From: Candidatus Woesebacteria bacterium
GTDB lineage: Bacteria > Patescibacteriota > Microgenomatia > UBA12405
Direction: 5' to 3'
Assembly: GCA_035402805.1 (NCBI GenBank)
Contig: DAONDY010000001.1
Location: 13,697-77,696, forward strand
Length of the DNA: 64,000 bases
Part shown: piece by piece, positions 1 through 64,000 of the stretch
How positions within the stretch are numbered: position 1 is the stretch's first letter
Layout of the letters: every line of letters begins with the position of its first letter
The notes under the pieces: generated by a model
Told to the model about the DNA's origin: nothing
The model's database searches: none
Seen by the model: only the letters and a program-made list of their open reading frames with translations
Made by a program: the position numbers and the translations under genes

Positions 1-2
1 TC

Positions 3-368
3 AATGATTCCATAAAATCTCTTAAACCTGGAAAATTATTAAACGATTGTGTTGGTAAAATTATTGAACCGATTGCCAAGAAAAATGGTTATAGTGTTGT
101 TCGTGAACTTGGCGGTCATGGGGTCGGAATTAGCTTTCATGAAGATCCATTCATTTTTCATTTCAACACTAATCAGGAAAAAGTAATTTTAAAAGAGGGA
201 ATGATTTTTACTATTGAGCCAATGATTAATGCCTCTTCAAACTATAGAATAACTCTTGATCGACACGATAATTGGACCATTCGTACCTTAGACGGTTCAT
301 TGTCGGCTCAGTTTGAACACACTGTCCTAATTACTAAAAATGGTTATGAAGTATTAACAACTTTATAA
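3..368 (+). CDS. map: Methionine aminopeptidase type I, C-terminal part (5' end lies outside the window)
   Basis: Frame-3 translation ...HGVGISFHEDPFIF...GMIFTIEPMINASSNYRITLDRHDNWTIRTLDGSLSAQFEHTVLITKNGYEVLTTL*, the typical MetAP-I C-terminus. Stop TAA at 366-368. Absent from the ORF track because it has no in-window start. Confidence 0.8.
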   Translation, partial: NDSIKSLKPGKLLNDCVGKIIEPIAKKNGYSVVRELGGHGVGISFHEDPFIFHFNTNQEKVILKEGMIFTIEPMINASSNYRITLDRHDNWTIRTLDGSLSAQFEHTVLITKNGYEVLTTL

Positions 369-411
369 CTTTAAAAACTTTATAACTTTAAAAACTTTAT
401 AACTTGATAAA
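361..411. repeat. Tandem repeat, 3 x 17 bp (CTTTATAACTTTAAAAA; third copy has 2 substitutions), spanning the map stop and the folD upstream region
   Basis: Read directly: units at 361-377, 378-394, 395-411. Each unit carries a TATAAC -10-like hexamer. Confidence 0.8.
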
Positions 412-418
412 CTAACTT

Positions 419-1258
419 ATGATGATTCTTGACGGAAAAACTCTATCCCAAAAAATAATTGATGATTTATCATTAGAGATTAGAAATCTAAATTTACACC
501 CAGTTCTAGATATCATCATTGTTGGTGATGACCCATCTAGTCAGAAATATGTCCAATTAAAACAAAAAAGAGCCGAATCAATTGGTATCAATGGCACCGT
601 CCATCAGTTAAATCAAAACGCTACCACACAAGAGGTTATCTCTTTAATAGAAAAATTAAATCAAGATAAAAATGTTTCCGCTTTTATGGTCCAATTACCG
701 CTTCCACCTCAAATTGATACTCCAAAAGTTTTATCTAAAATTGACCCCGACAAAGACGCTGATGGTTTAAATCCTTTTAATCTTGGCCTCCTTTTTCAGA
801 AAAAATCTACCGGAAGTGCTCCGGCAACTGCTTGCGGAATAATAAGATTATTAGAAGAATATCAAATTGATATTGGCGGTAAAAATGCGGTTATAATCGG
901 TCGAAGTTCAGAAGTATCTATCCCATTATTTGCCTTATTATTAGGTAAAAATGCTACAGTAACCATTTGTCATTCGCATACTGAAAACCTTCAAGAAATT
1001 TGCAAAAAAGCTGACATTATAATTTCCGCTATTGGCAAACCGAAGTTTTTAACAAAAGATTTTATCAAGGACCAAGCCATTGTTATTGATGTTGGTTTTG
1101 GAATTGATAAAAATGGTCAAGTTTCCGGTGATTTTGATTTTGATGAAGTGTCGAAAATTGCAGAGTTTATTACCCCAGTTCCCGGCGGTGTCGGCCCTAT
1201 GACCATTGCTAGTCTTTTATATAATACGGTTCAAATTGCTAAAAATCAAAATTTATAA
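419..1258 (+). CDS. folD: Bifunctional methylenetetrahydrofolate dehydrogenase/cyclohydrolase
   Basis: 279 aa. N-terminal MILDGKTLSQKI..., Rossmann GRSxxVSxPL, and C-terminal PVPGGVGPMTIA are FolD hallmarks. Confidence 0.9.
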   Translation: MMILDGKTLSQKIIDDLSLEIRNLNLHPVLDIIIVGDDPSSQKYVQLKQKRAESIGINGTVHQLNQNATTQEVISLIEKLNQDKNVSAFMVQLPLPPQIDTPKVLSKIDPDKDADGLNPFNLGLLFQKKSTGSAPATACGIIRLLEEYQIDIGGKNAVIIGRSSEVSIPLFALLLGKNATVTICHSHTENLQEICKKADIIISAIGKPKFLTKDFIKDQAIVIDVGFGIDKNGQVSGDFDFDEVSKIAEFITPVPGGVGPMTIASLLYNTVQIAKNQNL

Positions 1259-1269
1259 TATAAATACCT

Positions 1270-1464
1270 ATGAGTTTAAAAGAAATGCTTATTCCACTAC
1301 CACCTCTTTCTGAAGATGAAGGTAAACTTGATTCAAGTTTTTTTAAACCAATAAATTCTGTTTCAGAAACATTACCTGGAGTAGTTACTCCAGATTGTGT
1401 CTATGCTACTAATTTATCTGCTTCCAAAAAAATATTGGAAACTATAACAGAAAAAAATCAATAA
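1270..1464 (+). CDS. Hypothetical small protein
   Basis: 64-aa ORF in an intergenic slot. No recognisable domain. Confidence 0.25.
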   Translation: MSLKEMLIPLPPLSEDEGKLDSSFFKPINSVSETLPGVVTPDCVYATNLSASKKILETITEKNQ

Positions 1465-1541
1465 TTTTACAAAAAGGAAATTACAGATCTTCTTCAGGCG
1501 CCTCATATATTTACATATGGCAATAATTGTTATAATTACTT

Positions 1542-1778
1542 ATGAAAATCCAACTTTACGATCGAGGCACCCCTCAAGGTAAACAGCTGTTTTCTAATAT
1601 TGAAGAAGTCTGTAGAAGACTTCAAATTGATTATGATCCAGAATATGTCAAAGACATGTCCAAAGTTATTAGTATGGGTCTTCAGGGTAAAACAATCCTC
1701 TTAATTGATGGTGAAGTTGCTTTTATGGACAAATATCCATCAGTCAAAGAACTTGAAACCATTATTTCAGAGTTTTAA
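1542..1778 (+). CDS. Thioredoxin-fold protein (Thioredoxin_3 / MTH895-like) lacking the CXXC active site
   Basis: 78 aa. MKIQLYDRG...KTILLIDGEVAFMDKYPSVKELETIISEF matches the MKIxVLGxGCxKC...TPALVIDG...G.xP architecture of redox-active disulfide protein 2, but GCxKC is replaced by RGTPQGKQ. Confidence 0.45.
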   Translation: MKIQLYDRGTPQGKQLFSNIEEVCRRLQIDYDPEYVKDMSKVISMGLQGKTILLIDGEVAFMDKYPSVKELETIISEF

Positions 1779-1782
1779 AAAC

Positions 1783-1995
1783 ATGCTTAAAACATTTAGA
1801 AAATTTATTCAACGTCGACCACATTTAAATGCTATTTTGGAAATTTTAGGTGCCATTATTATTTGGTGGGGAGTATGGGGAATTCTCGATCTTTTTATTT
1901 TTCCAGAAAATCGAATTATAAGTTATTTAACTTGCATCATTTTTGGATTTTTATTACTTTTGCTTAATGGTAGTGGTCTAGACGATATTAAATAA
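1783..1995 (+). CDS. Small hydrophobic membrane protein (hypothetical)
   Basis: The track ORF 1705..1995 overlaps the previous gene by 74 nt. An internal ATG at 1783 (MLKTFRKF...) starts right after the upstream stop. Two predicted TM helices. Confidence 0.3.
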   Translation: MLKTFRKFIQRRPHLNAILEILGAIIIWWGVWGILDLFIFPENRIISYLTCIIFGFLLLLLNGSGLDDIK

Positions 1996-2697
1996 TTTCT
2001 TTGCATTTTCATCAATTATTTTTTCTGTTTCTTTAAAACTTATTTCCCAAATTTCTGCCACTTTTTTGTAAATATATTCCACATTTTTTGGACTATTAAC
2101 TTCTCCTTTAAATGGCACTGGTGTTAAATAAGGTGAATCAGTTTCTAAAACAAGTCTGTCTTTAGGTATATTTTTTATTACTTCTTCCAATCCAACTTCA
2201 TAAGTCAAGTTTCCATCAATTCCAAAATACCAATTTTCTCCTAATTCTAATATTTTTTTAATTCTCTTAATTCCCCCAGCATAACAATGAAAAACACCGG
2301 TCAAATTTTTGTATTCCTTTAATATTTCCACCACTTCATCAACTGCTTTTCTGGCATGAATGATTAATGGTAATTTATATTTTTTTGCCAATTCTATTTG
2401 TTTTTTAAAAACAATGATTTGTCTTTCCTTATCAAATTTTTGCGAAAAATCTAATCCACATTCACCAATCGCTGTAATTTTTTTACAGTTTTTCTTAATT
2501 ATTTTTTCCAGTTCAGCAGGGGATTCCTGGCTCTCCATTGGGTGGATACCTACACTTACCAATAATTTTTCACTACATTTTTCAACTAAAATAAGGTTAT
2601 TTTTTGAACTAGCTATATTTGATGCAGCTAAAATGATTTTATCAACTCCCTTATCAATGTCGCACAATGTTTCTAGGTGTGCATGAGTATCTATCAT
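1978..2697 (-). CDS. tatD: TatD-family metal-dependent hydrolase (DNase)
   Basis: 239 aa. MIDTHAHLE N-terminus, then GECGLD and HxxxxD motifs typical of TatD. Confidence 0.85.
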   Translation of the reverse strand: MIDTHAHLETLCDIDKGVDKIILAASNIASSKNNLILVEKCSEKLLVSVGIHPMESQESPAELEKIIKKNCKKITAIGECGLDFSQKFDKERQIIVFKKQIELAKKYKLPLIIHARKAVDEVVEILKEYKNLTGVFHCYAGGIKRIKKILELGENWYFGIDGNLTYEVGLEEVIKNIPKDRLVLETDSPYLTPVPFKGEVNSPKNVEYIYKKVAEIWEISFKETEKIIDENAKKLFNIV

Positions 2698-2698
2698 C

Positions 2699-4105
2699 TT
2701 ATTTTATTCTTGGAAATAATGGTTCACCCAAAGTTTTTACTTCATTTTTAAAACAATTTTCTATCTTTTGGGCCACTTTCGGCATTAAGATTTGTAAGTG
2801 GAAAGCAGCACTTTGAATGTTTTTGATACATTCATTTAAAACAGCAATTCTCTCTGGATTTTCTTTTTCCAGTTTCCATGGAGTAGTTTGATTTAGTTTT
2901 AAATTTGAACTATCAATCCATTTTTCAAAAACCAAAGCAAATGCTTCATCTAACTTGAGATCGTTTATTAAATTTTCAAATTCATCATCAAAATTAATCT
3001 TTTCCTCTTCTATTTTTTGACCTTCAGCTAATTTTGCTACTCTCGATACTAAATTTCCCAGATTATTAGCTAAATCGGCGTTAAATTTTTCTTTAAATCG
3101 GTCTATTCCCACATCAGAGTCTCTTTCTGTAGGAAAAGATCTGGCGATTAAATATTTACTCCCCTCCGTCCCAAATAGATCGACTAATTGTTGGGGTGAA
3201 ATTACATTCCCCAACGACTTAGACATTTTTTGGCCATCAATCATATAAAAACTATGAACATAAGTTTTTTTCGGCAGTGAAATTCCCGCTGATAACAACA
3301 TCGCTTGCCAGATAACAGTGTGAAACCATAAAATTTCTTTTCCTAATAAATGTAAATCAGCCGGCCAAAAATCATTTTTATCGTCCAAAAACTGGGTTGC
3401 ACTATAATAGTTAATTAAAGCATCAAACCACACGTAAACTGTTTGATTTTTATCCCAAGGTGTTGGGATTCCCCACTCCACATTTTCTCGAGAAATCGAG
3501 ATATCCTTCACTCCAGATTTTAGTTTTGCCAATATTTCGGCCTTTTTACCATCAGGGAAAATATAGTTAGTTTCTTCATTTTCAATCAATTCAATAATTT
3601 TAGGGACATATTTACTTAACTTAAAAAACCAATTTTCTTCACTTTTAAAAACAGTTTTTTCTTTCGGATGAAGTCCGCAATGACCATCAACCAATTCTGT
3701 TTCAGTTAAAAACTTTTCACAACCGATACAATATAAACCCTCATATTTAGCTTTATAAACATCACTCTTGTCATAAATTTTTTGTAAAACTTCGGCCACT
3801 ATTTTTTCATGTCTAGGGTCAGTTGTTCTGATAAAGAAATCAAAACTAATATCCAAATTTTTCCAGGCTTCTTCAAATCTTGGTGAAATTTTATCGCAAT
3901 ATTCTTTAACTTCTAAACCTTCTTTTTTCGCCGTTTCCGCCACTTTTTGTCCATGTTCATCGGTTCCAGTTAAAAAGAAAACATCCTCTCCTTTGGCTCG
4001 GTGCAATCTAGCTACAACATCAGCCGCCACAGTCGTACATGTATGACCGATATGGGGAATGTCATTGATGTAATAAATTGGAGTTGTAACAAAAAATTTC
4101 TTCAT
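2699..4105 (-). CDS. metG: Methionyl-tRNA synthetase
   Basis: 468 aa. HIGH motif (PHIGHTCT) and KMSKS (KMSKSLGN), class I MetRS. Stop is adjacent to the tatD start, so probably one operon. Confidence 0.9.
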   Translation of the reverse strand: MKKFFVTTPIYYINDIPHIGHTCTTVAADVVARLHRAKGEDVFFLTGTDEHGQKVAETAKKEGLEVKEYCDKISPRFEEAWKNLDISFDFFIRTTDPRHEKIVAEVLQKIYDKSDVYKAKYEGLYCIGCEKFLTETELVDGHCGLHPKEKTVFKSEENWFFKLSKYVPKIIELIENEETNYIFPDGKKAEILAKLKSGVKDISISRENVEWGIPTPWDKNQTVYVWFDALINYYSATQFLDDKNDFWPADLHLLGKEILWFHTVIWQAMLLSAGISLPKKTYVHSFYMIDGQKMSKSLGNVISPQQLVDLFGTEGSKYLIARSFPTERDSDVGIDRFKEKFNADLANNLGNLVSRVAKLAEGQKIEEEKINFDDEFENLINDLKLDEAFALVFEKWIDSSNLKLNQTTPWKLEKENPERIAVLNECIKNIQSAAFHLQILMPKVAQKIENCFKNEVKTLGEPLFPRIK

Positions 4106-4123
4106 TAACCTTATTTTCGCACA

Positions 4124-4402
4124 TTACTTGGTTTTTTTCTTAGTCACTTTTTTTACACTACCACCGACAACTTTTTTGGAATATTGACCTTTAAGTCGGT
4201 CAGATTTATTTTTATGAAAAATATTCTTTTTTACCGCCTTATCTAATATAGAATAAACTTCTTTTAAACCATCATTAGTTGGTTTAGTCAAAAACTTTTT
4301 AACAATAGTTTTCAACTGATTTTTAAAAGAAACATTATCCTTATGATTTTTTAAGGACTTTCTTAGTGATTTTTTTGCAGATAGACTGATTGGCATGAGC
4401 AT
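4124..4402 (-). CDS. rpsT: 30S ribosomal protein S20
   Basis: 92 aa, strongly basic. MPISLSAKKSLRKSLKNHKDNVSFKNQLKT is the S20 N-terminus. Confidence 0.8.
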   Translation of the reverse strand: MLMPISLSAKKSLRKSLKNHKDNVSFKNQLKTIVKKFLTKPTNDGLKEVYSILDKAVKKNIFHKNKSDRLKGQYSKKVVGGSVKKVTKKKTK

Positions 4403-4472
4403 TATTTTATCTTATCTTTTACCTATTTACAACCATGTATAATCTGGTCGATAATCAGATATAATTCAAATC

Positions 4473-6086
4473 ATGACCTTAAAAGAAAGGATTCAGTTTA
4501 TAAGTCAAAAAAAACAAAATACCATTTTATCTGCCTCTCTGGTTTTAGGTGTCACTTTTGCCCTTTCTTCAATTCTAGGACTGCTTAGAAACCGTTTTCT
4601 TTATTCCAAATTTTTTTCCTGTTGCGTCGCCCAACTTGACGTTTATAATGCTGCTTTTCGTCTTCCAGATTTAATTTTTAAACTTTTGGTTACTGGTGTT
4701 TTATCAGCCTCTTTTATACCTGTTTTTTCCAGTTATTTACACAAAAATAAAAAAACTGCCGAGCAGGTTGCTTCAACGGTTATTAATCTTCTTTTAATTG
4801 CTTTTTCTGTTATTTCCATAATTGCCTTTATCTTTATTAAACCAATTTCTGCCTTAATTGCCGCCGGTTTTTCGCCAGATCAACTAGATTTGATGTCTAA
4901 TCTTAGTCGAATTTTACTTATCGCTCAAATATTTTTTCTTCTTAGTAATTTTGTTACTGCCATTCTTCAGGTCAATCAAATTTTTATCATTCCAGCACTC
5001 ACTCCCCTTGTCTACAATTTTTTCATCATTATCAGTATTTTTACCTTAGCTCCACTTTTTGGCATTTATGGTGTGGCCGTTGGTGCCGTTGTCGGTGCTT
5101 TTTTTCATCTAGCCATTCAAATTCCGGTTCTTCGTCGCCAAGGTTTTGTTTATTACCCCATAATTAAAACAAAGTTGAGTGGTGTTAAAGAGATTTTTCG
5201 CCTAATGATTCCTAGAATTTTATCCTTAGGTTTGGGTGAAATTGAAAATACAGTTACCTTATTTTTTGCCAGTACTCTAGCCTCCGGATCTATTTCTCTT
5301 CTAAATTTAGCTCTTCAATTTATGTATTTACCTAGTCGTATTTTTGGCACCACTGTTGGCCAGGCTTCACTACCAATTCTTTCCAAAAACATAGCCAAAA
5401 ATGAATTAGAAACATTTAGAAATACCGTTCACAAGATCATAACCCAAAGTTTATTTATAGCCGTACCAATCAGTGTTTTGATTTTGGTTGAAAGAGTCTC
5501 TATTATTAGACTTTTATATGGTTCTCGAGAATTTCCTTGGACGGCTACCATCCTGACTTCAAAAATCTTAGCTTTTTTGGTTCCCGGTATTATTTGCCAA
5601 GCCATAATTCAAATTTTAATCAGATCATTTTATGCCCTTCATAACACTAAAATTCCATTTTTTATCTCCATGACTTCCTTAGCCGCAAATATTATTACTA
5701 GTTATTGTTTTATTAACTTTACTAATCTTGGTGTTATTGGATTAGCAATTAGTGCTTCAATTGGTAATTTAATTCAACTTTTCGGTCTATTATTCACGTT
5801 TATTAAAGTTGTAGATGGATTTAATTGGCTAGTTATGTTTGTCAAATTTTATAAAATATCCATCTCTTCAATATTAATGGGTATTAGCAGTTGGTTGTCT
5901 ATTAAATTTTTAGATCTTTTTATTTTAGACACCACCCACGTTATCCCCGTTTTAACTTTAACTATTATTTCTTCATTTATAGGCTTAATTACCTATGTTT
6001 TTTCTGCTAACTTTTTGCATCTTGAAGAAATTAAAGACTACCGAAAATATTATTTAAGATTTAAGGATTTTATTTTCCATAAATAG
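4473..6086 (+). CDS. murJ: Lipid II flippase MurJ/MviN
   Basis: 537 aa polytopic membrane protein (~14 TM). MurJ-like N-terminus (LVLGVTFALSSILGLLRNRFL) and conserved R/D positions. Confidence 0.8.
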   Translation: MTLKERIQFISQKKQNTILSASLVLGVTFALSSILGLLRNRFLYSKFFSCCVAQLDVYNAAFRLPDLIFKLLVTGVLSASFIPVFSSYLHKNKKTAEQVASTVINLLLIAFSVISIIAFIFIKPISALIAAGFSPDQLDLMSNLSRILLIAQIFFLLSNFVTAILQVNQIFIIPALTPLVYNFFIIISIFTLAPLFGIYGVAVGAVVGAFFHLAIQIPVLRRQGFVYYPIIKTKLSGVKEIFRLMIPRILSLGLGEIENTVTLFFASTLASGSISLLNLALQFMYLPSRIFGTTVGQASLPILSKNIAKNELETFRNTVHKIITQSLFIAVPISVLILVERVSIIRLLYGSREFPWTATILTSKILAFLVPGIICQAIIQILIRSFYALHNTKIPFFISMTSLAANIITSYCFINFTNLGVIGLAISASIGNLIQLFGLLFTFIKVVDGFNWLVMFVKFYKISISSILMGISSWLSIKFLDLFILDTTHVIPVLTLTIISSFIGLITYVFSANFLHLEEIKDYRKYYLRFKDFIFHK

Positions 6087-6103
6087 TCGTATATACTGGA
6101 TAT

Positions 6104-6688
6104 ATGGCTGTAAAAAAAGAGATTTCTCTTTTACCTGAATCTGAAAATCCGAGATCTTTTGGAGCTCGCTTTTTTAAATGGATTACTACCACCGGCAGAG
6201 TTACCATAATTTTAACCGAACTAGTTGTCATTTCTGTTTTTATATCTCGATTTTGGTTGGATCGTAAAAATTCTGACCTTTCAGAAGTTGTTCGTCAAAA
6301 ACAAGCAATTTTAGAAAGTATCGTCCCCTTTGAAACTGAATTCGTCCAATTACAACAAAGATTAAATTATATTAAAGATTTCTATTCTAATCAGCCAGAA
6401 TACAGTAATCAAATTAATTCTCTAATAGTTAGTACTCCAGAAGACTTATTTTACGAGAGTCTCTCAGTTTCTAAAGATGAAAAGTTGAAGTCAACCGTTA
6501 TAAACACCTCTCTGGTTGCCTACAAAGAAGAAAGTATTGTTAATTTTATTACCAATTTAATGCTAAATTCGGATATTGATCAGGTTGATGTCAATAAAAT
6601 CGAGAAAAAAGAAAAGGAGAATAAATATTCTGTATCGTTAACTTTATTTTTTAAACCAACTAAGGCCAAAGTTGTTAGTAAAATATGA
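6104..6688 (+). CDS. PilN-like type IV pilus assembly protein (single-pass membrane protein)
   Basis: 194 aa. N-terminal ISLLPE resembles the INLLP motif of PilN, followed by one TM and a soluble domain. Overlaps the next gene by 4 nt. Confidence 0.3.
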   Translation: MAVKKEISLLPESENPRSFGARFFKWITTTGRVTIILTELVVISVFISRFWLDRKNSDLSEVVRQKQAILESIVPFETEFVQLQQRLNYIKDFYSNQPEYSNQINSLIVSTPEDLFYESLSVSKDEKLKSTVINTSLVAYKEESIVNFITNLMLNSDIDQVDVNKIEKKEKENKYSVSLTLFFKPTKAKVVSKI

Positions 6689-7311
6689 TCGACACTAAAA
6701 ATTGGTTTCAGCTTAGACCGATGTATAGCTATATTAGAAAACAAGCTGAAAATGAAAAATTTTTAAAATATTTGGAAATTGGAGGGACATTCACTTTAAT
6801 TACCATTTTCTTGTTCTTTACCATTATGCCTACTATGGTTGCTATCTCTTCATTAATTGGAGAAATTAAATCCAAAGAGGCTTTTATTAAAAAAGTTAAT
6901 TTAAAAATTTCTAATGTTATTAAAGCCCAAGAGTCTTATTCTCAAGTTCAGGAAAAATATTCTTTAATTGAAGATAGTTTTCCTACTCTTGGCCAGTATT
7001 ACAAAGGTACATCCAATTTGGCAACCATTTTTAAACAATCATCATTAGACATAAATCAAATTAGTTTAAATCTAGACAAAGACGATAAAGATAATAAAGA
7101 TCAATTTTTTGATTCTTACGAAGTTAATGTCAGTGGTGAAGGTCAATATTCTTCAATTTTAGAGATGGTTAAAAAAATATTTGATAACCGTCGATTAGTT
7201 GATACCATTAGTATTAAAATTAATCAGGTGCCAGATCAAAATAATTCAAGAAATATTAAGGTTAATTTATCTAGCGATTTATATTATTTACCAAATAATG
7301 AAAAAAAATAA
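6685..7311 (+). CDS. PilO-like type IV pilus assembly protein
   Basis: 208 aa: cytoplasmic N-terminus, one TM, a coiled-coil stretch, then C-terminal YEVNVSGEGQYSSILEMVKKIFDNRRLVDTISI...IKVNL, as in PilO. Confidence 0.4.
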   Translation: MIDTKNWFQLRPMYSYIRKQAENEKFLKYLEIGGTFTLITIFLFFTIMPTMVAISSLIGEIKSKEAFIKKVNLKISNVIKAQESYSQVQEKYSLIEDSFPTLGQYYKGTSNLATIFKQSSLDINQISLNLDKDDKDNKDQFFDSYEVNVSGEGQYSSILEMVKKIFDNRRLVDTISIKINQVPDQNNSRNIKVNLSSDLYYLPNNEKK

Positions 7312-7603
7312 AATTAGTTTATATTTTATATTTATATCTTTTCTTACTTTTGTAACAGTTTTTGTTTCTATTGTTCAAAAAAGTTATTTTAATTTTAAAA
7401 AACCGCAAGCATTAGTTGAAAATAATAGCTTATTAAAAGAAATAAACCCTAACTTAGATTTATCCGTTATCTCCACTATCGAATCTAAAAATAAAAACAT
7501 TGAAGAACCTTTTGATTTCTCTATTATTAAATCAAACAAAAAAGAAGATAATTCTAATCAAATAAGCACCTCTGCCGGTGCTTTAAATAAACCTACACCT
7601 TAA
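7298..7603 (+). CDS. Small single-TM protein (hypothetical; possible pilus assembly accessory or minor component)
   Basis: Track ORF 7199..7603 trimmed to the internal start MKKNKISLYFIFISF... N-terminal TM. Stop overlaps the start of the next gene (ATG at 7603). Confidence 0.3.
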   Translation: MKKNKISLYFIFISFLTFVTVFVSIVQKSYFNFKKPQALVENNSLLKEINPNLDLSVISTIESKNKNIEEPFDFSIIKSNKKEDNSNQISTSAGALNKPTP

Positions 7604-8904
7604 TGTTAAAAGAAAAAAAGATACCAACTATACTAGGACTTCTTATTTTGACTGGAGCTGTTTTTGCCGGCGCTGTTTTAACTAATAAAAGTACTGATTT
7701 TACATCTAGAGCCAGTGGCGATTGTAAACCCATAAATCCTCAAGTTACTAATATAACTAACAATTCTGCTTCAATCTCTTTTCTCACCGAATCATCATGC
7801 TTATCTTCGTTATCTATCAACAATCAAACCATTAATAACAACGCTGTTTTAAACAGTGATCAAAAAAGCAAAATACATTATTTTGATGTCGCCAATCTAG
7901 ATAGCTCAACTAAATATGAGTTTTCATTAATTAATGACGGCAAGACCTACAAAAATTCTTTATACAAATTTGAGACAGCTTTAGATCCAAACGGTTTAAT
8001 CCCTTCATCTAATTTAGCCTGGGGTCGTGTTTTTACACCAGAATTAAAAGCTGCTAGTAAAGTCATGGTTTTTATTAATATTCCTAATGCATCACCATTA
8101 TCTGCTTTAGTAACCACTTCTGGTAATTGGAATATTTCTTTAGCTAATAGTTTCAACGAGTCAAGAACCGACAGGTTTACTCCATCTGATAACATTTCAG
8201 AAGAAATTATTGTCATTGATCAAGAAAAACAAATTACTCAAATCAACGCCAACACCTCTCAAAATGATCCCACGCCAGATATAATTTTAGGTCAAAACCA
8301 ATTTTCTTCGTTACCAGTTACTTTCAACGCTGAAACCAATACCGGTTCATTATCCTCAATTACTCCTGTTCCAAATTCTAAAGAGTTAGATATTCTAAAT
8401 CCTCAAAATGACGAATCTATTTCAACCAAAAAGCCAGATTTTTTTGGTACTGGTCCAAGTAAATCCACCATTAAAATAGAAATTCATTCTTCAACTGTTT
8501 ATAGTGGAGAAGTTATTGTTAATGACGATGGTTCTTGGAATTGGTCTCCTCCTTCAGACTTAGCCCCAGGGGAACACACCATTACCGTTACCTTAAAAGA
8601 TAATGGTCTTGAAAAAATTATTTCCAAAAAATTTACAGTTTTAGCCACTGACAGTAATCTTTCTTATTCGGCTTCGCCCTCAGCCATAACTGTTACTCCT
8701 ACAATTTCTAGTGCTCCCACTCCAACTAGCACTCTTGCCCCCACCGTTACCCCTACCCCCACTTTAGTCCCAACAATTCGTACTAGTAAACCCAGCACCA
8801 GTTCTGGAGTTCCAGTTACCGGTAATTTAATTCCAACCGTTGGTTTGATTTTACTTTCGTCATCATTTATCGGCTTTTCTTTTCTCTCTTTTAAGAAAAA
8901 ATAA
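7603..8904 (+). CDS. Secreted Ser/Thr/Pro-rich surface protein with a C-terminal cell-wall-sorting-like signal (VPVTG + hydrophobic + KKK)
   Basis: 433 aa. N-terminal signal/TM, an FN3-like segment, a low-complexity T/P/S linker, and C-terminal VPVTGNLIPTVGLILLSSSFIGFSFLSFKKK. Confidence 0.5.
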   Translation: MLKEKKIPTILGLLILTGAVFAGAVLTNKSTDFTSRASGDCKPINPQVTNITNNSASISFLTESSCLSSLSINNQTINNNAVLNSDQKSKIHYFDVANLDSSTKYEFSLINDGKTYKNSLYKFETALDPNGLIPSSNLAWGRVFTPELKAASKVMVFINIPNASPLSALVTTSGNWNISLANSFNESRTDRFTPSDNISEEIIVIDQEKQITQINANTSQNDPTPDIILGQNQFSSLPVTFNAETNTGSLSSITPVPNSKELDILNPQNDESISTKKPDFFGTGPSKSTIKIEIHSSTVYSGEVIVNDDGSWNWSPPSDLAPGEHTITVTLKDNGLEKIISKKFTVLATDSNLSYSASPSAITVTPTISSAPTPTSTLAPTVTPTPTLVPTIRTSKPSTSSGVPVTGNLIPTVGLILLSSSFIGFSFLSFKKK

Positions 8905-8949
8905 TTCTGTTCTTAGGCTAAACATTTTTAGTGGTATGATAGTATATCG

Positions 8950-9879
8950 ATGTTGAAAGTAGTCAAGATTAGTTCCATTTTAGAAGAATTTCGTCCTGTT
9001 CAATGGATAAAAAATTTAGCTATTTTTGCCGCCATTATTTTAAATGGTCAGCTATTTAATAAAGAATTATTTTTTAAAAGTTTTTTTGCTTTTATCTCCT
9101 TTTGTTTATTATCTTCTTCTTCTTATGTGATAAACGATCTTCTTGATATTAATAAAGATCGTCTTCATCCCACTAAAAAAAACAGACCCATTGCCAGGGG
9201 TGATATACCTGAATATTTAGCTGCTTTTCTAGCTATTGCGCTTCTTATTTTAGGTTTAGCTATTGCTCTTTTTACCAGTTATGGATTTTTTGTTATTTCT
9301 CTAGTTTTTATTTTACTCCAATATGCTTACTCCTTATTTCTTAAGAAAAAAGCCATTATTGACATCGTCGGTATTGCCTTATTCTTTATAATTCGTGCCT
9401 ACGCCGGGGAAATTGTTACCGGTTATCATTTATCAATTTGGATTATGTTAGCCGTTATCTTTTTATCTTTATTTGTTGCTAGTGGTAAACGTCGTAGTGA
9501 ACTTGTTAACAGCGGAATAAAAACTCGCTCAGCTTTAGCTGGTTATGGTAAAAGTTTATTGAATTTTTATACCACCATGTTTGCTGTCTGTACTTTGATC
9601 ACCTACGCCATGTTTACTTTTTTTGAAGAATCAGTTACTTTCACTGGATCGGGATTTTTACATGGCTTTCTTTTAGAAAATTTTCCCAATGCCTTAAATA
9701 GAAAATGGTATATGATTACTCTTCTACCGGTGATATTTGGCATGATGCGATATGGTCAAATAATTTTTGAAATGCAGGAAGGTGAGAGACCAGAAAGAAT
9801 AATTGCTACCGATATACCTCTTTTACTTTCAGTCCTAACTTGGGGATTGATGATAATTGGTATCATTTATGCAATCTAA
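8950..9879 (+). CDS. UbiA-family polyprenyl-phosphate prenyl/phosphoribosyltransferase (decaprenyl-phosphate phosphoribosyltransferase-like)
   Basis: 309 aa, ~8 TM. NDLLDINKD matches the NDxxDxxxD Asp-rich motif of UbiA enzymes. Overall resembles the DPPR-synthase subfamily. Confidence 0.7.
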   Translation: MLKVVKISSILEEFRPVQWIKNLAIFAAIILNGQLFNKELFFKSFFAFISFCLLSSSSYVINDLLDINKDRLHPTKKNRPIARGDIPEYLAAFLAIALLILGLAIALFTSYGFFVISLVFILLQYAYSLFLKKKAIIDIVGIALFFIIRAYAGEIVTGYHLSIWIMLAVIFLSLFVASGKRRSELVNSGIKTRSALAGYGKSLLNFYTTMFAVCTLITYAMFTFFEESVTFTGSGFLHGFLLENFPNALNRKWYMITLLPVIFGMMRYGQIIFEMQEGERPERIIATDIPLLLSVLTWGLMIIGIIYAI

Positions 9880-11449
9880 TCGACTTCCAAAAGTAATTCT
9901 TTTATTGTTTTTTTTAATCATCACTGTTTTAACTCGCTTTTGTTTTTTAGATTGGGGAAATGGTTATTTTTTTAATCCAGATGAAAATAATATGGCCACA
10001 TCAGTGGCCCAAATGAATTATAAAAATTTTAATCCAAACTTTTTTGCCTATGGTCAATTTCCTCTTTTTTTGACTTTTTTTACTACACCATTACATAATT
10101 TTTCATCTATTGTTTTAACCCTTCGTTTTTGGTCAGCCGTTTTTTCTTGTCTTTCGATCTACTTTTTTTATTTGATTTCTAAAATTATTTTTAAATCAAA
10201 AAAAATTAGTTATATTTTTATTTTACTTTTAATTTTTACTCCAGGACTTATTCAATCTGCCCATTTTGGCACCACTGAGTCACTTCTTCTTTTTGTTTTT
10301 TCGGCTAACATTTTTTTATCTTTAAAATATTTTGAAAATCCTAAAAAGATATATTTTTTATTTTCTATTTTAGTCAGTGCTATTGGAATTGCTTCAAAAA
10401 TTACATCAGTTTTTTTTATTATGCCTTTTTACACCACTCTTTTTTTGACTTTTTTGAAAAACAAAAAAATTTTTAATTTTATTTCTATTACTTTTATATT
10501 TACTTTTTTGACGCTACTTTTATCTCTTCTTTTTTCTCCATTTAATATTATTAAATTTTCTGATTTTAAATCATCCATGGTTTACGAAACATCAGTTGCC
10601 GCTGGATCTATTAGGGTTTTTTACACCAGACAATTTGAAGGTTCATTGCCATACATTTTTCAATTTCAAAAGGTTTTTCCTTATGCTAATGGTATTTTTA
10701 TTTTTACTTTTTCATTTATTGGTTTTTTACTTTTTTTATTAGGTTTTAAGCGTTTAACTCCTGATACTAAAAAGAAATTATCAATTTTATTAATTCCTTC
10801 AATAATTTATTTTATTTATACTGGCCAACTTTTTGTTAAATGGACCAGATTTATGTCTCCACTTTTTTTTATTGGTCCGTTTTTTTGTTTATTTATTTTT
10901 CAAAAATTAAAGAAAAAATTATTAATTTTTATTTTATTAATACTAATGATTAGTCCTGGTTTATATTTCTTCCAGAAATATTTTTCAAAAGATATTAGAA
11001 TTTATGCTTCAGATTTCATTAAATCAAACATCCCAGCAGATTCTTTCGTCCTGTCTGAATCCGGTAACGTTGTTAATTTTCCTGTCAATTATCCCGATCT
11101 TCAGGTAAATAATTTTAATTTTTACGAGTTAGATTCAAATGAAAACAATCTAATCAAATTAACTGATGCTTTAACTTCATCTGATTATGTTTTTATCCCT
11201 TCCCGTCGAGTTTTCAAAAATCAAAATAACAAAAATTATCCGCTATCTCAAAAATATTATCAAAATTTATTTTCTGGAAATATTGGTTTTGTTGAAATAA
11301 AAAAAATCAGTCGTCAAAAAGATCTCTTTTTGAATTCTGAAAATGCCGAAGAAACCTGGTCTGTTTTTGATCAACCAACAATCAGAATTTATAAAAAAAA
11401 TATTAATTTAAGTCCAGATGATTATCAAGAATTACTCTCATCTAATTAA
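9857..11449 (+). CDS. GT-C fold membrane glycosyltransferase (PMT_2 / ArnT-like, GT39/GT83 family)
   Basis: 530 aa polytopic. N-terminal loop with NPDENN (the DE motif of ArnT/PMT_2). Large C-terminal soluble domain. Confidence 0.65.
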   Translation: MVSFMQSNRLPKVILLLFFLIITVLTRFCFLDWGNGYFFNPDENNMATSVAQMNYKNFNPNFFAYGQFPLFLTFFTTPLHNFSSIVLTLRFWSAVFSCLSIYFFYLISKIIFKSKKISYIFILLLIFTPGLIQSAHFGTTESLLLFVFSANIFLSLKYFENPKKIYFLFSILVSAIGIASKITSVFFIMPFYTTLFLTFLKNKKIFNFISITFIFTFLTLLLSLLFSPFNIIKFSDFKSSMVYETSVAAGSIRVFYTRQFEGSLPYIFQFQKVFPYANGIFIFTFSFIGFLLFLLGFKRLTPDTKKKLSILLIPSIIYFIYTGQLFVKWTRFMSPLFFIGPFFCLFIFQKLKKKLLIFILLILMISPGLYFFQKYFSKDIRIYASDFIKSNIPADSFVLSESGNVVNFPVNYPDLQVNNFNFYELDSNENNLIKLTDALTSSDYVFIPSRRVFKNQNNKNYPLSQKYYQNLFSGNIGFVEIKKISRQKDLFLNSENAEETWSVFDQPTIRIYKKNINLSPDDYQELLSSN

Positions 11450-13091
11450 TTCGCATAAAAAATCTTTTTTATTATTATCAATAATATTGATAGCTATTTT
11501 TTTTAGGACTATCGGTTTTAATTGGGATCAAGGTCAACATCTTCATCCAGACGAAAGGTTTTTAACTATGGTTTTAACCAAAGTTAAAATTCCTTTATCT
11601 TTAAAAGATTATTTAAACCCTCAAACCTCAACCTTAAATCCATATAATAATAATTTTAATTTTTTTGTCTATGGTTCTTTTCCTCTAAACTTAGTTAAGT
11701 TGGCAGGTGAGCTTTTAAACAAAACAAATTACCAACAAATTCATTTTATTGGTCGGGGATTAACTATCTTGGCTGACGTTTTAATCGTTCTATTAATTTA
11801 TTTAATCTCCAAAAAAATTTTTAATCAAAAAATCGCTCTTTTATCTTCTTTTTTTTATTCTATCTGTGTATTTCCAATTCAGCTTTCTCATTTTTATACG
11901 GTTGATCCTTTTTTAAATTTTTTTATAGTTTTAAGTTTTTACTTTTTAATTCTTTTAAAAGATAAAAACAAAGTTCTGTTTAAATTGTTTTTATTATCAG
12001 TTTCTTTCGGAATTGCCGTTGCTTGTAAAATTTCTGCAGTTTACTTTTTACCGGTTATAATAATATTTTTATTTTTTTATTTCATTAAAAAACCACTAAG
12101 GTTTATTTTTTATAGTCTATTTTTAGCCATTTTATCGTTGATTATTTTTAGAATTAATCAACCACAAGTTTTCTCCACCGGTAATTTTTTAAATTGGAAA
12201 CCTAATCCCCAATTTATTTCTAACTTAAAGGAACTTCAAAGTTATAACAAAATGCCTTTCTATCCGCCAGGAATTCAATGGTTAAAATCTCTTCCTCTAA
12301 TTTTTCCTCTCAAAAATATTGTCTTTTGGGGAACTGGGTTACCTCTTGGAATTATTTTCATTTTTTCTTGTTTTTATTCAATTTTTTTTATCTTTAAAAA
12401 AGGCATTCTAAAAAATTTTTATTTTTTTAGTATTGTTTTTTGGATATTAATTTTATTTTTTTACCAAGGAAGTCAGCATGTCACTACTATGCGTTATTTT
12501 TTACCAGTTTATCCATTTTTATGTATTACTTCTGCTTTTTTTATTTATCAAACAAAATTTTTAAGTTCAAAATTAGTAAAAGTCTTATTTTTTATAATTT
12601 TATTATTCTATCCAATCTGTTTTATTTCCATTTATTTTAAAGATCATACTAGAATTGCCGCTTCTAAATGGATTTATCAGAACATTCCATCAGGTAGTGT
12701 TTTAGCTACCGAATATTGGGATGACAGTTTGCCATTATCAGTTGGTAAAAACTCACTTTATAGTTATCAATATCAAAACTTAGATATTGCTAGTCAAGAT
12801 TCACCCCAAAAAATAAACAAACTTAAACAGCAATTAGAAAAAACAGATTTTGTTATTCTTTCTTCAGGGCGTTTTTACTTAACTATTCCTAAAAATTCGG
12901 ACATTTATCCATTAACTACTAAATATTATCAATCGCTTTTTGATGGTTCTCTTGGTTTTATAAAAGTCGCTGAATTTAATTCATACCCTGTTTTTAATGA
13001 TACTTCAGCCGAGGAAGCTTTCACTGTTTACGATCATCCCAAAGTGATTATTTTTCAAAAGACTTCAAATTTTGATTTAAATTCTTTCTGA
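11418..13091 (+). CDS. GT-C fold membrane glycosyltransferase (PMT_2 / ArnT-like), paralog of the previous gene
   Basis: 557 aa. HLHPDERF motif in the first loop. Same architecture as 9857..11449. Confidence 0.65.
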   Translation: MIIKNYSHLINSHKKSFLLLSIILIAIFFRTIGFNWDQGQHLHPDERFLTMVLTKVKIPLSLKDYLNPQTSTLNPYNNNFNFFVYGSFPLNLVKLAGELLNKTNYQQIHFIGRGLTILADVLIVLLIYLISKKIFNQKIALLSSFFYSICVFPIQLSHFYTVDPFLNFFIVLSFYFLILLKDKNKVLFKLFLLSVSFGIAVACKISAVYFLPVIIIFLFFYFIKKPLRFIFYSLFLAILSLIIFRINQPQVFSTGNFLNWKPNPQFISNLKELQSYNKMPFYPPGIQWLKSLPLIFPLKNIVFWGTGLPLGIIFIFSCFYSIFFIFKKGILKNFYFFSIVFWILILFFYQGSQHVTTMRYFLPVYPFLCITSAFFIYQTKFLSSKLVKVLFFIILLFYPICFISIYFKDHTRIAASKWIYQNIPSGSVLATEYWDDSLPLSVGKNSLYSYQYQNLDIASQDSPQKINKLKQQLEKTDFVILSSGRFYLTIPKNSDIYPLTTKYYQSLFDGSLGFIKVAEFNSYPVFNDTSAEEAFTVYDHPKVIIFQKTSNFDLNSF

Positions 13092-14225
13092 AAATAATCT
13101 TTCATAATTATTTATAGTTTTTTTATAATCAAAAATTTTAATATTTTTATTAAATTTATCTTTATAGTATTTTTTTTGTTTTTTTAAAACTAATTCCAAT
13201 TTATTAGCCAAATCAATTTCATTTTTATTCTCAAATAATTCTCCTAAGCCAGTTTTAAGGACAGGAACTCTCATCCCTGGTAAGTTGGTTGCCACACATG
13301 GTGTTCCGCACTTCATCGCTTCTATCTGAACCCAACCAAATGATTCTAAAGTGTCATCACTTGGTAGAACTAAAACATCAATTTTTTTATAAAAATTAGA
13401 TAAAAATTTTCTTTCAATGTTTTCCAAAAAGAAAAATTTATTTTTTAAAATTTTTTTATATTTTCTTTTTAAAAAATCATAATAATTTTCGCCAATGACT
13501 TTAGTCGGTCCTGCCATTAATATTACATAATTTTCTTTACCTAGTTTTTCATCAAGTAAAACTGTAGATTTTATTAATAATTCAATTCCTTTTTGTTTAG
13601 CGATTCTTCCGCAAAAACCAATTACATATTTTTTATTTTTGATTATGTTTTTAATCTTTTTTTCCAGTTTAATATTTCTTTTTTTTTCAAATTTAATCGG
13701 TGGATAAATGGCTACTGTTTTGTTTAAAAATCTTTTTAAAAAATATGAATTTTTAGCATAATCACTAGTATAAGAAATTATTTTATTTGACAATAAAGCG
13801 GCTAAATATTGACAAATAAAAACACCGCCATCTATTAATTTATTTTTAAAACCTTTCCAGAAACTTAAATCAGTGTGATGAGTTAAAAAAACTTTTTTAT
13901 TTAAAATTTTACCGACAATTGCTACCCAGAATGATTCTGGTTGAGGTAGGTGGCAATTGACCACATCATGTTTTTTTATTTCTTTTATTGATTCAGCTAA
14001 AAAAGATGGAATAATCGGACCTTTACCTATTTTAAAAGCAATTTTTAGTCGTTTTATTTTAACTCCATTAGTAACCTCTTCTTTATTTGTTTTTAAATCA
14101 TGCCAACTTGTCAAAATCGTAACCTCATGTCCTTTTTTTACTAGTTCCTCTGCTAATATTTTGATATATATTGTAATTCCCGAAACATTAGGCAAATAGT
14201 ATGGTGTTGAAATCAATATTTTCAC
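13077..14225 (-). CDS. Glycosyltransferase family 4 (GT-B fold)
   Basis: 382 aa. N-terminal MKILISTPYYLPNVSGI and C-terminal ESFGWVQIEAMKCGTPCV (EX7E motif). Confidence 0.8.
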   Translation of the reverse strand: MKILISTPYYLPNVSGITIYIKILAEELVKKGHEVTILTSWHDLKTNKEEVTNGVKIKRLKIAFKIGKGPIIPSFLAESIKEIKKHDVVNCHLPQPESFWVAIVGKILNKKVFLTHHTDLSFWKGFKNKLIDGGVFICQYLAALLSNKIISYTSDYAKNSYFLKRFLNKTVAIYPPIKFEKKRNIKLEKKIKNIIKNKKYVIGFCGRIAKQKGIELLIKSTVLLDEKLGKENYVILMAGPTKVIGENYYDFLKRKYKKILKNKFFFLENIERKFLSNFYKKIDVLVLPSDDTLESFGWVQIEAMKCGTPCVATNLPGMRVPVLKTGLGELFENKNEIDLANKLELVLKKQKKYYKDKFNKNIKIFDYKKTINNYERLFSERI

Positions 14226-14268
14226 AACTGAATTATAACAATATTCAAAAAGGATTTATAATAAATGA

Positions 14269-14841
14269 ATGATTTTTTTAAAATCACTTTTATTTTGGCA
14301 ACCGAAAAAAGATTGGCTTGTCTGGTTTGAACAGAATTTATTAAGAAAAAAAATTCTTATCGTCTTGAATTATATAATTTGGCTTTTCTTTTTCTTTATT
14401 TCATATCTTCTGATTAAAAAAGACGCTAATGTTTTTTGGCAGATTCTTATCGCCACCATCGTTGCAGAACTCCTTGAGCGTTTCCTAAAAAATAAAATTT
14501 ATTGGCGCCGCCCACTTTTTAAGAAAAATGATGACGTTCCTCCTGGATTAGTTAAAAAATGGTATAAAACCGGTTCCTTTCCCTCGGGTCATACTATTAA
14601 GGCTTTTTATTTTCTTTTTTTTATTATTCAGTATCAGGTTTTTTCAGTTCCCTTATTTTTATCAATAGTCTCACCGCTTTTATTTTTTCGCATTTTTATT
14701 GGTTTTCATTACCCCATAGACATGTTTGGTGGAGCAGTTACCGGTATTCTAGTTTGGTTGTTATCAAAATGGATTATTTTCCCAATTTTTCTTACCAATA
14801 TATTTAAAACTATTTTTAATTTTATTTTTTTTATAAAATAA
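14269..14841 (+). CDS. PAP2-family lipid phosphatase (membrane)
   Basis: 190 aa. KxxxxxxRP (KNKIYWRRP), PSGH (SFPSGHT) and H...D (GFHYPID) motifs. Confidence 0.75.
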   Translation: MIFLKSLLFWQPKKDWLVWFEQNLLRKKILIVLNYIIWLFFFFISYLLIKKDANVFWQILIATIVAELLERFLKNKIYWRRPLFKKNDDVPPGLVKKWYKTGSFPSGHTIKAFYFLFFIIQYQVFSVPLFLSIVSPLLFFRIFIGFHYPIDMFGGAVTGILVWLLSKWIIFPIFLTNIFKTIFNFIFFIK

Positions 14842-14862
14842 TATTTTTATGACTAATATGTA

Positions 14863-14911
14863 TTTCTCCCTTTTATCAAGGGGAGATGTCCGAAGGACAG
14901 AGGGGTTTTGA
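14863..14911 (+). repeat. Copy A of a ~49-nt two-hairpin repeated element (UCUCCC-loop-GGGAGA; UGUCC-GAA-GGACA; GAGGGGUUUUG)
   Basis: Near-identical copies at 22217-22267, 47404-47452 and 52283-52330 (- strand). Hairpin 2 shows compensatory substitutions between copies. Confidence 0.7.
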
Positions 14912-14915
14912 CTTT

Positions 14916-17003
14916 ATGTTGTCAGATTTAACCTCTATTTTTTCTTGGTGGTTTTTGATTTTTTCTTTAGGTCTTTTAACTTTACCGGTAACATTTTTTT
15001 TATTTCAAAAATTTTGGGATAAAGGCTATATTTTTTCTAAAATTATTTGCATTATTATTGCTACTTATCTAATTTTTATTGGTGGAGTTTCTAAAATTTT
15101 GACTTTCACTAATTTAAATTTATTTATAGTTCTAGGCATAATCATTATATTGAATCTTTTATTCCTTAAACAAGGCAAAAATTTATCTTTATTTTTAAAA
15201 ACAATTAAAGAAAATTACCGGGTTTTTATTTTCCAAGAACTACTCTTTCTTTTAATTTTAATTAGTTGGTCTTTTGTTCGTGGTTTCGCTCCAGACATCG
15301 AGGGTTTGGAAAAATATATGGATTGGGGTTTTATAAATTCGGCCTTAAGATCAAAATTTTTACCACCACAAGATATGTGGTTTTCCGGTGAAGTAATAAA
15401 TTATTATTATTTTGGTCATTTAATTTTTGCCGTTTTAACTAAATTAAGTAATATTAGTTCAGCTATTACTTATAATTTATCCATCGCCACTGTTTGTGCT
15501 CTAACTTTTGCTTCCTCTTTTTCCCTTGCTTCTAATTTGGTTTACCTTTCTTTAAAAAAAATCAATTTTAAAAAAGTCGTCACTGCTGGTTTAATTTCCG
15601 CTCTTTTATTGACTTTTGGAGGCAATCTTCATTCGGTTTACAAGATTGCTAAAATAAATATCCAAGATAACGGCAAATTAGTTTTATCAAAGCAAGCTCT
15701 CAAAGAATCAGTTGGCAAATATTGGTACCCAGACGCCACTCGTTTTATTGGTCATGATCCCGATATTAAAGATAAAACCATTCATGAATTTCCAGTTTAT
15801 AGTTTTGTGGTTGCCGACCTTCATGGTCATATGAATGACATTCCTGTTGTTTTATTTTTTATGGCCTTTTTATTCGCTACCAGCTTCTCTTTATCAGGAT
15901 TAATAAATTATCTTGTCATTATTGTTTCCGGATTTATTTTATCAATTACCTATATGACCAATGCTTGGGATTTTGCCATTTATGGTCTTCTTTTTGCCAT
16001 CTTCACTTTCTTTATAAATCTTAAAAATGATAAAAAATCAGCTGTTAAAAAAACTTTAATTAACGGAATTTTAACAATTGCTGTTTGGTTTATTTTTAGT
16101 ATTCCTTTTTCTATGAATTTTGTTCCCATGACTAATGGAATAAAAATTTCTGATAGCCATAGCCCCTTTTATCAATTATTTATTTTATACGGTGGTTTTT
16201 GGCTGATCTGTTTACCATTTATTGTTTTGATATTTAAAAAATTTATTGTAAATTGTAAATTGAAAATTGAGAATTCAGATCTATTTGTTCTGGCCGTTAT
16301 TGTTACTGCCACTCTTTTGATAATTATTCCAGAATTAATTTATTTAAAAGATATTTATATTTATGAACATCGTCGGGCTAATACTATGTTTAAGTTGGTC
16401 TATCAATCATTTATTATGTATTCTTTAATTTCTGGTTATGTCTTTTATAAAACCAGATCTTTGTTAAAATCTAAAATTTTAAATAATTTATTTGGGTTTT
16501 TATTTACTGTAATTTTCTCAATTCATTTGATCTATCCCTATTTTGCCATTAAGTCTTTTTATGGTCTTAAAAATTATCAAGGGCTTTGGGGTTTGAATTA
16601 TTTAAAAGATTCCTATCCTGACAATTTAAAAGCTATTGATTGGATTAACAAAAATATTTCTGGTCAACCAATAATGCTGGAAGCAGTCGGTGATAGTTAT
16701 ACTACTTTTAATCAAATTTCTGTTGCCACCGGCCTCCCCACAGTCGAAGGGTGGATAGTCCACGAATGGCTTTGGCGCGGTGGCTATGACAAACCAAAAC
16801 AACGCCAAGATGATGTTCGTTCCATTTATGAAGATAAGGATATTAATAGATTGAAAGTTCTAATTAAAAAATATGATATTAAATATATCTTTATTGGCTC
16901 CAAAGAATACGAAAAATATCCCAACTTAAACGAAGATAATTTTATAAAAATTGGTGGAAAAATAATTTATCAGTCTGGTAAAACTAAGATTTACCAACTA
17001 TAG
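14916..17003 (+). CDS. DUF2298-like polytopic membrane protein (putative GT-C-type glycosyltransferase)
   Basis: The track ORF starts at 14886 inside the repeat element; ATG at 14916 is more plausible. >12 TM, conserved YYYFGHL segment typical of DUF2298. Confidence 0.5.
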   Translation: MLSDLTSIFSWWFLIFSLGLLTLPVTFFLFQKFWDKGYIFSKIICIIIATYLIFIGGVSKILTFTNLNLFIVLGIIIILNLLFLKQGKNLSLFLKTIKENYRVFIFQELLFLLILISWSFVRGFAPDIEGLEKYMDWGFINSALRSKFLPPQDMWFSGEVINYYYFGHLIFAVLTKLSNISSAITYNLSIATVCALTFASSFSLASNLVYLSLKKINFKKVVTAGLISALLLTFGGNLHSVYKIAKINIQDNGKLVLSKQALKESVGKYWYPDATRFIGHDPDIKDKTIHEFPVYSFVVADLHGHMNDIPVVLFFMAFLFATSFSLSGLINYLVIIVSGFILSITYMTNAWDFAIYGLLFAIFTFFINLKNDKKSAVKKTLINGILTIAVWFIFSIPFSMNFVPMTNGIKISDSHSPFYQLFILYGGFWLICLPFIVLIFKKFIVNCKLKIENSDLFVLAVIVTATLLIIIPELIYLKDIYIYEHRRANTMFKLVYQSFIMYSLISGYVFYKTRSLLKSKILNNLFGFLFTVIFSIHLIYPYFAIKSFYGLKNYQGLWGLNYLKDSYPDNLKAIDWINKNISGQPIMLEAVGDSYTTFNQISVATGLPTVEGWIVHEWLWRGGYDKPKQRQDDVRSIYEDKDINRLKVLIKKYDIKYIFIGSKEYEKYPNLNEDNFIKIGGKIIYQSGKTKIYQL

Positions 17004-17009
17004 TTAATT

Positions 17010-18905
17010 TTGTCCATGAAAGATATTTTAGAAGGTTTAAACCCACCTCAAAAAAAAGCCGTCACCCATATCGGTTCTCCCTTACTATTATTGGCCGGAG
17101 CCGGTTCTGGTAAAACTCGGGTTTTAACCCATCGAGTGGCTTATTTTATTCAACAAAAAATAGCTAAACCTTCAGAAATTTTGCTTTTAACCTTTACTAA
17201 TAAGGCCGCGGAAGAGATGAAAAATCGCACCACCAAGCTTTTGTCGGCAATCAATAGGTCGGAAAATAAAAGTTTTTTTGCTGGTACTTTTCACTCTTTC
17301 TGTTGCCGTGTTTTACGTGTTGACGGTCACCATATTGGTATTCCGCCCAAATTTGTTATTTACGATGCTAACGATCAAGAAAACTTAGTTAAAAATATTC
17401 TTCATGAATTAGGTCTAACCACCAAAGAATTTAAACCCTCAAGTGTTCTTTATTACATCGAAGCGGCTAAAAATTCTTTTCAAACTCCAAAAGAAATGAT
17501 CGCTCAAAGCCATGGTTTTTGGGAAGATTATGCCGCTAAAATTTATTCGCTTTATCAGAAGAAAATGTTTGAATTTCACGCTCTCGATTTTAATGATCTT
17601 CTTTTTAAAACTACTGAATTATTTTTAGAACATCCAGAAGTTCTGGATAAATATCAGGAAATATACAAATTTATTATGGTTGATGAGTATCAGGATACTA
17701 ACCAAATTCAATATCTTCTCACCAAACTTTTAGCCAAAAAATATAATCAAATTACCGTAGTTGGTGATGCTTCTCAAGCTATTTATGGTTGGCGTGGAGC
17801 CGATTACCGAAATCTGATAAGTTTTACTGCCGATTTTAAAAAAACCAAAGTTATTAATCTCGAGGAAAACTATCGATCTACTCAAATTATTCTTGACGCC
17901 GCCAATGCAATTATTTCTAAAAATAATTCTCATCCGGTTTTAAAATTATTTACCCAAAAAACATCAGAAGACAAAATAAAAGTTTTTGAAGCTGAATCTG
18001 AAGTTGCCGAGGCAGATTTTATTGCCCAAAAAATTAAATTTATCAACGATAATTTTAAAATTCCTCTTCGAGATATTGCCGTTCTTTATCGTATGAACGC
18101 CCAATCGCGTGTTTTGGAAGAAGCGTTTTTACGCCTTAGTATTCCTTATGTTCTGCTTGGTGGCACTCGTTTTTATGAACGTGCCGAAATTAAAGATATT
18201 TTATCTATGCTCCGTTTTGCTAGTAATAATGCTGATCATATTTCCGAAGAAAGAATTGATAAAGCTCTTGGTAAACGTAAAAAATCCCTTCTTTTAGAAC
18301 ATCTTAAAGATATGGATTTAGATAATTTAACCTCTCTTCAAATTTTAGAATCGCTGGTTGTTAATTCCGGTTATCTTGATAAATTTGATGCTAAAGATGA
18401 GGAGGATCAAAAAAGAATTGAAAATATTAAAGAATTAAAATCTGTCGCTGCTGCTCATCCTAGTCTAAGCGGCTTTTTGGAAAATGTTACCTTAGTCCAA
18501 CAAGAGTATTCACTTCAAGAAAAGAATAAAAAAAAGGAAAATCGAGACGGTGTTAAATTAATGACCCTTCATAGTGCTAAAGGTTTGGAATTTGAAGTAG
18601 TTTTTATAGTTGGTTTTGAAGAGGGAATTTTGCCTCATTCTCGTTGTTTGATTAATGAGTCTGAAATTGAAGAAGAGCGTCGTCTTTGTTACGTCGGTAT
18701 TACCCGTGCTAAAGATTATCTTTATATTTCTTATGCTACTCGTCGTTTATTTTTTGGCAAAAGCAGTTTAAATGAACCCAGTCGTTTTCTTGCTGATATT
18801 CCCTCAGAACTAGTCGAATTTGAAGAAAGCGAAGAACTTATTCGTGATTATCGTCATCCTAAAAAGAACGATGATGATCTCGTCTATGATCCTGATATTT
18901 ATTAA
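17010..18905 (+). CDS. pcrA: UvrD/PcrA/Rep-family ATP-dependent DNA helicase
   Basis: 631 aa. Walker A GAGSGKT, motif II VDEYQDTN, and TLHSAKGLEF, VGITRA later in the protein. Confidence 0.85.
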   Translation: MSMKDILEGLNPPQKKAVTHIGSPLLLLAGAGSGKTRVLTHRVAYFIQQKIAKPSEILLLTFTNKAAEEMKNRTTKLLSAINRSENKSFFAGTFHSFCCRVLRVDGHHIGIPPKFVIYDANDQENLVKNILHELGLTTKEFKPSSVLYYIEAAKNSFQTPKEMIAQSHGFWEDYAAKIYSLYQKKMFEFHALDFNDLLFKTTELFLEHPEVLDKYQEIYKFIMVDEYQDTNQIQYLLTKLLAKKYNQITVVGDASQAIYGWRGADYRNLISFTADFKKTKVINLEENYRSTQIILDAANAIISKNNSHPVLKLFTQKTSEDKIKVFEAESEVAEADFIAQKIKFINDNFKIPLRDIAVLYRMNAQSRVLEEAFLRLSIPYVLLGGTRFYERAEIKDILSMLRFASNNADHISEERIDKALGKRKKSLLLEHLKDMDLDNLTSLQILESLVVNSGYLDKFDAKDEEDQKRIENIKELKSVAAAHPSLSGFLENVTLVQQEYSLQEKNKKKENRDGVKLMTLHSAKGLEFEVVFIVGFEEGILPHSRCLINESEIEEERRLCYVGITRAKDYLYISYATRRLFFGKSSLNEPSRFLADIPSELVEFEESEELIRDYRHPKKNDDDLVYDPDIY

Positions 18906-18922
18906 CTTGTTAAAATATATCT

Positions 18923-19966
18923 ATGGTTAGCAGAATTCTTACTGAAAAAGATAGAGAAAAATACAATAAATTAATTATTCACCCAGTTCAAACGTGGGAG
19001 TGGGGAGATTTTCAAATTTCCCAAGGTCATAAAGTTTATCGTCTTGGTTGTTTTGATGACCAAGATAAAATGATTTCTGCTTATTCTGTAAGTTTTCATA
19101 AAATTCCTAAAACTAAGTTTTCTATTGGAACAATTCTTCGTGGTCCAGAAATTAATGACGAAATGGTAAATAAAATTAATGAAATTGCCCAAAAGGAAAA
19201 TGCCATTTTTGTTAAGTTTGAATCAAATTCTATCTATAAAAATTATGATTCTTTCAACAATGAAACCTTAGTTAATTCCAAACCACAATTTCTTAATTTA
19301 AAAAAATCGCCTAAAGTTGCCTTTTATCCTTTCACTTATTTAATTGATTTAACTAAAACCGAAGATCAACTTCTAGAATCGATGCATCCTAAAACTCGTT
19401 ACAACATTAGAGTTGCCAATCGTTATGGAGTTGAAGTTAGGGAACAGACCGACGATAAAGGTTTTGAAATTTATTTAAAATTGCTTTTTGACACCACTAA
19501 ACGTCAAGGTTTTTATCTTCATAATGAAAAATATCATCGTGATTTATGGAAGAAATTAAAATCCACTGGCATGATTCATATTATGTTGGCCTCTTACCAA
19601 AACCAAGTTTTATCTGCTTTTATGATTTTTAACATTAAGGATCGACTTTTTTATCCCTACGGTGCTTCTCTCGATACCAATCGTCAAGTCATGGCTCCGA
19701 CTCTTTTGATGTGGGAAGTAATTAAACTTGGTCAGAAATTAAAATGTAGCACTTTTGACATGTGGGGTTGTCTTGGTCCTCACGCTAAAGAAAATGAAAA
19801 TGGTTACGGTTTTCATAGATTTAAGCAAGGTTTTGGTGGTCAACTAGTCGAGTATGTTGGAACTTATGATTTAGTCACCAATCCGGTTTTGTACAAAATA
19901 TACAATTCTGTTGATAAAATTCGTTGGTATCTTCTTCGTCTCAAAGCTTCAATCTTTAAAAAATAA
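18923..19966 (+). CDS. FemAB-family peptidoglycan interpeptide-bridge aminoacyltransferase (FemX-like)
   Basis: 347 aa. The N-terminal IHPVQTWEWGDFQ matches the FemX/FemAB signature (QSWEWGEFK). Two GNAT-like halves. Confidence 0.65.
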   Translation: MVSRILTEKDREKYNKLIIHPVQTWEWGDFQISQGHKVYRLGCFDDQDKMISAYSVSFHKIPKTKFSIGTILRGPEINDEMVNKINEIAQKENAIFVKFESNSIYKNYDSFNNETLVNSKPQFLNLKKSPKVAFYPFTYLIDLTKTEDQLLESMHPKTRYNIRVANRYGVEVREQTDDKGFEIYLKLLFDTTKRQGFYLHNEKYHRDLWKKLKSTGMIHIMLASYQNQVLSAFMIFNIKDRLFYPYGASLDTNRQVMAPTLLMWEVIKLGQKLKCSTFDMWGCLGPHAKENENGYGFHRFKQGFGGQLVEYVGTYDLVTNPVLYKIYNSVDKIRWYLLRLKASIFKK

Positions 19967-19973
19967 AAAAGAA

Positions 19974-20009
19974 GGGTGTATATTACAAAAAGTTAAAAAA
20001 TATACACCC
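19974..20009. terminator. Bidirectional hairpin (10-bp perfect stem GGGTGTATAT / ATATACACCC, 16-nt loop) between convergent genes
   Basis: Inverted repeat at 19974-19983 and 20000-20009. Lies between the FemX-like gene (+) and 20017..20400 (-). Confidence 0.5.
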
Positions 20010-20016
20010 CTAAAGG

Positions 20017-20400
20017 TTAATTTGATATAACCTCACAAAGAGATTTTGAAAAATGAAATGTTGTTAAATTATCATTAGTCATAATATAACTCACTTCTAT
20101 TGCTTCGGCTCTATAACCAGATTTCTTTAGGGCTCCAACGAGAACTTCACGTTTAATGAAATAATATTTATCAAGACAATTCTCGTCACCTAAATTCTGA
20201 TCACAAAACCTAAAAAACGAACCAACTTCATCTGTTGTTTCTAATTTCAAACCAACTAAAAGGTTTCTAATTCCTTGGTCTAACAACTTGCCATTACCTA
20301 AATCGCTTGGTGCAACTTTAATTTCAATTAACATTTTATCCCATACTATCCTTTCAAAGTACTTTTTGTATCGAAGTATATCATAATAATAAAGCCTCAA
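20017..20400 (-). CDS. Hypothetical protein (orphan, opposite strand)
   Basis: 127-aa ORF with no recognisable motifs. Sits in a divergent/convergent intergenic pocket. Confidence 0.35.
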   Translation of the reverse strand: MRLYYYDILRYKKYFERIVWDKMLIEIKVAPSDLGNGKLLDQGIRNLLVGLKLETTDEVGSFFRFCDQNLGDENCLDKYYFIKREVLVGALKKSGYRAEAIEVSYIMTNDNLTTFHFSKSLCEVISN

Positions 20401-20427
20401 TTTTTAAAAAATAGGTTAAAATAGACT

Positions 20428-20727
20428 ATGTCCGATCCAAAAATTTCTATGGCCGACCTAGAGCATATTGCTAAATTAGCCAGAATTAATTTATCTGAAC
20501 CAGAAAAAAAAACCTTTCTACCTCAACTCGAATCTGTTTTGGAATATCTTGATGTTTTAAATCAAGCTAATGTTGAAAATATAGAACCAACCTATCGTGT
20601 TAATGATCAAAAAAATATTTTAAGAAAAGATGAAGTTGCCGAGTCTTTTAACCAAAAAACAGCACTTTCTAGCGCCCCAAAAACCCAAGATGGTTATTTT
20701 ACTGTTCCTCAAACTATTAAAAAATAA
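20428..20727 (+). CDS. gatC: Asp-tRNA(Asn)/Glu-tRNA(Gln) amidotransferase subunit C
   Basis: 99 aa. IAKLARINLSEPEKKTFLPQLESVLEYLDVLNQ is GatC-like. Directly precedes gatA. Confidence 0.8.
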   Translation: MSDPKISMADLEHIAKLARINLSEPEKKTFLPQLESVLEYLDVLNQANVENIEPTYRVNDQKNILRKDEVAESFNQKTALSSAPKTQDGYFTVPQTIKK

Positions 20728-20728
20728 T

Positions 20729-22192
20729 ATGGATTTAAAAAGTTTAACTATTTCTCAAATTCAAGAATTGCTGTTTTCTAAACAGATTTCTGCCGTCGAA
20801 ATTGTTAAATTTTATTTGCAAAGAATTAAAAAACTTGATCCTCAAATTAAATCTTTTATTACTGTAACAGAAAAAGAAGCCTTAAAACAGGCAGAAAATA
20901 TTGATAATAGAATTAAAAAAGGAGAGTCAGTCGGTAAATTAGCTGGTGCTGTTATGGCTGTTAAAGATATTTTCTTAACCAAAGATATTCAAACCACGGC
21001 CTCGTCTCAAGTTTTAAAAGACTATGTTCCCCAATATTCATCAACTATTTATCAAAAATTAATTAATGAAGATGCCATAGTTATTGGCAAAACCAATACT
21101 GATCCTTTTGCTTTTGGAGGGTCAACCGAAAATTCTGGCTTTTTTACAACTAAAAATCCTTGGAATCTTTCTAAAGTTCCCGGTGGTTCATCTGGTGGTT
21201 CTGCCGCCGCCGTAGCCGCTGATTTTTGCCAATTTGCTCTCGGTACCGATACTGGTGGTTCCATTCGTTTACCGGCCTCTCTGTGTAATATCAGCGGTCT
21301 AAAACCTACATATGGATTAAATTCTCGTTATGGCATCACTGCCATGGCTTCATCTTTTGATTGTCCTGGTGTTTTTGCCAAAAATGTTTCTGATTTAGCT
21401 CTAGTCACTGAAATCACCGCTGGTATTGATCCAAAAGATGCTACTACCATTAATAACCCAGTTCCAAATTACTCCCAAATTTTAGGTGATATTGATTTGA
21501 AAAAATTAAGAATTGGTATTCCTAAAGAATATTTTATTGATCCGATTAATATTGAAGTTAAAGAAAAAGTGATGAAAGCCGCTAAGCTTTTTGAAAGTAA
21601 TGGTGCCACTCTTGTTGATATTTCTTTACCTTCAACCAAACTCGGAATTGCTGTCTATTATATTTTGGTTCCTTCAGAAATCTCTGCCAACATGGCTCGT
21701 TATGATGGTATCCGTTTTGGTCGTAACACTAACAATAATCCAGATATTACTTCTTATTACATGAATACTCGTGGTCAATACATGGAGGCTGAAGTTAAAC
21801 GTCGAATTTTAATTGGAACTTATGCTCTATCTTCTGGTTATTATGATGCTTATTACACCAAGGCCTCAAAAGTTCGTACCCTTATAAAAAATGAGTTTAC
21901 CAATGCTCTTAAAAACGTCGACGTTATTTTAGCCCCAGTTTCTCCCACAGTCGCTTGGGATATTGGCGCCAAGGCCAACGATCCGCTTCAAATGTATTTA
22001 GTTGATGCTTTTACAGTTTGTATTAATGTCGCCGGAGTTCCATCAGTGGCTTTACCTTGTGGCTTTGATCAGACCAATTTACCTATCGGTTTTCAATTAA
22101 TTGGTAATTTTTTTGAAGAAGCTAAAATCCTTTCCATTGCTCACCAATATCAACAAATTACCGATTTTCACACCAATACTCCAAATTTATGA
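20729..22192 (+). CDS. gatA: Glu-tRNA(Gln) amidotransferase subunit A
   Basis: The track ORF begins at 20630 inside gatC. ATG at 20729, 1 nt after the gatC stop, gives MDLKSLTISQIQEL... Amidase signature GGSSGGSAAAVA present. Confidence 0.9.
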   Translation: MDLKSLTISQIQELLFSKQISAVEIVKFYLQRIKKLDPQIKSFITVTEKEALKQAENIDNRIKKGESVGKLAGAVMAVKDIFLTKDIQTTASSQVLKDYVPQYSSTIYQKLINEDAIVIGKTNTDPFAFGGSTENSGFFTTKNPWNLSKVPGGSSGGSAAAVAADFCQFALGTDTGGSIRLPASLCNISGLKPTYGLNSRYGITAMASSFDCPGVFAKNVSDLALVTEITAGIDPKDATTINNPVPNYSQILGDIDLKKLRIGIPKEYFIDPINIEVKEKVMKAAKLFESNGATLVDISLPSTKLGIAVYYILVPSEISANMARYDGIRFGRNTNNNPDITSYYMNTRGQYMEAEVKRRILIGTYALSSGYYDAYYTKASKVRTLIKNEFTNALKNVDVILAPVSPTVAWDIGAKANDPLQMYLVDAFTVCINVAGVPSVALPCGFDQTNLPIGFQLIGNFFEEAKILSIAHQYQQITDFHTNTPNL

Positions 22193-22216
22193 AAAATTTA
22201 AATTTTAAATTTTTGA

Positions 22217-22267
22217 CTTCTCCCTTTTTTAAGGGGAGATGTCGCTTTAGCGACAGAGAGGTTTTAA
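22217..22267 (+). repeat. Copy B of the two-hairpin repeated element (stem 2 = UGUCGC-UUUA-GCGACA)
   Basis: CTTCTCCCTTTTTTAAGGGGAGATGTCGCTTTAGCGACAGAGAGGTTTTAA, ending 2 nt before the gatB ATG. Confidence 0.7.
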
Positions 22268-22268
22268 T

Positions 22269-23717
22269 ATGAAAATAACCCCTATTATTGGACTTGAAGT
22301 TCATGTTGAATTAAAAACAAAATCAAAAATGTTTTGTTCTTGCTCAGCCGAACATTTTCATGTTGATCCCAACACTCACACTTGTCCTACCTGTCTCGGC
22401 CTTCCAGGGGCTCTTCCAGTGCCAAATAAAACTGCCTGTGAATGGTGTCTTAAATTAGGACTTGCTCTTGGTTGTACTCCCAACGAATCTAGTTTTTTTG
22501 AAAGAAAAAATTATTTTTATCCTGACTTGTCTAAAGGTTATCAGCTTACTCAATATGAAAAGCCTTTTGTTGTTAATGGCAAAATTAAGGTTGGTGATCA
22601 AGAAGTCAGAATTAATCGTGCTCATATGGAAGAGGATACTGGCAAATCTGTTCATATCAAAGACAATAGTCAAGAGTTAACTCTTATTGATTACAATCGT
22701 TGTGGTGTTCCATTGGTCGAGATTGTTTCCGAACCAGACATAACTTCTCCGGAAATGGCCAAAGATTATTTACTCAAAATGCAGCAAATTATCCGATATT
22801 TAGGCATTTCCGATGCAGACATTGAAAAAGGTAGTATGCGTTGTGAACCAACCGTTAATTTAAAAATAGAAAAAGATGGTCAAGAATTTTTTACTCCTTT
22901 AGTTGAAATTAAAAATGTTGCCTCTTTAACTGGTGTTCAAACAGCTATTGATTTCGAAATTAAACGTCAAACCGAAGCTTTTAATCAAACTGGCGAAGTC
23001 AAATCAAAAACCAATAAAAACACTTATGGTTGGGATGCTGATAAAAACCAAACTTTCTTACAACGCGAAAAAGAAGGTTCTTCAGATTATCGTTATTTTC
23101 CTGAACCAGATATTCCTCATATTGAATTTACCAAAGCCGAAATTGAAGCCATTAAGGCCACTATCCCTGAATTGCCTGATCAAAAAATAGAAAGATATAA
23201 AAAAGATTTTGCCTTAAACGATTATGATGCTAATCTTTTGGCTTCTGACTTTTCTTTTTCACAGGCTTTTGAAAAGGCTATTGGTCAAAATCCAGAATCA
23301 GCTTTCGTCAAATTTACTGCCAATCTATTTTTAGGTGCCATTAAAACTTATTTAAATGAATCTCAAAAAGATCTCGATATTAATAAAATTAATTCGAAAT
23401 ATTTTAAAAACCTTTTTGATTCAGTTTCTAAATCTGAAATCTCAGCTACTGTTGCCAAACAAGTTATCGTCGAAAGTTATTATATCGATCAAGACCCAGT
23501 TGAAATTGCTAAAAATTCTGGATTAATTCAAGTTTCCGATTCTAGCGAAATTGCCAAAATTGCCAAAGAGGTGATTAATACTAATCCAAAAGCAGTTGAT
23601 GATTATAAAAAGAACCCAGCCTCAATTGGCTTTTTAATTGGTCAATTAATGAAAGCTTCTAAAGGCTCCGCCAACCCTAAACTAGCCAAAGAAATTTTAG
23701 AAAAATTGTTAAATTAA
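22269..23717 (+). CDS. gatB: Glu-tRNA(Gln) amidotransferase subunit B
   Basis: 482 aa. N-terminal IGLEVHVELKTKSKMFCSCS, typical GatB. Confidence 0.9.
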   Translation: MKITPIIGLEVHVELKTKSKMFCSCSAEHFHVDPNTHTCPTCLGLPGALPVPNKTACEWCLKLGLALGCTPNESSFFERKNYFYPDLSKGYQLTQYEKPFVVNGKIKVGDQEVRINRAHMEEDTGKSVHIKDNSQELTLIDYNRCGVPLVEIVSEPDITSPEMAKDYLLKMQQIIRYLGISDADIEKGSMRCEPTVNLKIEKDGQEFFTPLVEIKNVASLTGVQTAIDFEIKRQTEAFNQTGEVKSKTNKNTYGWDADKNQTFLQREKEGSSDYRYFPEPDIPHIEFTKAEIEAIKATIPELPDQKIERYKKDFALNDYDANLLASDFSFSQAFEKAIGQNPESAFVKFTANLFLGAIKTYLNESQKDLDINKINSKYFKNLFDSVSKSEISATVAKQVIVESYYIDQDPVEIAKNSGLIQVSDSSEIAKIAKEVINTNPKAVDDYKKNPASIGFLIGQLMKASKGSANPKLAKEILEKLLN

Positions 23718-23747
23718 TTTCGGGAAAATCTGTTAGTATTAATTAAC

Positions 23748-23897
23748 ATGACCAAGAAAAAATCCACCCAAAAAAAATCGTCAGTTAAAAGAACCCCTGT
23801 CAAAAAAATAAAATGTTGGAGTGAAGATCCAAATTTTTTGGTGTTTTTACTTGCTGCCTCCATTGTTGCTTTTTCTTTTCTATTTCGTTTTCTTTAA
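23748..23897 (+). CDS. Small basic tail-anchored protein (49 aa, hypothetical)
   Basis: MTKKKSTQKKSSVKRTPVKKIKCWSEDPNFLVFLLAASIVAFSFLFRFL. Below the track size threshold. Lysine-rich N-terminus plus a C-terminal TM. Confidence 0.2.
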   Translation: MTKKKSTQKKSSVKRTPVKKIKCWSEDPNFLVFLLAASIVAFSFLFRFL

Positions 23898-23921
23898 TTC
23901 AGTCCTTGGTAAAATAGCCTA

Positions 23922-26900
23922 GTGAGTAATAAATCTTTTTTATCAGAATATCAGAAATTAAACCCTGAACAAAAGCTAGCTGTTGATACTATTGAAGGTC
24001 CAGTTATGGTCATTGCCGGCGCCGGCACTGGTAAAACTCAAACCATTACCTTAAGAGTCGGAAAAATTTTAGAAGAAACCCAAACTAACCCTAGTAGCAT
24101 TTTATGTCTCACTTTTACTGACTCCGCCGCTCTTAATATGCGGTCTCGATTATTAAATTTAATCGGGTCTGATGCTTACGGTGTCCGTATCTGTACTTTT
24201 CATGCTTTCTGTAATTCGGTCATCAAAGATAATCCCCAATATTTTCTTTTTTCCCAAAAAGAGTCAATTCCCCTGGATGATGTTAAAAAAATTCAAATTA
24301 TTAGAAGTTTAATTGATAAACTCCCGCAAGCCAGTCAATTAAAAAACATCAATGCTCTTTATTTTTATCAAAATGAAATCAGTAAAAACATTCAGAATTT
24401 AAAAAAAGAAAATATTACCCCGGACAAATTTGAAGAATTAATTAACAACGCCGCCGATTTTGTAAAAATTTCCGATTCTTTTGCTGACAAACTTGGCCAA
24501 ATTCGAGCCACCTCAAAAGCTTCCTCAGAAATTACTAATCTTGTTAAAGATTTAATTTATCAGCTTAAAGATTTACCTGTTTATCAAACTAAAATTAATT
24601 TATTTTTAAATCTTTACGGTCAAGAATCTCTTTCACTTTCTGATTTCAAAAAAAGTGTTAGAGATTTAATTGAAAAAACTGGGTCTCAAATTAGCAAACA
24701 AAAAGATTTATTAATTCTTTACCGTGGCTATCAACAACAATTAATTGAGCAAAATCTTTATGATTATGAAGACATGATCCTCTGGGTCATTAATGCCTTT
24801 AAAAATAATCGTGAACTTCTTTTGGATTATCAGGAAAAATTTCAATATATTTTGGTTGACGAATTTCAAGACAGCAATAATGCTCAATATGAAATTATAA
24901 ATTTACTTACTCAAAACCAAGAAACACCTAATATTTTTGTTGTTGGTGATGATGATCAGTCTATTTATCGTTTTCAGGGTGCCTCCATCGAAAATATTTT
25001 TTCCTTCTATCAAAAGTACCAAAAAGATATTAAAGTCATCATTCTAAAAAATAATTATCGCAGCCATAAATTAATTTTAGATTCTTCAAACAATGTTATT
25101 TCTCATAATGAAAATCGCATCAGCCGCTATATCGAAAATCTAGATAAATCCCTAAAATCGGTTAAAACATTTGACCCAGATCCAATTAACCTTTTTGCTG
25201 CTAGTAATTTTAATGAAGAGAATTTTTATGTTGCCAATAAAATCAAAGAATTAATAAAATCGGGAACTAAACCGTCGGAAATTGCCGTTTTATTTAGAAA
25301 TAATTCTGATGTTAATGATTTATTACCATATCTTTCTCAACTAAATATAAAATATCTTCGCTCTGATTCTATTGATATTTTTGAATCGGTTGAAATTCAA
25401 CAATTAGTTTCTCTTTTTCAGTATTTAGTTAATCCCATAAATAATGAAACCTTAGGTAAGATTTTATCTTTCAATTTTTTAGATATTAAATCTATCGACC
25501 TCTATAAACTTTATCTTTACACCTATAAAACTAAAGAATCTCTTTTTGAAATTATCGGTGACAAAAACAAATTACACGATTTAGAAATTTCACCATCTTC
25601 AATTATTAAATTAAATAATTTTTATCTTCGCGTTGCTAAAATTCAAAAATTAATTCAAAACAAACCACTTCCAGACATTTTTAATTTTGTTATTAGAAAA
25701 TTTAAATTTTTATCGTACGTTTTACGTCATCGGGACATCGAAACTTTAAAACAGTTAAACACACTCTATTCCCAATTAAAAAATTCTTTATCAATTGAAA
25801 AAATTGATCTCAAATCTTGGGTAGAGAATATTTTGCTCTTACAGGAAAATAAATTAGATCTAAAATCTCCGCCGTTAATTGACGATTTAGAAAACAGTAT
25901 TAAATTAATGACTGTTCATAAATCCAAAGGTTTAGAATTTGAACACGTTTTTCTAATCAAGGTTTTATCCGGTAAATGGGATAATTCTGCTTCACGATCT
26001 TTAATTAAATTACCTTTAGGAATTTCTGCTTCCGACGCTGTTCAAATCGATAATAAAGATATTGAAGAGGATCGCCGTCTTTTTTACGTAGCTCTTACCC
26101 GTGCTAAAAATCAAATTTATATTTCTTATCCTAAGTTTAATGATAATGGCAAAGAACAGCTCCACTCTGTTTTTATTAATGAAATAGATGATCAATTAAT
26201 CGATAAAAAATCTTCCGATTCTCAAACAGAAGCTGAAAGCTTACGACTCTTTTTCACCCCACAAAATTCCACTTTACTTTCTAAGTCACTTTCTGGTTAT
26301 ATTAAAAATTATTTAGATACTACCTATAAATTTAATATTACTCATCTCAATTCTTATCTTAAATGTCCGCTTTGTTTTTTCTTTAAAACTATTTTGCATT
26401 TACCCCAATCCAAAACCACCAGTCTTTCTTTCGGAACTAGTGTTCATGGTGCTTTATCTTATCTCTACACCAGTCTTAAAAAAGATAATATTTTAATTTC
26501 TCTTGAAAAATTTTTAGATATTTTTAAACAAAATCTTGACCGTGAACAAGTTGAAGAAAAATCTTATCAAGACCTTTTAGAGAAGGGTAAAGAAGTCCTT
26601 ACTAAATATTACGAAAATTATAAAAATTCATTTACGGGTAATTATTTTTCTGAAAGAGATTTTAAATTTTATGGTGCCCGACTTGGCAATATCCCGATTA
26701 CCGGTAAAATTGATTTAATCGATGTTACCAGTAAAAATGAGGCCAATGTTATTGATTTTAAAACCGGTCGCCCCGACGGAAAGTATCAGCAATTGTCTCC
26801 CGATGGTGATTATTTCCGTCAGTTAGTTTTTTATAAAATTCTCTGTCAGCAATCCAAGGGTTTTCCATATCAAATTAATCAAGGCACTATCGATTTCATT

Positions 26901-27092
26901 GAAACCAATCAAAAAAATCAGTTTGAGCGAAAAACTTTTAATCTCACTCAAGACGACGTTAATAAATTAACCATCTTAATTCAAGACACTTTTCAAAAAA
27001 TTTCTAATTTAGAATTTGCCCCATCTGATACTTGTAATGATCCCGATCATCTCCATTATTTGTTTGATAAATATTTTAAAAATGAAAGTTAA
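23922..27092 (+). CDS. UvrD-family helicase fused to a C-terminal PD-(D/E)XK RecB-type nuclease (AddA-like)
   Basis: 1056 aa, GTG start. Walker A AGAGTGKTQT, motif II VDEFQDSNN, then VGDDDQSIYRFQGA. C-terminal IDLIDVT...DFKTG...YFRQLVFYKIL matches the RecB/Cas4-type nuclease motifs. Confidence 0.8.
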   Translation: MSNKSFLSEYQKLNPEQKLAVDTIEGPVMVIAGAGTGKTQTITLRVGKILEETQTNPSSILCLTFTDSAALNMRSRLLNLIGSDAYGVRICTFHAFCNSVIKDNPQYFLFSQKESIPLDDVKKIQIIRSLIDKLPQASQLKNINALYFYQNEISKNIQNLKKENITPDKFEELINNAADFVKISDSFADKLGQIRATSKASSEITNLVKDLIYQLKDLPVYQTKINLFLNLYGQESLSLSDFKKSVRDLIEKTGSQISKQKDLLILYRGYQQQLIEQNLYDYEDMILWVINAFKNNRELLLDYQEKFQYILVDEFQDSNNAQYEIINLLTQNQETPNIFVVGDDDQSIYRFQGASIENIFSFYQKYQKDIKVIILKNNYRSHKLILDSSNNVISHNENRISRYIENLDKSLKSVKTFDPDPINLFAASNFNEENFYVANKIKELIKSGTKPSEIAVLFRNNSDVNDLLPYLSQLNIKYLRSDSIDIFESVEIQQLVSLFQYLVNPINNETLGKILSFNFLDIKSIDLYKLYLYTYKTKESLFEIIGDKNKLHDLEISPSSIIKLNNFYLRVAKIQKLIQNKPLPDIFNFVIRKFKFLSYVLRHRDIETLKQLNTLYSQLKNSLSIEKIDLKSWVENILLLQENKLDLKSPPLIDDLENSIKLMTVHKSKGLEFEHVFLIKVLSGKWDNSASRSLIKLPLGISASDAVQIDNKDIEEDRRLFYVALTRAKNQIYISYPKFNDNGKEQLHSVFINEIDDQLIDKKSSDSQTEAESLRLFFTPQNSTLLSKSLSGYIKNYLDTTYKFNITHLNSYLKCPLCFFFKTILHLPQSKTTSLSFGTSVHGALSYLYTSLKKDNILISLEKFLDIFKQNLDREQVEEKSYQDLLEKGKEVLTKYYENYKNSFTGNYFSERDFKFYGARLGNIPITGKIDLIDVTSKNEANVIDFKTGRPDGKYQQLSPDGDYFRQLVFYKILCQQSKGFPYQINQGTIDFIETNQKNQFERKTFNLTQDDVNKLTILIQDTFQKISNLEFAPSDTCNDPDHLHYLFDKYFKNES

Positions 27093-27513
27093 AATAAGAC
27101 GTTTTGACAAAAGTTTACCAATGCCTGTTTATAAAACACCTGGCTCTGTAGCTGTCGATTTATATTCCAGAGTCGATGTTGAAATTCCTGCCGGTGAAAT
27201 TTTTTATATTCCCATGAATATTGCCATAGAAATTCCTCAAGGTTATTTTGTTTTATTAGCAGCTAGAAGTTCAGTTCACAAAATGGGTATTCAACCAATC
27301 AATGGAGTTGGAATTTTTGATCGTGATTTTTGCGGTGACAACGATGAATATCATTTTATTGTCAGAAATTTTACTAACGATACAGTAAAAATAGAAAAAG
27401 GAACTCGTCTTTGCCAACTTTTATTAATGAAATACGACATTTTTGAGTTTGAGGAAGTTAATGAAATGGGTAATCCTTCCCGTGGTGGTATTGGCTCAAC
27501 TGGAACAAAATAA
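27082..27513 (+). CDS. dut: dUTP diphosphatase
   Basis: Track ORF trimmed to the internal start MKVKIRRFDKSLPMPVYKTPGSVAVDLYS... dUTPase motifs AARSS, GIFDRDFCGD and C-terminal RGGIGSTG. Confidence 0.8.
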   Translation: MKVKIRRFDKSLPMPVYKTPGSVAVDLYSRVDVEIPAGEIFYIPMNIAIEIPQGYFVLLAARSSVHKMGIQPINGVGIFDRDFCGDNDEYHFIVRNFTNDTVKIEKGTRLCQLLLMKYDIFEFEEVNEMGNPSRGGIGSTGTK

Positions 27514-27523
27514 TTAAGATTGA

Positions 27524-28624
27524 ATGATAAAATTTAGTATGACATTTGTTTATATTCTTCTTCTTTTAATTCTCGCCACCTTACTTTTTTTGATTTTCAA
27601 ATCCAAAAAATCTAATTCCGAAGATTTAAATAAAGAAATTTCTAATTCTTTAAATCAAATTTTCCCCGAAGTTTTGAAAAACGCCAATCAACAATTAATT
27701 ACCATGGCCGATCAAAAAATTGGCACTGATTTAAACAACAAAAAGCAGGCGATTGAAGAATTAGTCAACAGGGCATTAACCGAAATAACCAAAAATAATG
27801 CCAAAATGGAAGAAGTTGAAAAATCTCGTATTGGTTCCTTTTCCACTTTAACTGAAAAATTAGAAGAACAAAAAGTTTTGACTCATCAATTAAAAACCAC
27901 CACTGAAGGTCTTAAAAACGTTTTAAGTAACAATCAAATGCGTGGTGCTTTTGGTGAACAAGTGGCCGAGGATTTATTAAAAATGTCTGGTTTTGTATCT
28001 GGAGTCAGTTATGATAAACAGCTCTCTGGCGACACTTCCCGTCCCGATTTTACCGTCTATATGCCCGATCGTATGAAGATTAACGTCGATTCTAAATTCC
28101 CTTATCAAAATTTAGTCAAAATGAGTGAGTCTGATAATAAAGAAGAAAAAGAACGTTTCAAAAAATTATTTGAACAAGATATTAAAACTAAAATTAAAGA
28201 GGTGACTAGTCGCGAATATATTAATCCTGAAGAAAATACTGTCGATTTTGTCATTCTTTTTATTCCTAATGAAATGATTTTTAGTTTTATTTACGATCGT
28301 TTTCCAGAAATTTGGCAAGATGCCATGGCTAAAAAAGTTATTTTAGCTGGCCCTTTCAGTTTTACCGCTATTTTAAGAATGGTTCATCAAGCCTACGACA
28401 ATTTCCGTTACCAAAAAAATGTTGCCACTATCATTGGTTATATCAAAAAATTTGCCGAAGAATTTGATAATTACAATAAAGGTTTCAAAGATATTGGTGC
28501 CGGAATCGAATCCTTACAAAAAAAATACACTGCTGTCGATACCACTCGCACTAATCAGTTAGTTAAAATTGTTAATAAAATTAAAACCGAAGAACCAGAT
28601 TCCAATTTAAAACTTCATGAATAA
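27524..28624 (+). CDS. rmuC: DNA recombination protein RmuC
   Basis: 366 aa: N-terminal TM, a long coiled coil, then C-terminal VDFVILFIPNE...AGPFSFTAIL characteristic of the RmuC family. Confidence 0.7.
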   Translation: MIKFSMTFVYILLLLILATLLFLIFKSKKSNSEDLNKEISNSLNQIFPEVLKNANQQLITMADQKIGTDLNNKKQAIEELVNRALTEITKNNAKMEEVEKSRIGSFSTLTEKLEEQKVLTHQLKTTTEGLKNVLSNNQMRGAFGEQVAEDLLKMSGFVSGVSYDKQLSGDTSRPDFTVYMPDRMKINVDSKFPYQNLVKMSESDNKEEKERFKKLFEQDIKTKIKEVTSREYINPEENTVDFVILFIPNEMIFSFIYDRFPEIWQDAMAKKVILAGPFSFTAILRMVHQAYDNFRYQKNVATIIGYIKKFAEEFDNYNKGFKDIGAGIESLQKKYTAVDTTRTNQLVKIVNKIKTEEPDSNLKLHE

Positions 28625-28964
28625 AAAGTTTTTTTATTATTCGCTTTCTCTTGCTTCTATTTTTTTGATTTTTGTCAATTTTGTTTCACCCGAATTTCTT
28701 TGGTCCAAAATAATTTTCTTCTTTGTTATATTTTGTTTCTTCTTTTCCGTTGTTTGTATTTTCTCACAAAAATATAAATTAAATTTATTCCTGTCTATCT
28801 ATTTAATTTTGTTAATTTTATTTTATTTTTTCCATCAACTTAATTTATTAAATTTTTGTATCCTTACCGGCATCATAATTACCGTCATATTTTTAATCAA
28901 AAACGATCAAAAATCGAAATTAAATCCCAAATCTAAGCCTAAATTTAGCAGTCAATCAACTTGA
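28617..28964 (+). CDS. Hypothetical polytopic small membrane protein
   Basis: 115 aa, 3-4 predicted TM. Overlaps the rmuC stop by 8 nt. Confidence 0.3.
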   Translation: MNKKFFYYSLSLASIFLIFVNFVSPEFLWSKIIFFFVIFCFFFSVVCIFSQKYKLNLFLSIYLILLILFYFFHQLNLLNFCILTGIIITVIFLIKNDQKSKLNPKSKPKFSSQST

Positions 28965-28978
28965 GTGATATTTACCTC

Positions 28979-29007
28979 TTGACACTATCTAGCACTCGGT
29001 CTATTAT
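28979..29007 (+). promoter_or_regulatory. Sigma-70-like promoter of the hrcA operon (TTGACA-17-TATTAT) with a CIRCE-like half-site in the spacer
   Basis: -35 TTGACA 28979-28984; -10 TATTAT 29002-29007; hrcA ATG at 29017, so a near-leaderless transcript. CTAGCACTC (28989-28997) matches 8/9 of the CIRCE arm TTAGCACTC. A partner arm GAGTGATAT lies at 28963-28971. Confidence 0.4.
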
Positions 29008-29016
29008 ATTGCTAAT

Positions 29017-29754
29017 ATGTCAGATTTAACTCAAAGACAAATAAAAATACTTAAATGTATTGCCGAGGAATTTATTGAAACTGCTTCTCCTGTAGGTTCT
29101 GAAACCCTCGAAAAAAAATATTCTTTAGGTATTTCTTCTGCCACCATCAGAAATGAAATGATGGCTCTTACTCAACTCGGTTTTTTAAAAAAAGGCCATC
29201 TTTCTTCCGGCCGTACTCCGACCTCTATGGGCCTTAAGTATTATGTCCGCAACTTAATGACTCCGAAAAATTTATCTGTTAATGATGAAATTGGCGCCAA
29301 AGAAAAGATTTGGGAGTTTAGAAATGAATTTGATCGCTTACTTCGTGAAACTACTAAAGAATTAGCTGTTCGCACTCGTTCTATGGCTATTGCCACTACT
29401 GACCATGGCACTATTTACAGTTATGGTGCTTCAAACTTATTGGAAGAACCAGAATTTTTTAATATTGATGTCACCAAAACCGTTTTGTCTTTAATTGATA
29501 ACACTACTTTTTGGTTTGAAATCATCAATAAAGCCGGCAATCTTAATCCCGAGTCACCAGAAATTGTTCACCTTCTAATTGGTGAAGATTTAGGTTTGGA
29601 ACATCTTGAACCTTGCGGTTTTGTTTATCAAAATTACGAAGCCGGTCCTCACCGAGGTATTGTTGGTGTCATTGGTCCAGCTCGTTGCCATTATCCTTAC
29701 GTTGTTCCGGTCGTTGACTATTTTGCCGAACTTCTTTCAACTATTAGTCGTTAA
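29017..29754 (+). CDS. hrcA: Heat-inducible transcription repressor HrcA (short form)
   Basis: 245 aa. The N-terminal winged helix QRQIKILKCIAEEFIETASPVGSETL is HrcA-like. Lies upstream of grpE-dnaK-dnaJ. Confidence 0.75.
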   Translation: MSDLTQRQIKILKCIAEEFIETASPVGSETLEKKYSLGISSATIRNEMMALTQLGFLKKGHLSSGRTPTSMGLKYYVRNLMTPKNLSVNDEIGAKEKIWEFRNEFDRLLRETTKELAVRTRSMAIATTDHGTIYSYGASNLLEEPEFFNIDVTKTVLSLIDNTTFWFEIINKAGNLNPESPEIVHLLIGEDLGLEHLEPCGFVYQNYEAGPHRGIVGVIGPARCHYPYVVPVVDYFAELLSTISR

Positions 29755-29762
29755 TCAAAATT

Positions 29763-30230
29763 ATGACAGACAAAAAAAGTAAAACCATTAATGTTAAAAC
29801 ATCTCAATTATTAGATAAAGTAAATTCTCTTGAAGATAAATTAGCCAGATCTTTGGCTGATTACTCTAATCTTGAAAAAAGAATTGAAAGCCAGCGCCAA
29901 TTATTTGTCACTTTAGCCACTACTTCAATTTTAAGTAAAATGGTTGAAGTCTTGGATGATTTTTACTTGGCTCAGAAACATCTTAATGATCAAGGTCTAA
30001 AAATGGCCATTGATAAATTCAATTCAGTTTTAAAAGTCGAAGGACTTGAAGAAATTAACCCACAACAACTAGAATTTGACCCTCAATCTATGGAGTGTGT
30101 CGAGGCAGTCGACGGCCGAGAAAACTTTGTAGTTGAAGTCAAAAAACTAGGTTATAAATTAAACGGCCATGTCATCAGACCGGCCCAAGTATCAGTTGGT
30201 AAAACCGCTGATAAAACTATTATTAATTAA
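29763..30230 (+). CDS. grpE: Nucleotide exchange factor GrpE
   Basis: 155 aa: coiled-coil N-terminus and a beta-rich C-terminus. Position between hrcA and dnaK. Confidence 0.75.
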
Positions 30231-30244
30231 TTATTATTAAAACT

Positions 30245-32146
30245 ATGTCAAACAAAATAATCGGAATAGATTTGGGAACCACTAACTCCTGCGTTGCTGT
30301 TATGGAAGGTGGTAAGCCAAAAGTTATTATCAGTTCTGAAGGTCGCAATACTATCCCTTCAGTTGTTGAACCAGTCAAAAAATTAGTTGGTGATTTGGCT
30401 AAGCGCCAAATGGTTCTTAATTCACAAAACACTGTTTATAGTGTTAAGCGTTTAATGGGCCGCCGCATGGACGATCCTGAAGTCAAAAAGACTCAAACCG
30501 TCGCTCCTTATAAAATAGTGGCAGGTAAGGATAATACTGCTTCTGTCGAAATTAGTGGTAAAGCTTATACTCCTCAAGAAATTTCAGCTATGATTTTACA
30601 AAAATGTAAAGCCGATGCTGAAAAATATTTAGGTGAAAAAGTAACCGACGCTGTTATTACTGTTCCTGCTTATTTTGATGATGCTCAAAGACAAGCCACT
30701 AAACAAGCTGGCGAAATTGCTGGCCTTAATGTTCAGCGTATTGTCAACGAACCAACCGCTGCTGCTTTAGCCTATGGTTTGGATAAAAAAGTTAATGAAT
30801 TAGTTGCTGTCTATGATTTGGGTGGAGGTACTTTTGATATTTCTATTCTTGAAATTGGTGATGGTATTTTTGAAGTTAAATCTACTAATGGTGATACTTT
30901 CCTTGGCGGAGATGACTTTGATCAAAAAATTATTACTTGGATTACTGATGATTTTCAAAAGCAGAATGGTGTTGATTTAAGTAAAGATCCTCAGGCTTTA
31001 CAACGTGTTCGTGAAGCTGCTGAAAAAGCTAAAATTGAACTTTCTTCTGCCGCTGAAACCGAGATTAATTTGCCATTCATCACTCAAAAAGATGGTCAAC
31101 CTTTGCATTTAACCAAAAAATTGACTCGATCTGAATTGGAAAAATTAGTCGATGAATTAATTCAAAAAACTATTGGTCCAGTTGAAAAAGCTCTCAAAGA
31201 TGCCAAGATTTCTAAATCTGACATTAAAGAAGTTATTATGGTCGGTGGTATGACTCGTATGCCAAAAGTCCAAGAAGTTGTTACCAATTTCTTTGGTAAA
31301 GAACTAAATAATACTGTCAATCCAGATGAAGTCGTTGCTATTGGTGCCGCTGTTCAAGGTGCTGTTTTAACCGGTGAAGTTAAGGATGTCGTTCTTCTCG
31401 ATGTCACTCCATTAACCTTAGGTATTGAAACTGCTGGTGGTGTTCGCACTCCTTTAATTGAGAGAAATACTACCGTTCCTACCAAAAAATCTCAGATTTT
31501 TACTACCTATGCCGACAGTCAGCCACAAGTTGAAATCAACGTTCTTCAAGGTGAACGTCCTATGGCTATTGATAATAAATCTCTTGGTCGTTTCGTTCTA
31601 GACGGCATTCCACCTGCACCTCGTGGTACTCCTCAAATCGAAGTCACTTTTGACATTGATAGTAACGGTATTCTTTCAGTTTCTGCTAAAGATAAAGGCA
31701 CTAATAAAGAACAGCGCATTACTATTCAAAATGCCACTAATCTTAAAGAAGAAGAAATTGAGCAGATGAAAAAAGAAGCCGAAGCTCATGCTCGAGAAGA
31801 TGAAGAGAAAAAAGGTCTCGCCGAATCTCGAAATAAACTTGATGGCACTATTTTCTCTGGTGAAAAAACTTTAAAAGATTTTGCTGATAAAGTTAAACCA
31901 GAAGATAAAGAAAAAATCGAAGCTCAACTTAAAACTGCTCGTGAAGTTTTAACTAAAACTGATGCTAATAAAGACGAACTCGATAAAGCCGCTGAAGATT
32001 TAAATCAGATTCTTCAAACTGTTGGTGCTGCTATTTATCAACAACAACAGCAACCAGGGCCAGAAGCTCAAGGACAACCAACTGCCGAAGAACCAAAAAA
32101 GGCTGATGATAAAAAAGAAGCCGAAGAAGGGGAAGTTGTTCAATAA
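30245..32146 (+). CDS. dnaK: Molecular chaperone DnaK (Hsp70)
   Basis: 633 aa. [22 protein letters not shown] and other Hsp70 signatures. Confidence 0.95.
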
Positions 32147-32160
32147 AAAATTAGTTAATT

Positions 32161-32188
32161 CAGACATCCCGCAGATGCGGGATGTCTG
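32161..32188 (+). terminator. Strong hairpin after dnaK (12-bp perfect stem CAGACATCCCGC / GCGGGATGTCTG, AGAT loop), with no U-tract
   Basis: Read directly. Followed by TATAAT (32191-32196) 8 nt before the dnaJ ATG. Confidence 0.45.
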
Positions 32189-32204
32189 TGTATAATAAAA
32201 GTCG

Positions 32205-33065
32205 ATGAAAAAAGATTTTTACGAGACTCTTGGAGTTTCCAAAAATGCCACCAAAGATGAAATTAAAAGCGCTTATCGTAAAGCCGCTTTAAAATTTCAT
32301 CCTGATCGCAACAAAGCTCCTGATGCCGAAGAACATTTTAAAGAAATTAACGAAGCCTATGAAGTTTTAAGTAATGACCAAAAGAAATCTGCTTATGACC
32401 AATTTGGCCATGCTGCTTTTGACCCATCTTCAGGCGGAATGGGCGGTCACACTTACACACAACAAAACGGTCCATTTAATTTCACTTATACCCAAGGTGG
32501 TCAAAACCCATTTGAAGATGCCGATTTTGATTTTGGTGGGTTTTCTAATCCTTTCGATATTTTTGAACAATTTTTCGGTGGTGGTTTTAATAATCAAAGA
32601 AGTCAACGCAAACGTCTTGAAACTTACAAAATTTCCATTTCTTTTTTAGATGCCGCCAATGGTTGTCAAAAAGAAGTTTCTGTTGACGGTAAAAAAAGAA
32701 CTATTAAAATTCCCGCCGGTGTCGATGATGGTCAAAAAATCCGTTTTTCTGAGTTTATTTTATACATTGATGTTTTGCCGGACAAAGTCTTTAAACGCGA
32801 AGGAAATGATGTCTATATTAATATTAATATTAGCCTAACTCAAGCCATTTTCGGTGATACCATAGAAGTTTCTACTCTAAAAGATCCTTTAAAAGTTAGA
32901 GTTAAATCAGGCACTCAACCAAACACATTAGTTCGTTTACGAGGTCAAGGAATTAAAGATGTTAATGGCTATGGTCAGGGTGATTTTTATATTCGTCTTT
33001 TTGTTGAAATTCCAACTAAATTGAATTCTCGCCAAAAAGACCTTCTTCGTCAGCTCGATTTGTAA
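32205..33065 (+). CDS. dnaJ: J-domain co-chaperone (DnaJ/CbpA-like) lacking the zinc-finger domain
   Basis: 286 aa. J-domain with HPD (KFHPDRNK), a G/F-rich region and C-terminal beta domains. No CxxCxGxG repeats. Confidence 0.8.
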   Translation: MKKDFYETLGVSKNATKDEIKSAYRKAALKFHPDRNKAPDAEEHFKEINEAYEVLSNDQKKSAYDQFGHAAFDPSSGGMGGHTYTQQNGPFNFTYTQGGQNPFEDADFDFGGFSNPFDIFEQFFGGGFNNQRSQRKRLETYKISISFLDAANGCQKEVSVDGKKRTIKIPAGVDDGQKIRFSEFILYIDVLPDKVFKREGNDVYININISLTQAIFGDTIEVSTLKDPLKVRVKSGTQPNTLVRLRGQGIKDVNGYGQGDFYIRLFVEIPTKLNSRQKDLLRQLDL

Positions 33066-33111
33066 ATTTTCTGGTATAATCTACTCATAATAATTTTGCA
33101 GTGTTTACCTT

Positions 33112-33135
33112 GGGGCCGACAAAGCCCCTTTTTTT
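33112..33135 (+). terminator. Rho-independent terminator/attenuator (GGGGC-CGACAAA-GCCCC followed by T7) in the dnaJ-nusA intergenic region
   Basis: GC stem plus TTTTTTT. A TATAAT lies at 33075-33080 upstream and AAGGAG (33147-33152) precedes the nusA ATG. Confidence 0.6.
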
Positions 33136-33160
33136 ATACTGCATATTTAAGGAGATAAAA

Positions 33161-34141
33161 ATGGATTTAAAAAAACTACCTAAAACAGAGTTTGCTGCCG
33201 CAGTAGCTCAAATCGCCGGCGAAAGAAATATCGACGTTCAATCTATTTTGGACTCAATTGAATTTGGTCTTATCTCTGCCTACAAACGTGATCAAAAAGA
33301 GCACGGTGTCATTATTTCCGAAGAAGATCAATTTACTGCCGAATTAGCCCCAGAATCGGGTTCTTTTAAAGTTTATAAAATAGAAGGTGAAAAAAAGACT
33401 GACGTCACTCCTCCTGGTTTTGGTCGAATTGCCGCTCAAACTGCCAAACAGGTTATTGATCAAAAAATTCATGAAGCTGAAAAAGAAGCTGTCATTATCG
33501 AATTTGAAAAAAAATTAGGCACTCTTATCCCTTGCATTGTTCTTAAAAACGATCCTTATAAAATGGTCGTCGGTGTTGGTAAGACTGAAGGTATTTGTCC
33601 TAAAGATGAACAAATTAGAAATGAAGTCATTCCTCTTGGCACCAAAAAAATGTTTTTATTGAAAGAAATTATTAAAGACGAAACCGGTCGTAGTGAAATT
33701 ATTTTGTCTCGTCGCGACAATTCTTTCATTTCTGAATTATTCTCTCGAGAAGTTCCTGAAGTTGCTAATGGTTCAGTTGTGATTGAAAAAATAGCCAGAG
33801 CCGCCGGTGAAAGAACTAAAATTGCTGTTTCTTCAAATCAACCAGGAATTGATCCTGTCGGTTCTTGTATCGGTCAAAAAGGCTCTCGTATTCAGGCCAT
33901 TTTAAGTGAACTACCTAACGATGAAAAAGTCGATGTTGTCGCTTTTTCAAAAAATTTAAGTCAATTTATTGCCCAAGCTCTTTCTCCAGCTCAAAATGTC
34001 AAAGTTGTTGAAATTGGCAAAAACTATGCCAACGTTACTGTTCCTGAATCTCAATTAGCCCTGGCTATTGGTGGTGGCGGTGAAAACGTTCGTTTAGCTG
34101 GTCAATTAGTCGATCTTGAAATTAAACTAACCCAAGAATAA
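33161..34141 (+). CDS. nusA: Transcription termination/antitermination factor NusA
   Basis: Track ORF trimmed to MDLKKLPKTEFAAAVAQIAGERNIDV..., preceded by an AAGGAG RBS. Has the NusA N-terminal domain and S1/KH architecture. Confidence 0.85.
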   Translation: MDLKKLPKTEFAAAVAQIAGERNIDVQSILDSIEFGLISAYKRDQKEHGVIISEEDQFTAELAPESGSFKVYKIEGEKKTDVTPPGFGRIAAQTAKQVIDQKIHEAEKEAVIIEFEKKLGTLIPCIVLKNDPYKMVVGVGKTEGICPKDEQIRNEVIPLGTKKMFLLKEIIKDETGRSEIILSRRDNSFISELFSREVPEVANGSVVIEKIARAAGERTKIAVSSNQPGIDPVGSCIGQKGSRIQAILSELPNDEKVDVVAFSKNLSQFIAQALSPAQNVKVVEIGKNYANVTVPESQLALAIGGGGENVRLAGQLVDLEIKLTQE

Positions 34142-34169
34142 TTTTGGGTTTTATTCATTAAAAATCAAT

Positions 34170-35579
34170 ATGACTAACACTACAAAATTAACTCGTCCTC
34201 CAATTGTGGCTGTTATGGGTCATATTGATCACGGTAAAACTACTCTTTTAGATAAGATTCGTTCCACTAACGTTTGGAAAAAAGAAGCCGGTGGTATTAC
34301 TCAACACATTGGTGCTTATCAAGCCAAAGGTATCACTTTCATTGATACTCCTGGCCATGCCGCCTTTATTAATATGCGTGCCTGTGGTGCCAAAGCCACG
34401 GATATTGTGGTTCTGGTGGTTTCTGCCGTTGAAGGTATTATGCCTCAAACCAAAGAATGTCTTGAGCATATTAAAAAAAGCAATCTGCCTTTCATCGTGG
34501 CCATGAACAAAATGGATTTGGAAAATGCTTCTCCTGATAAGGTTAAAGGCCAATTAGTTGAATTAGGTTTTACTCCTGAAGAATATGGTGGCCAAACCGC
34601 CGTTATTCCCGTTTCTGCTAAAACTGGTAAAGGTATCGACAATCTTTTAGAAATGATTCTTTTAAATGCCGAAATTTTGGAATTAACTGCCGATCCTAAG
34701 GGTGATTTAGATGCTATTATCATTGAATCCCGTCTCGATAAAAGTCGTGGCCCAGTTGCCTCTCTGATAGTAAAAAATGGCACCCTTAAACTTGGGGATA
34801 TTGTCTATTCGGAAGATATTTATTGTAAAGTTAAAGCTTTAATTGACTGTTATGGTCAACAATTAAAGGAAGCTGGCCCTGGCACTCCAGTTGAAGTTTT
34901 AGGTTTTGAAAAAGTTCCCTCGGTTAGTAGTCAAGTTATTTCCACTAAAACTGAATGTACCTCTTCAGCCAAAGATCATAAAATTTTATTAGAATCTACC
35001 GAAGAAAATCCTAAATTAAAAGTCATTCTAAAAGCCGATGTTAAGGGAACATTAGAGGCTTTAGAGAACAGTTTTAATGATGATGTTATCGTAATATCTT
35101 GTGGTATTGGTGCCGTTTCTGATAACGACGTTTTTCTCGCCGAAGCCGCCAAAGCCCAAATTTTTGCTTTTAATGTTTCCACCCCAAAACACATTTCTCA
35201 GATTGCAGAAAATGCCAAGGTTCGTATTTTTGAATCCAAAATTATTTATGAAATTATCGAAGATATTCAAAATCAAGTTCTCCATTTACTTGAACCAACT
35301 ATTGATGAAACAGTTCTTGGTGAAGGCTTGATTAAAGCCGAGTTTAAAATTGATAAGGTTCGAATTTCTGGTGTTCAGTGTATTAAAGGTGAAATTAGCA
35401 AAGGGGATTTAATCCATCTTAAACGTGATGGAAAAATCATTAAAGATACTAAAGTTGATGGTATCCATCAAGGCAAAAACATCGTTGAAAAATTAAAATC
35501 TGGGACTGATTGCGGTATGACTTTTAAGCCTTATATTGACTTTAAGGTTGGGGATGGTATAATAGCCTATAAGAATTAA
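34170..35579 (+). CDS. infB: Translation initiation factor IF-2 (short form beginning at the G domain)
   Basis: 469 aa. [22 protein letters not shown]-motifs and a C-terminal beta-barrel. No N-terminal extension. Confidence 0.85.
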
Positions 35580-35605
35580 CAAAATTAAAAACAAGCAGGG
35601 TTTTT

Positions 35606-36301
35606 ATGAAAAAATATAATGTCTCTGAAGCTAAAAATTTACTTTCCACAGCTAAAACAGCCCTAATTGCCGTACCTCAACTTAATGTTGATTCAATTGG
35701 CTCAGCTTTGGCTTTAGCTTTGCTTTTAAAAAGATCCAATATTACCGTTAAAGTTTTTTGTCCTCAAAAAACTGATGCTAATTACACTAAATTAAGTGGA
35801 CTTGAACTTTTAACCGATATTTATAATCCTAATGATTTAATTGTTACCTTAGACTATCCTTTAGATCAAATTGAAAAAGTTACCTATAATCAAGATGGTG
35901 GCAAGCTAAATTTAGTTGTTCAAACCAAAGATGGTTCTCCAAAAGTTGCTGAAAACCAAATTTTAATTAGTAACCAAGCTGCCACTGCCGATATTAATTT
36001 CTGTCTTGGTGAGGAATCTCTTTTAGGTGCCAACTCCAACATTGTTAATAAAGGTAATTGGATTAATATTTCTCCATCTATAGTCGAAAAACCATGGGCT
36101 AAGGTAAATATTATCGACCAAGATGCTCCATTCTCTGAAATTTTAACTTTCTTATTACCTATGCTTGGCTTGGAATTAAACCCAGATTCAGCTAAAAATC
36201 TTTTAATTGCTCTTAGAGTTGCCACTCAGTCCTTCTCTATCAATGTTTCTCCAGAAACATTTGAAGCTGGTGCTGTCTGTCTTCGTGCTACCCAAGCTTA
36301 A
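35606..36301 (+). CDS. DHH-family (NrnA-like) domain protein with degenerate catalytic motifs, lacking DHHA1
   Basis: 231 aa. VDSIGSALALALLLK resembles the NrnA DxDxxGSxLALAL region, but DHH is replaced (IDQD). Occupies the rbfA/nrnA slot between infB and rpsO. Confidence 0.4.
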   Translation: MKKYNVSEAKNLLSTAKTALIAVPQLNVDSIGSALALALLLKRSNITVKVFCPQKTDANYTKLSGLELLTDIYNPNDLIVTLDYPLDQIEKVTYNQDGGKLNLVVQTKDGSPKVAENQILISNQAATADINFCLGEESLLGANSNIVNKGNWINISPSIVEKPWAKVNIIDQDAPFSEILTFLLPMLGLELNPDSAKNLLIALRVATQSFSINVSPETFEAGAVCLRATQA

Positions 36302-36392
36302 TTTCCGTGTTATAATCGTTTCTGACTATATTCGGTCTTTTGGTAGCCATTCCAAAACATTAATTTTTAACCGATGATAGCCGCATAATTCT

Positions 36393-36662
36393 ATGGCATT
36401 AACCAAAGAAGAAAAACAAGAAATTATTACTAAGTTTGCTCAAGATAAGGGTGACACCGGTTCTCCAGAAGTTCAAATCGCTATTTTAACCAAAGAAATC
36501 GATAAATTGCAGAGTCATTTGACCGAAAATAAACACGATTCTCCGGCTAAGCGTGGTATTTTAAGCAAAATTTCCAAAAGACGACGTTTGCTTCGTTATG
36601 TCTCGGCTCATAGCCCTGAAAGATATACCGAAATAACCAAAGCTCTTGGTCTAAAAAAATAA
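36393..36662 (+). CDS. rpsO: 30S ribosomal protein S15
   Basis: 89 aa. EVQIAILTKEIDKLQSHL...RRRLLRYV, the S15 signature. Confidence 0.9.
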   Translation: MALTKEEKQEIITKFAQDKGDTGSPEVQIAILTKEIDKLQSHLTENKHDSPAKRGILSKISKRRRLLRYVSAHSPERYTEITKALGLKK

Positions 36663-36685
36663 TTCTGTTCGTTTATAATTAATTT

Positions 36686-38905
36686 ATGGAAATGTATACA
36701 AAAGATATTTTGGTTGGCGATAAAAAAATTACCCTTCAAACTGGTAAACTCGCTCCTCAAACAAATGCCTCTGTCGTGGCTCAATACGGCAATACTACTG
36801 TTTTAGCTACCGTTATTATGGGCAAAACAGATGATTCAAAGGATTATTTTCCTTTATCTATCGAATTTGTCGACAAGCTTTATGCTGGTGGCATCGTTAA
36901 AGGTGGAAAATGGATTAAGCGTGATGGTGGTCCTTCTGATAGTGCTGTCCTTTTTGGCCGAATTATTGATCGATCCCTTCGTCCTCTTTTCCCTGGCGAC
37001 TTTATGAATGAAGTTCAAATTATCGCTACTGTTTTAAGTAATGATAAAGATAATGATGTTGTTATTCCCGCTTTCACTGCCGCCGCCGCTGCTTTAGCCA
37101 TTTCTGATATTCCTTTTAATGGTCCAGTTTCTGCCGTTCGTGTTGGTTATATTAATGATCAACTAGTTTTAAATCCATCCATTAAAGAATTAGAAAATTC
37201 TAATATGGATCTTTTAGTTTGTACCGGTCTTAATGGTGTCAATATGATTGAATGCGACGCTAATATTGTTGCCAATGATATTGCCTTAAAAGGTATTGAA
37301 TTAGCTAAAAATACTAGTGATGAAATAAATAAAGAAATTACCGAATGGGCAAAAACTTGTGGTAAAGCCAAAATCAGTTATGAATCAGCTGGTCCTTCCG
37401 ATGAACTAGTAAACGAAATCGAATCTAAAATTAAAGCCGATGTTGAAGCCTTTTTAGAAGCTGGTGTTGATGGTTCACATATGGTTGGTCAAGAAAAAAT
37501 TGTTGATCAAATTTTAGAAGACTATAAAGATAAAATTGAGTCCGAAGAGGTTTCTAAAAATCATTTAGTCGCTGCCGTTGATTCAATTATTAGAAAATAT
37601 TTACGTCAAAGGGCTTTAAAAGGTATTCGTTTTGATCATCGTAAAATGGACGAAATCAGACCTTTAACTATCGAGGCTGGTGTTCTTCCATGTGTTCACG
37701 GTTCTGCCTTTTTTCAAAGAGGCTTAACTCAGGCAATCACAGTCACCACCCTTGCTCCTTTATCTGAAAGACAATATTTAGAAGATTCTAGTGGCGAAAC
37801 CACCAAAAGATATCTTCATTATTATTCTGCTCAGCCATTTTCTACTGGCCAAACCGGTCGAGTTGGTCGTCCTGGTCGTCGTGAAATCGGTCATGGCGCT
37901 CTTGCCGAAAAAGCCTTAATTCCCGTTATTCCCACTGAAGAAGAATTTCCATATACTATTGTTTTAACTTCTGAAGTTTTATCTCAAAATGGTTCTTCTT
38001 CTATGGCTTCTACTTGTGGTTCCACCATGTCTCTTATGGATGCTGGTGTCCCTATCAAAGACAAAGTCGCTGGAATTTCCATTGGTTTAGTTGCTGAAAC
38101 CGATGATAATTATGTTCTTTTAACCGACATTGCTGGCACTGAAGACCACAATGGTGACATGGATTTTAAAATCACTGGCACCAGAAATGGCATCACTGCT
38201 ATTCAATTAGACATCAAAAGAGCCGGTCTTACCTTAAAGATGATTGCCGACACATTTGTCGCTTCCACTAAAGCCAGACTTCAAATTTTAGACAAGATGG
38301 AATCAGTTTTGGCTGCCCCACGAGCCGAACTTTCTGAATTTGCTCCAAAGATTAAAATGGTCACTTTACCAGAAGATAAAATTGGTGAAGTTATCGGTAG
38401 CGGTGGTAAAACTATCAAAGCTTTAATGGAAAAATATGATGTTCAAATTGACATCGACGATGATGGTAAAGCTTCAATTTCTTCCCAAAATCAGGAAAAT
38501 ATTGATAAGGCCGCTTATGAAATTGAATCTATGATCAAAGAAGTTCAAATTGGTGAAGACTATGAAGGCGTTGTTACTCGAGTTGAAAATTTTGGCGCTT
38601 TCGTTGAGTTCTTACCAGGTCGCGAAGCTCTTCTTCACGTATCTGAAATGACTGGTGGATTTTTATCCGACCCTTCAACAATTATCAAAGTTGGCGATCG
38701 ATTGAACGTTAAAATTGCTGGATTTAATGATAATCACCAAATAAAATTATCTTCCCCAGAATTTAAAGCTGCTCATCCAGGCTTGCCTCGACAACAGGCG
38801 GGTCAGCCTCGTTCAGAAGGTCAGGATAATCGTACTAGTGGTTTTAAAAATTTTACCCCACCTCGCAAAGATAATAATCGTGCTGGCTTCCGCCCTCGTC
38901 GATAA
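36686..38905 (+). CDS. pnp: Polyribonucleotide nucleotidyltransferase (PNPase)
   Basis: 739 aa. Two RNase PH domains, then KH (GSGGKTIKAL) and S1 domains, with a basic R/G-rich tail. Confidence 0.9.
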   Translation: MEMYTKDILVGDKKITLQTGKLAPQTNASVVAQYGNTTVLATVIMGKTDDSKDYFPLSIEFVDKLYAGGIVKGGKWIKRDGGPSDSAVLFGRIIDRSLRPLFPGDFMNEVQIIATVLSNDKDNDVVIPAFTAAAAALAISDIPFNGPVSAVRVGYINDQLVLNPSIKELENSNMDLLVCTGLNGVNMIECDANIVANDIALKGIELAKNTSDEINKEITEWAKTCGKAKISYESAGPSDELVNEIESKIKADVEAFLEAGVDGSHMVGQEKIVDQILEDYKDKIESEEVSKNHLVAAVDSIIRKYLRQRALKGIRFDHRKMDEIRPLTIEAGVLPCVHGSAFFQRGLTQAITVTTLAPLSERQYLEDSSGETTKRYLHYYSAQPFSTGQTGRVGRPGRREIGHGALAEKALIPVIPTEEEFPYTIVLTSEVLSQNGSSSMASTCGSTMSLMDAGVPIKDKVAGISIGLVAETDDNYVLLTDIAGTEDHNGDMDFKITGTRNGITAIQLDIKRAGLTLKMIADTFVASTKARLQILDKMESVLAAPRAELSEFAPKIKMVTLPEDKIGEVIGSGGKTIKALMEKYDVQIDIDDDGKASISSQNQENIDKAAYEIESMIKEVQIGEDYEGVVTRVENFGAFVEFLPGREALLHVSEMTGGFLSDPSTIIKVGDRLNVKIAGFNDNHQIKLSSPEFKAAHPGLPRQQAGQPRSEGQDNRTSGFKNFTPPRKDNNRAGFRPRR

Positions 38906-38917
38906 GTTATAATCAAA

Positions 38918-39439
38918 TTGATGTCTAAGGAAGTTTCTAAATGGATCGGTATTAGTGGCAGTTGGCGTGCTACCAGTTCTGAAATTGAAAATAATGTTCG
39001 AACTCAAGTTCGAGATATTATAAATGAAGGAAATGGTATCGTTACCGGCGGAGCCTTAAATGTTGATTATCAAGCAGCAGATGAAGTTCGTAAACTTAAT
39101 GCTCTGGATCAACTAAAAGTTTTTCTACCAGTTAGTTTGGATCTTTTTGTGGATCATTATCGTCGCCGTGCCACTGAAGGGGTTGTTACCTCTAAACAAG
39201 CTGATGATGTTATTGAACAATTAACCAGTATTAAACGACTAAATCCTAATAGCATTATTGAAAATACGATTGAAACAACTGTTGATAAAGATTCTTATTA
39301 TCGTCGAAATTCTGAAGTTGTAAATGCTTCCGATGAATTATTAGCTTTCCAAGTTAATCAAAGTCAAGGAACTCAAGACACAATTGATAAAGCTAAAGAA
39401 AAAGGAATACCTGTCAAAGTCTTTTCTTATACCTTATAA
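38918..39439 (+). CDS. DprA/Smf-like Rossmann-fold (SLOG) domain protein, stand-alone
   Basis: 173 aa. IGISGSW...IVTGGALNVDYQAADEV...LKVFLPVSLD...ELLAFQVNQSQGTQDTIDKAKEKGIPVKVF parallels the DprA core (IVGSR...VSGGARGIDxAAH...AVLGxGLD...LVVEAxxxSGSLITA...GRxVFAVPG). No SAM or winged-helix extensions. Confidence 0.4.
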   Translation: MMSKEVSKWIGISGSWRATSSEIENNVRTQVRDIINEGNGIVTGGALNVDYQAADEVRKLNALDQLKVFLPVSLDLFVDHYRRRATEGVVTSKQADDVIEQLTSIKRLNPNSIIENTIETTVDKDSYYRRNSEVVNASDELLAFQVNQSQGTQDTIDKAKEKGIPVKVFSYTL

Positions 39440-39456
39440 AAACTTATACTTAAAAT

Positions 39457-40515
39457 ATGGAAAATCAATTAACCACCGCCGAGGCGATTAAAAAACTTGT
39501 CGATAAAGTTTCTGCTGTCAAAATACCTGATGGTTTAGGTCTAAAATTACAAGAACTTTTTTCCCAACTAGAAATTAATTCTCAAAATGAGGAAACTTTT
39601 TGGCAAAATTATTACAACATTTCTAAATATGTTTATTGGGTTATTGCTATCCCTTGGTTTAATGAAACTAAAGATATTTTAGATTTGCGTTTTACCAAAG
39701 AAAAATTAGATCAAGAGCATTATGGTTTGGAAACCATCAAAGAAAGAATTTTAGAATATATTTCTGTCCTATCTTTACAAAAAAATCGTAATCCAAACGA
39801 AACAATTCAAGCTCCAATTATTCTTTTTGCTGGTTTAGTTGGTACTGGAAAAACTACCATGGCCAAATCAATTGCCAATGTCATGGGTCGTGAACTTGTT
39901 AGAATTCCTTTTGGTGGTCTTGGTGATGCTCATTATCTTCGCGGTTATACTCGTACTCGTCCCGATTCTGAACCAGGCCAAATTATTAAAGGTTTAGTTA
40001 ATTGCAAAAGCCGCAATCCAGTTATTTTATTAGATGAAATCGACCGTGTTGCCGACGATGCTTTAAATACTATCATGGGTGTTTTAGTTGAACTTCTTGA
40101 TCCAGAACAAAACAGTCATTTTGTCGATCATTATTTAGATTATCCAGTCGATCTTTCTCAAGTCATTTTTTGCGCTACTTGCAACAATACTTCTCGAATT
40201 GCCACTGCTGTTATGGATCGATTGGAAATTATTCAAATGCCATCATATACAGACGAAGAAAAAATGGTTATTGCTCGCGATTATCTTTTACCCAAGGCAT
40301 TAAAAAGCACTGGTCTAAATTCAGCTGATTTAAAAATCGGCGACAGTCTATGGCCACAAATTATTCGTCCTCTTGGTTTCGATGCTGGGGTTCGTACACT
40401 TCAACGCAATATTGAGGGTATGTGTCGTAAAGTTGCTAAAGTCATTTTAGAAGGCAAAACTAGACAAGTGGTTATTGACGAATCCAATGTCAAAATATTT
40501 TTACCTCAATGGTAA
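39457..40515 (+). CDS. Lon-like AAA+ ATPase module without LON N-domain and without protease domain
   Basis: 352 aa. LDQEHYGLETIKERILEYISV; Walker A GLVGTGKTTMAKSIA; RGYTRTRPDSEPGQIIKGL; Walker B VILLDEID; DPEQNSHFVDHYLDYPVDLSQVIFCATCN. All align to Lon residues ~230-580. The ORF ends before the S-K protease domain. Confidence 0.6.
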   Translation: MENQLTTAEAIKKLVDKVSAVKIPDGLGLKLQELFSQLEINSQNEETFWQNYYNISKYVYWVIAIPWFNETKDILDLRFTKEKLDQEHYGLETIKERILEYISVLSLQKNRNPNETIQAPIILFAGLVGTGKTTMAKSIANVMGRELVRIPFGGLGDAHYLRGYTRTRPDSEPGQIIKGLVNCKSRNPVILLDEIDRVADDALNTIMGVLVELLDPEQNSHFVDHYLDYPVDLSQVIFCATCNNTSRIATAVMDRLEIIQMPSYTDEEKMVIARDYLLPKALKSTGLNSADLKIGDSLWPQIIRPLGFDAGVRTLQRNIEGMCRKVAKVILEGKTRQVVIDESNVKIFLPQW

Positions 40516-40540
40516 AATTTATTAAGAGTTTTTATTTTTT

Positions 40541-40566
40541 CTGAACCATTTGTGGTTGCGGTTCAG
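40541..40566 (+). terminator. Hairpin (CTGAACC...GGTTCAG) followed by a T-rich tract after the Lon-like gene
   Basis: 7-bp stem with an alternative inner pairing AACCA/TGGTT. Downstream TTATTTATTATT. Confidence 0.3.
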
Positions 40567-40607
40567 TTATTTATTATTATTTATATTTATTAATCACATC
40601 AGTTTTT

Positions 40608-42356
40608 ATGTTTAAAAATCAAAACACAAATTTTATTAAAAATGCTCCAAATCAGGTCCGAGAATACAAATCAGGCCACGATTCGGTGCGAATTAGCTCC
40701 CTTGGGGGCTTTGGCGATGTCACTCAAAACATGTTTGTTTATGAGTTCATTCCCAATGGCGATCTTGCCAGAAGTCAAATTATTATTGTTGATTGTGGGG
40801 TCGGTTTTCCCGAAGAGGACGCCTTTGGCGTTGATCTTCAAATTCCCGACACTCACTATCTTGAAGATAAAAAAGACCGAATTTTAGGTATATTTATTAC
40901 TCACGGTCACGAGGACCATATTGGAGCCGTTCGTTTTATTCTGCCAATTTTAGGTCAAAATGTTCCAGTCTACGCTCCCAAATTAGCTGCTGCTTTTATA
41001 GAAGCCCGACTTGGCGAAGTTCAAATTCGCGCTAATCTTCAAGTTTATGATGAAAAAACTTTACCTATAAACAAAGGTCCTTTTATTATTGAACCAATTA
41101 GGGTTACTCATTCTATTCCCGACACTTTTCATTTTGCCATTAATACACCAATTGGTATTTTTTATCATGGTTCCGATTTCAAATTTGATTTATTTCCTCT
41201 AGATGGTAAAGGTGCTGATTATCAAAAAATCGCCCGTGTTGGTCAAGGAAAAGTTATTGCTCTAATGTCGGACAGTTTAGGATCTGACCATGAAGGTTTT
41301 TCACCTTCAGAATCTTCTATTGCTCAAAATTTTAAACAAGAAATTATTTCCGCTAAAGGTCGAGTTTTTGTTACTTCAATTTCTAGTAACATTGTTCGCT
41401 GGACTCAAGCCATTGAATACGGCAAAAGTGTTGGTCGAAAAATAGTTATTGTTGGTTTTTCGGTAGACAGGGCTATCAAAATTGCCAAAGATTTAGGCTA
41501 TTTAACTCTAAATGACACCGACATTGTCCCCATTGAAAGAGTTAAAAATTTCAATGAAAACAAATTGCTTTTCTTAGTTGCCGGTTTTGCTGGTCAGCCA
41601 GATTCGGCTCTCAGTAAAATGATCATGGGTAAACATAAAGTTAAAGTCAAAGCTGGTGACAAAGTTATCTTTTCTTCCCCAGATTATATTCCCGGCACCA
41701 CTTCTAATATTTACAATATGATCGATCTTCTCTCTAAAATGGGGGCCGAAGTTGTTTATGGTGAAAAAGAAGAATTGCATGTTTCCGGTCATGGTTATCA
41801 AAAGGAACATGCTCTTTTAATTAATTTATTAAGACCAAAATATTTATTACCAATCGGTGGTAATTATCGTCATTTAAAGAGTTATCAAGAGATGGCCAAA
41901 AAATTAGGTTACACCGAAGAACAGGTGATTTTGCCAGATTTTGATGCTTCAGCCACTTTCAATAGCAATGGCACCGTCGACACTAATTTTCATATTTCCA
42001 TTAGAAAAGTTTTAATTGATGGATTTGGAGTCGGTGATGTTGGCACTACTGTTCTAAGGGATCGAAAAACTCTGGCCGAAGATGGTATGTTCTCTGTTGT
42101 TTTATTGATTGAAAAGGAATCTGGCAAATTAGTTAAACCTCCAGTTGTCTTAAGTCGTGGGTTTGTTTTTATGAAAGAAAACACCGAACTTATAGACTTT
42201 TTAAAGCTTGAAATTACTAATAAATTTAATCAATCTACCAGTTCTCCGGCCAATATGGATTTTATTCGTGAAGAAGTTCAAGCTTCTCTTGAAGAAATTA
42301 TCTACAAAAAAACCGGCCGACAACCAATGGTCTTACCCTTAGTAATCGAAGTATAA
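40608..42356 (+). CDS. rnj: Ribonuclease J (metallo-beta-lactamase / beta-CASP RNase)
   Basis: 582 aa. HGHEDHIGAV motif, beta-CASP region and C-terminal domain. N-terminus ...VRISSLGGFGDVTQNMFVYEF typical of RNase J. Confidence 0.85.
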   Translation: MFKNQNTNFIKNAPNQVREYKSGHDSVRISSLGGFGDVTQNMFVYEFIPNGDLARSQIIIVDCGVGFPEEDAFGVDLQIPDTHYLEDKKDRILGIFITHGHEDHIGAVRFILPILGQNVPVYAPKLAAAFIEARLGEVQIRANLQVYDEKTLPINKGPFIIEPIRVTHSIPDTFHFAINTPIGIFYHGSDFKFDLFPLDGKGADYQKIARVGQGKVIALMSDSLGSDHEGFSPSESSIAQNFKQEIISAKGRVFVTSISSNIVRWTQAIEYGKSVGRKIVIVGFSVDRAIKIAKDLGYLTLNDTDIVPIERVKNFNENKLLFLVAGFAGQPDSALSKMIMGKHKVKVKAGDKVIFSSPDYIPGTTSNIYNMIDLLSKMGAEVVYGEKEELHVSGHGYQKEHALLINLLRPKYLLPIGGNYRHLKSYQEMAKKLGYTEEQVILPDFDASATFNSNGTVDTNFHISIRKVLIDGFGVGDVGTTVLRDRKTLAEDGMFSVVLLIEKESGKLVKPPVVLSRGFVFMKENTELIDFLKLEITNKFNQSTSSPANMDFIREEVQASLEEIIYKKTGRQPMVLPLVIEV

Positions 42357-42370
42357 AATCTAAAACTGTT

Positions 42371-42637
42371 CTACAAATATTTGTTCCATTTATTATCAGT
42401 AATAATACTGTTATTTTTTTTGCAAAAATTTTTTTTAGCTTCTTCCTCAAGATTACTAATTTCTTTATTAATAACCAAACCCATATTTCGTCCATGATCT
42501 TTCTTTTCTTCCTCGCTTAATTCAGGAGGTGGATCAGGAAGTTCATTCACAGCCATATTAATTTCTTTAGCCATCTCCATATAACATTTCTTATTTCCAG
42601 GAACTGTACAAATTTCACAATTTCTTTTTTCACTCAT
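42371..42637 (-). CDS. Hypothetical small Cys-containing acidic protein (orphan, opposite strand)
   Basis: 88 aa. CEIC...KC near the N-terminus. No other motifs. Confidence 0.3.
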   Translation of the reverse strand: MSEKRNCEICTVPGNKKCYMEMAKEINMAVNELPDPPPELSEEEKKDHGRNMGLVINKEISNLEEEAKKNFCKKNNSIITDNKWNKYL

Positions 42638-42683
42638 AAATATATTTTATCCTAATTTTCGATTTTTTAAGTTATAATAAGCC

Positions 42684-44105
42684 ATGGCTAAAAAATTTAT
42701 CAAACTTAAATCCGAAGATTTATCTGAATGGTATAACGATCTTGTCGTTAAAGCCGAACTTGCCGATTATTCTCCAGTCAAAGGTTGTATGGTTATTCGT
42801 CCTTATGGTTATGCCATTTGGGAAAGAATTCAATCTTTTATGGATAAGTTTATTAAAGAAAAAGGTGTTCAAAATGCTTATTTTCCTATCTTCATTCCCG
42901 AAAGTTTTTTAAAAAAAGAAAAAGAACATGTTGAGGGTTTTGCCCCTGAATTAGCCGTTGTTACCATGGGTGGTGGTCAAGAATTAACCGAAAAATTAAT
43001 TGTCCGTCCCACTTCTGAAACCATTATGTACGAAATGTACAAAAAATGGACTCAAAGTTGGCGTGATTTACCAGTAAAAATGAATCAATGGTGCAATGTT
43101 GTCCGTTGGGAACAACGTACTTATTTATTTTTAAGAACAACTGAATTTTTATGGCAAGAAGGTCATTGTGCTCATGCCACCTCCGAAGAAAATAATGAAA
43201 TGGTTCAATGGGCTTTAGATCTTTATAAAAAAACTTATACCGATCTTTTGGCTATTTATGGAGTTACTGGTGTTAAAAGTGATGCAGAAAAATTTGCTGG
43301 TGCTGGTAAAACTTATACTATTGAGGCTCTGATGCCAAATGGTAAAGCTCTTCAAGCTGGAACTTCTCATGACCTTGGTCAAAATTTTGCCAAATCTTTT
43401 GATTGGTTTGTTTCCGATAAAAACGGTGAAAAACTTTATCCTTACCAAAACAGTTGGGGACTTTCCACTAGATCTATCGGTGGATTAATTATGATTCATG
43501 GTGATGATAATGGTTTAGTTTTCCCACCTCAAATTGCTCCAATTCAAATAGTTATTGTTCCAATTCCAAACCACCAAAAAGCATCCAAATTGGCCGAAGA
43601 TATTTTTATTAAAATAAAATCAAATTATCGTTGTCAGCTTGACGATACTGTTGATGAATCAGCTGGTTTTAAATTTAATAAATGGGAAATGAAAGGTGTT
43701 CCAATTAGAATTGAAATTGGCGATAAAGAAGCCGATCTTGATTCTGTAATTTTAGTTCGTCGCGACACTCTTGAAAAACAAACTATTAAAATTGCTGATT
43801 TGGAAAAAAATATTGATCAACTTTTAATTGATATTCAAAGCAATTTATTAGAAAAACACAAAAAATTTACTCAAAACAACACTTTTTCAGTTGATTCTTT
43901 TGATGAATTTAAAAAAATAATGTCCACTACTCGTGGTTTTATTTCCGCTCATTGGTGTGAAAATGCCGAATGTGAGGCAAAAATAAAAGAAGAAACCAAA
44001 GCTACTACTCGCTGTCTTCCAGATGGTCAGCCAGAAGAAGATGGTGTTTGTATTCACTGCGGTAAACCATCAAAACATCGTTGGCTATTTGCACAAAGCT
44101 ACTAA
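42684..44105 (+). CDS. proS: Prolyl-tRNA synthetase, archaeal/eukaryotic type with C-terminal zinc-binding domain
   Basis: 473 aa. Class II motifs and a C-terminal CxxC...CxxC segment. TATAAT at 42673-42678 lies 5 nt before the ATG, suggesting a leaderless transcript. Confidence 0.9.
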   Translation: MAKKFIKLKSEDLSEWYNDLVVKAELADYSPVKGCMVIRPYGYAIWERIQSFMDKFIKEKGVQNAYFPIFIPESFLKKEKEHVEGFAPELAVVTMGGGQELTEKLIVRPTSETIMYEMYKKWTQSWRDLPVKMNQWCNVVRWEQRTYLFLRTTEFLWQEGHCAHATSEENNEMVQWALDLYKKTYTDLLAIYGVTGVKSDAEKFAGAGKTYTIEALMPNGKALQAGTSHDLGQNFAKSFDWFVSDKNGEKLYPYQNSWGLSTRSIGGLIMIHGDDNGLVFPPQIAPIQIVIVPIPNHQKASKLAEDIFIKIKSNYRCQLDDTVDESAGFKFNKWEMKGVPIRIEIGDKEADLDSVILVRRDTLEKQTIKIADLEKNIDQLLIDIQSNLLEKHKKFTQNNTFSVDSFDEFKKIMSTTRGFISAHWCENAECEAKIKEETKATTRCLPDGQPEEDGVCIHCGKPSKHRWLFAQSY

Positions 44106-44121
44106 AACGGTATACTAATTC

Positions 44122-46242
44122 ATGGCTAAACGTGGTCGCAAGAAAAAACATCTATTTCCAGTTTTAAGACTAAAACCGGAAACTGTCAAAACCATCTTTT
44201 TTATCATTTTTATGGTTTTGTCGATTCTTTCCTTATTTTCTTTTCTTCAAACCGGATCAAGTCTTTCCCAATTGAATAATAAATTAACAGAATGGTTTGG
44301 ATTAATTTCCGTTTTTGTTCCCTTTTTACTCTTACTCACTTCTTTTCTTTTTGCCAAAATTAAAATTCCTCTAAAAGAATTAAATGTCTTTTTTGGTTCA
44401 TTAATTATGTTTATTGCCCTTTTGGGTTTACTCAAACAGGGGGTTGTTGGCACTTTTTTTAGTACTCAAATAACTGCTCTTACTGGTGAATTAGCTGGAT
44501 TTTTCATTTTTTTCTTTTCTGGAATCGCTGGTTTTGTAATCTTATTTGACACTAACATTAGTCAAATAGTTAAATTTTTTGTTGGGCTTTTCAAGGCTCT
44601 TAAAAAATATACTATCGGTAATGGTAAAAATAAAGAAAAAAGATCCGAGAAAAAAGTCGGTAAATTTTTATCAGAACTTTCTCCTTTTAAATCAGAAAAA
44701 AATAACGATAAAGACCGTAAGGATGATCCAAATGTAGTTAACGTTCCTCCAGTTATAAAAGCTCCCGACCAGTTATCAATTTCTTCACCGCTTCAATCAA
44801 ATCCTGTAAACCAAATTTGGAATTATCCCTCTCTTGATATTTTTGATAACACTCCTGGAGCTAAGGCTGACCGTGGTGATGTCCGAAAAAATGCCAGTAC
44901 TATCGAAGAAACTCTCGAATCGTTTGGTATTAGAGCTAAAGTAGTTGAATATAACAACAGTCCTTCAGTTACCCAATATGCCCTAGAGGTTGCTCTTGGC
45001 ACCAAATTAGCCAAAATTGTTAGCTTAAGTAATGACTTAGCTATGGCTCTTTCTGCTCCTGGTGGTCAAATTCGTATTGAAGCTCCAATTCCTGGCCGAT
45101 CATTAGTTGGCATTGAAGTTCCTAATAAATCCCTTGAAGTTGTTCCTATCAGAAAAATCTTAGAATCTGATGTCATGAGAAATGCCAAAAACAAAATCAC
45201 TGTTCCGTTAGGTCTCGATGTTGCTGGAAATGCCAAAGTTGCCGATATTGCCAAAATGCCGCATGTTTTAATTGCCGGTCAAACTGGTTCCGGTAAATCA
45301 GTCTGTATCAATTCTTGGATTGCTAACATTCTTTTCAGATCTTCACCTCAAGAAGTCAGAATGATTATGGTCGATCCTAAACGAGTCGAACTGACTCCTT
45401 TTAATGGTATTCCTCATCTATTAACTCCCGTCATTGTCGATCCAGAAAAAGTTATTTCTGCCCTAAAATGGGCGGTTAGTGAAATGGAACGCCGTTATAA
45501 AACCTTTACCGAAGTTGGGGCTAAAAATATTGAGGCCTACAACAATTTATCTGGTTTTCAATCAATGCCGTATATTTTGATTTTTATTGATGAATTGGCC
45601 GAAATTATGTTATTTTCTCCATCAGAAGTTGAAGATAATGTTTGTCGCTTGGCTCAAATGGCTCGTGCCACTGGTATTCATTTAATTTTAGCTACTCAAA
45701 GACCTTCAGTTAATGTTATTACCGGTCTCATTAAAGCCAATATTCCAACTCGTATTTCTTTTGCTGTTACCTCGGTCACCGATTCCCGTGTTATTCTTGA
45801 TACCCCTGGCGCTGAAAAATTATTAGGTAGGGGAGACATGCTCTATATTCCCCCTGATTTAGCTAAGCCAGTTCGTATCCAAGGTTGCTTTGTCTCTGAT
45901 AAAGAAATAGTTGCCTTAATTGATTTTCTTAAAACTCAAAAAACTACTGAATATAACGATGAAATCACTAGTCAACCAGTTTCTGGTGGCAATGGTAAAT
46001 CAGTTATTACCTCAGCTGATGGTTCTTCACACGATCCACTTTACGACAGTGCCGTTAAATTAATTCAAGATACTGGCAAAGCTTCGACTACTTATCTTCA
46101 AAGAAAGTTAAGCGTTGGTTATGCCCGAGCCGCTAAAATATTGGACGAAATCGAAGGCGCTGGTTTAATCGGCCCGTCAAAAGGTGCCAAAGCCAGAGAT
46201 ATTTTAATGCCTCACAATCCAGGTGATGGTTCGACTGAATAA
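44122..46242 (+). CDS. ftsK: DNA translocase FtsK/SpoIIIE
   Basis: 706 aa. N-terminal TMs, a linker, Walker A GQTGSGKSV, and the C-terminal gamma winged helix. Confidence 0.85.
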   Translation: MAKRGRKKKHLFPVLRLKPETVKTIFFIIFMVLSILSLFSFLQTGSSLSQLNNKLTEWFGLISVFVPFLLLLTSFLFAKIKIPLKELNVFFGSLIMFIALLGLLKQGVVGTFFSTQITALTGELAGFFIFFFSGIAGFVILFDTNISQIVKFFVGLFKALKKYTIGNGKNKEKRSEKKVGKFLSELSPFKSEKNNDKDRKDDPNVVNVPPVIKAPDQLSISSPLQSNPVNQIWNYPSLDIFDNTPGAKADRGDVRKNASTIEETLESFGIRAKVVEYNNSPSVTQYALEVALGTKLAKIVSLSNDLAMALSAPGGQIRIEAPIPGRSLVGIEVPNKSLEVVPIRKILESDVMRNAKNKITVPLGLDVAGNAKVADIAKMPHVLIAGQTGSGKSVCINSWIANILFRSSPQEVRMIMVDPKRVELTPFNGIPHLLTPVIVDPEKVISALKWAVSEMERRYKTFTEVGAKNIEAYNNLSGFQSMPYILIFIDELAEIMLFSPSEVEDNVCRLAQMARATGIHLILATQRPSVNVITGLIKANIPTRISFAVTSVTDSRVILDTPGAEKLLGRGDMLYIPPDLAKPVRIQGCFVSDKEIVALIDFLKTQKTTEYNDEITSQPVSGGNGKSVITSADGSSHDPLYDSAVKLIQDTGKASTTYLQRKLSVGYARAAKILDEIEGAGLIGPSKGAKARDILMPHNPGDGSTE

Positions 46243-46248
46243 TTTATT

Positions 46249-46854
46249 ATGCTTCGAACTTCTTCTCTTCTTAAAAACACCCGTATTGATAAAGAATATG
46301 ACCTGTCCGATATTTCCAAGAAATTAAAAATACCCATCAAATATTTAATTGCTATCGAAAATGAAGAGGTTAAATGTTTTCCTCAAGAGCCTTATTGTTC
46401 TTTGATTATTAAAGATTATGCCGATTATTTAGGTCTAAATGGTCAAGAAATGTTATCTTTTTTTCGTCGTGATTTTGAACAAAGTAAAAAAAATAAATCC
46501 TTTAAAAAAGAAAATCTATCTTTTACCCCTCAATTTACTTTCGCTCTTTTAATTGGATTAATTTTAGTCAGTTTTATTTTTTATCTCACTTCAGAATATT
46601 TAAAATTTAATCGTCCTCCAAAATTAAAAGTAAATTGGCCAGAAAATATTACTGGTACCAGTTTTGATCTTTCTGGTCTTACCGATCCTGATTCCACCAT
46701 TCGCATTAATCAAGACCTTATTATTGTTGATGATAAAGGAAATTTTCAAAAGAAAATTCAAGCCAGTTCTGGTGGTGAATTAAAAATTATCGTTGAATCT
46801 AAATCGCCTAGTGGTAAAACCACTATTGAAGAAAAAGTTTTAAAAACTAATTAA
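46249..46854 (+). CDS. RodZ-like cytoskeleton/morphogenesis protein (HTH + single TM + C-terminal domain)
   Basis: 201 aa. The N-terminal XRE-like helix LSDISKKLKIPIKYLIAIENEE...YCSLIIKDYADYLGL is RodZ-like. TM helix FTFALLIGLILVSFIFYL. Confidence 0.45.
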   Translation: MLRTSSLLKNTRIDKEYDLSDISKKLKIPIKYLIAIENEEVKCFPQEPYCSLIIKDYADYLGLNGQEMLSFFRRDFEQSKKNKSFKKENLSFTPQFTFALLIGLILVSFIFYLTSEYLKFNRPPKLKVNWPENITGTSFDLSGLTDPDSTIRINQDLIIVDDKGNFQKKIQASSGGELKIIVESKSPSGKTTIEEKVLKTN

Positions 46855-46872
46855 TTAGTTTATACTGAATAT

Positions 46873-47133
46873 ATGGATATCACTCAAATTGTCATTATCA
46901 TCAGTTTAGTTGCTATTACCGCCATTATTATTATCAGCGGTGTATTTTTCATTAAATTATTAAAAGACTTAACCGTTACCATCAAAAAAACCAACTTAAT
47001 TCTTGATGATACTCATTTAATTACCGATTCTGTGGCTAAACCAGTTTCTTCTTTTTCAGAGGTTCTTATGGGTTTAAAAAATGGTTTTTCTTTTTTTAAC
47101 AATTTATCGAAAAACAAAAAGAAAGATGAATAA
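46873..47133 (+). CDS. Small single-TM protein (hypothetical)
   Basis: 86 aa. N-terminal TM helix IVIIISLVAITAIIIISGVFFI. Confidence 0.35.
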   Translation: MDITQIVIIISLVAITAIIIISGVFFIKLLKDLTVTIKKTNLILDDTHLITDSVAKPVSSFSEVLMGLKNGFSFFNNLSKNKKKDE

Positions 47134-47398
47134 GGAAGAGGAAAAAGTAAGCTCTGGTTTTATTTTTGGTCTAACTTTAGGTGCTGCGATTGGAGCCATT
47201 TCCGCCATTTTAGTCAATAAAAACAGTAAAACCGAGGTTATTGAAAATTTTGAATCCAAGGTTAAAGATTTTTTCCAAGATTTAATTAGTGACGTTAAAA
47301 TTTCCGCCAAAGGCGGATCCTCCTCTGGCGGAAAAGAAGTTGAATATATTACTCCCAAAAAACCTGCTCCCAAGATGTTTGTTAAACCGAAAAGATAA
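47126..47398 (+). CDS. YtxH-like small membrane-associated protein
   Basis: Track ORF trimmed to MNKEEEKVSSGFIFGLTLGAAIGAISAILVNKNSKTE..., matching the YtxH GxxxGxxxGAxxALLxAPKSGKE pattern. Confidence 0.4.
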   Translation: MNKEEEKVSSGFIFGLTLGAAIGAISAILVNKNSKTEVIENFESKVKDFFQDLISDVKISAKGGSSSGGKEVEYITPKKPAPKMFVKPKR

Positions 47399-47403
47399 GA
47401 TAA

Positions 47404-47452
47404 TTTCTCCCTTTTATCAAGGGGAGATGTCCGAAGGACAGAGGGGTTTTGA
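47404..47452 (+). repeat. Copy C of the two-hairpin repeated element, identical in its structured core to copy A
   Basis: TTTCTCCCTTTTATCAAGGGGAGATGTCCGAAGGACAGAGGGGTTTTGA. Lies between the YtxH-like gene and alaS. Confidence 0.7.
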
Positions 47453-47470
47453 ACTGATATAATCAACTTT

Positions 47471-49324
47471 ATGAATGTCAGAGAAATCAGAAAAAAATTT
47501 ATCGATTTTTATAAAGCCCGTGGTCATATTGAAATTCCTTCTGTTTCTTTAGTTCCAGAAAACGATCCCTCTACTCTTTTTACTTCCGCTGGAATGCAAC
47601 CAATGATGCTCTATCTTTTAGGAGAAAAGCATCCACTTGGAAAAAGAATTGTCGATTCTCAAAAATGTTTTCGTTCTCAAGATATTGAAGAAGTTGGCGA
47701 TAATCGTCACACCACCTTTTTTGAAATGTTAGGTAATTGGTCTTTAGGGGATTATTTTAAAAAAGAACAACTCGAATTTATTTTTACTTTTCTTACTGAT
47801 AAAAACGAAGGAATAGGCCTCGATCCAAATCGAATTCATGTTTCTGTTTTTAAAGGTGATGAAAATCAAAAATTAATGCCCGACACTGAAACCATAGACC
47901 TTTGGATTAAGCTTTTTGGAAAATATAACATAAAAGCGGGAATTGGTAATCACATTTTTACCTATCCATCCAACAAAAATTGGTGGTCTCGTTCCGGTTC
48001 TCCTGATAAAATGCCTGCAGGTGAACCTGGTGGTCCAGACAGTGAAATTTTTTATGATTTTGGTCCAGAACTAAAACTACATGAAAACTCAAAATGGAAA
48101 GATCAACCCTGCCATATAAATTGTGATTGTGGTCGTTTCTTAGAAATCGGCAATTCTGTGTTTATGCAATACCTTAAACAATCAGATGGTAGTTTAAAAG
48201 ATTTACCTCAAAAAAACATTGACTTTGGAGGTGGTTTAACCAGACTAGAAGCCGTTTCTAAAAATAACCCCGACATGTTTAATATTTCCACCCTTAGCCC
48301 TTTAATTAAGGAAATAGAAAAAATTTCCCAAAAATCGTATTCAGATTTAGACAATAAAGCTCCAATGAGAATTATTGCCGATCATATTACTGCCTCGGTT
48401 TTTTTAATTAATGATGGCGTTGTTCCTAGTAATAAAGCTCAAGGTTATGTGCTTCGTCGTTTAATTCGTCGGGCTATTCGTCAAGGAAAAATAATCAACA
48501 TCGAAAATGATTTGATTGTAAAAATAGCTAAATTAGTTATTAATGACGAAAATTATACCGATAAATACCCAGAACTTATTCAAAACCAAAATAATATTTT
48601 AGACATTTTAACCACTGAAGAAAATAAATTTAGAAAAACTTTAAACAATGGTCTTCGTGAAATTAATAAACTAATTACTAGAAATAAAACTGTTTCCGGT
48701 AAAGAAGCTTTTACTCTTTATGAAACTTTCGGTTTTCCAGTTGAAATGATTCAAGAGGAATTAGCTAAAAATAATTTAACTCTAAATATAGATGATTTTG
48801 ATCAGGCCAAACTTGATCATCAAAAACTTTCTCAGACTTTATCTGCCGGCAAGTTTAAATCAGGTTTAGCCGATAATTCGGAAATTATTACTAAATTTCA
48901 TACTGTCGCCCACTTGCTTCACGCCGCTTTAAGAAAAGTTCTTGGCAGTCATGTTCAACAAGCTGGTTCAAATATTACCTCGGAAAGAATTCGTTTTGAT
49001 TTTACTAACCCCGAAAAATTAACTGAAGATCAGTTAAAACAAGTGACAGATTTGGTTAATGATCAAATTAAATTAAAATTACCGGTTACTGTTGAAAATA
49101 TGCCCTTTACTGAGGCGACCAAAAAAGGTGCTTTAGCTTTTTTTGGTAACAAATATCCAGAAAATGTTACCGTTTATACCATCGGTTCAAAGGAAAATTA
49201 TTTTTCAAAAGAAGTTTGCACTGGTCCTCATGTTGCCAATTTATCTGTACTTGGTCATTTTGAAATCTTTAAAGAAGAATCCGCTGGGAGTGGTAAACGC
49301 CGTATCTATGCAGTCCTAAAATAG
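47471..49324 (+). CDS. alaS: Alanyl-tRNA synthetase, short form (catalytic, tRNA-binding and editing domains; no C-Ala domain)
   Basis: 617 aa. N-terminal FIDFYKARGHIEIPSVSLVP...FTSAGMQ. Editing-domain HxxxH (HTVAHLLH) and CxxxH (CTGPH). ORF ends ~170 aa before the usual C-terminus. Confidence 0.85.
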   Translation: MNVREIRKKFIDFYKARGHIEIPSVSLVPENDPSTLFTSAGMQPMMLYLLGEKHPLGKRIVDSQKCFRSQDIEEVGDNRHTTFFEMLGNWSLGDYFKKEQLEFIFTFLTDKNEGIGLDPNRIHVSVFKGDENQKLMPDTETIDLWIKLFGKYNIKAGIGNHIFTYPSNKNWWSRSGSPDKMPAGEPGGPDSEIFYDFGPELKLHENSKWKDQPCHINCDCGRFLEIGNSVFMQYLKQSDGSLKDLPQKNIDFGGGLTRLEAVSKNNPDMFNISTLSPLIKEIEKISQKSYSDLDNKAPMRIIADHITASVFLINDGVVPSNKAQGYVLRRLIRRAIRQGKIINIENDLIVKIAKLVINDENYTDKYPELIQNQNNILDILTTEENKFRKTLNNGLREINKLITRNKTVSGKEAFTLYETFGFPVEMIQEELAKNNLTLNIDDFDQAKLDHQKLSQTLSAGKFKSGLADNSEIITKFHTVAHLLHAALRKVLGSHVQQAGSNITSERIRFDFTNPEKLTEDQLKQVTDLVNDQIKLKLPVTVENMPFTEATKKGALAFFGNKYPENVTVYTIGSKENYFSKEVCTGPHVANLSVLGHFEIFKEESAGSGKRRIYAVLK

Positions 49325-49358
49325 GCAGAATATATAAAAATATAGTATTCTATTATGT

Positions 49359-51566
49359 ATGGGTATTAATAGTTTTTGGCTGTTTTATATTGAAGCCGAC
49401 AGTATTTTAGTTTCTCTCATTAGTTGGGGAAATGGCCGCTATTATGTTGCTTCAATCGGTCCTAGAGTTGAATGTGACATCAATAATAAAGAATCACTTT
49501 TAAAAGCGGCTGATGAGTCCCTTTCCAGTGCTGCCGCCAGCGCCGATATTCCAGAAGATCAAGAACCGATGTTTGCTGGGCTAGTTATCCCTTCGTCTTG
49601 GGTGGGTCCAGATGGCAAAATTACTAAAGAAAAATCAGATATTATTTTGCCTCTTCTTAAAGAGCTTGACCTTAAACCATCAGGTTTTATGTCCAACGAT
49701 GAAGCCATTATTGAAGAATCAAACAAACCCGATGATTTTCCCGCTAGTTTCATTAATCTCTATTTAGAATCTAATGCCTTTGAATTATCTTTAATTTATC
49801 TTGGCAAAGTAAAAAAAAGAATCAGAAAAGTTTTTGACACCGAATTTAATGCCCAACTAGTCGAAGATTCTCTATTAGAATTAAATTCCGATTCAACCTT
49901 ACCTCCTCAAATTTATGTTTATGGTAAAGCTGATGATTTAGTTATCGAAAATCTTAAAAATTTTCCCTGGGTTGGTAAAAAAAATGTTGAAACTTTTCTC
50001 CATTTTCCCGAAATTAAACTCTATCAAGACCATGATTTAATAAATATTTTTTTTAAGGCCATCACTTCTCAAATGATTGGTGGGGGAAATCCTAATCATC
50101 AACCTCTTCCTCAGGCTGAAGATCAAGAACCAGAAGAGTCATTAGATTCAGAAGAATCACCAGAGCCAGAAGAGGTAAAAACAGTTGAAAATTTGGAAGA
50201 AGTTGAAGAGATTGAAGAAACGCCAGAAGTGTCAGAACCTTCAGAAGAAAATTTAGAAGAAGTTTCTTTTAGCGATTTAGGTTTTGCCAAAGAAGAAGCT
50301 GTTGTTGTTCCTCCTCGAGAGATTTTCAATATTGAACCTATCAATACTGAGCCTGTCGAAGCACCTAAACCAGAGAAAAAACCAATTTCTTTTAATTTTC
50401 CTAAAATAAAATTTAAGCTTCCCAAATTTAAAAATAATTTTTTGCTTTTTATTTTTCCCATCGCTTTAGTCATTCTTTTTCTACCCATTCTATTTTCCAA
50501 AGCCAATATCGTTCTTTTTGTTACTCCATACGAATTTAATAAAACAGTTAACGTTACTCTTGATTCTAATGCCACCAGTCTCACTTCCTCAGTCATTCCC
50601 GTCGACAAAAAAACAGTTACTATAAATTCTTCTGTTACTATCAAAACCACTGGCCAAAAAGTTATCGGTAATAAAGCCACTGGTGAAATTACTATTTTTA
50701 ATAAAGTTGAAAAAGTTCAAAGTATCCCTAAAGGTTCAATTTTAATTGATTCTAAAAATCAAAAATTTGAATTGATGAGTGCTGTCCAGGTCGCTTCTAG
50801 CAGCTCTAATTTTAATGCTAATCCGCCAACCATGGTTCTCGGTCAATTGAAAACTGTAATTTCCGCCAGTGATATTGGGCCTGAATACAATATTCCCAAA
50901 GAGACCACTTTACATTTTAAAGATTTTCCCGAAACTTCAATTATTGTTAAAAGCAATACTGATTTTACTGGGGGAACTAAAGAACAAATTGGTGCCGTCA
51001 GCCAACAGGATAAAGTTGCCGCTGAGGCTCAGTTAGCTTTGAAATTAAAAGAAGAAGCCGATCAAAAAATAAGCCAGGAATTTAATACTTCAAATAATGC
51101 CATTAAAGAGACTATTCAAACCAAAAAAGGTAAAACTGAACTCAATCGTGAAGTAGGGGAGGAAACTGATGAACTAACTGCCAGTGCCGATTCGACTGTC
51201 AGTGTTTTTGTTTTTAAACCCGAGTTAAAAAATCAAATACTAGCTCAATTATTATCATCAGAAACTGGTTATTCTGATTCTGATATAAATCCCGACTCTT
51301 TCGTTTTCACCTTAAAAATCGATAAATTAGATTCCAACAAGGCCACTGGTAGTTTAAATATTAAAGGTTCTTCTCTGCCAAAAATTAACGTTGAATTGCT
51401 TAAGAAAAATATTTCCGCTAAAACTACCAAAAAAGCTCAAGAAATTATTAAAAAAACTATCAGCCGTGTCTATGATTATAATTTAAAAATTACTTTTAAA
51501 ATTTTTAATATTTTACCTTTAAACACAAAGAATATTTTTATTGATGTTAAAAACGAATCACCGTGA
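49359..51566 (+). CDS. Membrane protein with an N-terminal FtsA/PilM-like actin-fold segment, acidic linker, one TM and a large extracytoplasmic domain
   Basis: 735 aa. N-terminal FWLFYIEADSILVSLISWGNGRYYVASIG resembles the FtsA/PilM first beta-hairpin (hLDIGssKIavlV), with a degenerate phosphate loop. Glu-rich linker, TM ~residues 352-372. Stop overlaps the sortase start (ATGA). Confidence 0.45.
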   Translation: MGINSFWLFYIEADSILVSLISWGNGRYYVASIGPRVECDINNKESLLKAADESLSSAAASADIPEDQEPMFAGLVIPSSWVGPDGKITKEKSDIILPLLKELDLKPSGFMSNDEAIIEESNKPDDFPASFINLYLESNAFELSLIYLGKVKKRIRKVFDTEFNAQLVEDSLLELNSDSTLPPQIYVYGKADDLVIENLKNFPWVGKKNVETFLHFPEIKLYQDHDLINIFFKAITSQMIGGGNPNHQPLPQAEDQEPEESLDSEESPEPEEVKTVENLEEVEEIEETPEVSEPSEENLEEVSFSDLGFAKEEAVVVPPREIFNIEPINTEPVEAPKPEKKPISFNFPKIKFKLPKFKNNFLLFIFPIALVILFLPILFSKANIVLFVTPYEFNKTVNVTLDSNATSLTSSVIPVDKKTVTINSSVTIKTTGQKVIGNKATGEITIFNKVEKVQSIPKGSILIDSKNQKFELMSAVQVASSSSNFNANPPTMVLGQLKTVISASDIGPEYNIPKETTLHFKDFPETSIIVKSNTDFTGGTKEQIGAVSQQDKVAAEAQLALKLKEEADQKISQEFNTSNNAIKETIQTKKGKTELNREVGEETDELTASADSTVSVFVFKPELKNQILAQLLSSETGYSDSDINPDSFVFTLKIDKLDSNKATGSLNIKGSSLPKINVELLKKNISAKTTKKAQEIIKKTISRVYDYNLKITFKIFNILPLNTKNIFIDVKNESP

Positions 51567-52282
51567 GCTATCTTTATCTTAAAAAAAATACCCCCTCCCC
51601 AAAAAATAAATCGACCGCCAAAAAGAAAAAAATGGCTACTATCTTTCTGGTCATTGGTTTAGTCTTTTTCTTTTCAGCTCTTTTCCCCATTCTTAAGTTT
51701 CAACTCCAGTCTTCGCTTAATTTCAGTCAAATGATTAACCCTCTTTCTTTAAAATCTTACAGCGGTTCTCAAAATATTTTAGGCACAGTTACTACCGATT
51801 ACACTCAAATGGCTAATTGGTTTGTTGCCGATTCTAGCGAAAATAATCAGCTTTTTTCCAATAACAATAACTTAACTTATAAAATTTCTATTCCTAAATT
51901 AAAAATTAAAGATGCCGTTGTGACTATTGGTAGTATGGATTTAAAAAAAAGTTTAATTCAATATCCCCAAACGGCTCTTCCTGGTCAACTTGGAAATACT
52001 GTCGTTTTCGGACACTCAGTTTTGCCTCAATTTTTTAATCCAAACAATTATCTAACCATTTTTTCTACCCTCTATAAGTTAAAACAGGGAGATGAAATAT
52101 TTATTGAATACGATAGCGTCCAATATAAATATATTATTAATGAAATGTTCGAAGTTAAACCCACCGACCTTTCGGTTCTTGAACAACGTTTTGATCAAAA
52201 AAATTTGACTCTTATAACTTGCAGTCCCCCAGGCACTTATCTTCGCCGTCTTATCATTAAAGCCAGTTTGAGCATTAATTAA
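51563..52282 (+). CDS. Sortase-family transpeptidase
   Basis: 239 aa. N-terminal TM. Catalytic His region (VVFGHS) and the TLITC active-site Cys motif (NLTLITCSPPG), followed by a conserved Arg (YLRR). Confidence 0.7.
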   Translation: MSYLYLKKNTPSPKNKSTAKKKKMATIFLVIGLVFFFSALFPILKFQLQSSLNFSQMINPLSLKSYSGSQNILGTVTTDYTQMANWFVADSSENNQLFSNNNNLTYKISIPKLKIKDAVVTIGSMDLKKSLIQYPQTALPGQLGNTVVFGHSVLPQFFNPNNYLTIFSTLYKLKQGDEIFIEYDSVQYKYIINEMFEVKPTDLSVLEQRFDQKNLTLITCSPPGTYLRRLIIKASLSIN

Positions 52283-52330
52283 AATCCTCTCTGTCACTTT
52301 GTGACATCTCCCCTTAACAAAGGGAGAAGT
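52283..52330 (-). repeat. Copy D of the two-hairpin repeated element (minus orientation; stem 2 = UGUCAC-AAA-GUGACA)
   Basis: Reverse complement reads ACTTCTCCCTTTGTTAAGGGGAGATGTCACAAAGTGACAGAGAGGATTTT. Overlaps the 3' end of the DUF559 gene, between convergent sortase (+) and DUF559 (-). Confidence 0.65.
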
Positions 52331-52683
52331 CTTTCTAAAACTTTATCAAAGTTATTCAATATTTCATCGTTAGTAAATCTGATGGTTTTAATATTTACTG
52401 CCTTTAAATATTGATCTCTTAACAAATCATAGTTTTTCTTTTTATTATGTGAACCACCATCAATTTCAATACATAACGATAATTCACGACAATAAAAATC
52501 TAAAATAAATCTAAACATTGGTTTCTGTCTTAAAAATCTATATTTACTTTTTCTTAAATATCTCCACATTACATATTCTGCATCTGTTGGATTCTTTCTG
52601 TTATTTATAGTTAATACTTTTAATTCTTCTAAATACCTAATATGACCCTTTTGTGTTACATAATTATCATCTGTAAATTTCAT
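52294..52683 (-). CDS. DUF559-family endonuclease-domain protein (Vsr-like fold)
   Basis: 129 aa. EYVMWRYLR...FRFLRQKPMFRFILDFYCRELSLCIEIDGGSH...IKTIRFTNDEI matches the DUF559 pattern (ErxLWxxLR...FRRQ...DFyC...ElDGxxH...RF.N.ev). Confidence 0.7.
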   Translation of the reverse strand: MKFTDDNYVTQKGHIRYLEELKVLTINNRKNPTDAEYVMWRYLRKSKYRFLRQKPMFRFILDFYCRELSLCIEIDGGSHNKKKNYDLLRDQYLKAVNIKTIRFTNDEILNNFDKVLERLLPLLRGDVTK

Positions 52684-52704
52684 TACAAATAAGTATATAA
52701 AAGA

Positions 52705-52753
52705 TTTCCTCCCTTGATAAGGGAGGATACCGGTTTACCCGGAGGAAGGATTT
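52705..52753 (+). repeat. Diverged copy E of the two-hairpin element (CCUCCC-UUGAUAA-GGGAGG; ACCGG-UUUA-CCCGG; GGAGGAAGGAUUU)
   Basis: Same architecture as A-D with different stem sequences. Lies in the divergent DUF559 / ruvX region. Confidence 0.45.
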
Positions 52754-52807
52754 AAAAAAAAGCCCTGAAATGAATATTCAAACTTGAAGGTTTGTTATAA
52801 TCCTCCT

Positions 52808-53179
52808 ATGAATTATCTTTCTATTGATTATGGCACTAAAAATATTGGTCTAGCTGTTTCCATTCTTAATATTATTACTCCGATTCCTGCCATTAAAAAT
52901 GATGATCAGGTTATTGAAAATATTAAAAAAATTATTACCGATTACAAAATCGATAAAATTTATATTGGCGTCTCTGAAGGTCGCTTCGCCGATATCACCA
53001 AAACTTTCATCGACAAGCTTCGTTCTATGTTAAAATTAGATATAGAAACAGTCGAAGAAGCTGTTAGCACCATCGAAGCTCAGCAGATTTACATTAAAAA
53101 TAAAAATAAAAAGAAAGATTACAAAAAATTAATTGACTCGGTGGCCGCCGCAGTTATTTTAAGAAGAGTAGTAGATTAA
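52808..53179 (+). CDS. ruvX: Holliday-junction-resolvase-like / pre-16S rRNA nuclease (RuvX/YqgF)
   Basis: Track ORF trimmed to MNYLSIDYGTKNIGLAVS..., the YqgF signature (hLGlDhGtKrIGvAvs). Confidence 0.7.
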   Translation: MNYLSIDYGTKNIGLAVSILNIITPIPAIKNDDQVIENIKKIITDYKIDKIYIGVSEGRFADITKTFIDKLRSMLKLDIETVEEAVSTIEAQQIYIKNKNKKKDYKKLIDSVAAAVILRRVVD

Positions 53180-53194
53180 TAGTTTAATAAAATT

Positions 53195-53392
53195 ATGATC
53201 AAAAACCTAATTTCCCCCATCCAAGCCTGGTTATTATCACAGGGTCGTTGCGTTGGCTGTGGCACTTCACTTTCTCATGGTGCCAAAAAAGATGTCAGAG
53301 GCAAAACCACTGTCACCTGTAGATGCGGTCGTATTTTTATTTATGACGGTGTCAAGGGCACTTATCGTCGAGCTTTATTTGACGAAATCTAA
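53195..53392 (+). CDS. Small zinc-ribbon protein (CxxC ... CxC), hypothetical
   Basis: 65 aa. CVGCGTSL...CRCGRIF. Lies between ruvX and mltG. Confidence 0.35.
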   Translation: MIKNLISPIQAWLLSQGRCVGCGTSLSHGAKKDVRGKTTVTCRCGRIFIYDGVKGTYRRALFDEI

Positions 53393-53394
53393 AA

Positions 53395-54309
53395 ATGGCT
53401 CGGGTTTTTGCAATTATTAGCCTTTCTGTCGTTATTTTATTAGCGGGTATTTTTTCCTATCTAAAAGTTAATAATCGAGCCGTTTCCGCCGATACTTCCA
53501 ATATTATGTTTACCATCAAAGATGGTGACAGCTTGGTAAATATTTCCAAAAATCTAGAATCAAAATCATTAATTAGAAATAAATATTCCTTTTTATTTTA
53601 TGCCTACACTTTGGGATTAAATAAAAAAATCCAAGCGGGGACTTTTCGTCTTTCTCCTTCTTTATCTACTAAAGATTTAATCGTCAAGCTTTCCAAAGGC
53701 GGTGTTAGTGATTATTGGTTAAAAATCATTGAAGGTACTAGAGTTGAAGAGAACGATGTAAAAAATGCCAAAGAAGGCTATCTTTTTCCCGACAGTTATT
53801 TAATTCCTACTTATTACACCGCCGATCAAATTCTCCAAGTTATTCAATCAAATTTTGATAAAAAATTTGCTCAAGCCAAAGAGGGGGCTACTAATAAAAA
53901 ACTAACCGACAAAGAAATTGTTATTTTTGCCTCGATTTTGGAAAGAGAAGCCAGAAGTTTAAAGTCCAAACAGGAAGTAGCGGGTATTCTTTTAAATCGC
54001 CTCGAAATTGGTATGGCTTTACAAGTCGATGCTTCGGTTCAATATGCTCGTGACACTAAAAATAAACCAAAAAAATATTGGGAACCACTTTCTAAAGCCG
54101 ATATTTCCATTATTTCTCCATTTAATACCTACAAAAACCCAGGTCTTCTACCGTCTCCCATTTGTAATCCAGGCTATGATGCAATTTATGCCGCTTTTCA
54201 TCCAACTGCGTCCAATTATCTGTATTACATCACTGGTAACGATAATTTAATGCACTATGCCGTCACTCTCGATCAGCACAATTCTAACATCGCCAACTAT
54301 CTAAAATAA
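53395..54309 (+). CDS. mltG: Endolytic murein transglycosylase MltG (YceG-like)
   Basis: 304 aa. N-terminal TM. YceG motifs IVIFASILEREA, GILLNRLEIGMALQVDASVQYA, FNTYKNPGLLPSPICNPG. Confidence 0.8.
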   Translation: MARVFAIISLSVVILLAGIFSYLKVNNRAVSADTSNIMFTIKDGDSLVNISKNLESKSLIRNKYSFLFYAYTLGLNKKIQAGTFRLSPSLSTKDLIVKLSKGGVSDYWLKIIEGTRVEENDVKNAKEGYLFPDSYLIPTYYTADQILQVIQSNFDKKFAQAKEGATNKKLTDKEIVIFASILEREARSLKSKQEVAGILLNRLEIGMALQVDASVQYARDTKNKPKKYWEPLSKADISIISPFNTYKNPGLLPSPICNPGYDAIYAAFHPTASNYLYYITGNDNLMHYAVTLDQHNSNIANYLK

Positions 54310-54431
54310 TCTCAGCTATTTTTCAGTTTTTCATTCTCAATTTGCCGGTTTTTAATATACATCTGATATGTATAAAACTTATACTGTCAGTATGTAATAA
54401 ATGTGTACAATTTAATTTTTAACCTAAAACA

Positions 54432-54460
54432 TTGACAATTTTACACTTTATAGATATAAT
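54432..54460 (+). promoter_or_regulatory. Consensus sigma-70 promoter (TTGACA-17-TATAAT) driving the 54492.. gene cluster; palindromes lie upstream
   Basis: -35 at 54432-54437, -10 at 54455-54460. Palindromes TATACATctgatATGTATA (54356-54374) and ATACTGtCAGTAT (54381-54393) within the 182-nt intergenic region. Confidence 0.45.
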
Positions 54461-54491
54461 AATCACTATATTATAGGTTCTATAAAACAAG

Positions 54492-55532
54492 ATGTCTAAA
54501 GAATCAAATGATAGAATAATCGCTGGTGGTTTAGCTGTATTAAGCCTCGCTACCGGTGCTTATGCAATTGATAAAAAACCAAATTCTTTCCCTTCTGAAC
54601 CCAGTGTTAGTAGAGTTTCGCCTGGTGTAAATAATTCAGAAGAAGTTTATTCTTCAAAGTTAGTTTCGGAAGTTTACAGTCCAAGCCAAGAATCAAAAGT
54701 TTCTAGTGTAGAACCAAAAAAAGTATCTATCCCTGAAACAAAATCGGAAGTTTCTAGCGTAACAGAGCCAGTTTCCTCTCAAGTTGTCAGTTCTAAGCCA
54801 GAAGAAATAACTTCTTCCACACCGGAAGTTTATTTTCCCTCAGTAGAAGTTGGCGAATTAGAAAATGTCACCGTTATTGAATATGGCAAAAGTGAATTAG
54901 GACGCCCACTCGAAGTAATGTTGATTAAACCAACAAAAGAAGTAAAAAAAACAGTATTGCTTACTTTTGAAATACATGGTTTTGAAGGTTCTTATCCCAG
55001 AGATGGTCAAGTTTTAGTAGATCTAGGTAATGAGTTAGTTAAATATTTTTCCCAAAATCCAGATAAACTTGGCAACACTGCTCTTTATGTTGTTCCGTCA
55101 GCTAATCCAGACGGATTGATCGATGGCAACACTGACAATGGTTTTGGTAGATGTCAGGCATCAGGAATCGATATTAATCGAGATTTTGATTATCGTTGGA
55201 AAAAAGAAACCTCTAGTTTGTATAAAACTCTTTCTCCATTTTCTTCTCCAGAATCACGAGCTTTACGTGATTTAGTTGTAGATATTAAACCAAATGATGT
55301 TATTGATTTTCATGGTTGGTTTTCTACCAGTTATGGAAACACTGAACTTTGTGAAATTTTTAATCGTTTGGGCGTTAGGCGAAGTAACTGCCTTGGAACT
55401 CCTGGATATTGGACTAGTTATGCTAAAAAATATTGTGAACGTGTTGCTTTAATAGAGTTACGTGATCCAAAGTCAAGTCCAACCGATCCTCAAAAACTAA
55501 TCGAGGCAGTCACTTATCTATGTGCTGAGTAA
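54492..55532 (+). CDS. M14-family zinc carboxypeptidase-like protein (secreted or membrane-anchored, with an S/V/P-rich repeat linker)
   Basis: 346 aa. Signal/TM, imperfect SKVSSVEP / SEVSSVTEP repeats, then HxxE (EIHGFE), NPDG (SANPDG) and GIDINRDF motifs of M14 peptidases. Confidence 0.6.
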   Translation: MSKESNDRIIAGGLAVLSLATGAYAIDKKPNSFPSEPSVSRVSPGVNNSEEVYSSKLVSEVYSPSQESKVSSVEPKKVSIPETKSEVSSVTEPVSSQVVSSKPEEITSSTPEVYFPSVEVGELENVTVIEYGKSELGRPLEVMLIKPTKEVKKTVLLTFEIHGFEGSYPRDGQVLVDLGNELVKYFSQNPDKLGNTALYVVPSANPDGLIDGNTDNGFGRCQASGIDINRDFDYRWKKETSSLYKTLSPFSSPESRALRDLVVDIKPNDVIDFHGWFSTSYGNTELCEIFNRLGVRRSNCLGTPGYWTSYAKKYCERVALIELRDPKSSPTDPQKLIEAVTYLCAE

Positions 55533-55607
55533 TTTTGTTGTAGAAATTTGGTGTTTTTAAGAACGTCTGTTTACTTTTGAAACGGAATAGTCTATATTTT
55601 TATATAA

Positions 55608-56792
55608 ATGCTTGATGATTTAAATAGAGACAATTACCAAAGTGATTTACCGACAGGGAAAGCTAAAATACCCAAATTTTTGTACATCACTGTTATTTTT
55701 CTATTAATTTTAATTTTATTTATCTTCGGATTTAATCTGTATTTAAAAAAAACAAAAGAGATAAAAAACAGCCAGACAACAAACCAGACCGATTCAACAT
55801 TAATTTCCAGTCAAGAAGCAGTTAATATAACTAAAAAAACACAAAGCTGGATCAGTTCTCAAAAAAACGAAGAAGGTATTTATCGTTTTGGATGTGAGTG
55901 TTTAGATGAGTTTTGCCAGCAATGCAAACAAAGTGTGTATTCTCCAAGAGTTATTCCTTTTGTATTGTGGAGTAAATTTAAATATGCCGAAAGTAGCAGT
56001 AATTTTAATGATTTTGTCAAGGAAGTAGAATTATCTCAAAATAGTGTCAAAGAACATTCGTTACAATATTCAGGATGGAACTGTAAATTGCTTTATGAAA
56101 CATGGAAAAGTGATAGTTTATCCCAGACAACCAAAGACCAGATTAAAAATATTTGTATCAAGAGTGAATACGAATTTGAAGATGGATTAAAACTTCCATC
56201 AAACTTAGATCAAACCCTATTAACTAACATAAAAAATATAAAAACCAATAAACCCTTGTCAGAAGTTAGTAATCAAGATCAGTTAAAGAATTTTTTTTAT
56301 AATAATTCTTTTCTTGTTTCGGAAATGGTAACCAGACATTTATGGAGTGAAATAACACACTATGTTTATTTAGAAAGTAATTTATCTGAAACTGATTTGG
56401 CAAAAATATATTTTGATAAAGCATTAAAAGGTTATTTTCTAAAAGAAAAATTAGGAGTTAAAGAAAATGCGGTTTTAGGAATAGCCGCCATTGATATGTA
56501 CAAACTGACTAAAGATGAAACTTATTTAGATTTTTCTAAATATCTTTTAAATTTAAAACCAGAAATAGGCAATAATTCATCTTATAACTTGATTTATCAA
56601 GCTTTGTTAGCTCGTGAATTAGCTATAGTTAGCCAGGATAAATCATATGAATCAATCTTTAAAACAACTGTTTCCAATATTGTTAAATATAATAAATCAA
56701 ATAGCTACCAAGAAGGTGCTTTCAAAGCGCCAAGTGAGGCTTTTTATTTAACGGAAAATAGTTTAATTTCTGGTTTAATTTCAATGTTATGA
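55608..56792 (+). CDS. Membrane-anchored hypothetical protein, possibly an alpha/alpha-toroid-like fold
   Basis: 394 aa. N-terminal TM. CxC...CxxC cluster (GCECLDEFCQQC). SWISSQKNEEGIY resembles QxxxGxW repeats. Stop overlaps the next start (ATGA). Confidence 0.35.
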   Translation: MLDDLNRDNYQSDLPTGKAKIPKFLYITVIFLLILILFIFGFNLYLKKTKEIKNSQTTNQTDSTLISSQEAVNITKKTQSWISSQKNEEGIYRFGCECLDEFCQQCKQSVYSPRVIPFVLWSKFKYAESSSNFNDFVKEVELSQNSVKEHSLQYSGWNCKLLYETWKSDSLSQTTKDQIKNICIKSEYEFEDGLKLPSNLDQTLLTNIKNIKTNKPLSEVSNQDQLKNFFYNNSFLVSEMVTRHLWSEITHYVYLESNLSETDLAKIYFDKALKGYFLKEKLGVKENAVLGIAAIDMYKLTKDETYLDFSKYLLNLKPEIGNNSSYNLIYQALLARELAIVSQDKSYESIFKTTVSNIVKYNKSNSYQEGAFKAPSEAFYLTENSLISGLISML

Positions 56793-58963
56793 AAAAGAAA
56801 ATTATTTTATATTTTATATTTTTATTATCTTTTTTGTTAATAAATAAAACAGAAGTTTTTGCGTGGTCATGTTGTAAGACAAATGCCAGTACTGGTGGAT
56901 GTGGTTATTGTGTTGTTAGTGGTGGGCGTGATTATCAAACCTTAGCACAACGTTGTGGTGAAGGTGCCCCATGGTGCCAAACAGCCACTCCTGTTTGCGG
57001 TATTGGTTGGAGTCCGTCATGTGTTAGTGGTGATTGTAATTCTTGTACCCTGTCTTGTAATGACTGTGACAATACAACTACTTGCTATCAGGAAAAAACA
57101 GATTGTCTTTGTAATCATTCAGAAATGTTAAAGCTTCTTACAACAGAATCTTATACTGCCACTGGTCCAAATTGTCTGCCCAAAGTATGTCCTGGTTTAA
57201 AAACAGCACAGGTATTCAGTGGTACCACCACAGAAACTAATACAATAACCCAATATTGTTTTACTAGTACTCGAATAAAAGATTCAACCGATTCTACTAC
57301 AAATACTTATTCTAGTCAGTCTGAATGTCTCTATTGGCGTTCTCAAGTTGGTAGCACCGATATTGAAACCTATACTGATTGTGTAGATTGTAGCTATACT
57401 ATCATTACTGAAGCAACTAACACCCCCTACGATCCTCCATGTTATGAAAATATTTCCCCATCTTGTTCTAGCCTTCCCGGTGGATGTTTGTCTGGCTATA
57501 CTGGTTGGACAGACCAAACAGGTACTGACGGAACATATAATTGGAATTGTTATGGATCTTGTCCTGGAACTTCTACAAGTTGTTCGGCTAGCTCCAACTA
57601 CCCCCCAGTCATAGATTCTTTAATTATTGTAAACTACCTAGGGGATATTGTTGATGTTGAATCTGACAATCGAAATCAAATTTGTCAAAATGAATTTAAG
57701 GGTAGTCGTAAGGTTACTTTTATCATAATGGCCGGTGATCAAGACGGTGATGCACTTAATTATTCATTGTCTTTAGGCACAAATGTTATAGCAGATAAAG
57801 TTTCTACGAATTCAATTACTTTTACTTTTCCAGACGATTCCACTTGGAATAATAGTTCTGCACAAATAATCACTGCTACTGTTACTGATAGCCATGGTGC
57901 TTCCGCTTCAAATAAATCGAGGTCTCTTAAAGTTTGGGATTGTAAAGTTGATATTAGTGGCAAATTTTACGATGGTTCAGCTGGGCTTAACTGTCCAACT
58001 ACTGGATTTAGTACTCCAGCCGACAAAGCAGTTCTTAATTTAACCACTTTAGCTTTTTCAAAAAATTCTGTTCCTATAGATATGAATGTTGATTCAGATG
58101 GTATTAGCTATACCAGCGGTGTTAATGCTTTAATTTGGGGTACTGATGGTTATATTCCTCAATTTAATTCAGACATTGCTTTAAGTGACCAAAAAATGAA
58201 ATCCCAAAGTTCTTCGTCTGCTACTATGTCTTGTGATTGGTGGATTGATACTACCGATGTTGATCCTTATACTGCAGATCCTTCTTTTACTGCTGATTTT
58301 TCTGGAGTTGCTAATAAAGATCCTTGGTGGCAAACCAAATTTGGTGGGGTAGTTAGTAACAATCGGGTTATTAATCGGGTTCCAAATACTTGTTCCGATT
58401 GCAAAATGAGTCCGTCTGGTCTCGTTTCTGCCCCTAACATTACCAATTCTGGACTTTCACTTAGCAATGCTCAGCCTTGGTATTACAAATCAACTGCCGC
58501 TAAATTATCCGTTAATAACACGGATTATAGCTACTTTTTAACTCAATACCACGACAAAAACAATATTGGTGTCGTTTTATCTGGTAATAAAAGTATTGCT
58601 GATGTTGGAACAAATGGCATTTATTTTGTTGATGGTAATTTAACTATTGATAATAATCTCGTTAAGACTGGAAATTTCTTAATGATAATCGTCAAAGGGG
58701 ATATTTCAGTTACCGAAAATGTTACTCGGGTTGATGGTATCTTGGTGGCTAATAATATTATTGCTGCTGGGATTAATTCTTCTCCTTTAAACTTTAACGG
58801 CAGTCTTTACGCCGCCGATAGTACTAATCTTTCTGGCCGAAGTTTAGGTGGATCAGCTAATAATTCCAGTCCAGCTGTAATTGTTAAATATGATCCAGAA
58901 ATGATTTTTAATATTCCAGAATCTTTAGCTAAAGTTTTAACTAGTTGGCAATGGGGAAATTAA
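56789..58963 (+). CDS. Large secreted cysteine-rich protein (over 30 Cys in the N-terminal ~270 aa), Ig-like middle, beta-rich C-terminal domain; candidate adhesin or pilus-tip protein
   Basis: 724 aa. Signal peptide MKKKIILYFIFLLSFLLINKTEVFA. Dense Cys clustering, ATVTDSHGASAS Ig-like segment, C-terminal repetitive G/N/V/I beta-strand-like region. Overlaps the next gene by 19 nt. Confidence 0.5.
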   Translation: MKKKIILYFIFLLSFLLINKTEVFAWSCCKTNASTGGCGYCVVSGGRDYQTLAQRCGEGAPWCQTATPVCGIGWSPSCVSGDCNSCTLSCNDCDNTTTCYQEKTDCLCNHSEMLKLLTTESYTATGPNCLPKVCPGLKTAQVFSGTTTETNTITQYCFTSTRIKDSTDSTTNTYSSQSECLYWRSQVGSTDIETYTDCVDCSYTIITEATNTPYDPPCYENISPSCSSLPGGCLSGYTGWTDQTGTDGTYNWNCYGSCPGTSTSCSASSNYPPVIDSLIIVNYLGDIVDVESDNRNQICQNEFKGSRKVTFIIMAGDQDGDALNYSLSLGTNVIADKVSTNSITFTFPDDSTWNNSSAQIITATVTDSHGASASNKSRSLKVWDCKVDISGKFYDGSAGLNCPTTGFSTPADKAVLNLTTLAFSKNSVPIDMNVDSDGISYTSGVNALIWGTDGYIPQFNSDIALSDQKMKSQSSSSATMSCDWWIDTTDVDPYTADPSFTADFSGVANKDPWWQTKFGGVVSNNRVINRVPNTCSDCKMSPSGLVSAPNITNSGLSLSNAQPWYYKSTAAKLSVNNTDYSYFLTQYHDKNNIGVVLSGNKSIADVGTNGIYFVDGNLTIDNNLVKTGNFLMIIVKGDISVTENVTRVDGILVANNIIAAGINSSPLNFNGSLYAADSTNLSGRSLGGSANNSSPAVIVKYDPEMIFNIPESLAKVLTSWQWGN

Positions 58964-59718
58964 TTATGACCAAAAAAACAAAAAATAATAAATCAAATAA
59001 AGGTCAAATTGCTATTATTGTTCTTTTGGCTTCTGCTGTTCTTTTAACTCTCGGCCTGTCTTCTTCCCGAAAAGCAGTTACCGACATCAAAGTTGATACC
59101 GATGAAGAATTATTAAAAGAAGCTTTTACTGCCGCTGAATCCGGAATAAATAATTATCTTAACGCCGGTGGTGGCACTTATTCCGACAGTAGTGGTAATA
59201 AAGCTACTGTTAGTTCCGTTGATATTGGCAGTGCTAACAGTTTATCTTCCGAGGGTAAAGTTTTGGTCAACACTCCTCAATTATTCTGGCTAGTTAATCA
59301 TAATGATGACGGTACTATCGGTACTAGTTACTATGATAATGATTTTAAAATTGAAGCCGGCGAAAGTTTAAACAACGTTGCCTTAAAAGTTGATTATTAC
59401 TATATAAATTCTAGTAATGCCTATTCAGTTAGCCATTTTGGTTGCTACACTGGTACAAATCCAGACCTTATTGGTTTCGCTGGCAGTTGTTCAATAACTA
59501 AAGGTGCTAATCGACCGCTTTTGGTTGTTGTCACTCCACTAGGTTCTTCTACCACCTTAACTATTTCTGGTACTGCAACTTTCCCCATTCAAGGACAAGA
59601 ATTAACCGCTGTTGGTACTGCTGGCAATGGAGTTACCACTCAAGTCAAAACCCGAAACATTTACCAACTTCCACCCTTCTTTTTTGAAGCCATCACCGCC
59701 CAAAATATAGTACAGTAG
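58945..59718 (+). CDS. PilX_N-like minor pilin / pilus assembly protein (TadG/PilX-type N-terminus)
   Basis: 257 aa. NKGQIAIIVLLASAVLLTLGLSSSRKAVTDIKVDTDEELLKEAFTAAESG parallels the PilX N-terminus (GxxLvvALIvLlvlTLLGvSAxRsttLEEkmAgN...AFQAAEAAL). Confidence 0.45.
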   Translation: MAMGKLIMTKKTKNNKSNKGQIAIIVLLASAVLLTLGLSSSRKAVTDIKVDTDEELLKEAFTAAESGINNYLNAGGGTYSDSSGNKATVSSVDIGSANSLSSEGKVLVNTPQLFWLVNHNDDGTIGTSYYDNDFKIEAGESLNNVALKVDYYYINSSNAYSVSHFGCYTGTNPDLIGFAGSCSITKGANRPLLVVVTPLGSSTTLTISGTATFPIQGQELTAVGTAGNGVTTQVKTRNIYQLPPFFFEAITAQNIVQ

Positions 59719-59774
59719 AATTATTAATTACTAATTATTAATTTTTAATTATTAATTCTTAATTATTAATTAAT
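59719..59774. repeat. Tandem repeat, 4 x 14 bp (AATTATTAATTNNT) in the convergent intergenic region
   Basis: AATTATTAATTact / ttt / ctt / aat read directly. Overlaps the last codons of the MiaB-like gene on the - strand. Confidence 0.7.
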
Positions 59775-60868
59775 TGATTAAGTATTTTCCATCGTCTTTT
59801 CTTTTCGCTTTGAGGGATTTCGTCTTTATATAATTTTGCCGAAACAGTGCCTTTTCTTGGGGAATATTTATTTAGATAGGCAATTTCAAATTTGGCTTTT
59901 TTACAAAGTTTGACTGTATTTTGAAAGGCTTTTTCGTCTTCTCCGGGGAATCCGATAATAATATCAGTTGAAAACTTAACATCTTTAATTTTATTTCTGA
60001 TTTTTTTTACTAAGTCCAAATATTCCTTTTGAGTGTATCCTCGATTCATTTTTTTAAGAACTTCATCGTCGCCAGCTTGAAAAGGCAAATGAAGCAGGCG
60101 GTCGATATTTGGATACTTGGCAATAGTTTCAATCAATTCATCAGAAAAATCCCAAGGATTACTGCTGACAAAAGAAATTTTTTCTAGATTTTTCTTCGCC
60201 ACTTCTTCCAAAAGTTTTGGAAATAAACTTTTAAATCTTTTTTTACCCATCGACACTAAAGTTGCTTCAGTAAGATCATTTCCATATGAGTTCACATTTT
60301 GTCCAATCAACATCACTTCTTTAAATCCATTTTTAATTACTCCATCAATTTCTTTTAAGATATCTTCCATTGGTCGAGAAATTTCTGGCCCCCGAGCAAA
60401 GGGGACAATGCAATAACTACAAAAATTACTGCAACCAAAACTAATTGGAATTAAAGCTATTTTTTTCTTGTCTCTAATTGGGTCAATTTTATAACTTATC
60501 TTTTCAATCGGTAAAAATTTCCAAACTGCAGGAAAATCTCTTTTTAATTGAGCTAATTTTTTTCCAGTTTTATCCTTATTTGCCAATCCACTCAAACACC
60601 CCGTCACAATAATTTTAATCTTTTTACTTGATAAACTTTTAACTTTTGACTTGTTTAATTTATTAATTTCATTTATTAACCCATAAACTCTGTTTTCTGC
60701 CGATTCTCTGACAATACAGGTATTAATAATCACTAAATCAGCTTCTTTCCAATTATTAACTTCTTTATATCCTTTACTCCAATAAAAAGCCTTAATTCTT
60801 TCCGAATCAGCTGTATTTTGAATACACCCAAAAGTTTTAATGAAAAAATTCATTGCTAATTTTATCAA
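59759..60868 (-). CDS. MiaB/RimO-family radical-SAM methylthiotransferase (no C-terminal TRAM domain evident)
   Basis: 369 aa. MTTase N-domain, radical-SAM CxxxCxxC (GCSNFCSYC), and downstream MiaB-like GQNVNSYG. Confidence 0.75.
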   Translation of the reverse strand: MIKLAMNFFIKTFGCIQNTADSERIKAFYWSKGYKEVNNWKEADLVIINTCIVRESAENRVYGLINEINKLNKSKVKSLSSKKIKIIVTGCLSGLANKDKTGKKLAQLKRDFPAVWKFLPIEKISYKIDPIRDKKKIALIPISFGCSNFCSYCIVPFARGPEISRPMEDILKEIDGVIKNGFKEVMLIGQNVNSYGNDLTEATLVSMGKKRFKSLFPKLLEEVAKKNLEKISFVSSNPWDFSDELIETIAKYPNIDRLLHLPFQAGDDEVLKKMNRGYTQKEYLDLVKKIRNKIKDVKFSTDIIIGFPGEDEKAFQNTVKLCKKAKFEIAYLNKYSPRKGTVSAKLYKDEIPQSEKKRRWKILNQLINN

Positions 60869-60871
60869 AAA

Positions 60872-61480
60872 GTGAGAAACTTAATTATGGATAATCAAAT
60901 AAACCCTCAAGAACCGACTATTAATGACTCAGCCGAATCAATAATTCAAGATTCTGCCGTTACTCCACCTTCACCAACTCCTGAAACCCCAACAGAACAA
61001 ACAACTCCTGTTACAGAGCCAGAGCCTGTCGAATCTACCCCAGAATCAGAGACAGAGATACAGCCTCAATCAACCGAACAACAACTCCAAGATCTTGGTA
61101 TTACTCCTCCACTAAAAACTGGCGGTGGCTTTTTTAAAGGTCTTTTTGTAGTTGCTTTAATTATTTTTGTTTTCGTTATGGTTGCCCTTGGTTTAGTTTT
61201 TTTTAAAAACCAAAAAAATATCGATAATTCCGATTCTAATTTTGACACTGCCGAATCTACTCCAATTCCAGCTTCTGGAATTTGCTTTTTAAATGATAAA
61301 ACTTATCAAATAGGGGAATCTTTTGCTTCAGCTGATGGTTGTAATACTTGTACTTGTGAATCAGCAGATGTCATTACTTGTACTGAAAAAGCTTGTCCTT
61401 CAACCATAACTCCAACAAAAACTGCCACCGCCACTCCAACTGTCACCAAATCAGCCACTTCATCATCAACTAAAAATTAA
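60872..61480 (+). CDS. Membrane-anchored Pro/Thr/Glu-rich protein with an extracellular Cys-rich VWC-like module
   Basis: 202 aa: acidic P/T-rich cytoplasmic N-terminus, one TM (FVVALIIFVFVMVALGLVFF), CFLNDKTYQIGESFASADGCNTCTCESADVITCTEKAC (8 Cys, VWC-like spacing), and a T-rich tail. Confidence 0.45.
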   Translation: MRNLIMDNQINPQEPTINDSAESIIQDSAVTPPSPTPETPTEQTTPVTEPEPVESTPESETEIQPQSTEQQLQDLGITPPLKTGGGFFKGLFVVALIIFVFVMVALGLVFFKNQKNIDNSDSNFDTAESTPIPASGICFLNDKTYQIGESFASADGCNTCTCESADVITCTEKACPSTITPTKTATATPTVTKSATSSSTKN

Positions 61481-61587
61481 AGCTAAATTCTACTTATTGC
61501 GAACCCTTGACGAAGGGTTTATAATACCCTCATTCGGTCGAGCGGTTGGAACATAACTCGCCATTTTTTTAATAATTAAATTTGTTG

Positions 61588-64000
61588 ATGCCTTCCGTAA
61601 AAAGAACTCAATGGGGTAAAAAATACCCAAACCTTCCTAAGTTAGATTTAATTCAAATTCAAAGAGAATCCTGGAAAGAATTTTTAGAAAAAGAACTCAT
61701 AGAGACCGTTAAATCAATTTCTCCCATCAGTGATTACACTGGTAACAATTGGGAACTTGAACTTGGTCAATTAACCTATGATCCAATCGTTATCTCACCA
61801 GATCTTGCCAAAAGAAAAGGCATAAATTACACTGTCCCCGTCCGTATCAAAGCTAAATTAACCAATAAAAGAACCGGTAATGTTCGCGAAGAAGAAGTAT
61901 TTTTTCTAAATCTTCCCACCATGACTGATGAAGGGACTTTTATTATTAATGGTATTGAAAGAGGGGTTATTAATCAATTAGTCCGATCTCCAGGTGTTTA
62001 TTTCACTGGCGAAACCGATCCAGCCACTGGTAAAACTTTATATAATGCCGAAATCCGACCTGTTCGTGGTTCTTGGCTCGAATTTTTCATTGGTAAAAAA
62101 GATGTTGTTTTTGCCAGAATTGATCGAAAAAAGAAATTCCCAGCCACCATTATTTTGCGAGCCGCTTGCCAAATGGGCGACAAACAATTAGTTGCTGAAT
62201 TCAGCGATTTCATTAATGGCACAATTTCTGCCGATATTTCCAAGACTTCAGAAGAAGCAGTTTTAGAGTTTTATCGAAAACTTCGACCAGGCGAACCAGT
62301 TATTCTCGAAAATGCTCAAAAATTTTTCAATGAAAGATTTTTTGATCTTCGAACTTATGAATTAGGTAATGTTGGTCGTTATAAAATCAATAAAAAATTT
62401 GGTTTTAAAATTAGTGACGATGATAAAGAAAATTGGGTATTAAGAAAAGAAGATTTAGTCGCTACCATTAAATATTTAATCCAACTCCAAAAGGGTGAAG
62501 TTAAACGTCTTGATGATATTGATAGTCTTGCTAACCGTCGTCTTCGACGCAGTGGTGAAATAGTTTCTCAAATTGCTATTCGTCCAGCTTTAGCACGATT
62601 TGAAAGAATGGTTAAAGAAAGAATGAGCTTAATTTCTACTAAAGAAAAACCAGCTCCTTCTCAAATGATTAATCCTCAACCGTTAATTTCAGCTCTCAAC
62701 ACTTTTTTCCGATCCAACCAGCTTTCTGCCATTTTGGATCAAACCAATCCTTTAGCTGAATTAGATTTACTTCGAAGAGTTACTGTTGTCGGTATTGGTG
62801 GTTTAACTCGAGAACGTGCTGCCTTCTCAATTCGTGATGTTCACAGTTCTCAATATGGTCGTATCTGCGCCGTTCGTTCCCCAGAAGGTCCAAATATCGG
62901 TTTGGTCACTTATTTAGCTCTTTATGCCCAGATTAATAAATATGGCTTTTTAGAAGCTCCTTTTAGAAAGTTAGAAAAAACCAAAGGTGGTTACACCATC
63001 TCTAAAGATTTTGTTTATATTGACGCTGAAGATGAATACGAGAAAAAAGTTACCCATTTAGGTATCAAATTTGATGAAAATTTTGTTACTAAACAAGAAT
63101 GGGTGCCAATTCGTTACCAAGGTGAATTTATTGAAGGTCCAATAAGTGAAGTTGAATATATTGATTTAGTTCCAAACCAAATCGTTGGTGCTTCAGCCTC
63201 TTTAATTCCTTTCGTTGACCATGATGATGCTACTCGTGCTCTTATGGGATCACACATGCAGACTCAAGCTGTTCCTTTAGTTGCTCCAGAATCTCCATAT
63301 ATTGGTACTGGCATGGAAGCTACTGTCGCCAATTCAATGCGTAGAACTGTTTTAGCCAAACATAGCGGTAAAATTACTTTTGTTGATGGTAGTAAAATTG
63401 TCGTTGCTCTTGATAAAAAAACTACTGAAACCAGTTGTGATGCCAGCGAAATTAGTGCTGACGGTAAAACCGAAACCTACAATTTGACTAAATTTTTAAG
63501 AACTTCACCATATGGTACTTGTTATAACCAAAAAGTGGTTGTTAACACTGGTGACGTTGTTAAAGAAGGTGATTTATTAATTGACGGTCCATCCACTGAT
63601 GGTGGTGAGTTATCAATTGGTCGTAATCTTTTAGTTGCCTATGCCTCTATCGATGGTTTATCTTATGAAGATTCTTTCTTAATTTCTGATAGATTGGTTA
63701 AAGAAGATATCTTAACTAACATTCAAATTTACGAATATGCTGCTCAGGTTGTTGAAACAAAATTAGGTTCAGAAGAATTAACCAAAGATATTCCTAACGT
63801 TTCTGAAAATGAATTAGCTAAATTAACTGACGATGGTATCGTTATGATTGGTGCCACTGTTGGTCCAAATGATATTTTAGTTGGTAAAGTTGAACCTCGT
63901 GGTGAAAAAGAATTATCTGCTGAAGAAAGACTTTTACGCGCTATTTTCGGTGAAAAAGCTCGTGAAGTTAAAGATACTTCTCTTCGTGTTGCTAACGGTG
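61588..64000 (+). CDS. rpoB: DNA-directed RNA polymerase subunit beta, N-terminal ~804 codons (3' end outside window)
   Basis: ATG at 61588. Translation MPSVKRTQWGKKYPNLPKLDLIQIQRESWKEFLE..., later GIGGLTRERAAFSIRDVHSSQYGRICAVRSPEGPNIGLV, canonical RpoB. Not in the ORF track because no stop occurs in the window. Confidence 0.95.
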   Translation, partial: MPSVKRTQWGKKYPNLPKLDLIQIQRESWKEFLEKELIETVKSISPISDYTGNNWELELGQLTYDPIVISPDLAKRKGINYTVPVRIKAKLTNKRTGNVREEEVFFLNLPTMTDEGTFIINGIERGVINQLVRSPGVYFTGETDPATGKTLYNAEIRPVRGSWLEFFIGKKDVVFARIDRKKKFPATIILRAACQMGDKQLVAEFSDFINGTISADISKTSEEAVLEFYRKLRPGEPVILENAQKFFNERFFDLRTYELGNVGRYKINKKFGFKISDDDKENWVLRKEDLVATIKYLIQLQKGEVKRLDDIDSLANRRLRRSGEIVSQIAIRPALARFERMVKERMSLISTKEKPAPSQMINPQPLISALNTFFRSNQLSAILDQTNPLAELDLLRRVTVVGIGGLTRERAAFSIRDVHSSQYGRICAVRSPEGPNIGLVTYLALYAQINKYGFLEAPFRKLEKTKGGYTISKDFVYIDAEDEYEKKVTHLGIKFDENFVTKQEWVPIRYQGEFIEGPISEVEYIDLVPNQIVGASASLIPFVDHDDATRALMGSHMQTQAVPLVAPESPYIGTGMEATVANSMRRTVLAKHSGKITFVDGSKIVVALDKKTTETSCDASEISADGKTETYNLTKFLRTSPYGTCYNQKVVVNTGDVVKEGDLLIDGPSTDGGELSIGRNLLVAYASIDGLSYEDSFLISDRLVKEDILTNIQIYEYAAQVVETKLGSEELTKDIPNVSENELAKLTDDGIVMIGATVGPNDILVGKVEPRGEKELSAEERLLRAIFGEKAREVKDTSLRVANG

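Follow-up and report, generated by a model that had tools for sequence, protein, structure and literature searches.

A stand-alone LonA-type AAA+ ATPase without N-terminal and protease domains in CPR bacteria, and its incidental SLOG neighbour

The locus and its two small genes

The window analysed here is a stretch of 64,000 nucleotides from a Candidatus Woesebacteria bacterium, in which two small genes, namely those of a SLOG protein and of a Lon-like ATPase, lie within a run of housekeeping genes in the order hrcA-grpE-dnaK-dnaJ-nusA-infB-x-rpsO-pnp-[SLOG]-LonAAA-rnj. Scans of the window for tRNAs and Rfam families were empty. The features are as follows.

36686..38905, + strand: pnp, PNPase, 739 aa, the upstream neighbour (Pfam RNase_PH twice, KH, and S1)
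38921..39439, + strand: stand-alone DprA-clade SLOG (Rossmann-like) protein, 172 aa from ATG
39457..40515, + strand: stand-alone LonA-type AAA+ ATPase, 352 aa (TIGR00763, Pfam, PDB, AlphaFold, and Foldseek)
39457..39789, + strand: N-terminal helical segment of the ATPase, aa 1-111, the last LonA HI(CC) helices, with the conserved KY..W....PW motif
39832..39855, + strand: Walker A GLVGTGKT, aa 126-133 (family alignment)
39940..39978, + strand: pore-loop 1 RGYTRTRPDSEPG, aa 162-174 (alignment to 3m6a and 7yph)
40021..40044, + strand: Walker B VILLDEID, aa 189-196 (alignments and D193/E194 conservation)
40183..40185, + strand: sensor-1 asparagine N243 (invariant in 95/95 family members)
40219..40221, + strand: arginine finger R255 in an MDRLE motif (D254 and R255 invariant in 95/95)
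40303..40461, + strand: Lon-type lid (small alpha) domain, aa 283-335 (Pfam PF22667, E 3.4e-11)
40393-40395, + strand: sensor-2 R313 in a GVRTL motif inside the lid (G311 and R313 invariant in 95/95)
40608..42356, + strand: rnj, RNase J, 582 aa, the downstream neighbour (Pfam Lactamase_B, RNase_J_b_CASP, and RNase_J_C)

The 352-aa ORF is a LonA-type AAA+ module without a LON N-domain and without an S16 protease domain, in agreement with the original prediction, which also described this ORF as complete and cleanly bounded, as both ORFs are. Three helices from the C-terminal end of the HI(CC) domain lead into the alpha/beta nucleotide-binding domain, which is followed by the Lon lid; the ORF matches positions 252-571 of the 795 in the lon model TIGR00763 (E 1.7e-94) with 317.9 bits, about half of the family cutoff of 608. 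Pfam recognizes solely AAA (PF00004, 1.5e-17) and Lon_lid (PF22667), and Bacillus subtilis Lon (3m6a) aligns with an E value of 3.6e-77. The AlphaFold model (pLDDT 90.5) superposes in Foldseek on the AAA+ modules of LonA and LONP1 with query-normalised TM-scores of 0.80-0.87, and on the Escherichia coli Lon(235-584) fragment 6n2i with a target-normalised TM-score of 0.86. The LON N-domain (PF02190) is absent by Pfam, the ORF beginning at model position 252, and so is the S16 domain with its Ser-Lys dyad (PF05362), the ORF stopping at position 571. Protease- and N-domain queries from 13 canonical Lons gave only short chance matches against the window by tblastn (best E 0.024) and zero matches against the ORFs of the relatives' loci (L001-L090; ~90 loci from ~80 species). 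A frameshift into a downstream protease domain, raised earlier as a possible artefact, is contradicted by these tblastn and blastp searches, and such a domain would not fit into the gap of 92 bp that separates the stop codon from RNase J. The stop codon itself (40513-40515) is upheld by 14 contigs in independent records of NCBI, ENA, and JGI, all of which encode the identical 352-aa protein.

The N-terminal segment aligns to Lon residues about 243-350 and is modelled by AlphaFold with helices at residues 7-19, 25-43, 45-64, 77-87, and 92-111; the EcLon(235-584) fragment described in PMC6722904 has equivalent boundaries. The residue set of the AAA+ superfamily (Walker A and B, sensor-1, arginine finger, and sensor-2) is complete and invariant in all 95 family members, including G126, G129, G131, K132, and T133 of Walker A as well as D193 and E194 of Walker B. 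The Walker A signature of the family is GL[VAQ]GxGKT, as against GPPGVGKT (GPPG[VT]GKT) in canonical LonA.

Both pore loops are altered. While pore-loop 1 of canonical Lon reads RGHRRTY[VI]GAMPG, the gripping tyrosine of its TY[VI]G motif is replaced here by Arg168, followed by a proline and acidic residues. Position 168 is occupied in the 95 members by Phe (19), His (15), Ser (13), Tyr (10), Arg (8), or Leu (7), among others, with Phe or Tyr in 29 of them; of the residues that follow, P169 is found in 57, Glu or Asp at 170 in 82, E172 in 91, P173 in 88, and G174 in 94, and 120 close homologues repeat the pattern. The conservation of this acidic P-[DE]-x-E-P-G loop indicates that the pore of the family is under selection, and the Phe or Tyr kept in about one third of the members could still permit threading in the family. 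Pore-loop 2, following Walker B, reads RVADDALNTIMG instead of the canonical KMSSD[FW]RGDPSS. With a pI of 5.6 (family median 5.96), the ATPase is mildly acidic.

For the smaller ORF, the NCBI call of 172 aa fits the ATG at 38921, while the 173 aa first reported would be possible from an alternative TTG start at 38918. Its predicted DprA-type Rossmann core is supported by structure, the DprA core being the closest fold, with sequence matches that stay below threshold (PF02481, 23.5 vs. 29.6 bits; TIGR00732, 20.8 vs. 191 bits); LOG/TIGR00730 is the closest match neither by fold nor by sequence, which speaks against the LOG hydrolase that had been named as an alternative. This DprA-type SLOG core makes up the whole protein, the SAM-like and winged-helix (DML1) domains that flank it in DprA being missing, and a family-specific helical hairpin carries the invariant residues H80, R84, and E87. 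Its acidity (pI 5.1), together with many invariant polar residues, suggests that a nucleotide-type ligand is bound or processed. All SLOG records encountered were CPR-labelled, and the homologues from Levybacteria, Berkelbacteria, and Paceibacterota have other, unrelated gene neighbourhoods. Across CPR phyla, SLOG identity is 57-63%, compared with 38-47% for pnp, infB, and rnj, which fits either mobility or strong constraint. The SLOG protein represents a second uncharacterised family, unusually conserved given its patchy distribution.

Descent and selection of the Lon-like family

Members of the Lon-like family are 340-390 aa long and belong to CPR bacteria, centred on Microgenomates and WWE3; they were also found in Dojkabacteria and in several MAGs labelled Saccharibacteria, and a single MAG holds two paralogues. 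The length is 353 aa in 118 of the 120 best homologue clusters. All of the 50%-identity cluster representatives with the GL[VAQ]GxGKT signature (a few with GVQG or GIQG) are without the LON N-domain and without Lon_C, any extensions of signature-bearing proteins being of low complexity only, and the [DE]GPSAG motif occurs in no family member. In a neighbor-joining tree, a single split holds 95/95 family members and 0/76 canonical Lons, a result that suggests one origin, distinct from canonical LonA. Those of the closest canonical Lons that carry a taxon name come from Mollicutes, Clostridia, Veillonellaceae, and Spirochaetes, and none is named as CPR. The family descends from LonA and has retained the ATPase engine only.

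For the Lon-like gene, approximate dN/dS is 0.19-0.27; pnp and rnj give 0.11-0.18 and SLOG 0.06-0.17. The Lon-like gene is real, and purifying selection has maintained it in a broad range of CPR bacteria. In our full-text search of the literature, neither a protease-less Lon ATPase family nor any Lon in CPR/Patescibacteria was found to be described.

Gene order and the probable role of the ATPase

We favor, with a probability of roughly 60%, a reading in which the two genes are independent: the Lon-like protein would be a non-proteolytic, ATP-driven remodeller or chaperone derived from Lon, and SLOG an unrelated, wandering gene. Since the nucleotide-binding and hydrolysis residues are intact, the Lon-like protein would most likely form a Lon-like hexamer that hydrolyses ATP, by homology with EcLon(235-584), a fragment of the same extent that binds ADP and packs in crystals as an open hexameric spiral (PMC6722904). 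The hexamer would operate without a protease chamber and with an Arg-Pro-Asp-Ser-Glu loop in place of the pore-loop-1 tyrosine; the lack of a chamber and the poor conservation of that tyrosine make it most likely a remodeller rather than a processive unfoldase feeding a protease. Its probable substrates are proteins or protein-RNA complexes, remodelled or chaperoned without proteolysis. SLOG, a CPR-wide, stand-alone DprA-clade domain with a putative nucleotide-type ligand, would have been inserted into an insertion-prone gap between pnp and the ATPase gene in a Shapirobacteria-like sub-clade.

The alignment of the Lon-like family was used to fetch 80 GTDB-species loci for a comparison of gene order, and a Lon-like gene can be called in 78 of them. 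Most loci contain a collinear housekeeping block, nusA-infB-x-rpsO-pnp-LonAAA-rnj-ftsK, preserved down to 45-50% identity. Tight spacing suggests that the Lon-like gene is co-transcribed within the block that runs from hrcA to rnj. As regards transcription signals, (i) heat-shock co-regulation was rejected, CIRCE-like sites being found solely upstream of hrcA; (ii) a hairpin at about 40541-40566 was rejected as a terminator of the Lon-like gene, being no better than shuffled sequence (z -0.79); and (iii) a terminator consensus scan after the gene found none.

The block invites a reading in which the Lon-like protein works alongside PNPase and RNase J in a CPR RNA-degradation assembly, as an accessory that uses ATP to remodel RNPs or the ribonucleases themselves. 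In its favor, pnp lies directly upstream in 39/53 relatives' loci (median gap 54 bp), rnj follows one to four genes downstream in most loci even between lineages that are just 45-50% identical, and the block genes nusA, infB, rpsO, pnp, and rnj all have RNA or translation functions. Moreover, DNA and RNA binding has been reported for Lon lid domains and for mitochondrial Lon. However, these adjacencies are no stronger than those between functionally unrelated neighbours of the same block (rnj to ftsK, 34/52; ftsK to HTH, 29/43). Further, rnj directly adjoins the Lon-like gene in only 29/73 loci and is elsewhere separated from it by one to three genes, often family-4 UDG-like, Nudix-like, or phosphoesterase-like as judged by motif only, while in a second context group of nine loci the Lon-like gene is divergent from groES-groEL instead. 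No convincing CIRCE-like site was found between groES and the Lon-like gene in loci of this second group. The acidity of the protein and of its pore loop is also unfavourable to RNA binding, and we therefore consider an RNA-decay role unlikely.

A split or partnered Lon, in which the ATPase feeds a separately encoded protease or enters mixed hexamers with full-length Lon, would account for an ORF that terminates exactly at the AAA+/protease boundary with every ATPase motif intact, for the IMG name of these proteins ("ATP-dependent Lon protease"), and for a relative (L009) whose Lon-like gene sits between M16 and M23 peptidase genes. We nevertheless regard it as improbable, given that (i) Lon_C and LON-N were found neither in the window nor in the flanks of the relatives' loci, where a protease ORF would be expected alongside after a recent gene split; (ii) the pore-loop tyrosine required for Lon translocation is not conserved; (iii) a loop of the ClpP-docking type is not evident; and (iv) the family arose once and long ago, and it carries a Walker A signature of its own.

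A functional SLOG-ATPase pair, envisaged in the original prediction as a defence-related module and here considered also as nucleotide-signal-controlled remodelling, is very unlikely and is largely refuted by synteny. In none of the 80 species loci does a SLOG gene occur within 10 kb of the ATPase gene; conversely, of 25 metagenomic SLOG loci whose flanks extend for 1.5 kb or more on each side, four, all from close relatives, carry the Lon-like gene and 21 lack it. A position of SLOG between pnp and the Lon-like gene is confined to the Shapirobacteria-like sub-clade, where zero to two extra genes separate SLOG from the Lon-like gene (intervening genes in L102 and L106), and it is missing from close relatives at 79% Lon-like identity (L011 and L012). 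The adjacency at this locus is incidental, and the proposed remodelling or unfoldase activity survives for the Lon-like protein alone, not as a pair with SLOG. As for defence, PADLOC returned ShosA for SLOG at an E value of 0.0058 only and generic P-loop matches for the ATPase (best DolB, 1.2e-11 across its AAA core); both genes lie among housekeeping genes, and no defence-island genes are nearby. A phage origin was likewise rejected, the PHROGs matches being to the full-length Lon family and weakly to SLOG-like proteins, and those in IMG/VR partial, distant, and to SLOG only. In another Microgenomates sub-group, a LOG-type SLOG gene lies one or two genes upstream of the Lon-like gene (L033, L035, L042, L045, and L069), and this second neighbour from the SLOG superfamily slightly weakens pure coincidence.

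Finally, a decaying lon remnant or an assembly or frameshift artefact, for which one might cite the loss of domains at both ends in a reduced genome, is excluded by the conserved length, the invariant catalytic residues, and the dN/dS values of the family, and is further contradicted by identical sequences across independent assemblies and by the lack of protease-like sequence downstream in any frame.

Returning to the reading of two independent genes, Lon is usually seen as an indivisible fusion of ATPase and protease, whereas in these bacteria the ATPase half alone is kept, with a rewritten pore loop. The family offers a natural experiment on the role of the Lon motor without its protease. 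A bolder and doubtful extension is that Microgenomates-type CPR dropped Lon proteolysis and that the re-tooled motor, with its acidic, tyrosine-less pore, serves PNPase/RNase J or nascent ribosomal/RNP assemblies; such a partnership, if true, would give a Lon-derived engine a new role in the cell. The gene behind the IMG label cannot itself supply proteolysis, and metabolic or proteostasis reconstructions of CPR that follow this label may credit these proteins with an activity that the gene does not encode.

Comparison with known systems

The closest known relative of the Lon-like protein is LonA (TIGR00763, MEROPS S16; 3m6a, M. taiwanensis 7yph, and Mesoplasma florum Lon), with 37-40% identity over full-length alignments and 41-47% over local matched stretches that cover the last HI(CC) helices, the alpha/beta domain, and the lid. 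The two share Walker A and B, sensor-1, the arginine finger, sensor-2, and the KY..W..PW motif. LonA, however, has a substrate-binding LON N-domain and a Ser-Lys protease domain, of which the Lon-like protein has neither, and it differs in its GPPGVGKT Walker A and pore-loop-1 tyrosine, where the Lon-like protein has GL[VAQ]GxGKT, an acidic, proline-containing loop, and a rewritten pore-loop 2. A Lon-like archaeal protease is the subject of PMC4864567.

The E. coli Lon(235-584) fragment (PDB 6n2i; PMC6722904) has almost identical domain boundaries. While this fragment was made in the laboratory by truncating a protease, the CPR protein, with its changed pore loops, comes from a conserved gene that occurs in nature.

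Compared with DprA/Smf, YpsA, and ShosA, the SLOG protein is without the SAM-like N-domain and the C-terminal winged-helix/DML1 domain. It differs from DprA/Smf further in scoring below the DprA cutoffs, in its low pI, in its H80/R84/E87 hairpin, and in having no linkage to competence genes.

In concept, the Lon-like protein resembles ClpB/Hsp104, an Hsp100/Lon-related AAA+ engine without a peptidase, and the HI(CC) domain and AAA+ module of LonA have been argued to resemble part of ClpB (PMC6722904). ClpB, in contrast, is built of two AAA+ rings and an M-domain and conserves its pore tyrosines, and its model TIGR03346 matches the Lon-like protein with an E value of 0.008 only. LonC, which retains the protease and has lost ATPase function, is the mirror image of the Lon-like family, and the two are Lon derivatives that have each abandoned one of the two activities.

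Domain content and integrity of the 352-aa Lon-like protein

The 352-aa ORF (39457-40515, plus strand), which the original prediction had described as a Lon AAA+ ATPase lacking both the N-domain and the protease domain, is well described in those terms. It matches NCBIfam TIGR00763 (endopeptidase La) at model positions 252-571 of 795 only (E 1.7e-94), with a score of 317.9 bits that falls below the 608-bit cutoff, and Pfam recognizes AAA and Lon_lid domains in it and no others. Its whole length aligns with the ATPase portion of LonA structures (3m6a, E 3.6e-77), with E values of ~1e-63 to 1e-66 against 7yph, 6u5z, and LONP1. An AlphaFold model built with the family alignment as input (pLDDT 90.5) superposes on the AAA+ modules of LonA and LONP1 with query-normalised TM-scores (TMq) of 0.80-0.87, and on the E. 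coli Lon(235-584) fragment, 6n2i, with a target-normalised TM-score (TMt) of 0.86, so that this fragment is almost wholly covered by the model. That fragment consists of the AAA+ module preceded by the C-terminal part of HI(CC) (PMC6722904), so the natural ORF and the laboratory construct share their boundaries. Furthermore, 13 canonical Lon N-domains and protease domains used as queries found no match in the window (tblastn), nor any in the relatives' loci (ORFs of L001-L090). With a pI of 5.6 (family median, 5.96), the protein is mildly acidic, as is the corresponding region of canonical Lons (pI 6.42).

An artefact or a decaying gene, considered for either ORF in view of the earlier suggestion of gene decay or an assembly or frameshift error, is ruled out by identical copies, constant length, and purifying dN/dS values. 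Independent NCBI, ENA, and JGI records supply 14 contigs that encode the identical 352-aa protein, and the best 120 homologue clusters (71-100% identity) have a length of 353 aa in 118 cases and 352 aa in 2. The dN/dS ratios (Nei-Gojobori, against three related species) are 0.19-0.27 for the Lon-like gene, 0.06-0.17 for the upstream SLOG gene, and 0.11-0.18 for pnp (PNPase) and rnj (RNase J), values that are approximate because dS is near saturation. As for a downstream protease domain joined to the ORF by a frameshift, tblastn found none in the window, and rnj begins only 92 bp beyond the Lon-like stop codon.

Gene order around the Lon-like gene

The window (~33% G+C) is dense in housekeeping genes. 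Candidatus Woesebacteria and Shapirobacteria are the names on its best protein matches, which assigns it to a CPR/Patescibacteria bacterium of the Microgenomates group. On the plus strand, the genes run hrcA, grpE, dnaK, dnaJ, nusA, infB, a 231-aa ORF, rpsO, pnp, the 172/173-aa SLOG ORF, the 352-aa ORF, rnj, proS, and ftsK. The features concerned are as follows:

28945-28971 and 28989-29015: two CIRCE-like inverted repeats, just 5' of hrcA (29017)
35606-36301, plus strand: 231-aa ORF between infB and rpsO
38770-38905, plus strand: C-terminus of PNPase
38921-39439, plus strand: SLOG ORF, DprA-like
39457-40515, plus strand: Lon-like ORF
42371-42637, minus strand: 88-aa ORF between rnj and proS

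Each CIRCE-like repeat has 3 mismatches to TTAGCACTC-N9-GAGTGCTAA; the two stand at the head of the hrcA-grpE-dnaK-dnaJ-nusA block, and no CIRCE-like sites were found beyond those upstream of hrcA. The 231-aa ORF has no recorded Pfam hit, and an ORF of 212-410 aa keeps its position in most relatives, in the slot that rbfA/truB fill in many bacteria. PNPase, which is 695-803 aa long among relatives, ends here in a basic low-complexity tail of ~45 aa beyond the S1 domain (…PRQQAGQPRSEGQDNRTSGFKNFTPPRKDNNRAGFRPRR), which could be an interaction or RNA-binding tail. The 88-aa ORF, also without a Pfam hit, is a called gene in a public assembly as well (locus L001, 12915-13181) and has a Cys-rich N-terminus (CEICTVPGNKKC).

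Context classes were counted over the 78 relatives' loci with a callable Lon-like gene. In half of them (39/78), pnp lies immediately upstream, and in another 8 it lies within three genes without being adjacent; rnj follows downstream in 13 loci whose upstream context is different or unavailable, and 9 loci show other contexts. In the remaining 9 (L055, L067, L071, L072, L075, L076, L084, L088, and L089), the Lon-like gene is divergent from an operon that we read from its sequences as groES-groEL, and the encoded Lon-like proteins carry the pore loop KTSPE[AS]EPG. Both context types occur in one MAG, CAZBWW01 (L087 with pnp, L088 with groESL). The adjacency rate of pnp and the Lon-like gene (39/53) is comparable to those of rnj-ftsK (34/52) and ftsK-HTH (29/43), and lower than those of nusA-infB (35/35) and rpsO-pnp (44/44), which makes the Lon-like gene one member of an extended collinear run of housekeeping genes. 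The short intergenic spacing (tens of base pairs) points to its co-transcription with pnp. A function in RNA decay cannot be read from the synteny by itself, and a role in proteostasis would be an equally loose fit to the groESL-adjacent group and to the dnaK operon that opens the block.

The space between the Lon-like gene and rnj repeatedly holds a gene of ~205 aa that we interpret, from its GEAPG…PFVG motif, as a family-4 uracil-DNA glycosylase (25 copies in all; loci L013-L016, L021, L024, L033, L037, L041, L054, L070, L079-L083, and L087), sometimes adjoined by a Nudix-like or YfcE-like phosphoesterase gene. Many contigs, L011, L012, L015, L016, and L022 among them, bear the titles 'uncultured Gammaproteobacteria', 'uncultured Pseudomonadales', or 'Candidatus Methanoperedens sp.' although their gene order is unmistakably that of CPR and their proteins are CPR-like; they are probably mislabelled or contaminated MAG records.

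The SLOG protein and its proximity to the Lon-like gene

The upstream protein, 172 aa in the NCBI call (P0121), consistent with an ATG at 38921, was correctly described as a DprA-like SLOG core that stands alone: its GSWR and GGALNVD correspond to the DprA motifs G-[ST]-x-R and GGAxxxD, and it received no confident assignment as a LOG hydrolase. Its matches to DprA models are sub-threshold (PF02481, 23.5 vs 29.6 bits; TIGR00732, 20.8 vs 191 bits), and H. pylori DprA is matched at E 0.013. The family comprises ~500 clusters at 90% identity, 168-183 aa long, from several CPR phyla, with a mean column identity of 57% and with many polar positions invariant or almost so (W9, G14, S15, W16, R17, R28, G44, G45, D50, H80, Y81, R84, E87, Y127, R130, D139, E140, N147, S149, G151, and K158). 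Between phyla, SLOG proteins retain 57-63% identity, against 38-47% for pnp, infB, and rnj, while their distribution is patchy and their neighbours are not fixed, a combination compatible with a gene that moves laterally within CPR or is very strongly constrained. The protein is acidic (pI 5.1), which we would not expect of an ssDNA-coating DprA, and we therefore favour a nucleotide-type ligand that it would bind or process. There is little to connect it with phages (phrog_289 at 8.8e-11; only partial, distant IMG/VR matches), and the proposed defence-related module found no backing beyond a noise-level ShosA match of SLOG.

The two genes had also been proposed to form a functional pair, which synteny did not bear out in either direction. 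When six-frame ORFs of 80 species-level loci, fetched from GTDB genomes by the Lon-like family alignment, were searched with the SLOG family profile and the window's neighbouring proteins, none (0/80) had SLOG within 10 kb of the Lon-like gene; among the loci lacking it are L011 and L012, which share 79% Lon-like protein identity with the window. Conversely, among 80 metagenomic SLOG loci, the Lon-like gene was present only where SLOG was at least 67% identical to the window copy (L100 and L102-L106, with the order pnp-SLOG-(0-2 extra genes)-LonAAA-rnj), and in 4 of the 25 SLOG loci whose flanks measured at least 1.5 kb each. No other gene family recurred as a neighbour of SLOG, and SLOG homologues in Paceibacterota, Levybacteria, and Berkelbacteria, inspected singly, lie in unrelated contexts. 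The window's gene order is found in two more Shapirobacteria-like assemblies. The adjacency is therefore incidental, and we conclude that genes become inserted between pnp and the Lon-like gene, SLOG being one such insertion in one sub-clade. As a caveat, in another Microgenomates sub-group (L033, L035, L042, L045, and L069), a LOG-type SLOG gene (GGGPGVMDA motif) lies one or two genes upstream of the Lon-like gene in the order rpiB-rpe-LOG-pfkB-LonAAA (genes named by motif only); it is a second SLOG-superfamily gene near the Lon-like gene, unrelated to the window's SLOG.

The protease-less family in comparison with LonA

A search of 1.84 billion cluster representatives with the Lon-like protein returned top matches in two groups, one of ordinary 770-840-aa Lons (41-47% local identity), and the other of shorter proteins, each with the lid as its last domain and with only AAA and Lon_lid in Pfam, the extra length of longer members consisting of low-complexity Q/P/S/N-rich tails. 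Their Walker A reads GL[VAQ]G[TVI]GKT (with a few GVQG or GIQG variants), whereas that of canonical Lon reads GPPGVGKT. An NJ tree built on the AAA+ core, without support values, has one split that sets all 95 family members and an intermediate protein (P0318) apart from all 76 canonical Lons. By names and record titles, the family spans Shapiro-, Woese-, Ames-, Levy-, Gottesman-, Davies-, and Roizmanbacteria, WWE3, and Dojkabacteria, as well as "Patescibacteria group" records and several MAGs labelled Saccharibacteria. Many top-scoring representatives from outside the window (P0241, P0243-P0254, P0256, P0258-P0259, etc.) are 900-1800 aa long and contain Lon-type AAA+ modules in tandem, two or three per protein, with 2-3 Walker A motifs; most of them end in a Ser-protease motif.

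Across the 95 members, Walker A (G126, G129, G131, K132, and T133), Walker B (D193 and E194), sensor-1 (N243), the Arg finger (D254 and R255), and sensor-2 (G311 and R313) are invariant (95/95); the hydrolysis site is intact and strictly selected. The tyrosine of canonical pore-loop 1 (RGHRRT-Y-[VI]-GAMPG) is not kept, its position being variable (F19, H15, S13, Y10, R8, L7, and others) and occupied by Arg168 in the window protein. The positions that follow it are Pro (57/95), Asp or Glu (82/95), any residue, Glu (91/95), Pro (88/95), and Gly (94/95), giving the consensus RG-x-S-[RK]-x-x-P-[DE]-[AS]-E-P-G, and pore-loop 2 is rewritten too (DEIDRVADDALNTIMG vs DEIDKMSSD[FW]RGDPSS). The pore is under selection but no longer built round an aromatic paddle. 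We infer a Lon-like hexamer with ATP-hydrolysing activity; the protein would not be a canonical processive unfoldase, and it has no chamber for substrate delivery.

A full-text literature search found no account of such a protease-less Lon family, nor of Lon in CPR. NCBI names the protein "AAA family ATPase", and the IMG name, "ATP-dependent Lon protease", overstates what the gene encodes; its interest is that of a Lon motor conserved without a protease, its pore loop rewritten. The 352-aa ORF would work as a Lon ATPase module does, but LonA is defined by its N-domain, its protease domain, and a curated score, all three of which this ORF fails, and the LonA pore tyrosine is absent as well, so the protein is best filed as a member of a Lon-derived, protease-less AAA+ family.

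What the first reader, a model, noticed from the sequence alone, without database searches (positions are those of the whole stretch)
49359..52683. Insertion in the conserved alaS-ruvX-mltG block: FtsA/PilM-like-fused membrane protein + sortase + DUF559 endonuclease
alaS, ruvX (yqgF) and mltG (yceG) are contiguous in many bacteria. Here about 3.4 kb sits between alaS and ruvX. It holds a 735-aa protein with an actin-fold-like N-terminus with degenerate ATP-binding residues, an acidic linker, a TM and a ~370-aa extracellular domain, translationally coupled (ATGA) to a sortase with a TLITC active site. A DUF559 endonuclease follows on the opposite strand, bracketed by copies D and E of the repeat element. 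A cytoplasmic actin-like domain coupled to a sortase is unusual. It may be a PilM-PilN-like fusion for pilus assembly, or a novel envelope-anchoring system.
Basis: partly seen in the sequence, partly recalled or inferred. Interest (0 to 1): 0.55.

Follow-up and report, generated by a model that had tools for sequence, protein, structure and literature searches.

The report
Conserved actin-fold membrane protein plus sortase
This is not an insertion but an ancestral, uncharacterised two-gene module of Microgenomates (candidate phyla radiation) bacteria, in which a membrane protein with an FtsA/PilM-like inner domain and a phage-baseplate-like outer domain is translationally coupled to the cell's sortase inside a cell-wall and division gene block.

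Summary
The 735-aa ORF is 49359-51566 and the sortase is 51563-52282. DUF559 is 52294-52683 on the minus strand. All lie between alaS and ruvX/mltG.

The order ftsK-rodZ-alaS-[this protein]-sortase-ruvX-65aa-mltG recurs in about 55 species-level Shapirobacteria genomes. Its core persists in relatives of only 23-28% identity, including Levybacteria-type ones. The sortase GTG start overlaps the upstream stop (GTGA, not ATGA) in 42 of 55 loci. Only DUF559, with its hairpin repeats, is a local insertion, found in 3 loci and in both orientations.

Candidate substrates carry [VI/L]Px[TA]G sorting signals. One is in the window at 7603-8904.

My best guess is a transmembrane scaffold that positions the housekeeping sortase. 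This is inferred, not shown.

The architecture is undescribed. Databases name family members "hypothetical" or "baseplate J/gp47 family protein".

The parts
47471..49324 (+). alaS (short 617-aa alanine-tRNA ligase). It forms the upstream border of the module.
   Evidence: PF01411 1.5e-119; NF002436 1e-195. It lies directly upstream of the 735-aa gene in all loci.
49359..50078 (+). Residues 1-240 of the 735-aa protein. This is a cytoplasmic minimal ASKHA (actin-fold) core of two beta-beta-beta-alpha-beta-alpha-beta-alpha halves. It has no 1B/1C/2B inserts and no conserved phosphate loops.
50079..50438 (+). Residues 241-360. This is a disordered acidic cytoplasmic linker ending in a basic stretch (KIKFKLPKFK) before the TM helix.
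   Evidence: pLDDT below 50 for residues 248-299 and 311-349. Alignments A1 and A3.
50253..50285 (+). Residues 299-309 (LEEVSFSDLGF). This is a conserved short linear motif, L-x-E...[LF]-G-F, within the linker.
   Evidence: G308 is 99% and F309 100% conserved in 116 close sequences. They are 91% and 98% conserved in 56 sequences of 22-41% identity. There is a local pLDDT bump to 60. P0302 keeps the motif as DFGF.
50439..50495 (+). Residues 361-379. This is a single transmembrane helix with N-in, C-out topology.
   Evidence: Helix 361-378 in the model. The hydrophobic run F361-F379 is preceded by Lys-rich sequence.
50496..51566 (+). Residues 380-735 plus the stop codon. This is the extracellular baseplate-J-like domain.
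   Evidence: pLDDT mostly above 90. Pfam Baseplate_J hits 41 of 56 family members, best 2e-7. PHROG phrog_6 (baseplate wedge) hits P0302 and P0254. Foldseek BFVD gives Baseplate J-like proteins at 2e-8 to 1e-5. PDB hits include phi812, phiCD508 and XM1 baseplate chains.
51563..52282 (+). Sortase of 239 aa with an N-terminal membrane anchor. Its GTG start overlaps the TGA stop of the upstream gene.
   Evidence: PF04203 3e-25; TIGR01076 above its cut-off; no class-specific model reaches its cut-off. The -4 overlap occurs in 42 of 55 loci. H151, C220 and R228/229 are at least 95% conserved.
52294..52683 (-). DUF559 (Vsr/restriction-endonuclease-like) gene. It is the only truly inserted gene in the interval.
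   Evidence: PF04480 1e-26. It occupies this slot only in the window, in L007 (minus strand) and in L015 (plus strand). Most loci have nothing here or another filler gene.
52290..52337 (-). Repeat copy D, a tandem double hairpin that overlaps the 3' end of DUF559.
52707..52750 (+). Repeat copy E, a double hairpin lying between the DUF559 start and ruvX.
52784..53179 (+). ruvX (yqgF)
   Evidence: PF03652 4.5e-23
53195..53392 (+). Conserved 65-aa Cys-rich (CxxC...CxC) protein
   Evidence: 61-92% identical across loci. No Pfam hit.
53395..54309 (+). mltG (yceG), an endolytic transglycosylase
   Evidence: PF02618 1.6e-62; TIGR00247
7603..8904 (+). Candidate sortase substrate. It has a signal peptide, a Big_13 Ig-like domain, a Pro/Thr stalk and the C-terminal sequence SGVPVTG followed by a hydrophobic segment and KKK.
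   Evidence: The signal SG[VI]Px[TS]G is kept in homologues from more than 20 loci.

Best explanation
What it is:
The interval holds a vertically inherited two-gene module of Microgenomates, not an insertion.
- Gene 1 encodes a bitopic membrane protein. Its cytoplasmic part is a stripped-down FtsA/PilM-like actin-fold core that has lost the nucleotide-binding loops. This is followed by a disordered acidic linker carrying a conserved [LF]-G-F motif. Then come one TM helix and an extracellular domain related to phage baseplate protein J.
- Gene 2 is the organism's sortase. It is catalytically intact, belongs to no defined class, and starts on a GTG that overlaps gene 1's stop codon.
- The pair sits in a conserved envelope and division block (ftsK, rodZ-like, alaS, ruvX, mltG).

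Proposed mechanism (inferred):
- Gene 1 is a transmembrane scaffold.
- Its pseudo-actin domain and linker motif oligomerise, or dock onto a cytoplasmic partner such as a bona fide ASKHA cytoskeletal protein.
- Its ectodomain holds or organises the co-translated sortase at sites of wall synthesis.
- There, proteins ending in [VI/L]Px[TA]G are attached.

The DUF559 gene and its flanking hairpins are a separate, recent, small insertion in the sortase-ruvX spacer.
For: Shown:
- Gene identities.
- ASKHA fold with FtsA and PilM nearest.
- Non-conserved P1 and P2 loops, and a conserved [LF]GF motif.
- TM helix and a confident ectodomain.
- Baseplate-J relationship.
- A large full-length family: 6869 clusters at E<=1e-3, 1487 at <=1e-30.
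- Identical gene order in 55 GTDB species loci and in relatives of 23-28% identity. The pair stays together even where ftsK and rodZ are inverted and ruvX is lost (L063).
- GTGA overlap in 42 of 55 loci, and the rest within 6 nt.
- Conserved sortase triad.
- Substrate candidates with sorting signals in the window and near the cluster in relatives.
- A FemAB gene and murJ in the window.
- Published work reports the sortase family as near ubiquitous in Microgenomates and patchy elsewhere in CPR (PMC6744442).
- DUF559 is variable in presence and orientation, with hairpins alongside it in L007 and L015.
Against: - No result shows physical or functional interaction between gene 1 and the sortase. 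Conserved translational coupling is strong but indirect evidence.
- To my knowledge, no characterised sortase needs such a scaffold.
- The ASKHA core lacks the 1C and 2B subdomains that FtsA and PilM use to bind FtsN/PilN and FtsZ, so the cytoplasmic partner cannot be inferred by analogy.
- The role of a baseplate-J-like domain outside a contractile tail is unknown.
- The taxonomic range beyond Microgenomates was not established.
Confidence: 0.45

Rival explanations
1. Gene 1 is a division or elongation protein in its own right. It would be an FtsA-like membrane tether whose ectodomain acts on or senses peptidoglycan. The sortase would merely be co-transcribed with it in a housekeeping operon.
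For: - The neighbours are ftsK, a RodZ-like HTH_25 protein and mltG.
- The cluster is followed by rpoB and rpoC, so it is a core housekeeping region.
Against: - The 1C subdomain and the amphipathic C-terminal helix of FtsA are absent, and the nucleotide loops are degenerate.
- The stop/start overlap with the sortase is conserved far more strictly than any other junction in the block.
- The pair stays together when the rest of the block rearranges.
Confidence: 0.2
2. Gene 1 is a PilM-PilN-type (GspL-like) alignment subunit of a pilus or fibre machine. It would possibly work with the orphan PilN-like and PilO-like pair at 6104-7311, and the sortase would attach or polymerise the Big_13 protein encoded next to that pair.
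For: - A conserved operon reads murJ, PilN-like (N-terminal KKEISLLP, resembling the PilM-binding INLLP motif of PilN), PilO-like, a small bitopic protein, then a [VI]PxTG protein. It contains no PilM gene.
Against: - The two operons are 43 kb apart.
- The Pfam PilN and PilO hits are below their gathering scores.
- The PilN-binding groove of PilM needs subdomain 1C, which is missing here.
- The ectodomain is not PilN-like.
- Microgenomates type IV pilus loci are reported to carry their own PilM (PMC7143001), which is the simpler partner for the PilN-like protein.
- No pilin, PilB or PilC genes lie near either operon.
Confidence: 0.15
3. One reading: a horizontally acquired 3.4-kb island inserted into an ancestral alaS-ruvX-mltG block.
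For: - alaS-ruvX-mltG is contiguous in many other bacteria (general knowledge).
- The DUF559 gene with its flanking hairpins does behave as an insertion.
Against: - The same genes are at the same place in all related loci from 79% down to 23% identity.
- GC content matches the neighbours.
- The sortase diverges in step with the neighbouring genes.
Confidence: 0.02
4. A prophage or contractile-injection-system remnant: a domesticated baseplate protein unrelated to wall biology.
For: Baseplate-J similarity by Pfam, PHROG and fold.
Against: - No other phage or tail genes are present in any locus.
- The gene shows vertical conservation in a housekeeping block.
- It is fused to a TM helix and a cytoplasmic ASKHA domain.
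- The window protein itself has no PHROG hit.
Confidence: 0.03

Closest known systems
FtsA (bacterial actin-like division protein)
   Different: This protein has no 1C subdomain and no conserved phosphate or adenosine motifs. It has a true TM helix instead of an amphipathic tail, and a large ectodomain. There is no Pfam FtsA match (1 of 56 members at E 0.069).
PilM, and GspL/EpsL-type bitopic PilM-PilN-like proteins of type IV pilus and type II secretion systems
   Different: It is not in a pilus or secretion operon. The ectodomain is baseplate-J-like, not the ferredoxin-like PilN/GspL periplasmic domain. The 1C-type subdomain is missing, and ATP-site residues are not conserved.
Baseplate protein J / gp47 / T4 gp6-type baseplate wedge proteins (PF04865, phrog_6)
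   Same: Sequence-level similarity over about 100 residues in many family members, and fold-level similarity over about 340 columns. NCBI names the Levybacteria members 'baseplate J/gp47 family protein'.
   Different: It is a cellular, membrane-anchored, extracytoplasmic domain in a housekeeping operon with no tail genes. Global superposition is poor (TM-score 0.1-0.25, normalised by the whole query and by the target, with a different domain arrangement). The window protein itself does not reach any Pfam or PHROG threshold.
Housekeeping sortases of Gram-positive bacteria (class A and class E)
   Same: An N-terminal membrane anchor and a His-Cys-Arg triad with a TLxTC motif. Substrates carry an LPXTG-like signal followed by a hydrophobic segment and a basic tail.
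   Different: It reaches no class-specific NCBIfam cut-off. The substrate motifs are [VI]Px[TS]G and LPx[AT]G. It is translationally coupled to an ASKHA/baseplate-J membrane protein, which is not known for characterised sortases.
TsaB/YeaZ and other minimal, nucleotide-free ASKHA proteins
   Same: A core-only actin fold of about 230-250 residues without nucleotide binding, which acts through protein-protein contacts (Foldseek hit 2gel YeaZ, 1.5e-6).
   Different: There is no sequence relationship. TsaB is soluble and pairs with TsaD. No such partner is identified here.

Membership tests
ASKHA (actin/Hsp70/sugar-kinase) superfamily | Two RNase-H-like beta-beta-beta-alpha-beta-alpha-beta-alpha subdomains | tested here: met
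   AF2 secondary structure has E5-11, E15-24, E27-33, H44-62, E72-77, H90-102, E106-112, H113-121, and the same pattern again over residues 131-240.
ASKHA (actin/Hsp70/sugar-kinase) superfamily | Significant structural similarity to several members | tested here: met
ASKHA (actin/Hsp70/sugar-kinase) superfamily | Phosphate-1 (DxG), phosphate-2 (DxGGG) and adenosine motifs for ATP binding | tested here: not met
   Loops 12-14 and 137-139 are variable and lack conserved Asp or Gly. Only G189 is kept in close relatives, and in 57% of distant ones.
FtsA | Sequence match to the FtsA / SHS2_FtsA models | tested here: not met
   No Pfam or NCBIfam hit. PF14450 matches 1 of 56 members at E 0.069. No PDB sequence hit.
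FtsA | Subdomain 1C and a C-terminal amphipathic membrane-targeting helix | tested here: not met
   The 240-residue core has no insert. Membrane attachment is by a TM helix at 361-379.
FtsA | Binds the FtsZ C-terminal peptide and polymerises | not testable with these tools
   Would need complex prediction or biochemistry.
PilM / GspL | Encoded in a pilMNO(PQ) or type II secretion operon | tested here: not met
   The neighbours are alaS, sortase, ruvX and mltG in all loci.
PilM / GspL | Binds the N-terminal INLLP-type peptide of PilN in the 1A/1C groove | not testable with these tools
   A PilN-like protein with the sequence KKEISLLP exists at 6104-6688. The 1C half of the groove is absent from the model.
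PilM / GspL | Ferredoxin-like PilN/GspL periplasmic domain after the TM helix (GspL type) | tested here: not met
   The ectodomain matches baseplate-J proteins.
Baseplate_J (PF04865) / baseplate wedge | Sequence match to the family model | tested here: inconclusive
   The window protein has no hit at E<=1. 41 of 56 homologues hit PF04865 (best 2e-7), and P0302 and P0254 hit phrog_6 (about 1e-6).
Baseplate_J (PF04865) / baseplate wedge | Fold similarity to baseplate J / wedge proteins | tested here: met
   Foldseek BFVD gives 2e-8 to 1e-5, probability 1.00. PDB hits are 9euf_I at 3.9e-8, 9gb2_G and 7kh1_A5.
Baseplate_J (PF04865) / baseplate wedge | Part of a contractile tail or injection-system gene cluster | tested here: not met
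   No tail genes occur in any locus.
Sortase (PF04203 / TIGR01076) | Domain match above the curated cut-off | tested here: met
   PF04203 scores 88.8 bits against a cut-off of 26.6. TIGR01076 scores 56.5 against 39.35.
Sortase (PF04203 / TIGR01076) | Catalytic His, the Cys of TLxTC, and Arg | tested here: met
   H151, C220 and R228/R229 are at least 95% conserved in 51 sequences.
Sortase (PF04203 / TIGR01076) | Assignment to a defined class (A-F, GN) | tested here: not met
   All class-specific models fall far below their cut-offs. For example, class C scores 61 against 160 and class E scores 51 against 160.
Sortase (PF04203 / TIGR01076) | Genome encodes proteins with a C-terminal sorting signal | tested here: met
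   Window ORF 7603-8904 ends in SGVPVTG, a hydrophobic segment and KKK. Homologues keep SG[VI]Px[TS]G. Small Big_13 proteins with LPx[AT]G lie near the cluster in relatives.
DUF559 (PF04480) | Domain match above the curated cut-off | tested here: met
   93.3 bits against a cut-off of 20.6.

The most novel reading that the evidence does not exclude
The two deeply conserved operons would together encode a previously undescribed Microgenomates envelope machine. One operon is alaS-[ASKHA-TM-baseplateJ]-sortase-mltG. The other is murJ-PilN-like-PilO-like-small bitopic-[VI]PxTG Ig-like protein. A PilM-like pseudo-actin scaffold with a ring-forming baseplate-like ectodomain would combine with PilN/PilO-like partners. 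This assembly would organise sortase-dependent attachment, or polymerisation, of an Ig-like surface protein at the site of lipid II export. It would be a hybrid of type IV pilus alignment-complex logic and the Gram-positive sortase pathway.
Probability: 0.12. Interest if true: 0.8.

Novelty: new variant of a known kind. Interest (0 to 1): 0.55.

Why it matters
Microgenomates are a large, uncultivated part of the candidate phyla radiation, and almost nothing is known about how their envelope is built. Published family surveys noted that a sortase is near universal in this group (PMC6744442). They did not note that it is always translationally coupled to a 700-800-aa membrane protein.

This work shows that protein joins a nucleotide-free FtsA/PilM-like domain inside the cell to a phage-baseplate-like domain outside. 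If the two proteins work together, it would be the first case of a sortase organised by a transmembrane actin-fold scaffold. It would also be a cellular use of the baseplate-J fold outside contractile tails.

It also gives a concrete, testable candidate for how these tiny cells place surface proteins. For annotation, the N-terminal domain is currently invisible to Pfam and NCBIfam. Family members are named "hypothetical" or, misleadingly, "baseplate J/gp47 family protein".

Tried and rejected
- **Sequence searches of the 735-aa protein and its profiles.** Pfam, NCBIfam, PHROGs and PDB sequences gave nothing for the window protein. Only fold comparison, and scans of distant homologues, identified the domains.
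- **Fold library afdb50.** It was not available.
- **The search for related loci with the diverse alignment A5.** It failed for lack of a conserved stretch. A1 was used instead, so the genome sampling is biased towards Shapirobacteria.
- **First sorting-signal scan.** My first strict regular expression missed the VPVTG protein. A hydropathy-based scan found it.
- **Literature.** Searches for sortase, baseplate J, FtsA and CPR found no description of this protein.
- **Insertion or island reading.** Rejected on synteny.
- **Prophage remnant.** Rejected because no phage genes are present.
- **Gene 1 as a sortase substrate.** I considered this and found no support. There is no C-terminal sorting signal, and the C-terminus is the end of the ectodomain.
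- **Hairpin repeats.** They have no Rfam match, and their folding energies are only modestly better than shuffles. I did not resolve what they do.
- **Tail of the hmmsearch list.** I could not see beyond the best 150 of 6869 hits, so the spread outside Microgenomates is unknown.


Full report
**1. What is in the sequence**

- alaS is 47471-49324.
- A 735-aa ORF is 49359-51566.
- A 239-aa ORF is 51563-52282.
- A 129-aa ORF on the minus strand is 52294-52683.
- ruvX is 52784-53179.
- A 65-aa Cys-rich ORF is 53195-53392.
- mltG is 53395-54309.

Pfam and NCBIfam confirm AlaRS, sortase (PF04203, 3e-25; TIGR01076 above its cut-off), DUF559 (PF04480, 1e-26), RuvX and YceG/MltG. They find nothing for the 735-aa protein. 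Upstream are proS, ftsK and a RodZ-like HTH_25 membrane protein.

The best matches place the organism in Candidatus Shapirobacteria, within the Microgenomates of the candidate phyla radiation. GC content across the interval matches its surroundings.

One detail is wrong. The sortase starts on a GTG that overlaps the TGA stop, so the overlap is GTGA and not ATGA.

**2. The 735-aa protein**

AlphaFold2 on residues 1-245 with 29 homologues gives a confident model (pLDDT 86.9, pTM 0.85). It has two successive beta-beta-beta-alpha-beta-alpha-beta-alpha units, which is the bare ASKHA core.

There is no room for the 1B/1C or 2B inserts. The two hairpin loops that carry the phosphate-binding DxG and DxGGG motifs in active ASKHA proteins are residues 12-14 and 137-139. 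They are variable and lack conserved Asp or Gly, both in 116 close homologues and in 56 distant ones. The similarity is visible only at the fold level, because profile searches of PDB sequences find nothing.

The full-length model, built with 116 homologues, has a mean pLDDT of 83. Its features are:
- a disordered acidic linker (residues 242-349);
- a single TM helix (361-378), preceded by a Lys-rich stretch, which indicates an N-in topology;
- a confidently folded ectodomain of about 355 residues.

Inside the linker, one short motif, L-x-E...[LF]-G-F (residues 299-309), is almost invariant even among homologues of 22-41% identity. Gly is 91% and Phe 98% conserved there, and the motif shows a local confidence bump. 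It looks like a docking peptide. Its partner is unknown.

The ectodomain is related to phage baseplate protein J. Four results support this.
- Pfam Baseplate_J matches 41 of 56 distant family members, best 2e-7.
- PHROG phrog_6 (baseplate wedge subunit) matches two distant members at about 1e-6.
- Foldseek on viral models returns Baseplate J-like proteins at 2e-8 to 1e-5.
- PDB hits include the phi812, phiCD508 and XM1 baseplate chains.

NCBI already names the Levybacteria members "baseplate J/gp47 family protein". The window protein itself stays below every sequence threshold.

**3. It is not an insertion**

Four lines of evidence agree.
- An exhaustive profile search finds 6869 clusters (at 50% identity) at E<=1e-3 and 1487 at <=1e-30. 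The best 150 are almost all full length, 650-836 aa.
- In 55 species-representative genomes, the order ftsK-rodZ-alaS-[this gene]-sortase-ruvX-65aa-mltG is present wherever the contig reaches.
- The same order holds in relatives of 40-41% identity labelled Woesebacteria or Patescibacteria. It also holds at 23-28% identity (P0220, P0165, P0272).
- In a Levybacteria-type relative (P0302, 26% identity), ftsK and rodZ are inverted and ruvX is missing. Even so, alaS-[gene]-sortase-mltG persists.

The sortase start overlaps the upstream stop by 4 nt in 42 of 55 loci and lies within 6 nt in the rest. The first sortase residues (Y3, Y5, K7) are conserved, so the GTG start is real. The pair is therefore an old, translationally coupled unit.

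**4. What is inserted**

Only the spacer between the sortase and ruvX varies.
- It holds DUF559 here, in L007 (same orientation) and in L015 (opposite orientation).
- It holds a NUDIX gene in L001.
- It holds other fillers in a few loci, and nothing in most.

DUF559 is bracketed by two copies of a tandem double-hairpin repeat. That repeat also occurs at 14862, 22215 and 47403 in the window, and beside DUF559 in L007 and L015. It is a small, ordinary, mobile-looking insertion.

**5. The sortase and its substrates**

His151, Cys220 (in TLITC) and Arg228/229 are conserved in 51 sequences. No class-specific NCBIfam model comes near its cut-off, so the enzyme belongs to an unclassified clade. Méheust et al. 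reported a sortase family that is near ubiquitous in Microgenomates and patchy elsewhere in CPR (PMC6744442).

A hydropathy scan found one clear substrate candidate in the window. ORF 7603-8904 has:
- a signal peptide;
- a Big_13 Ig-like domain;
- a Pro/Thr stalk;
- a C-terminal SGVPVTG followed by a hydrophobic segment and KKK.

Its homologues in more than 20 metagenome loci keep SG[VI]Px[TS]G. In several relatives, small Big_13 proteins with LPx[AT]G signals lie a few genes past mltG.

**6. How it probably works**

Shown:
- the architecture;
- the loss of the nucleotide loops;
- the conserved linker motif;
- the strict coupling to an intact sortase;
- the envelope and division neighbourhood;
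- the presence of sorting-signal proteins.

Inferred:
- The protein is a transmembrane scaffold.
- Its pseudo-actin domain and linker motif oligomerise or dock on a cytoplasmic partner.
- Its ectodomain organises the sortase where wall is made.

I give this 0.45. The rivals are:
- an FtsA-like division protein whose link to the sortase is only transcriptional (0.2);
- a PilM-PilN-type subunit of a pilus-like machine (0.15);
- a phage remnant (0.03);
- an acquired island (0.02).

The pilus-like rival gains some colour from an unexpected observation. A second deeply conserved operon reads murJ, PilN-like, PilO-like, small bitopic protein, then the [VI]PxTG protein. It contains no PilM gene. Its PilN-like protein begins with KKEISLLP, which resembles the PilM-binding INLLP peptide.

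Three points weigh against that link.
- The ASKHA core here lacks the 1C subdomain, which forms half of that binding groove.
- The PilN and PilO Pfam hits are below threshold.
- Microgenomates type IV pilus loci are reported to carry their own PilM (PMC7143001).

**7. Comparison with known systems, and novelty**

Each domain belongs to a known fold class. The sortase is a sortase.

What I could not find in any Pfam or NCBIfam model, or in any paper searched, is the combination. That combination is a nucleotide-free FtsA/PilM-like core, a TM helix and a baseplate-J-like ectodomain, hard-wired to the housekeeping sortase across a whole class-level lineage.

I rate it a new variant of known kinds, of moderate interest (0.55). 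The headline claim of an insertion is wrong. The underlying object is real, widespread, unannotated and testable.

Noticed in passing
window 14862-14910 (+), 22215-22262 (+), 47403-47450 (+), 52290-52337 (-), 52707-52750 (+); also L007 4198 and 8948, L015 8981 and 9014: A repeated tandem double hairpin followed by a GAGG-rich tail. The first stem is nearly constant. The second stem differs in sequence between copies but keeps its pairing. Copies A, B and C end 8-25 nt before the start codons of the DUF2298 ORF, gatB and alaS. There is no Rfam match. The function was not resolved; it could be REP-like, a leader or a terminator.
   Followed up: partly
window 4473-8904; loci L066-L128: A conserved operon reads murJ, PilN-like (6104-6688, N-terminal KKEISLLP), PilO-like (6685-7311), a small bitopic ORF (about 7301-7603), then a Big_13 protein with an SG[VI]Px[TS]G sorting signal (7603-8904), followed by ubiA and two PMT_2 glycosyltransferases. 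It is kept in more than 25 metagenome loci, down to 31-35% identity. No PilM gene is present in it.
   Followed up: partly
window 53195-53392: A 65-aa CxxC...CxC protein lies between ruvX and mltG. It is 61-92% identical across loci where the 735-aa protein is only about 40% identical. It has no Pfam family and is unusually constrained for a tiny ORF.
   Followed up: no
window 42684-44105; L001, L002, L004, L062, L064: The proS slot upstream of ftsK holds different ProRS architectures in relatives. Here and in L001 it is 473 aa with ProRS-C_1. In L002 it is 408 aa. In L004, L062 and L064 it is about 570 aa with the bacterial editing domain. This suggests the synthetase type was replaced in situ.
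   Followed up: no
window 18923-19966: A FemAB-family gene, which implies a peptide branch on lipid II. That branch would be the natural acceptor for a sortase.
   Followed up: no
window 46873-47398; L063, L064: Two small membrane ORFs between the RodZ-like gene and alaS are conserved in position across loci. The second matches YtxH in some relatives.
   Followed up: no
L010-L013, L015-L019 and others: Many GTDB records that carry this Shapirobacteria-type locus are titled 'uncultured Gammaproteobacteria bacterium'. This is evidently a mislabel in the deposited MAG records.
   Followed up: no
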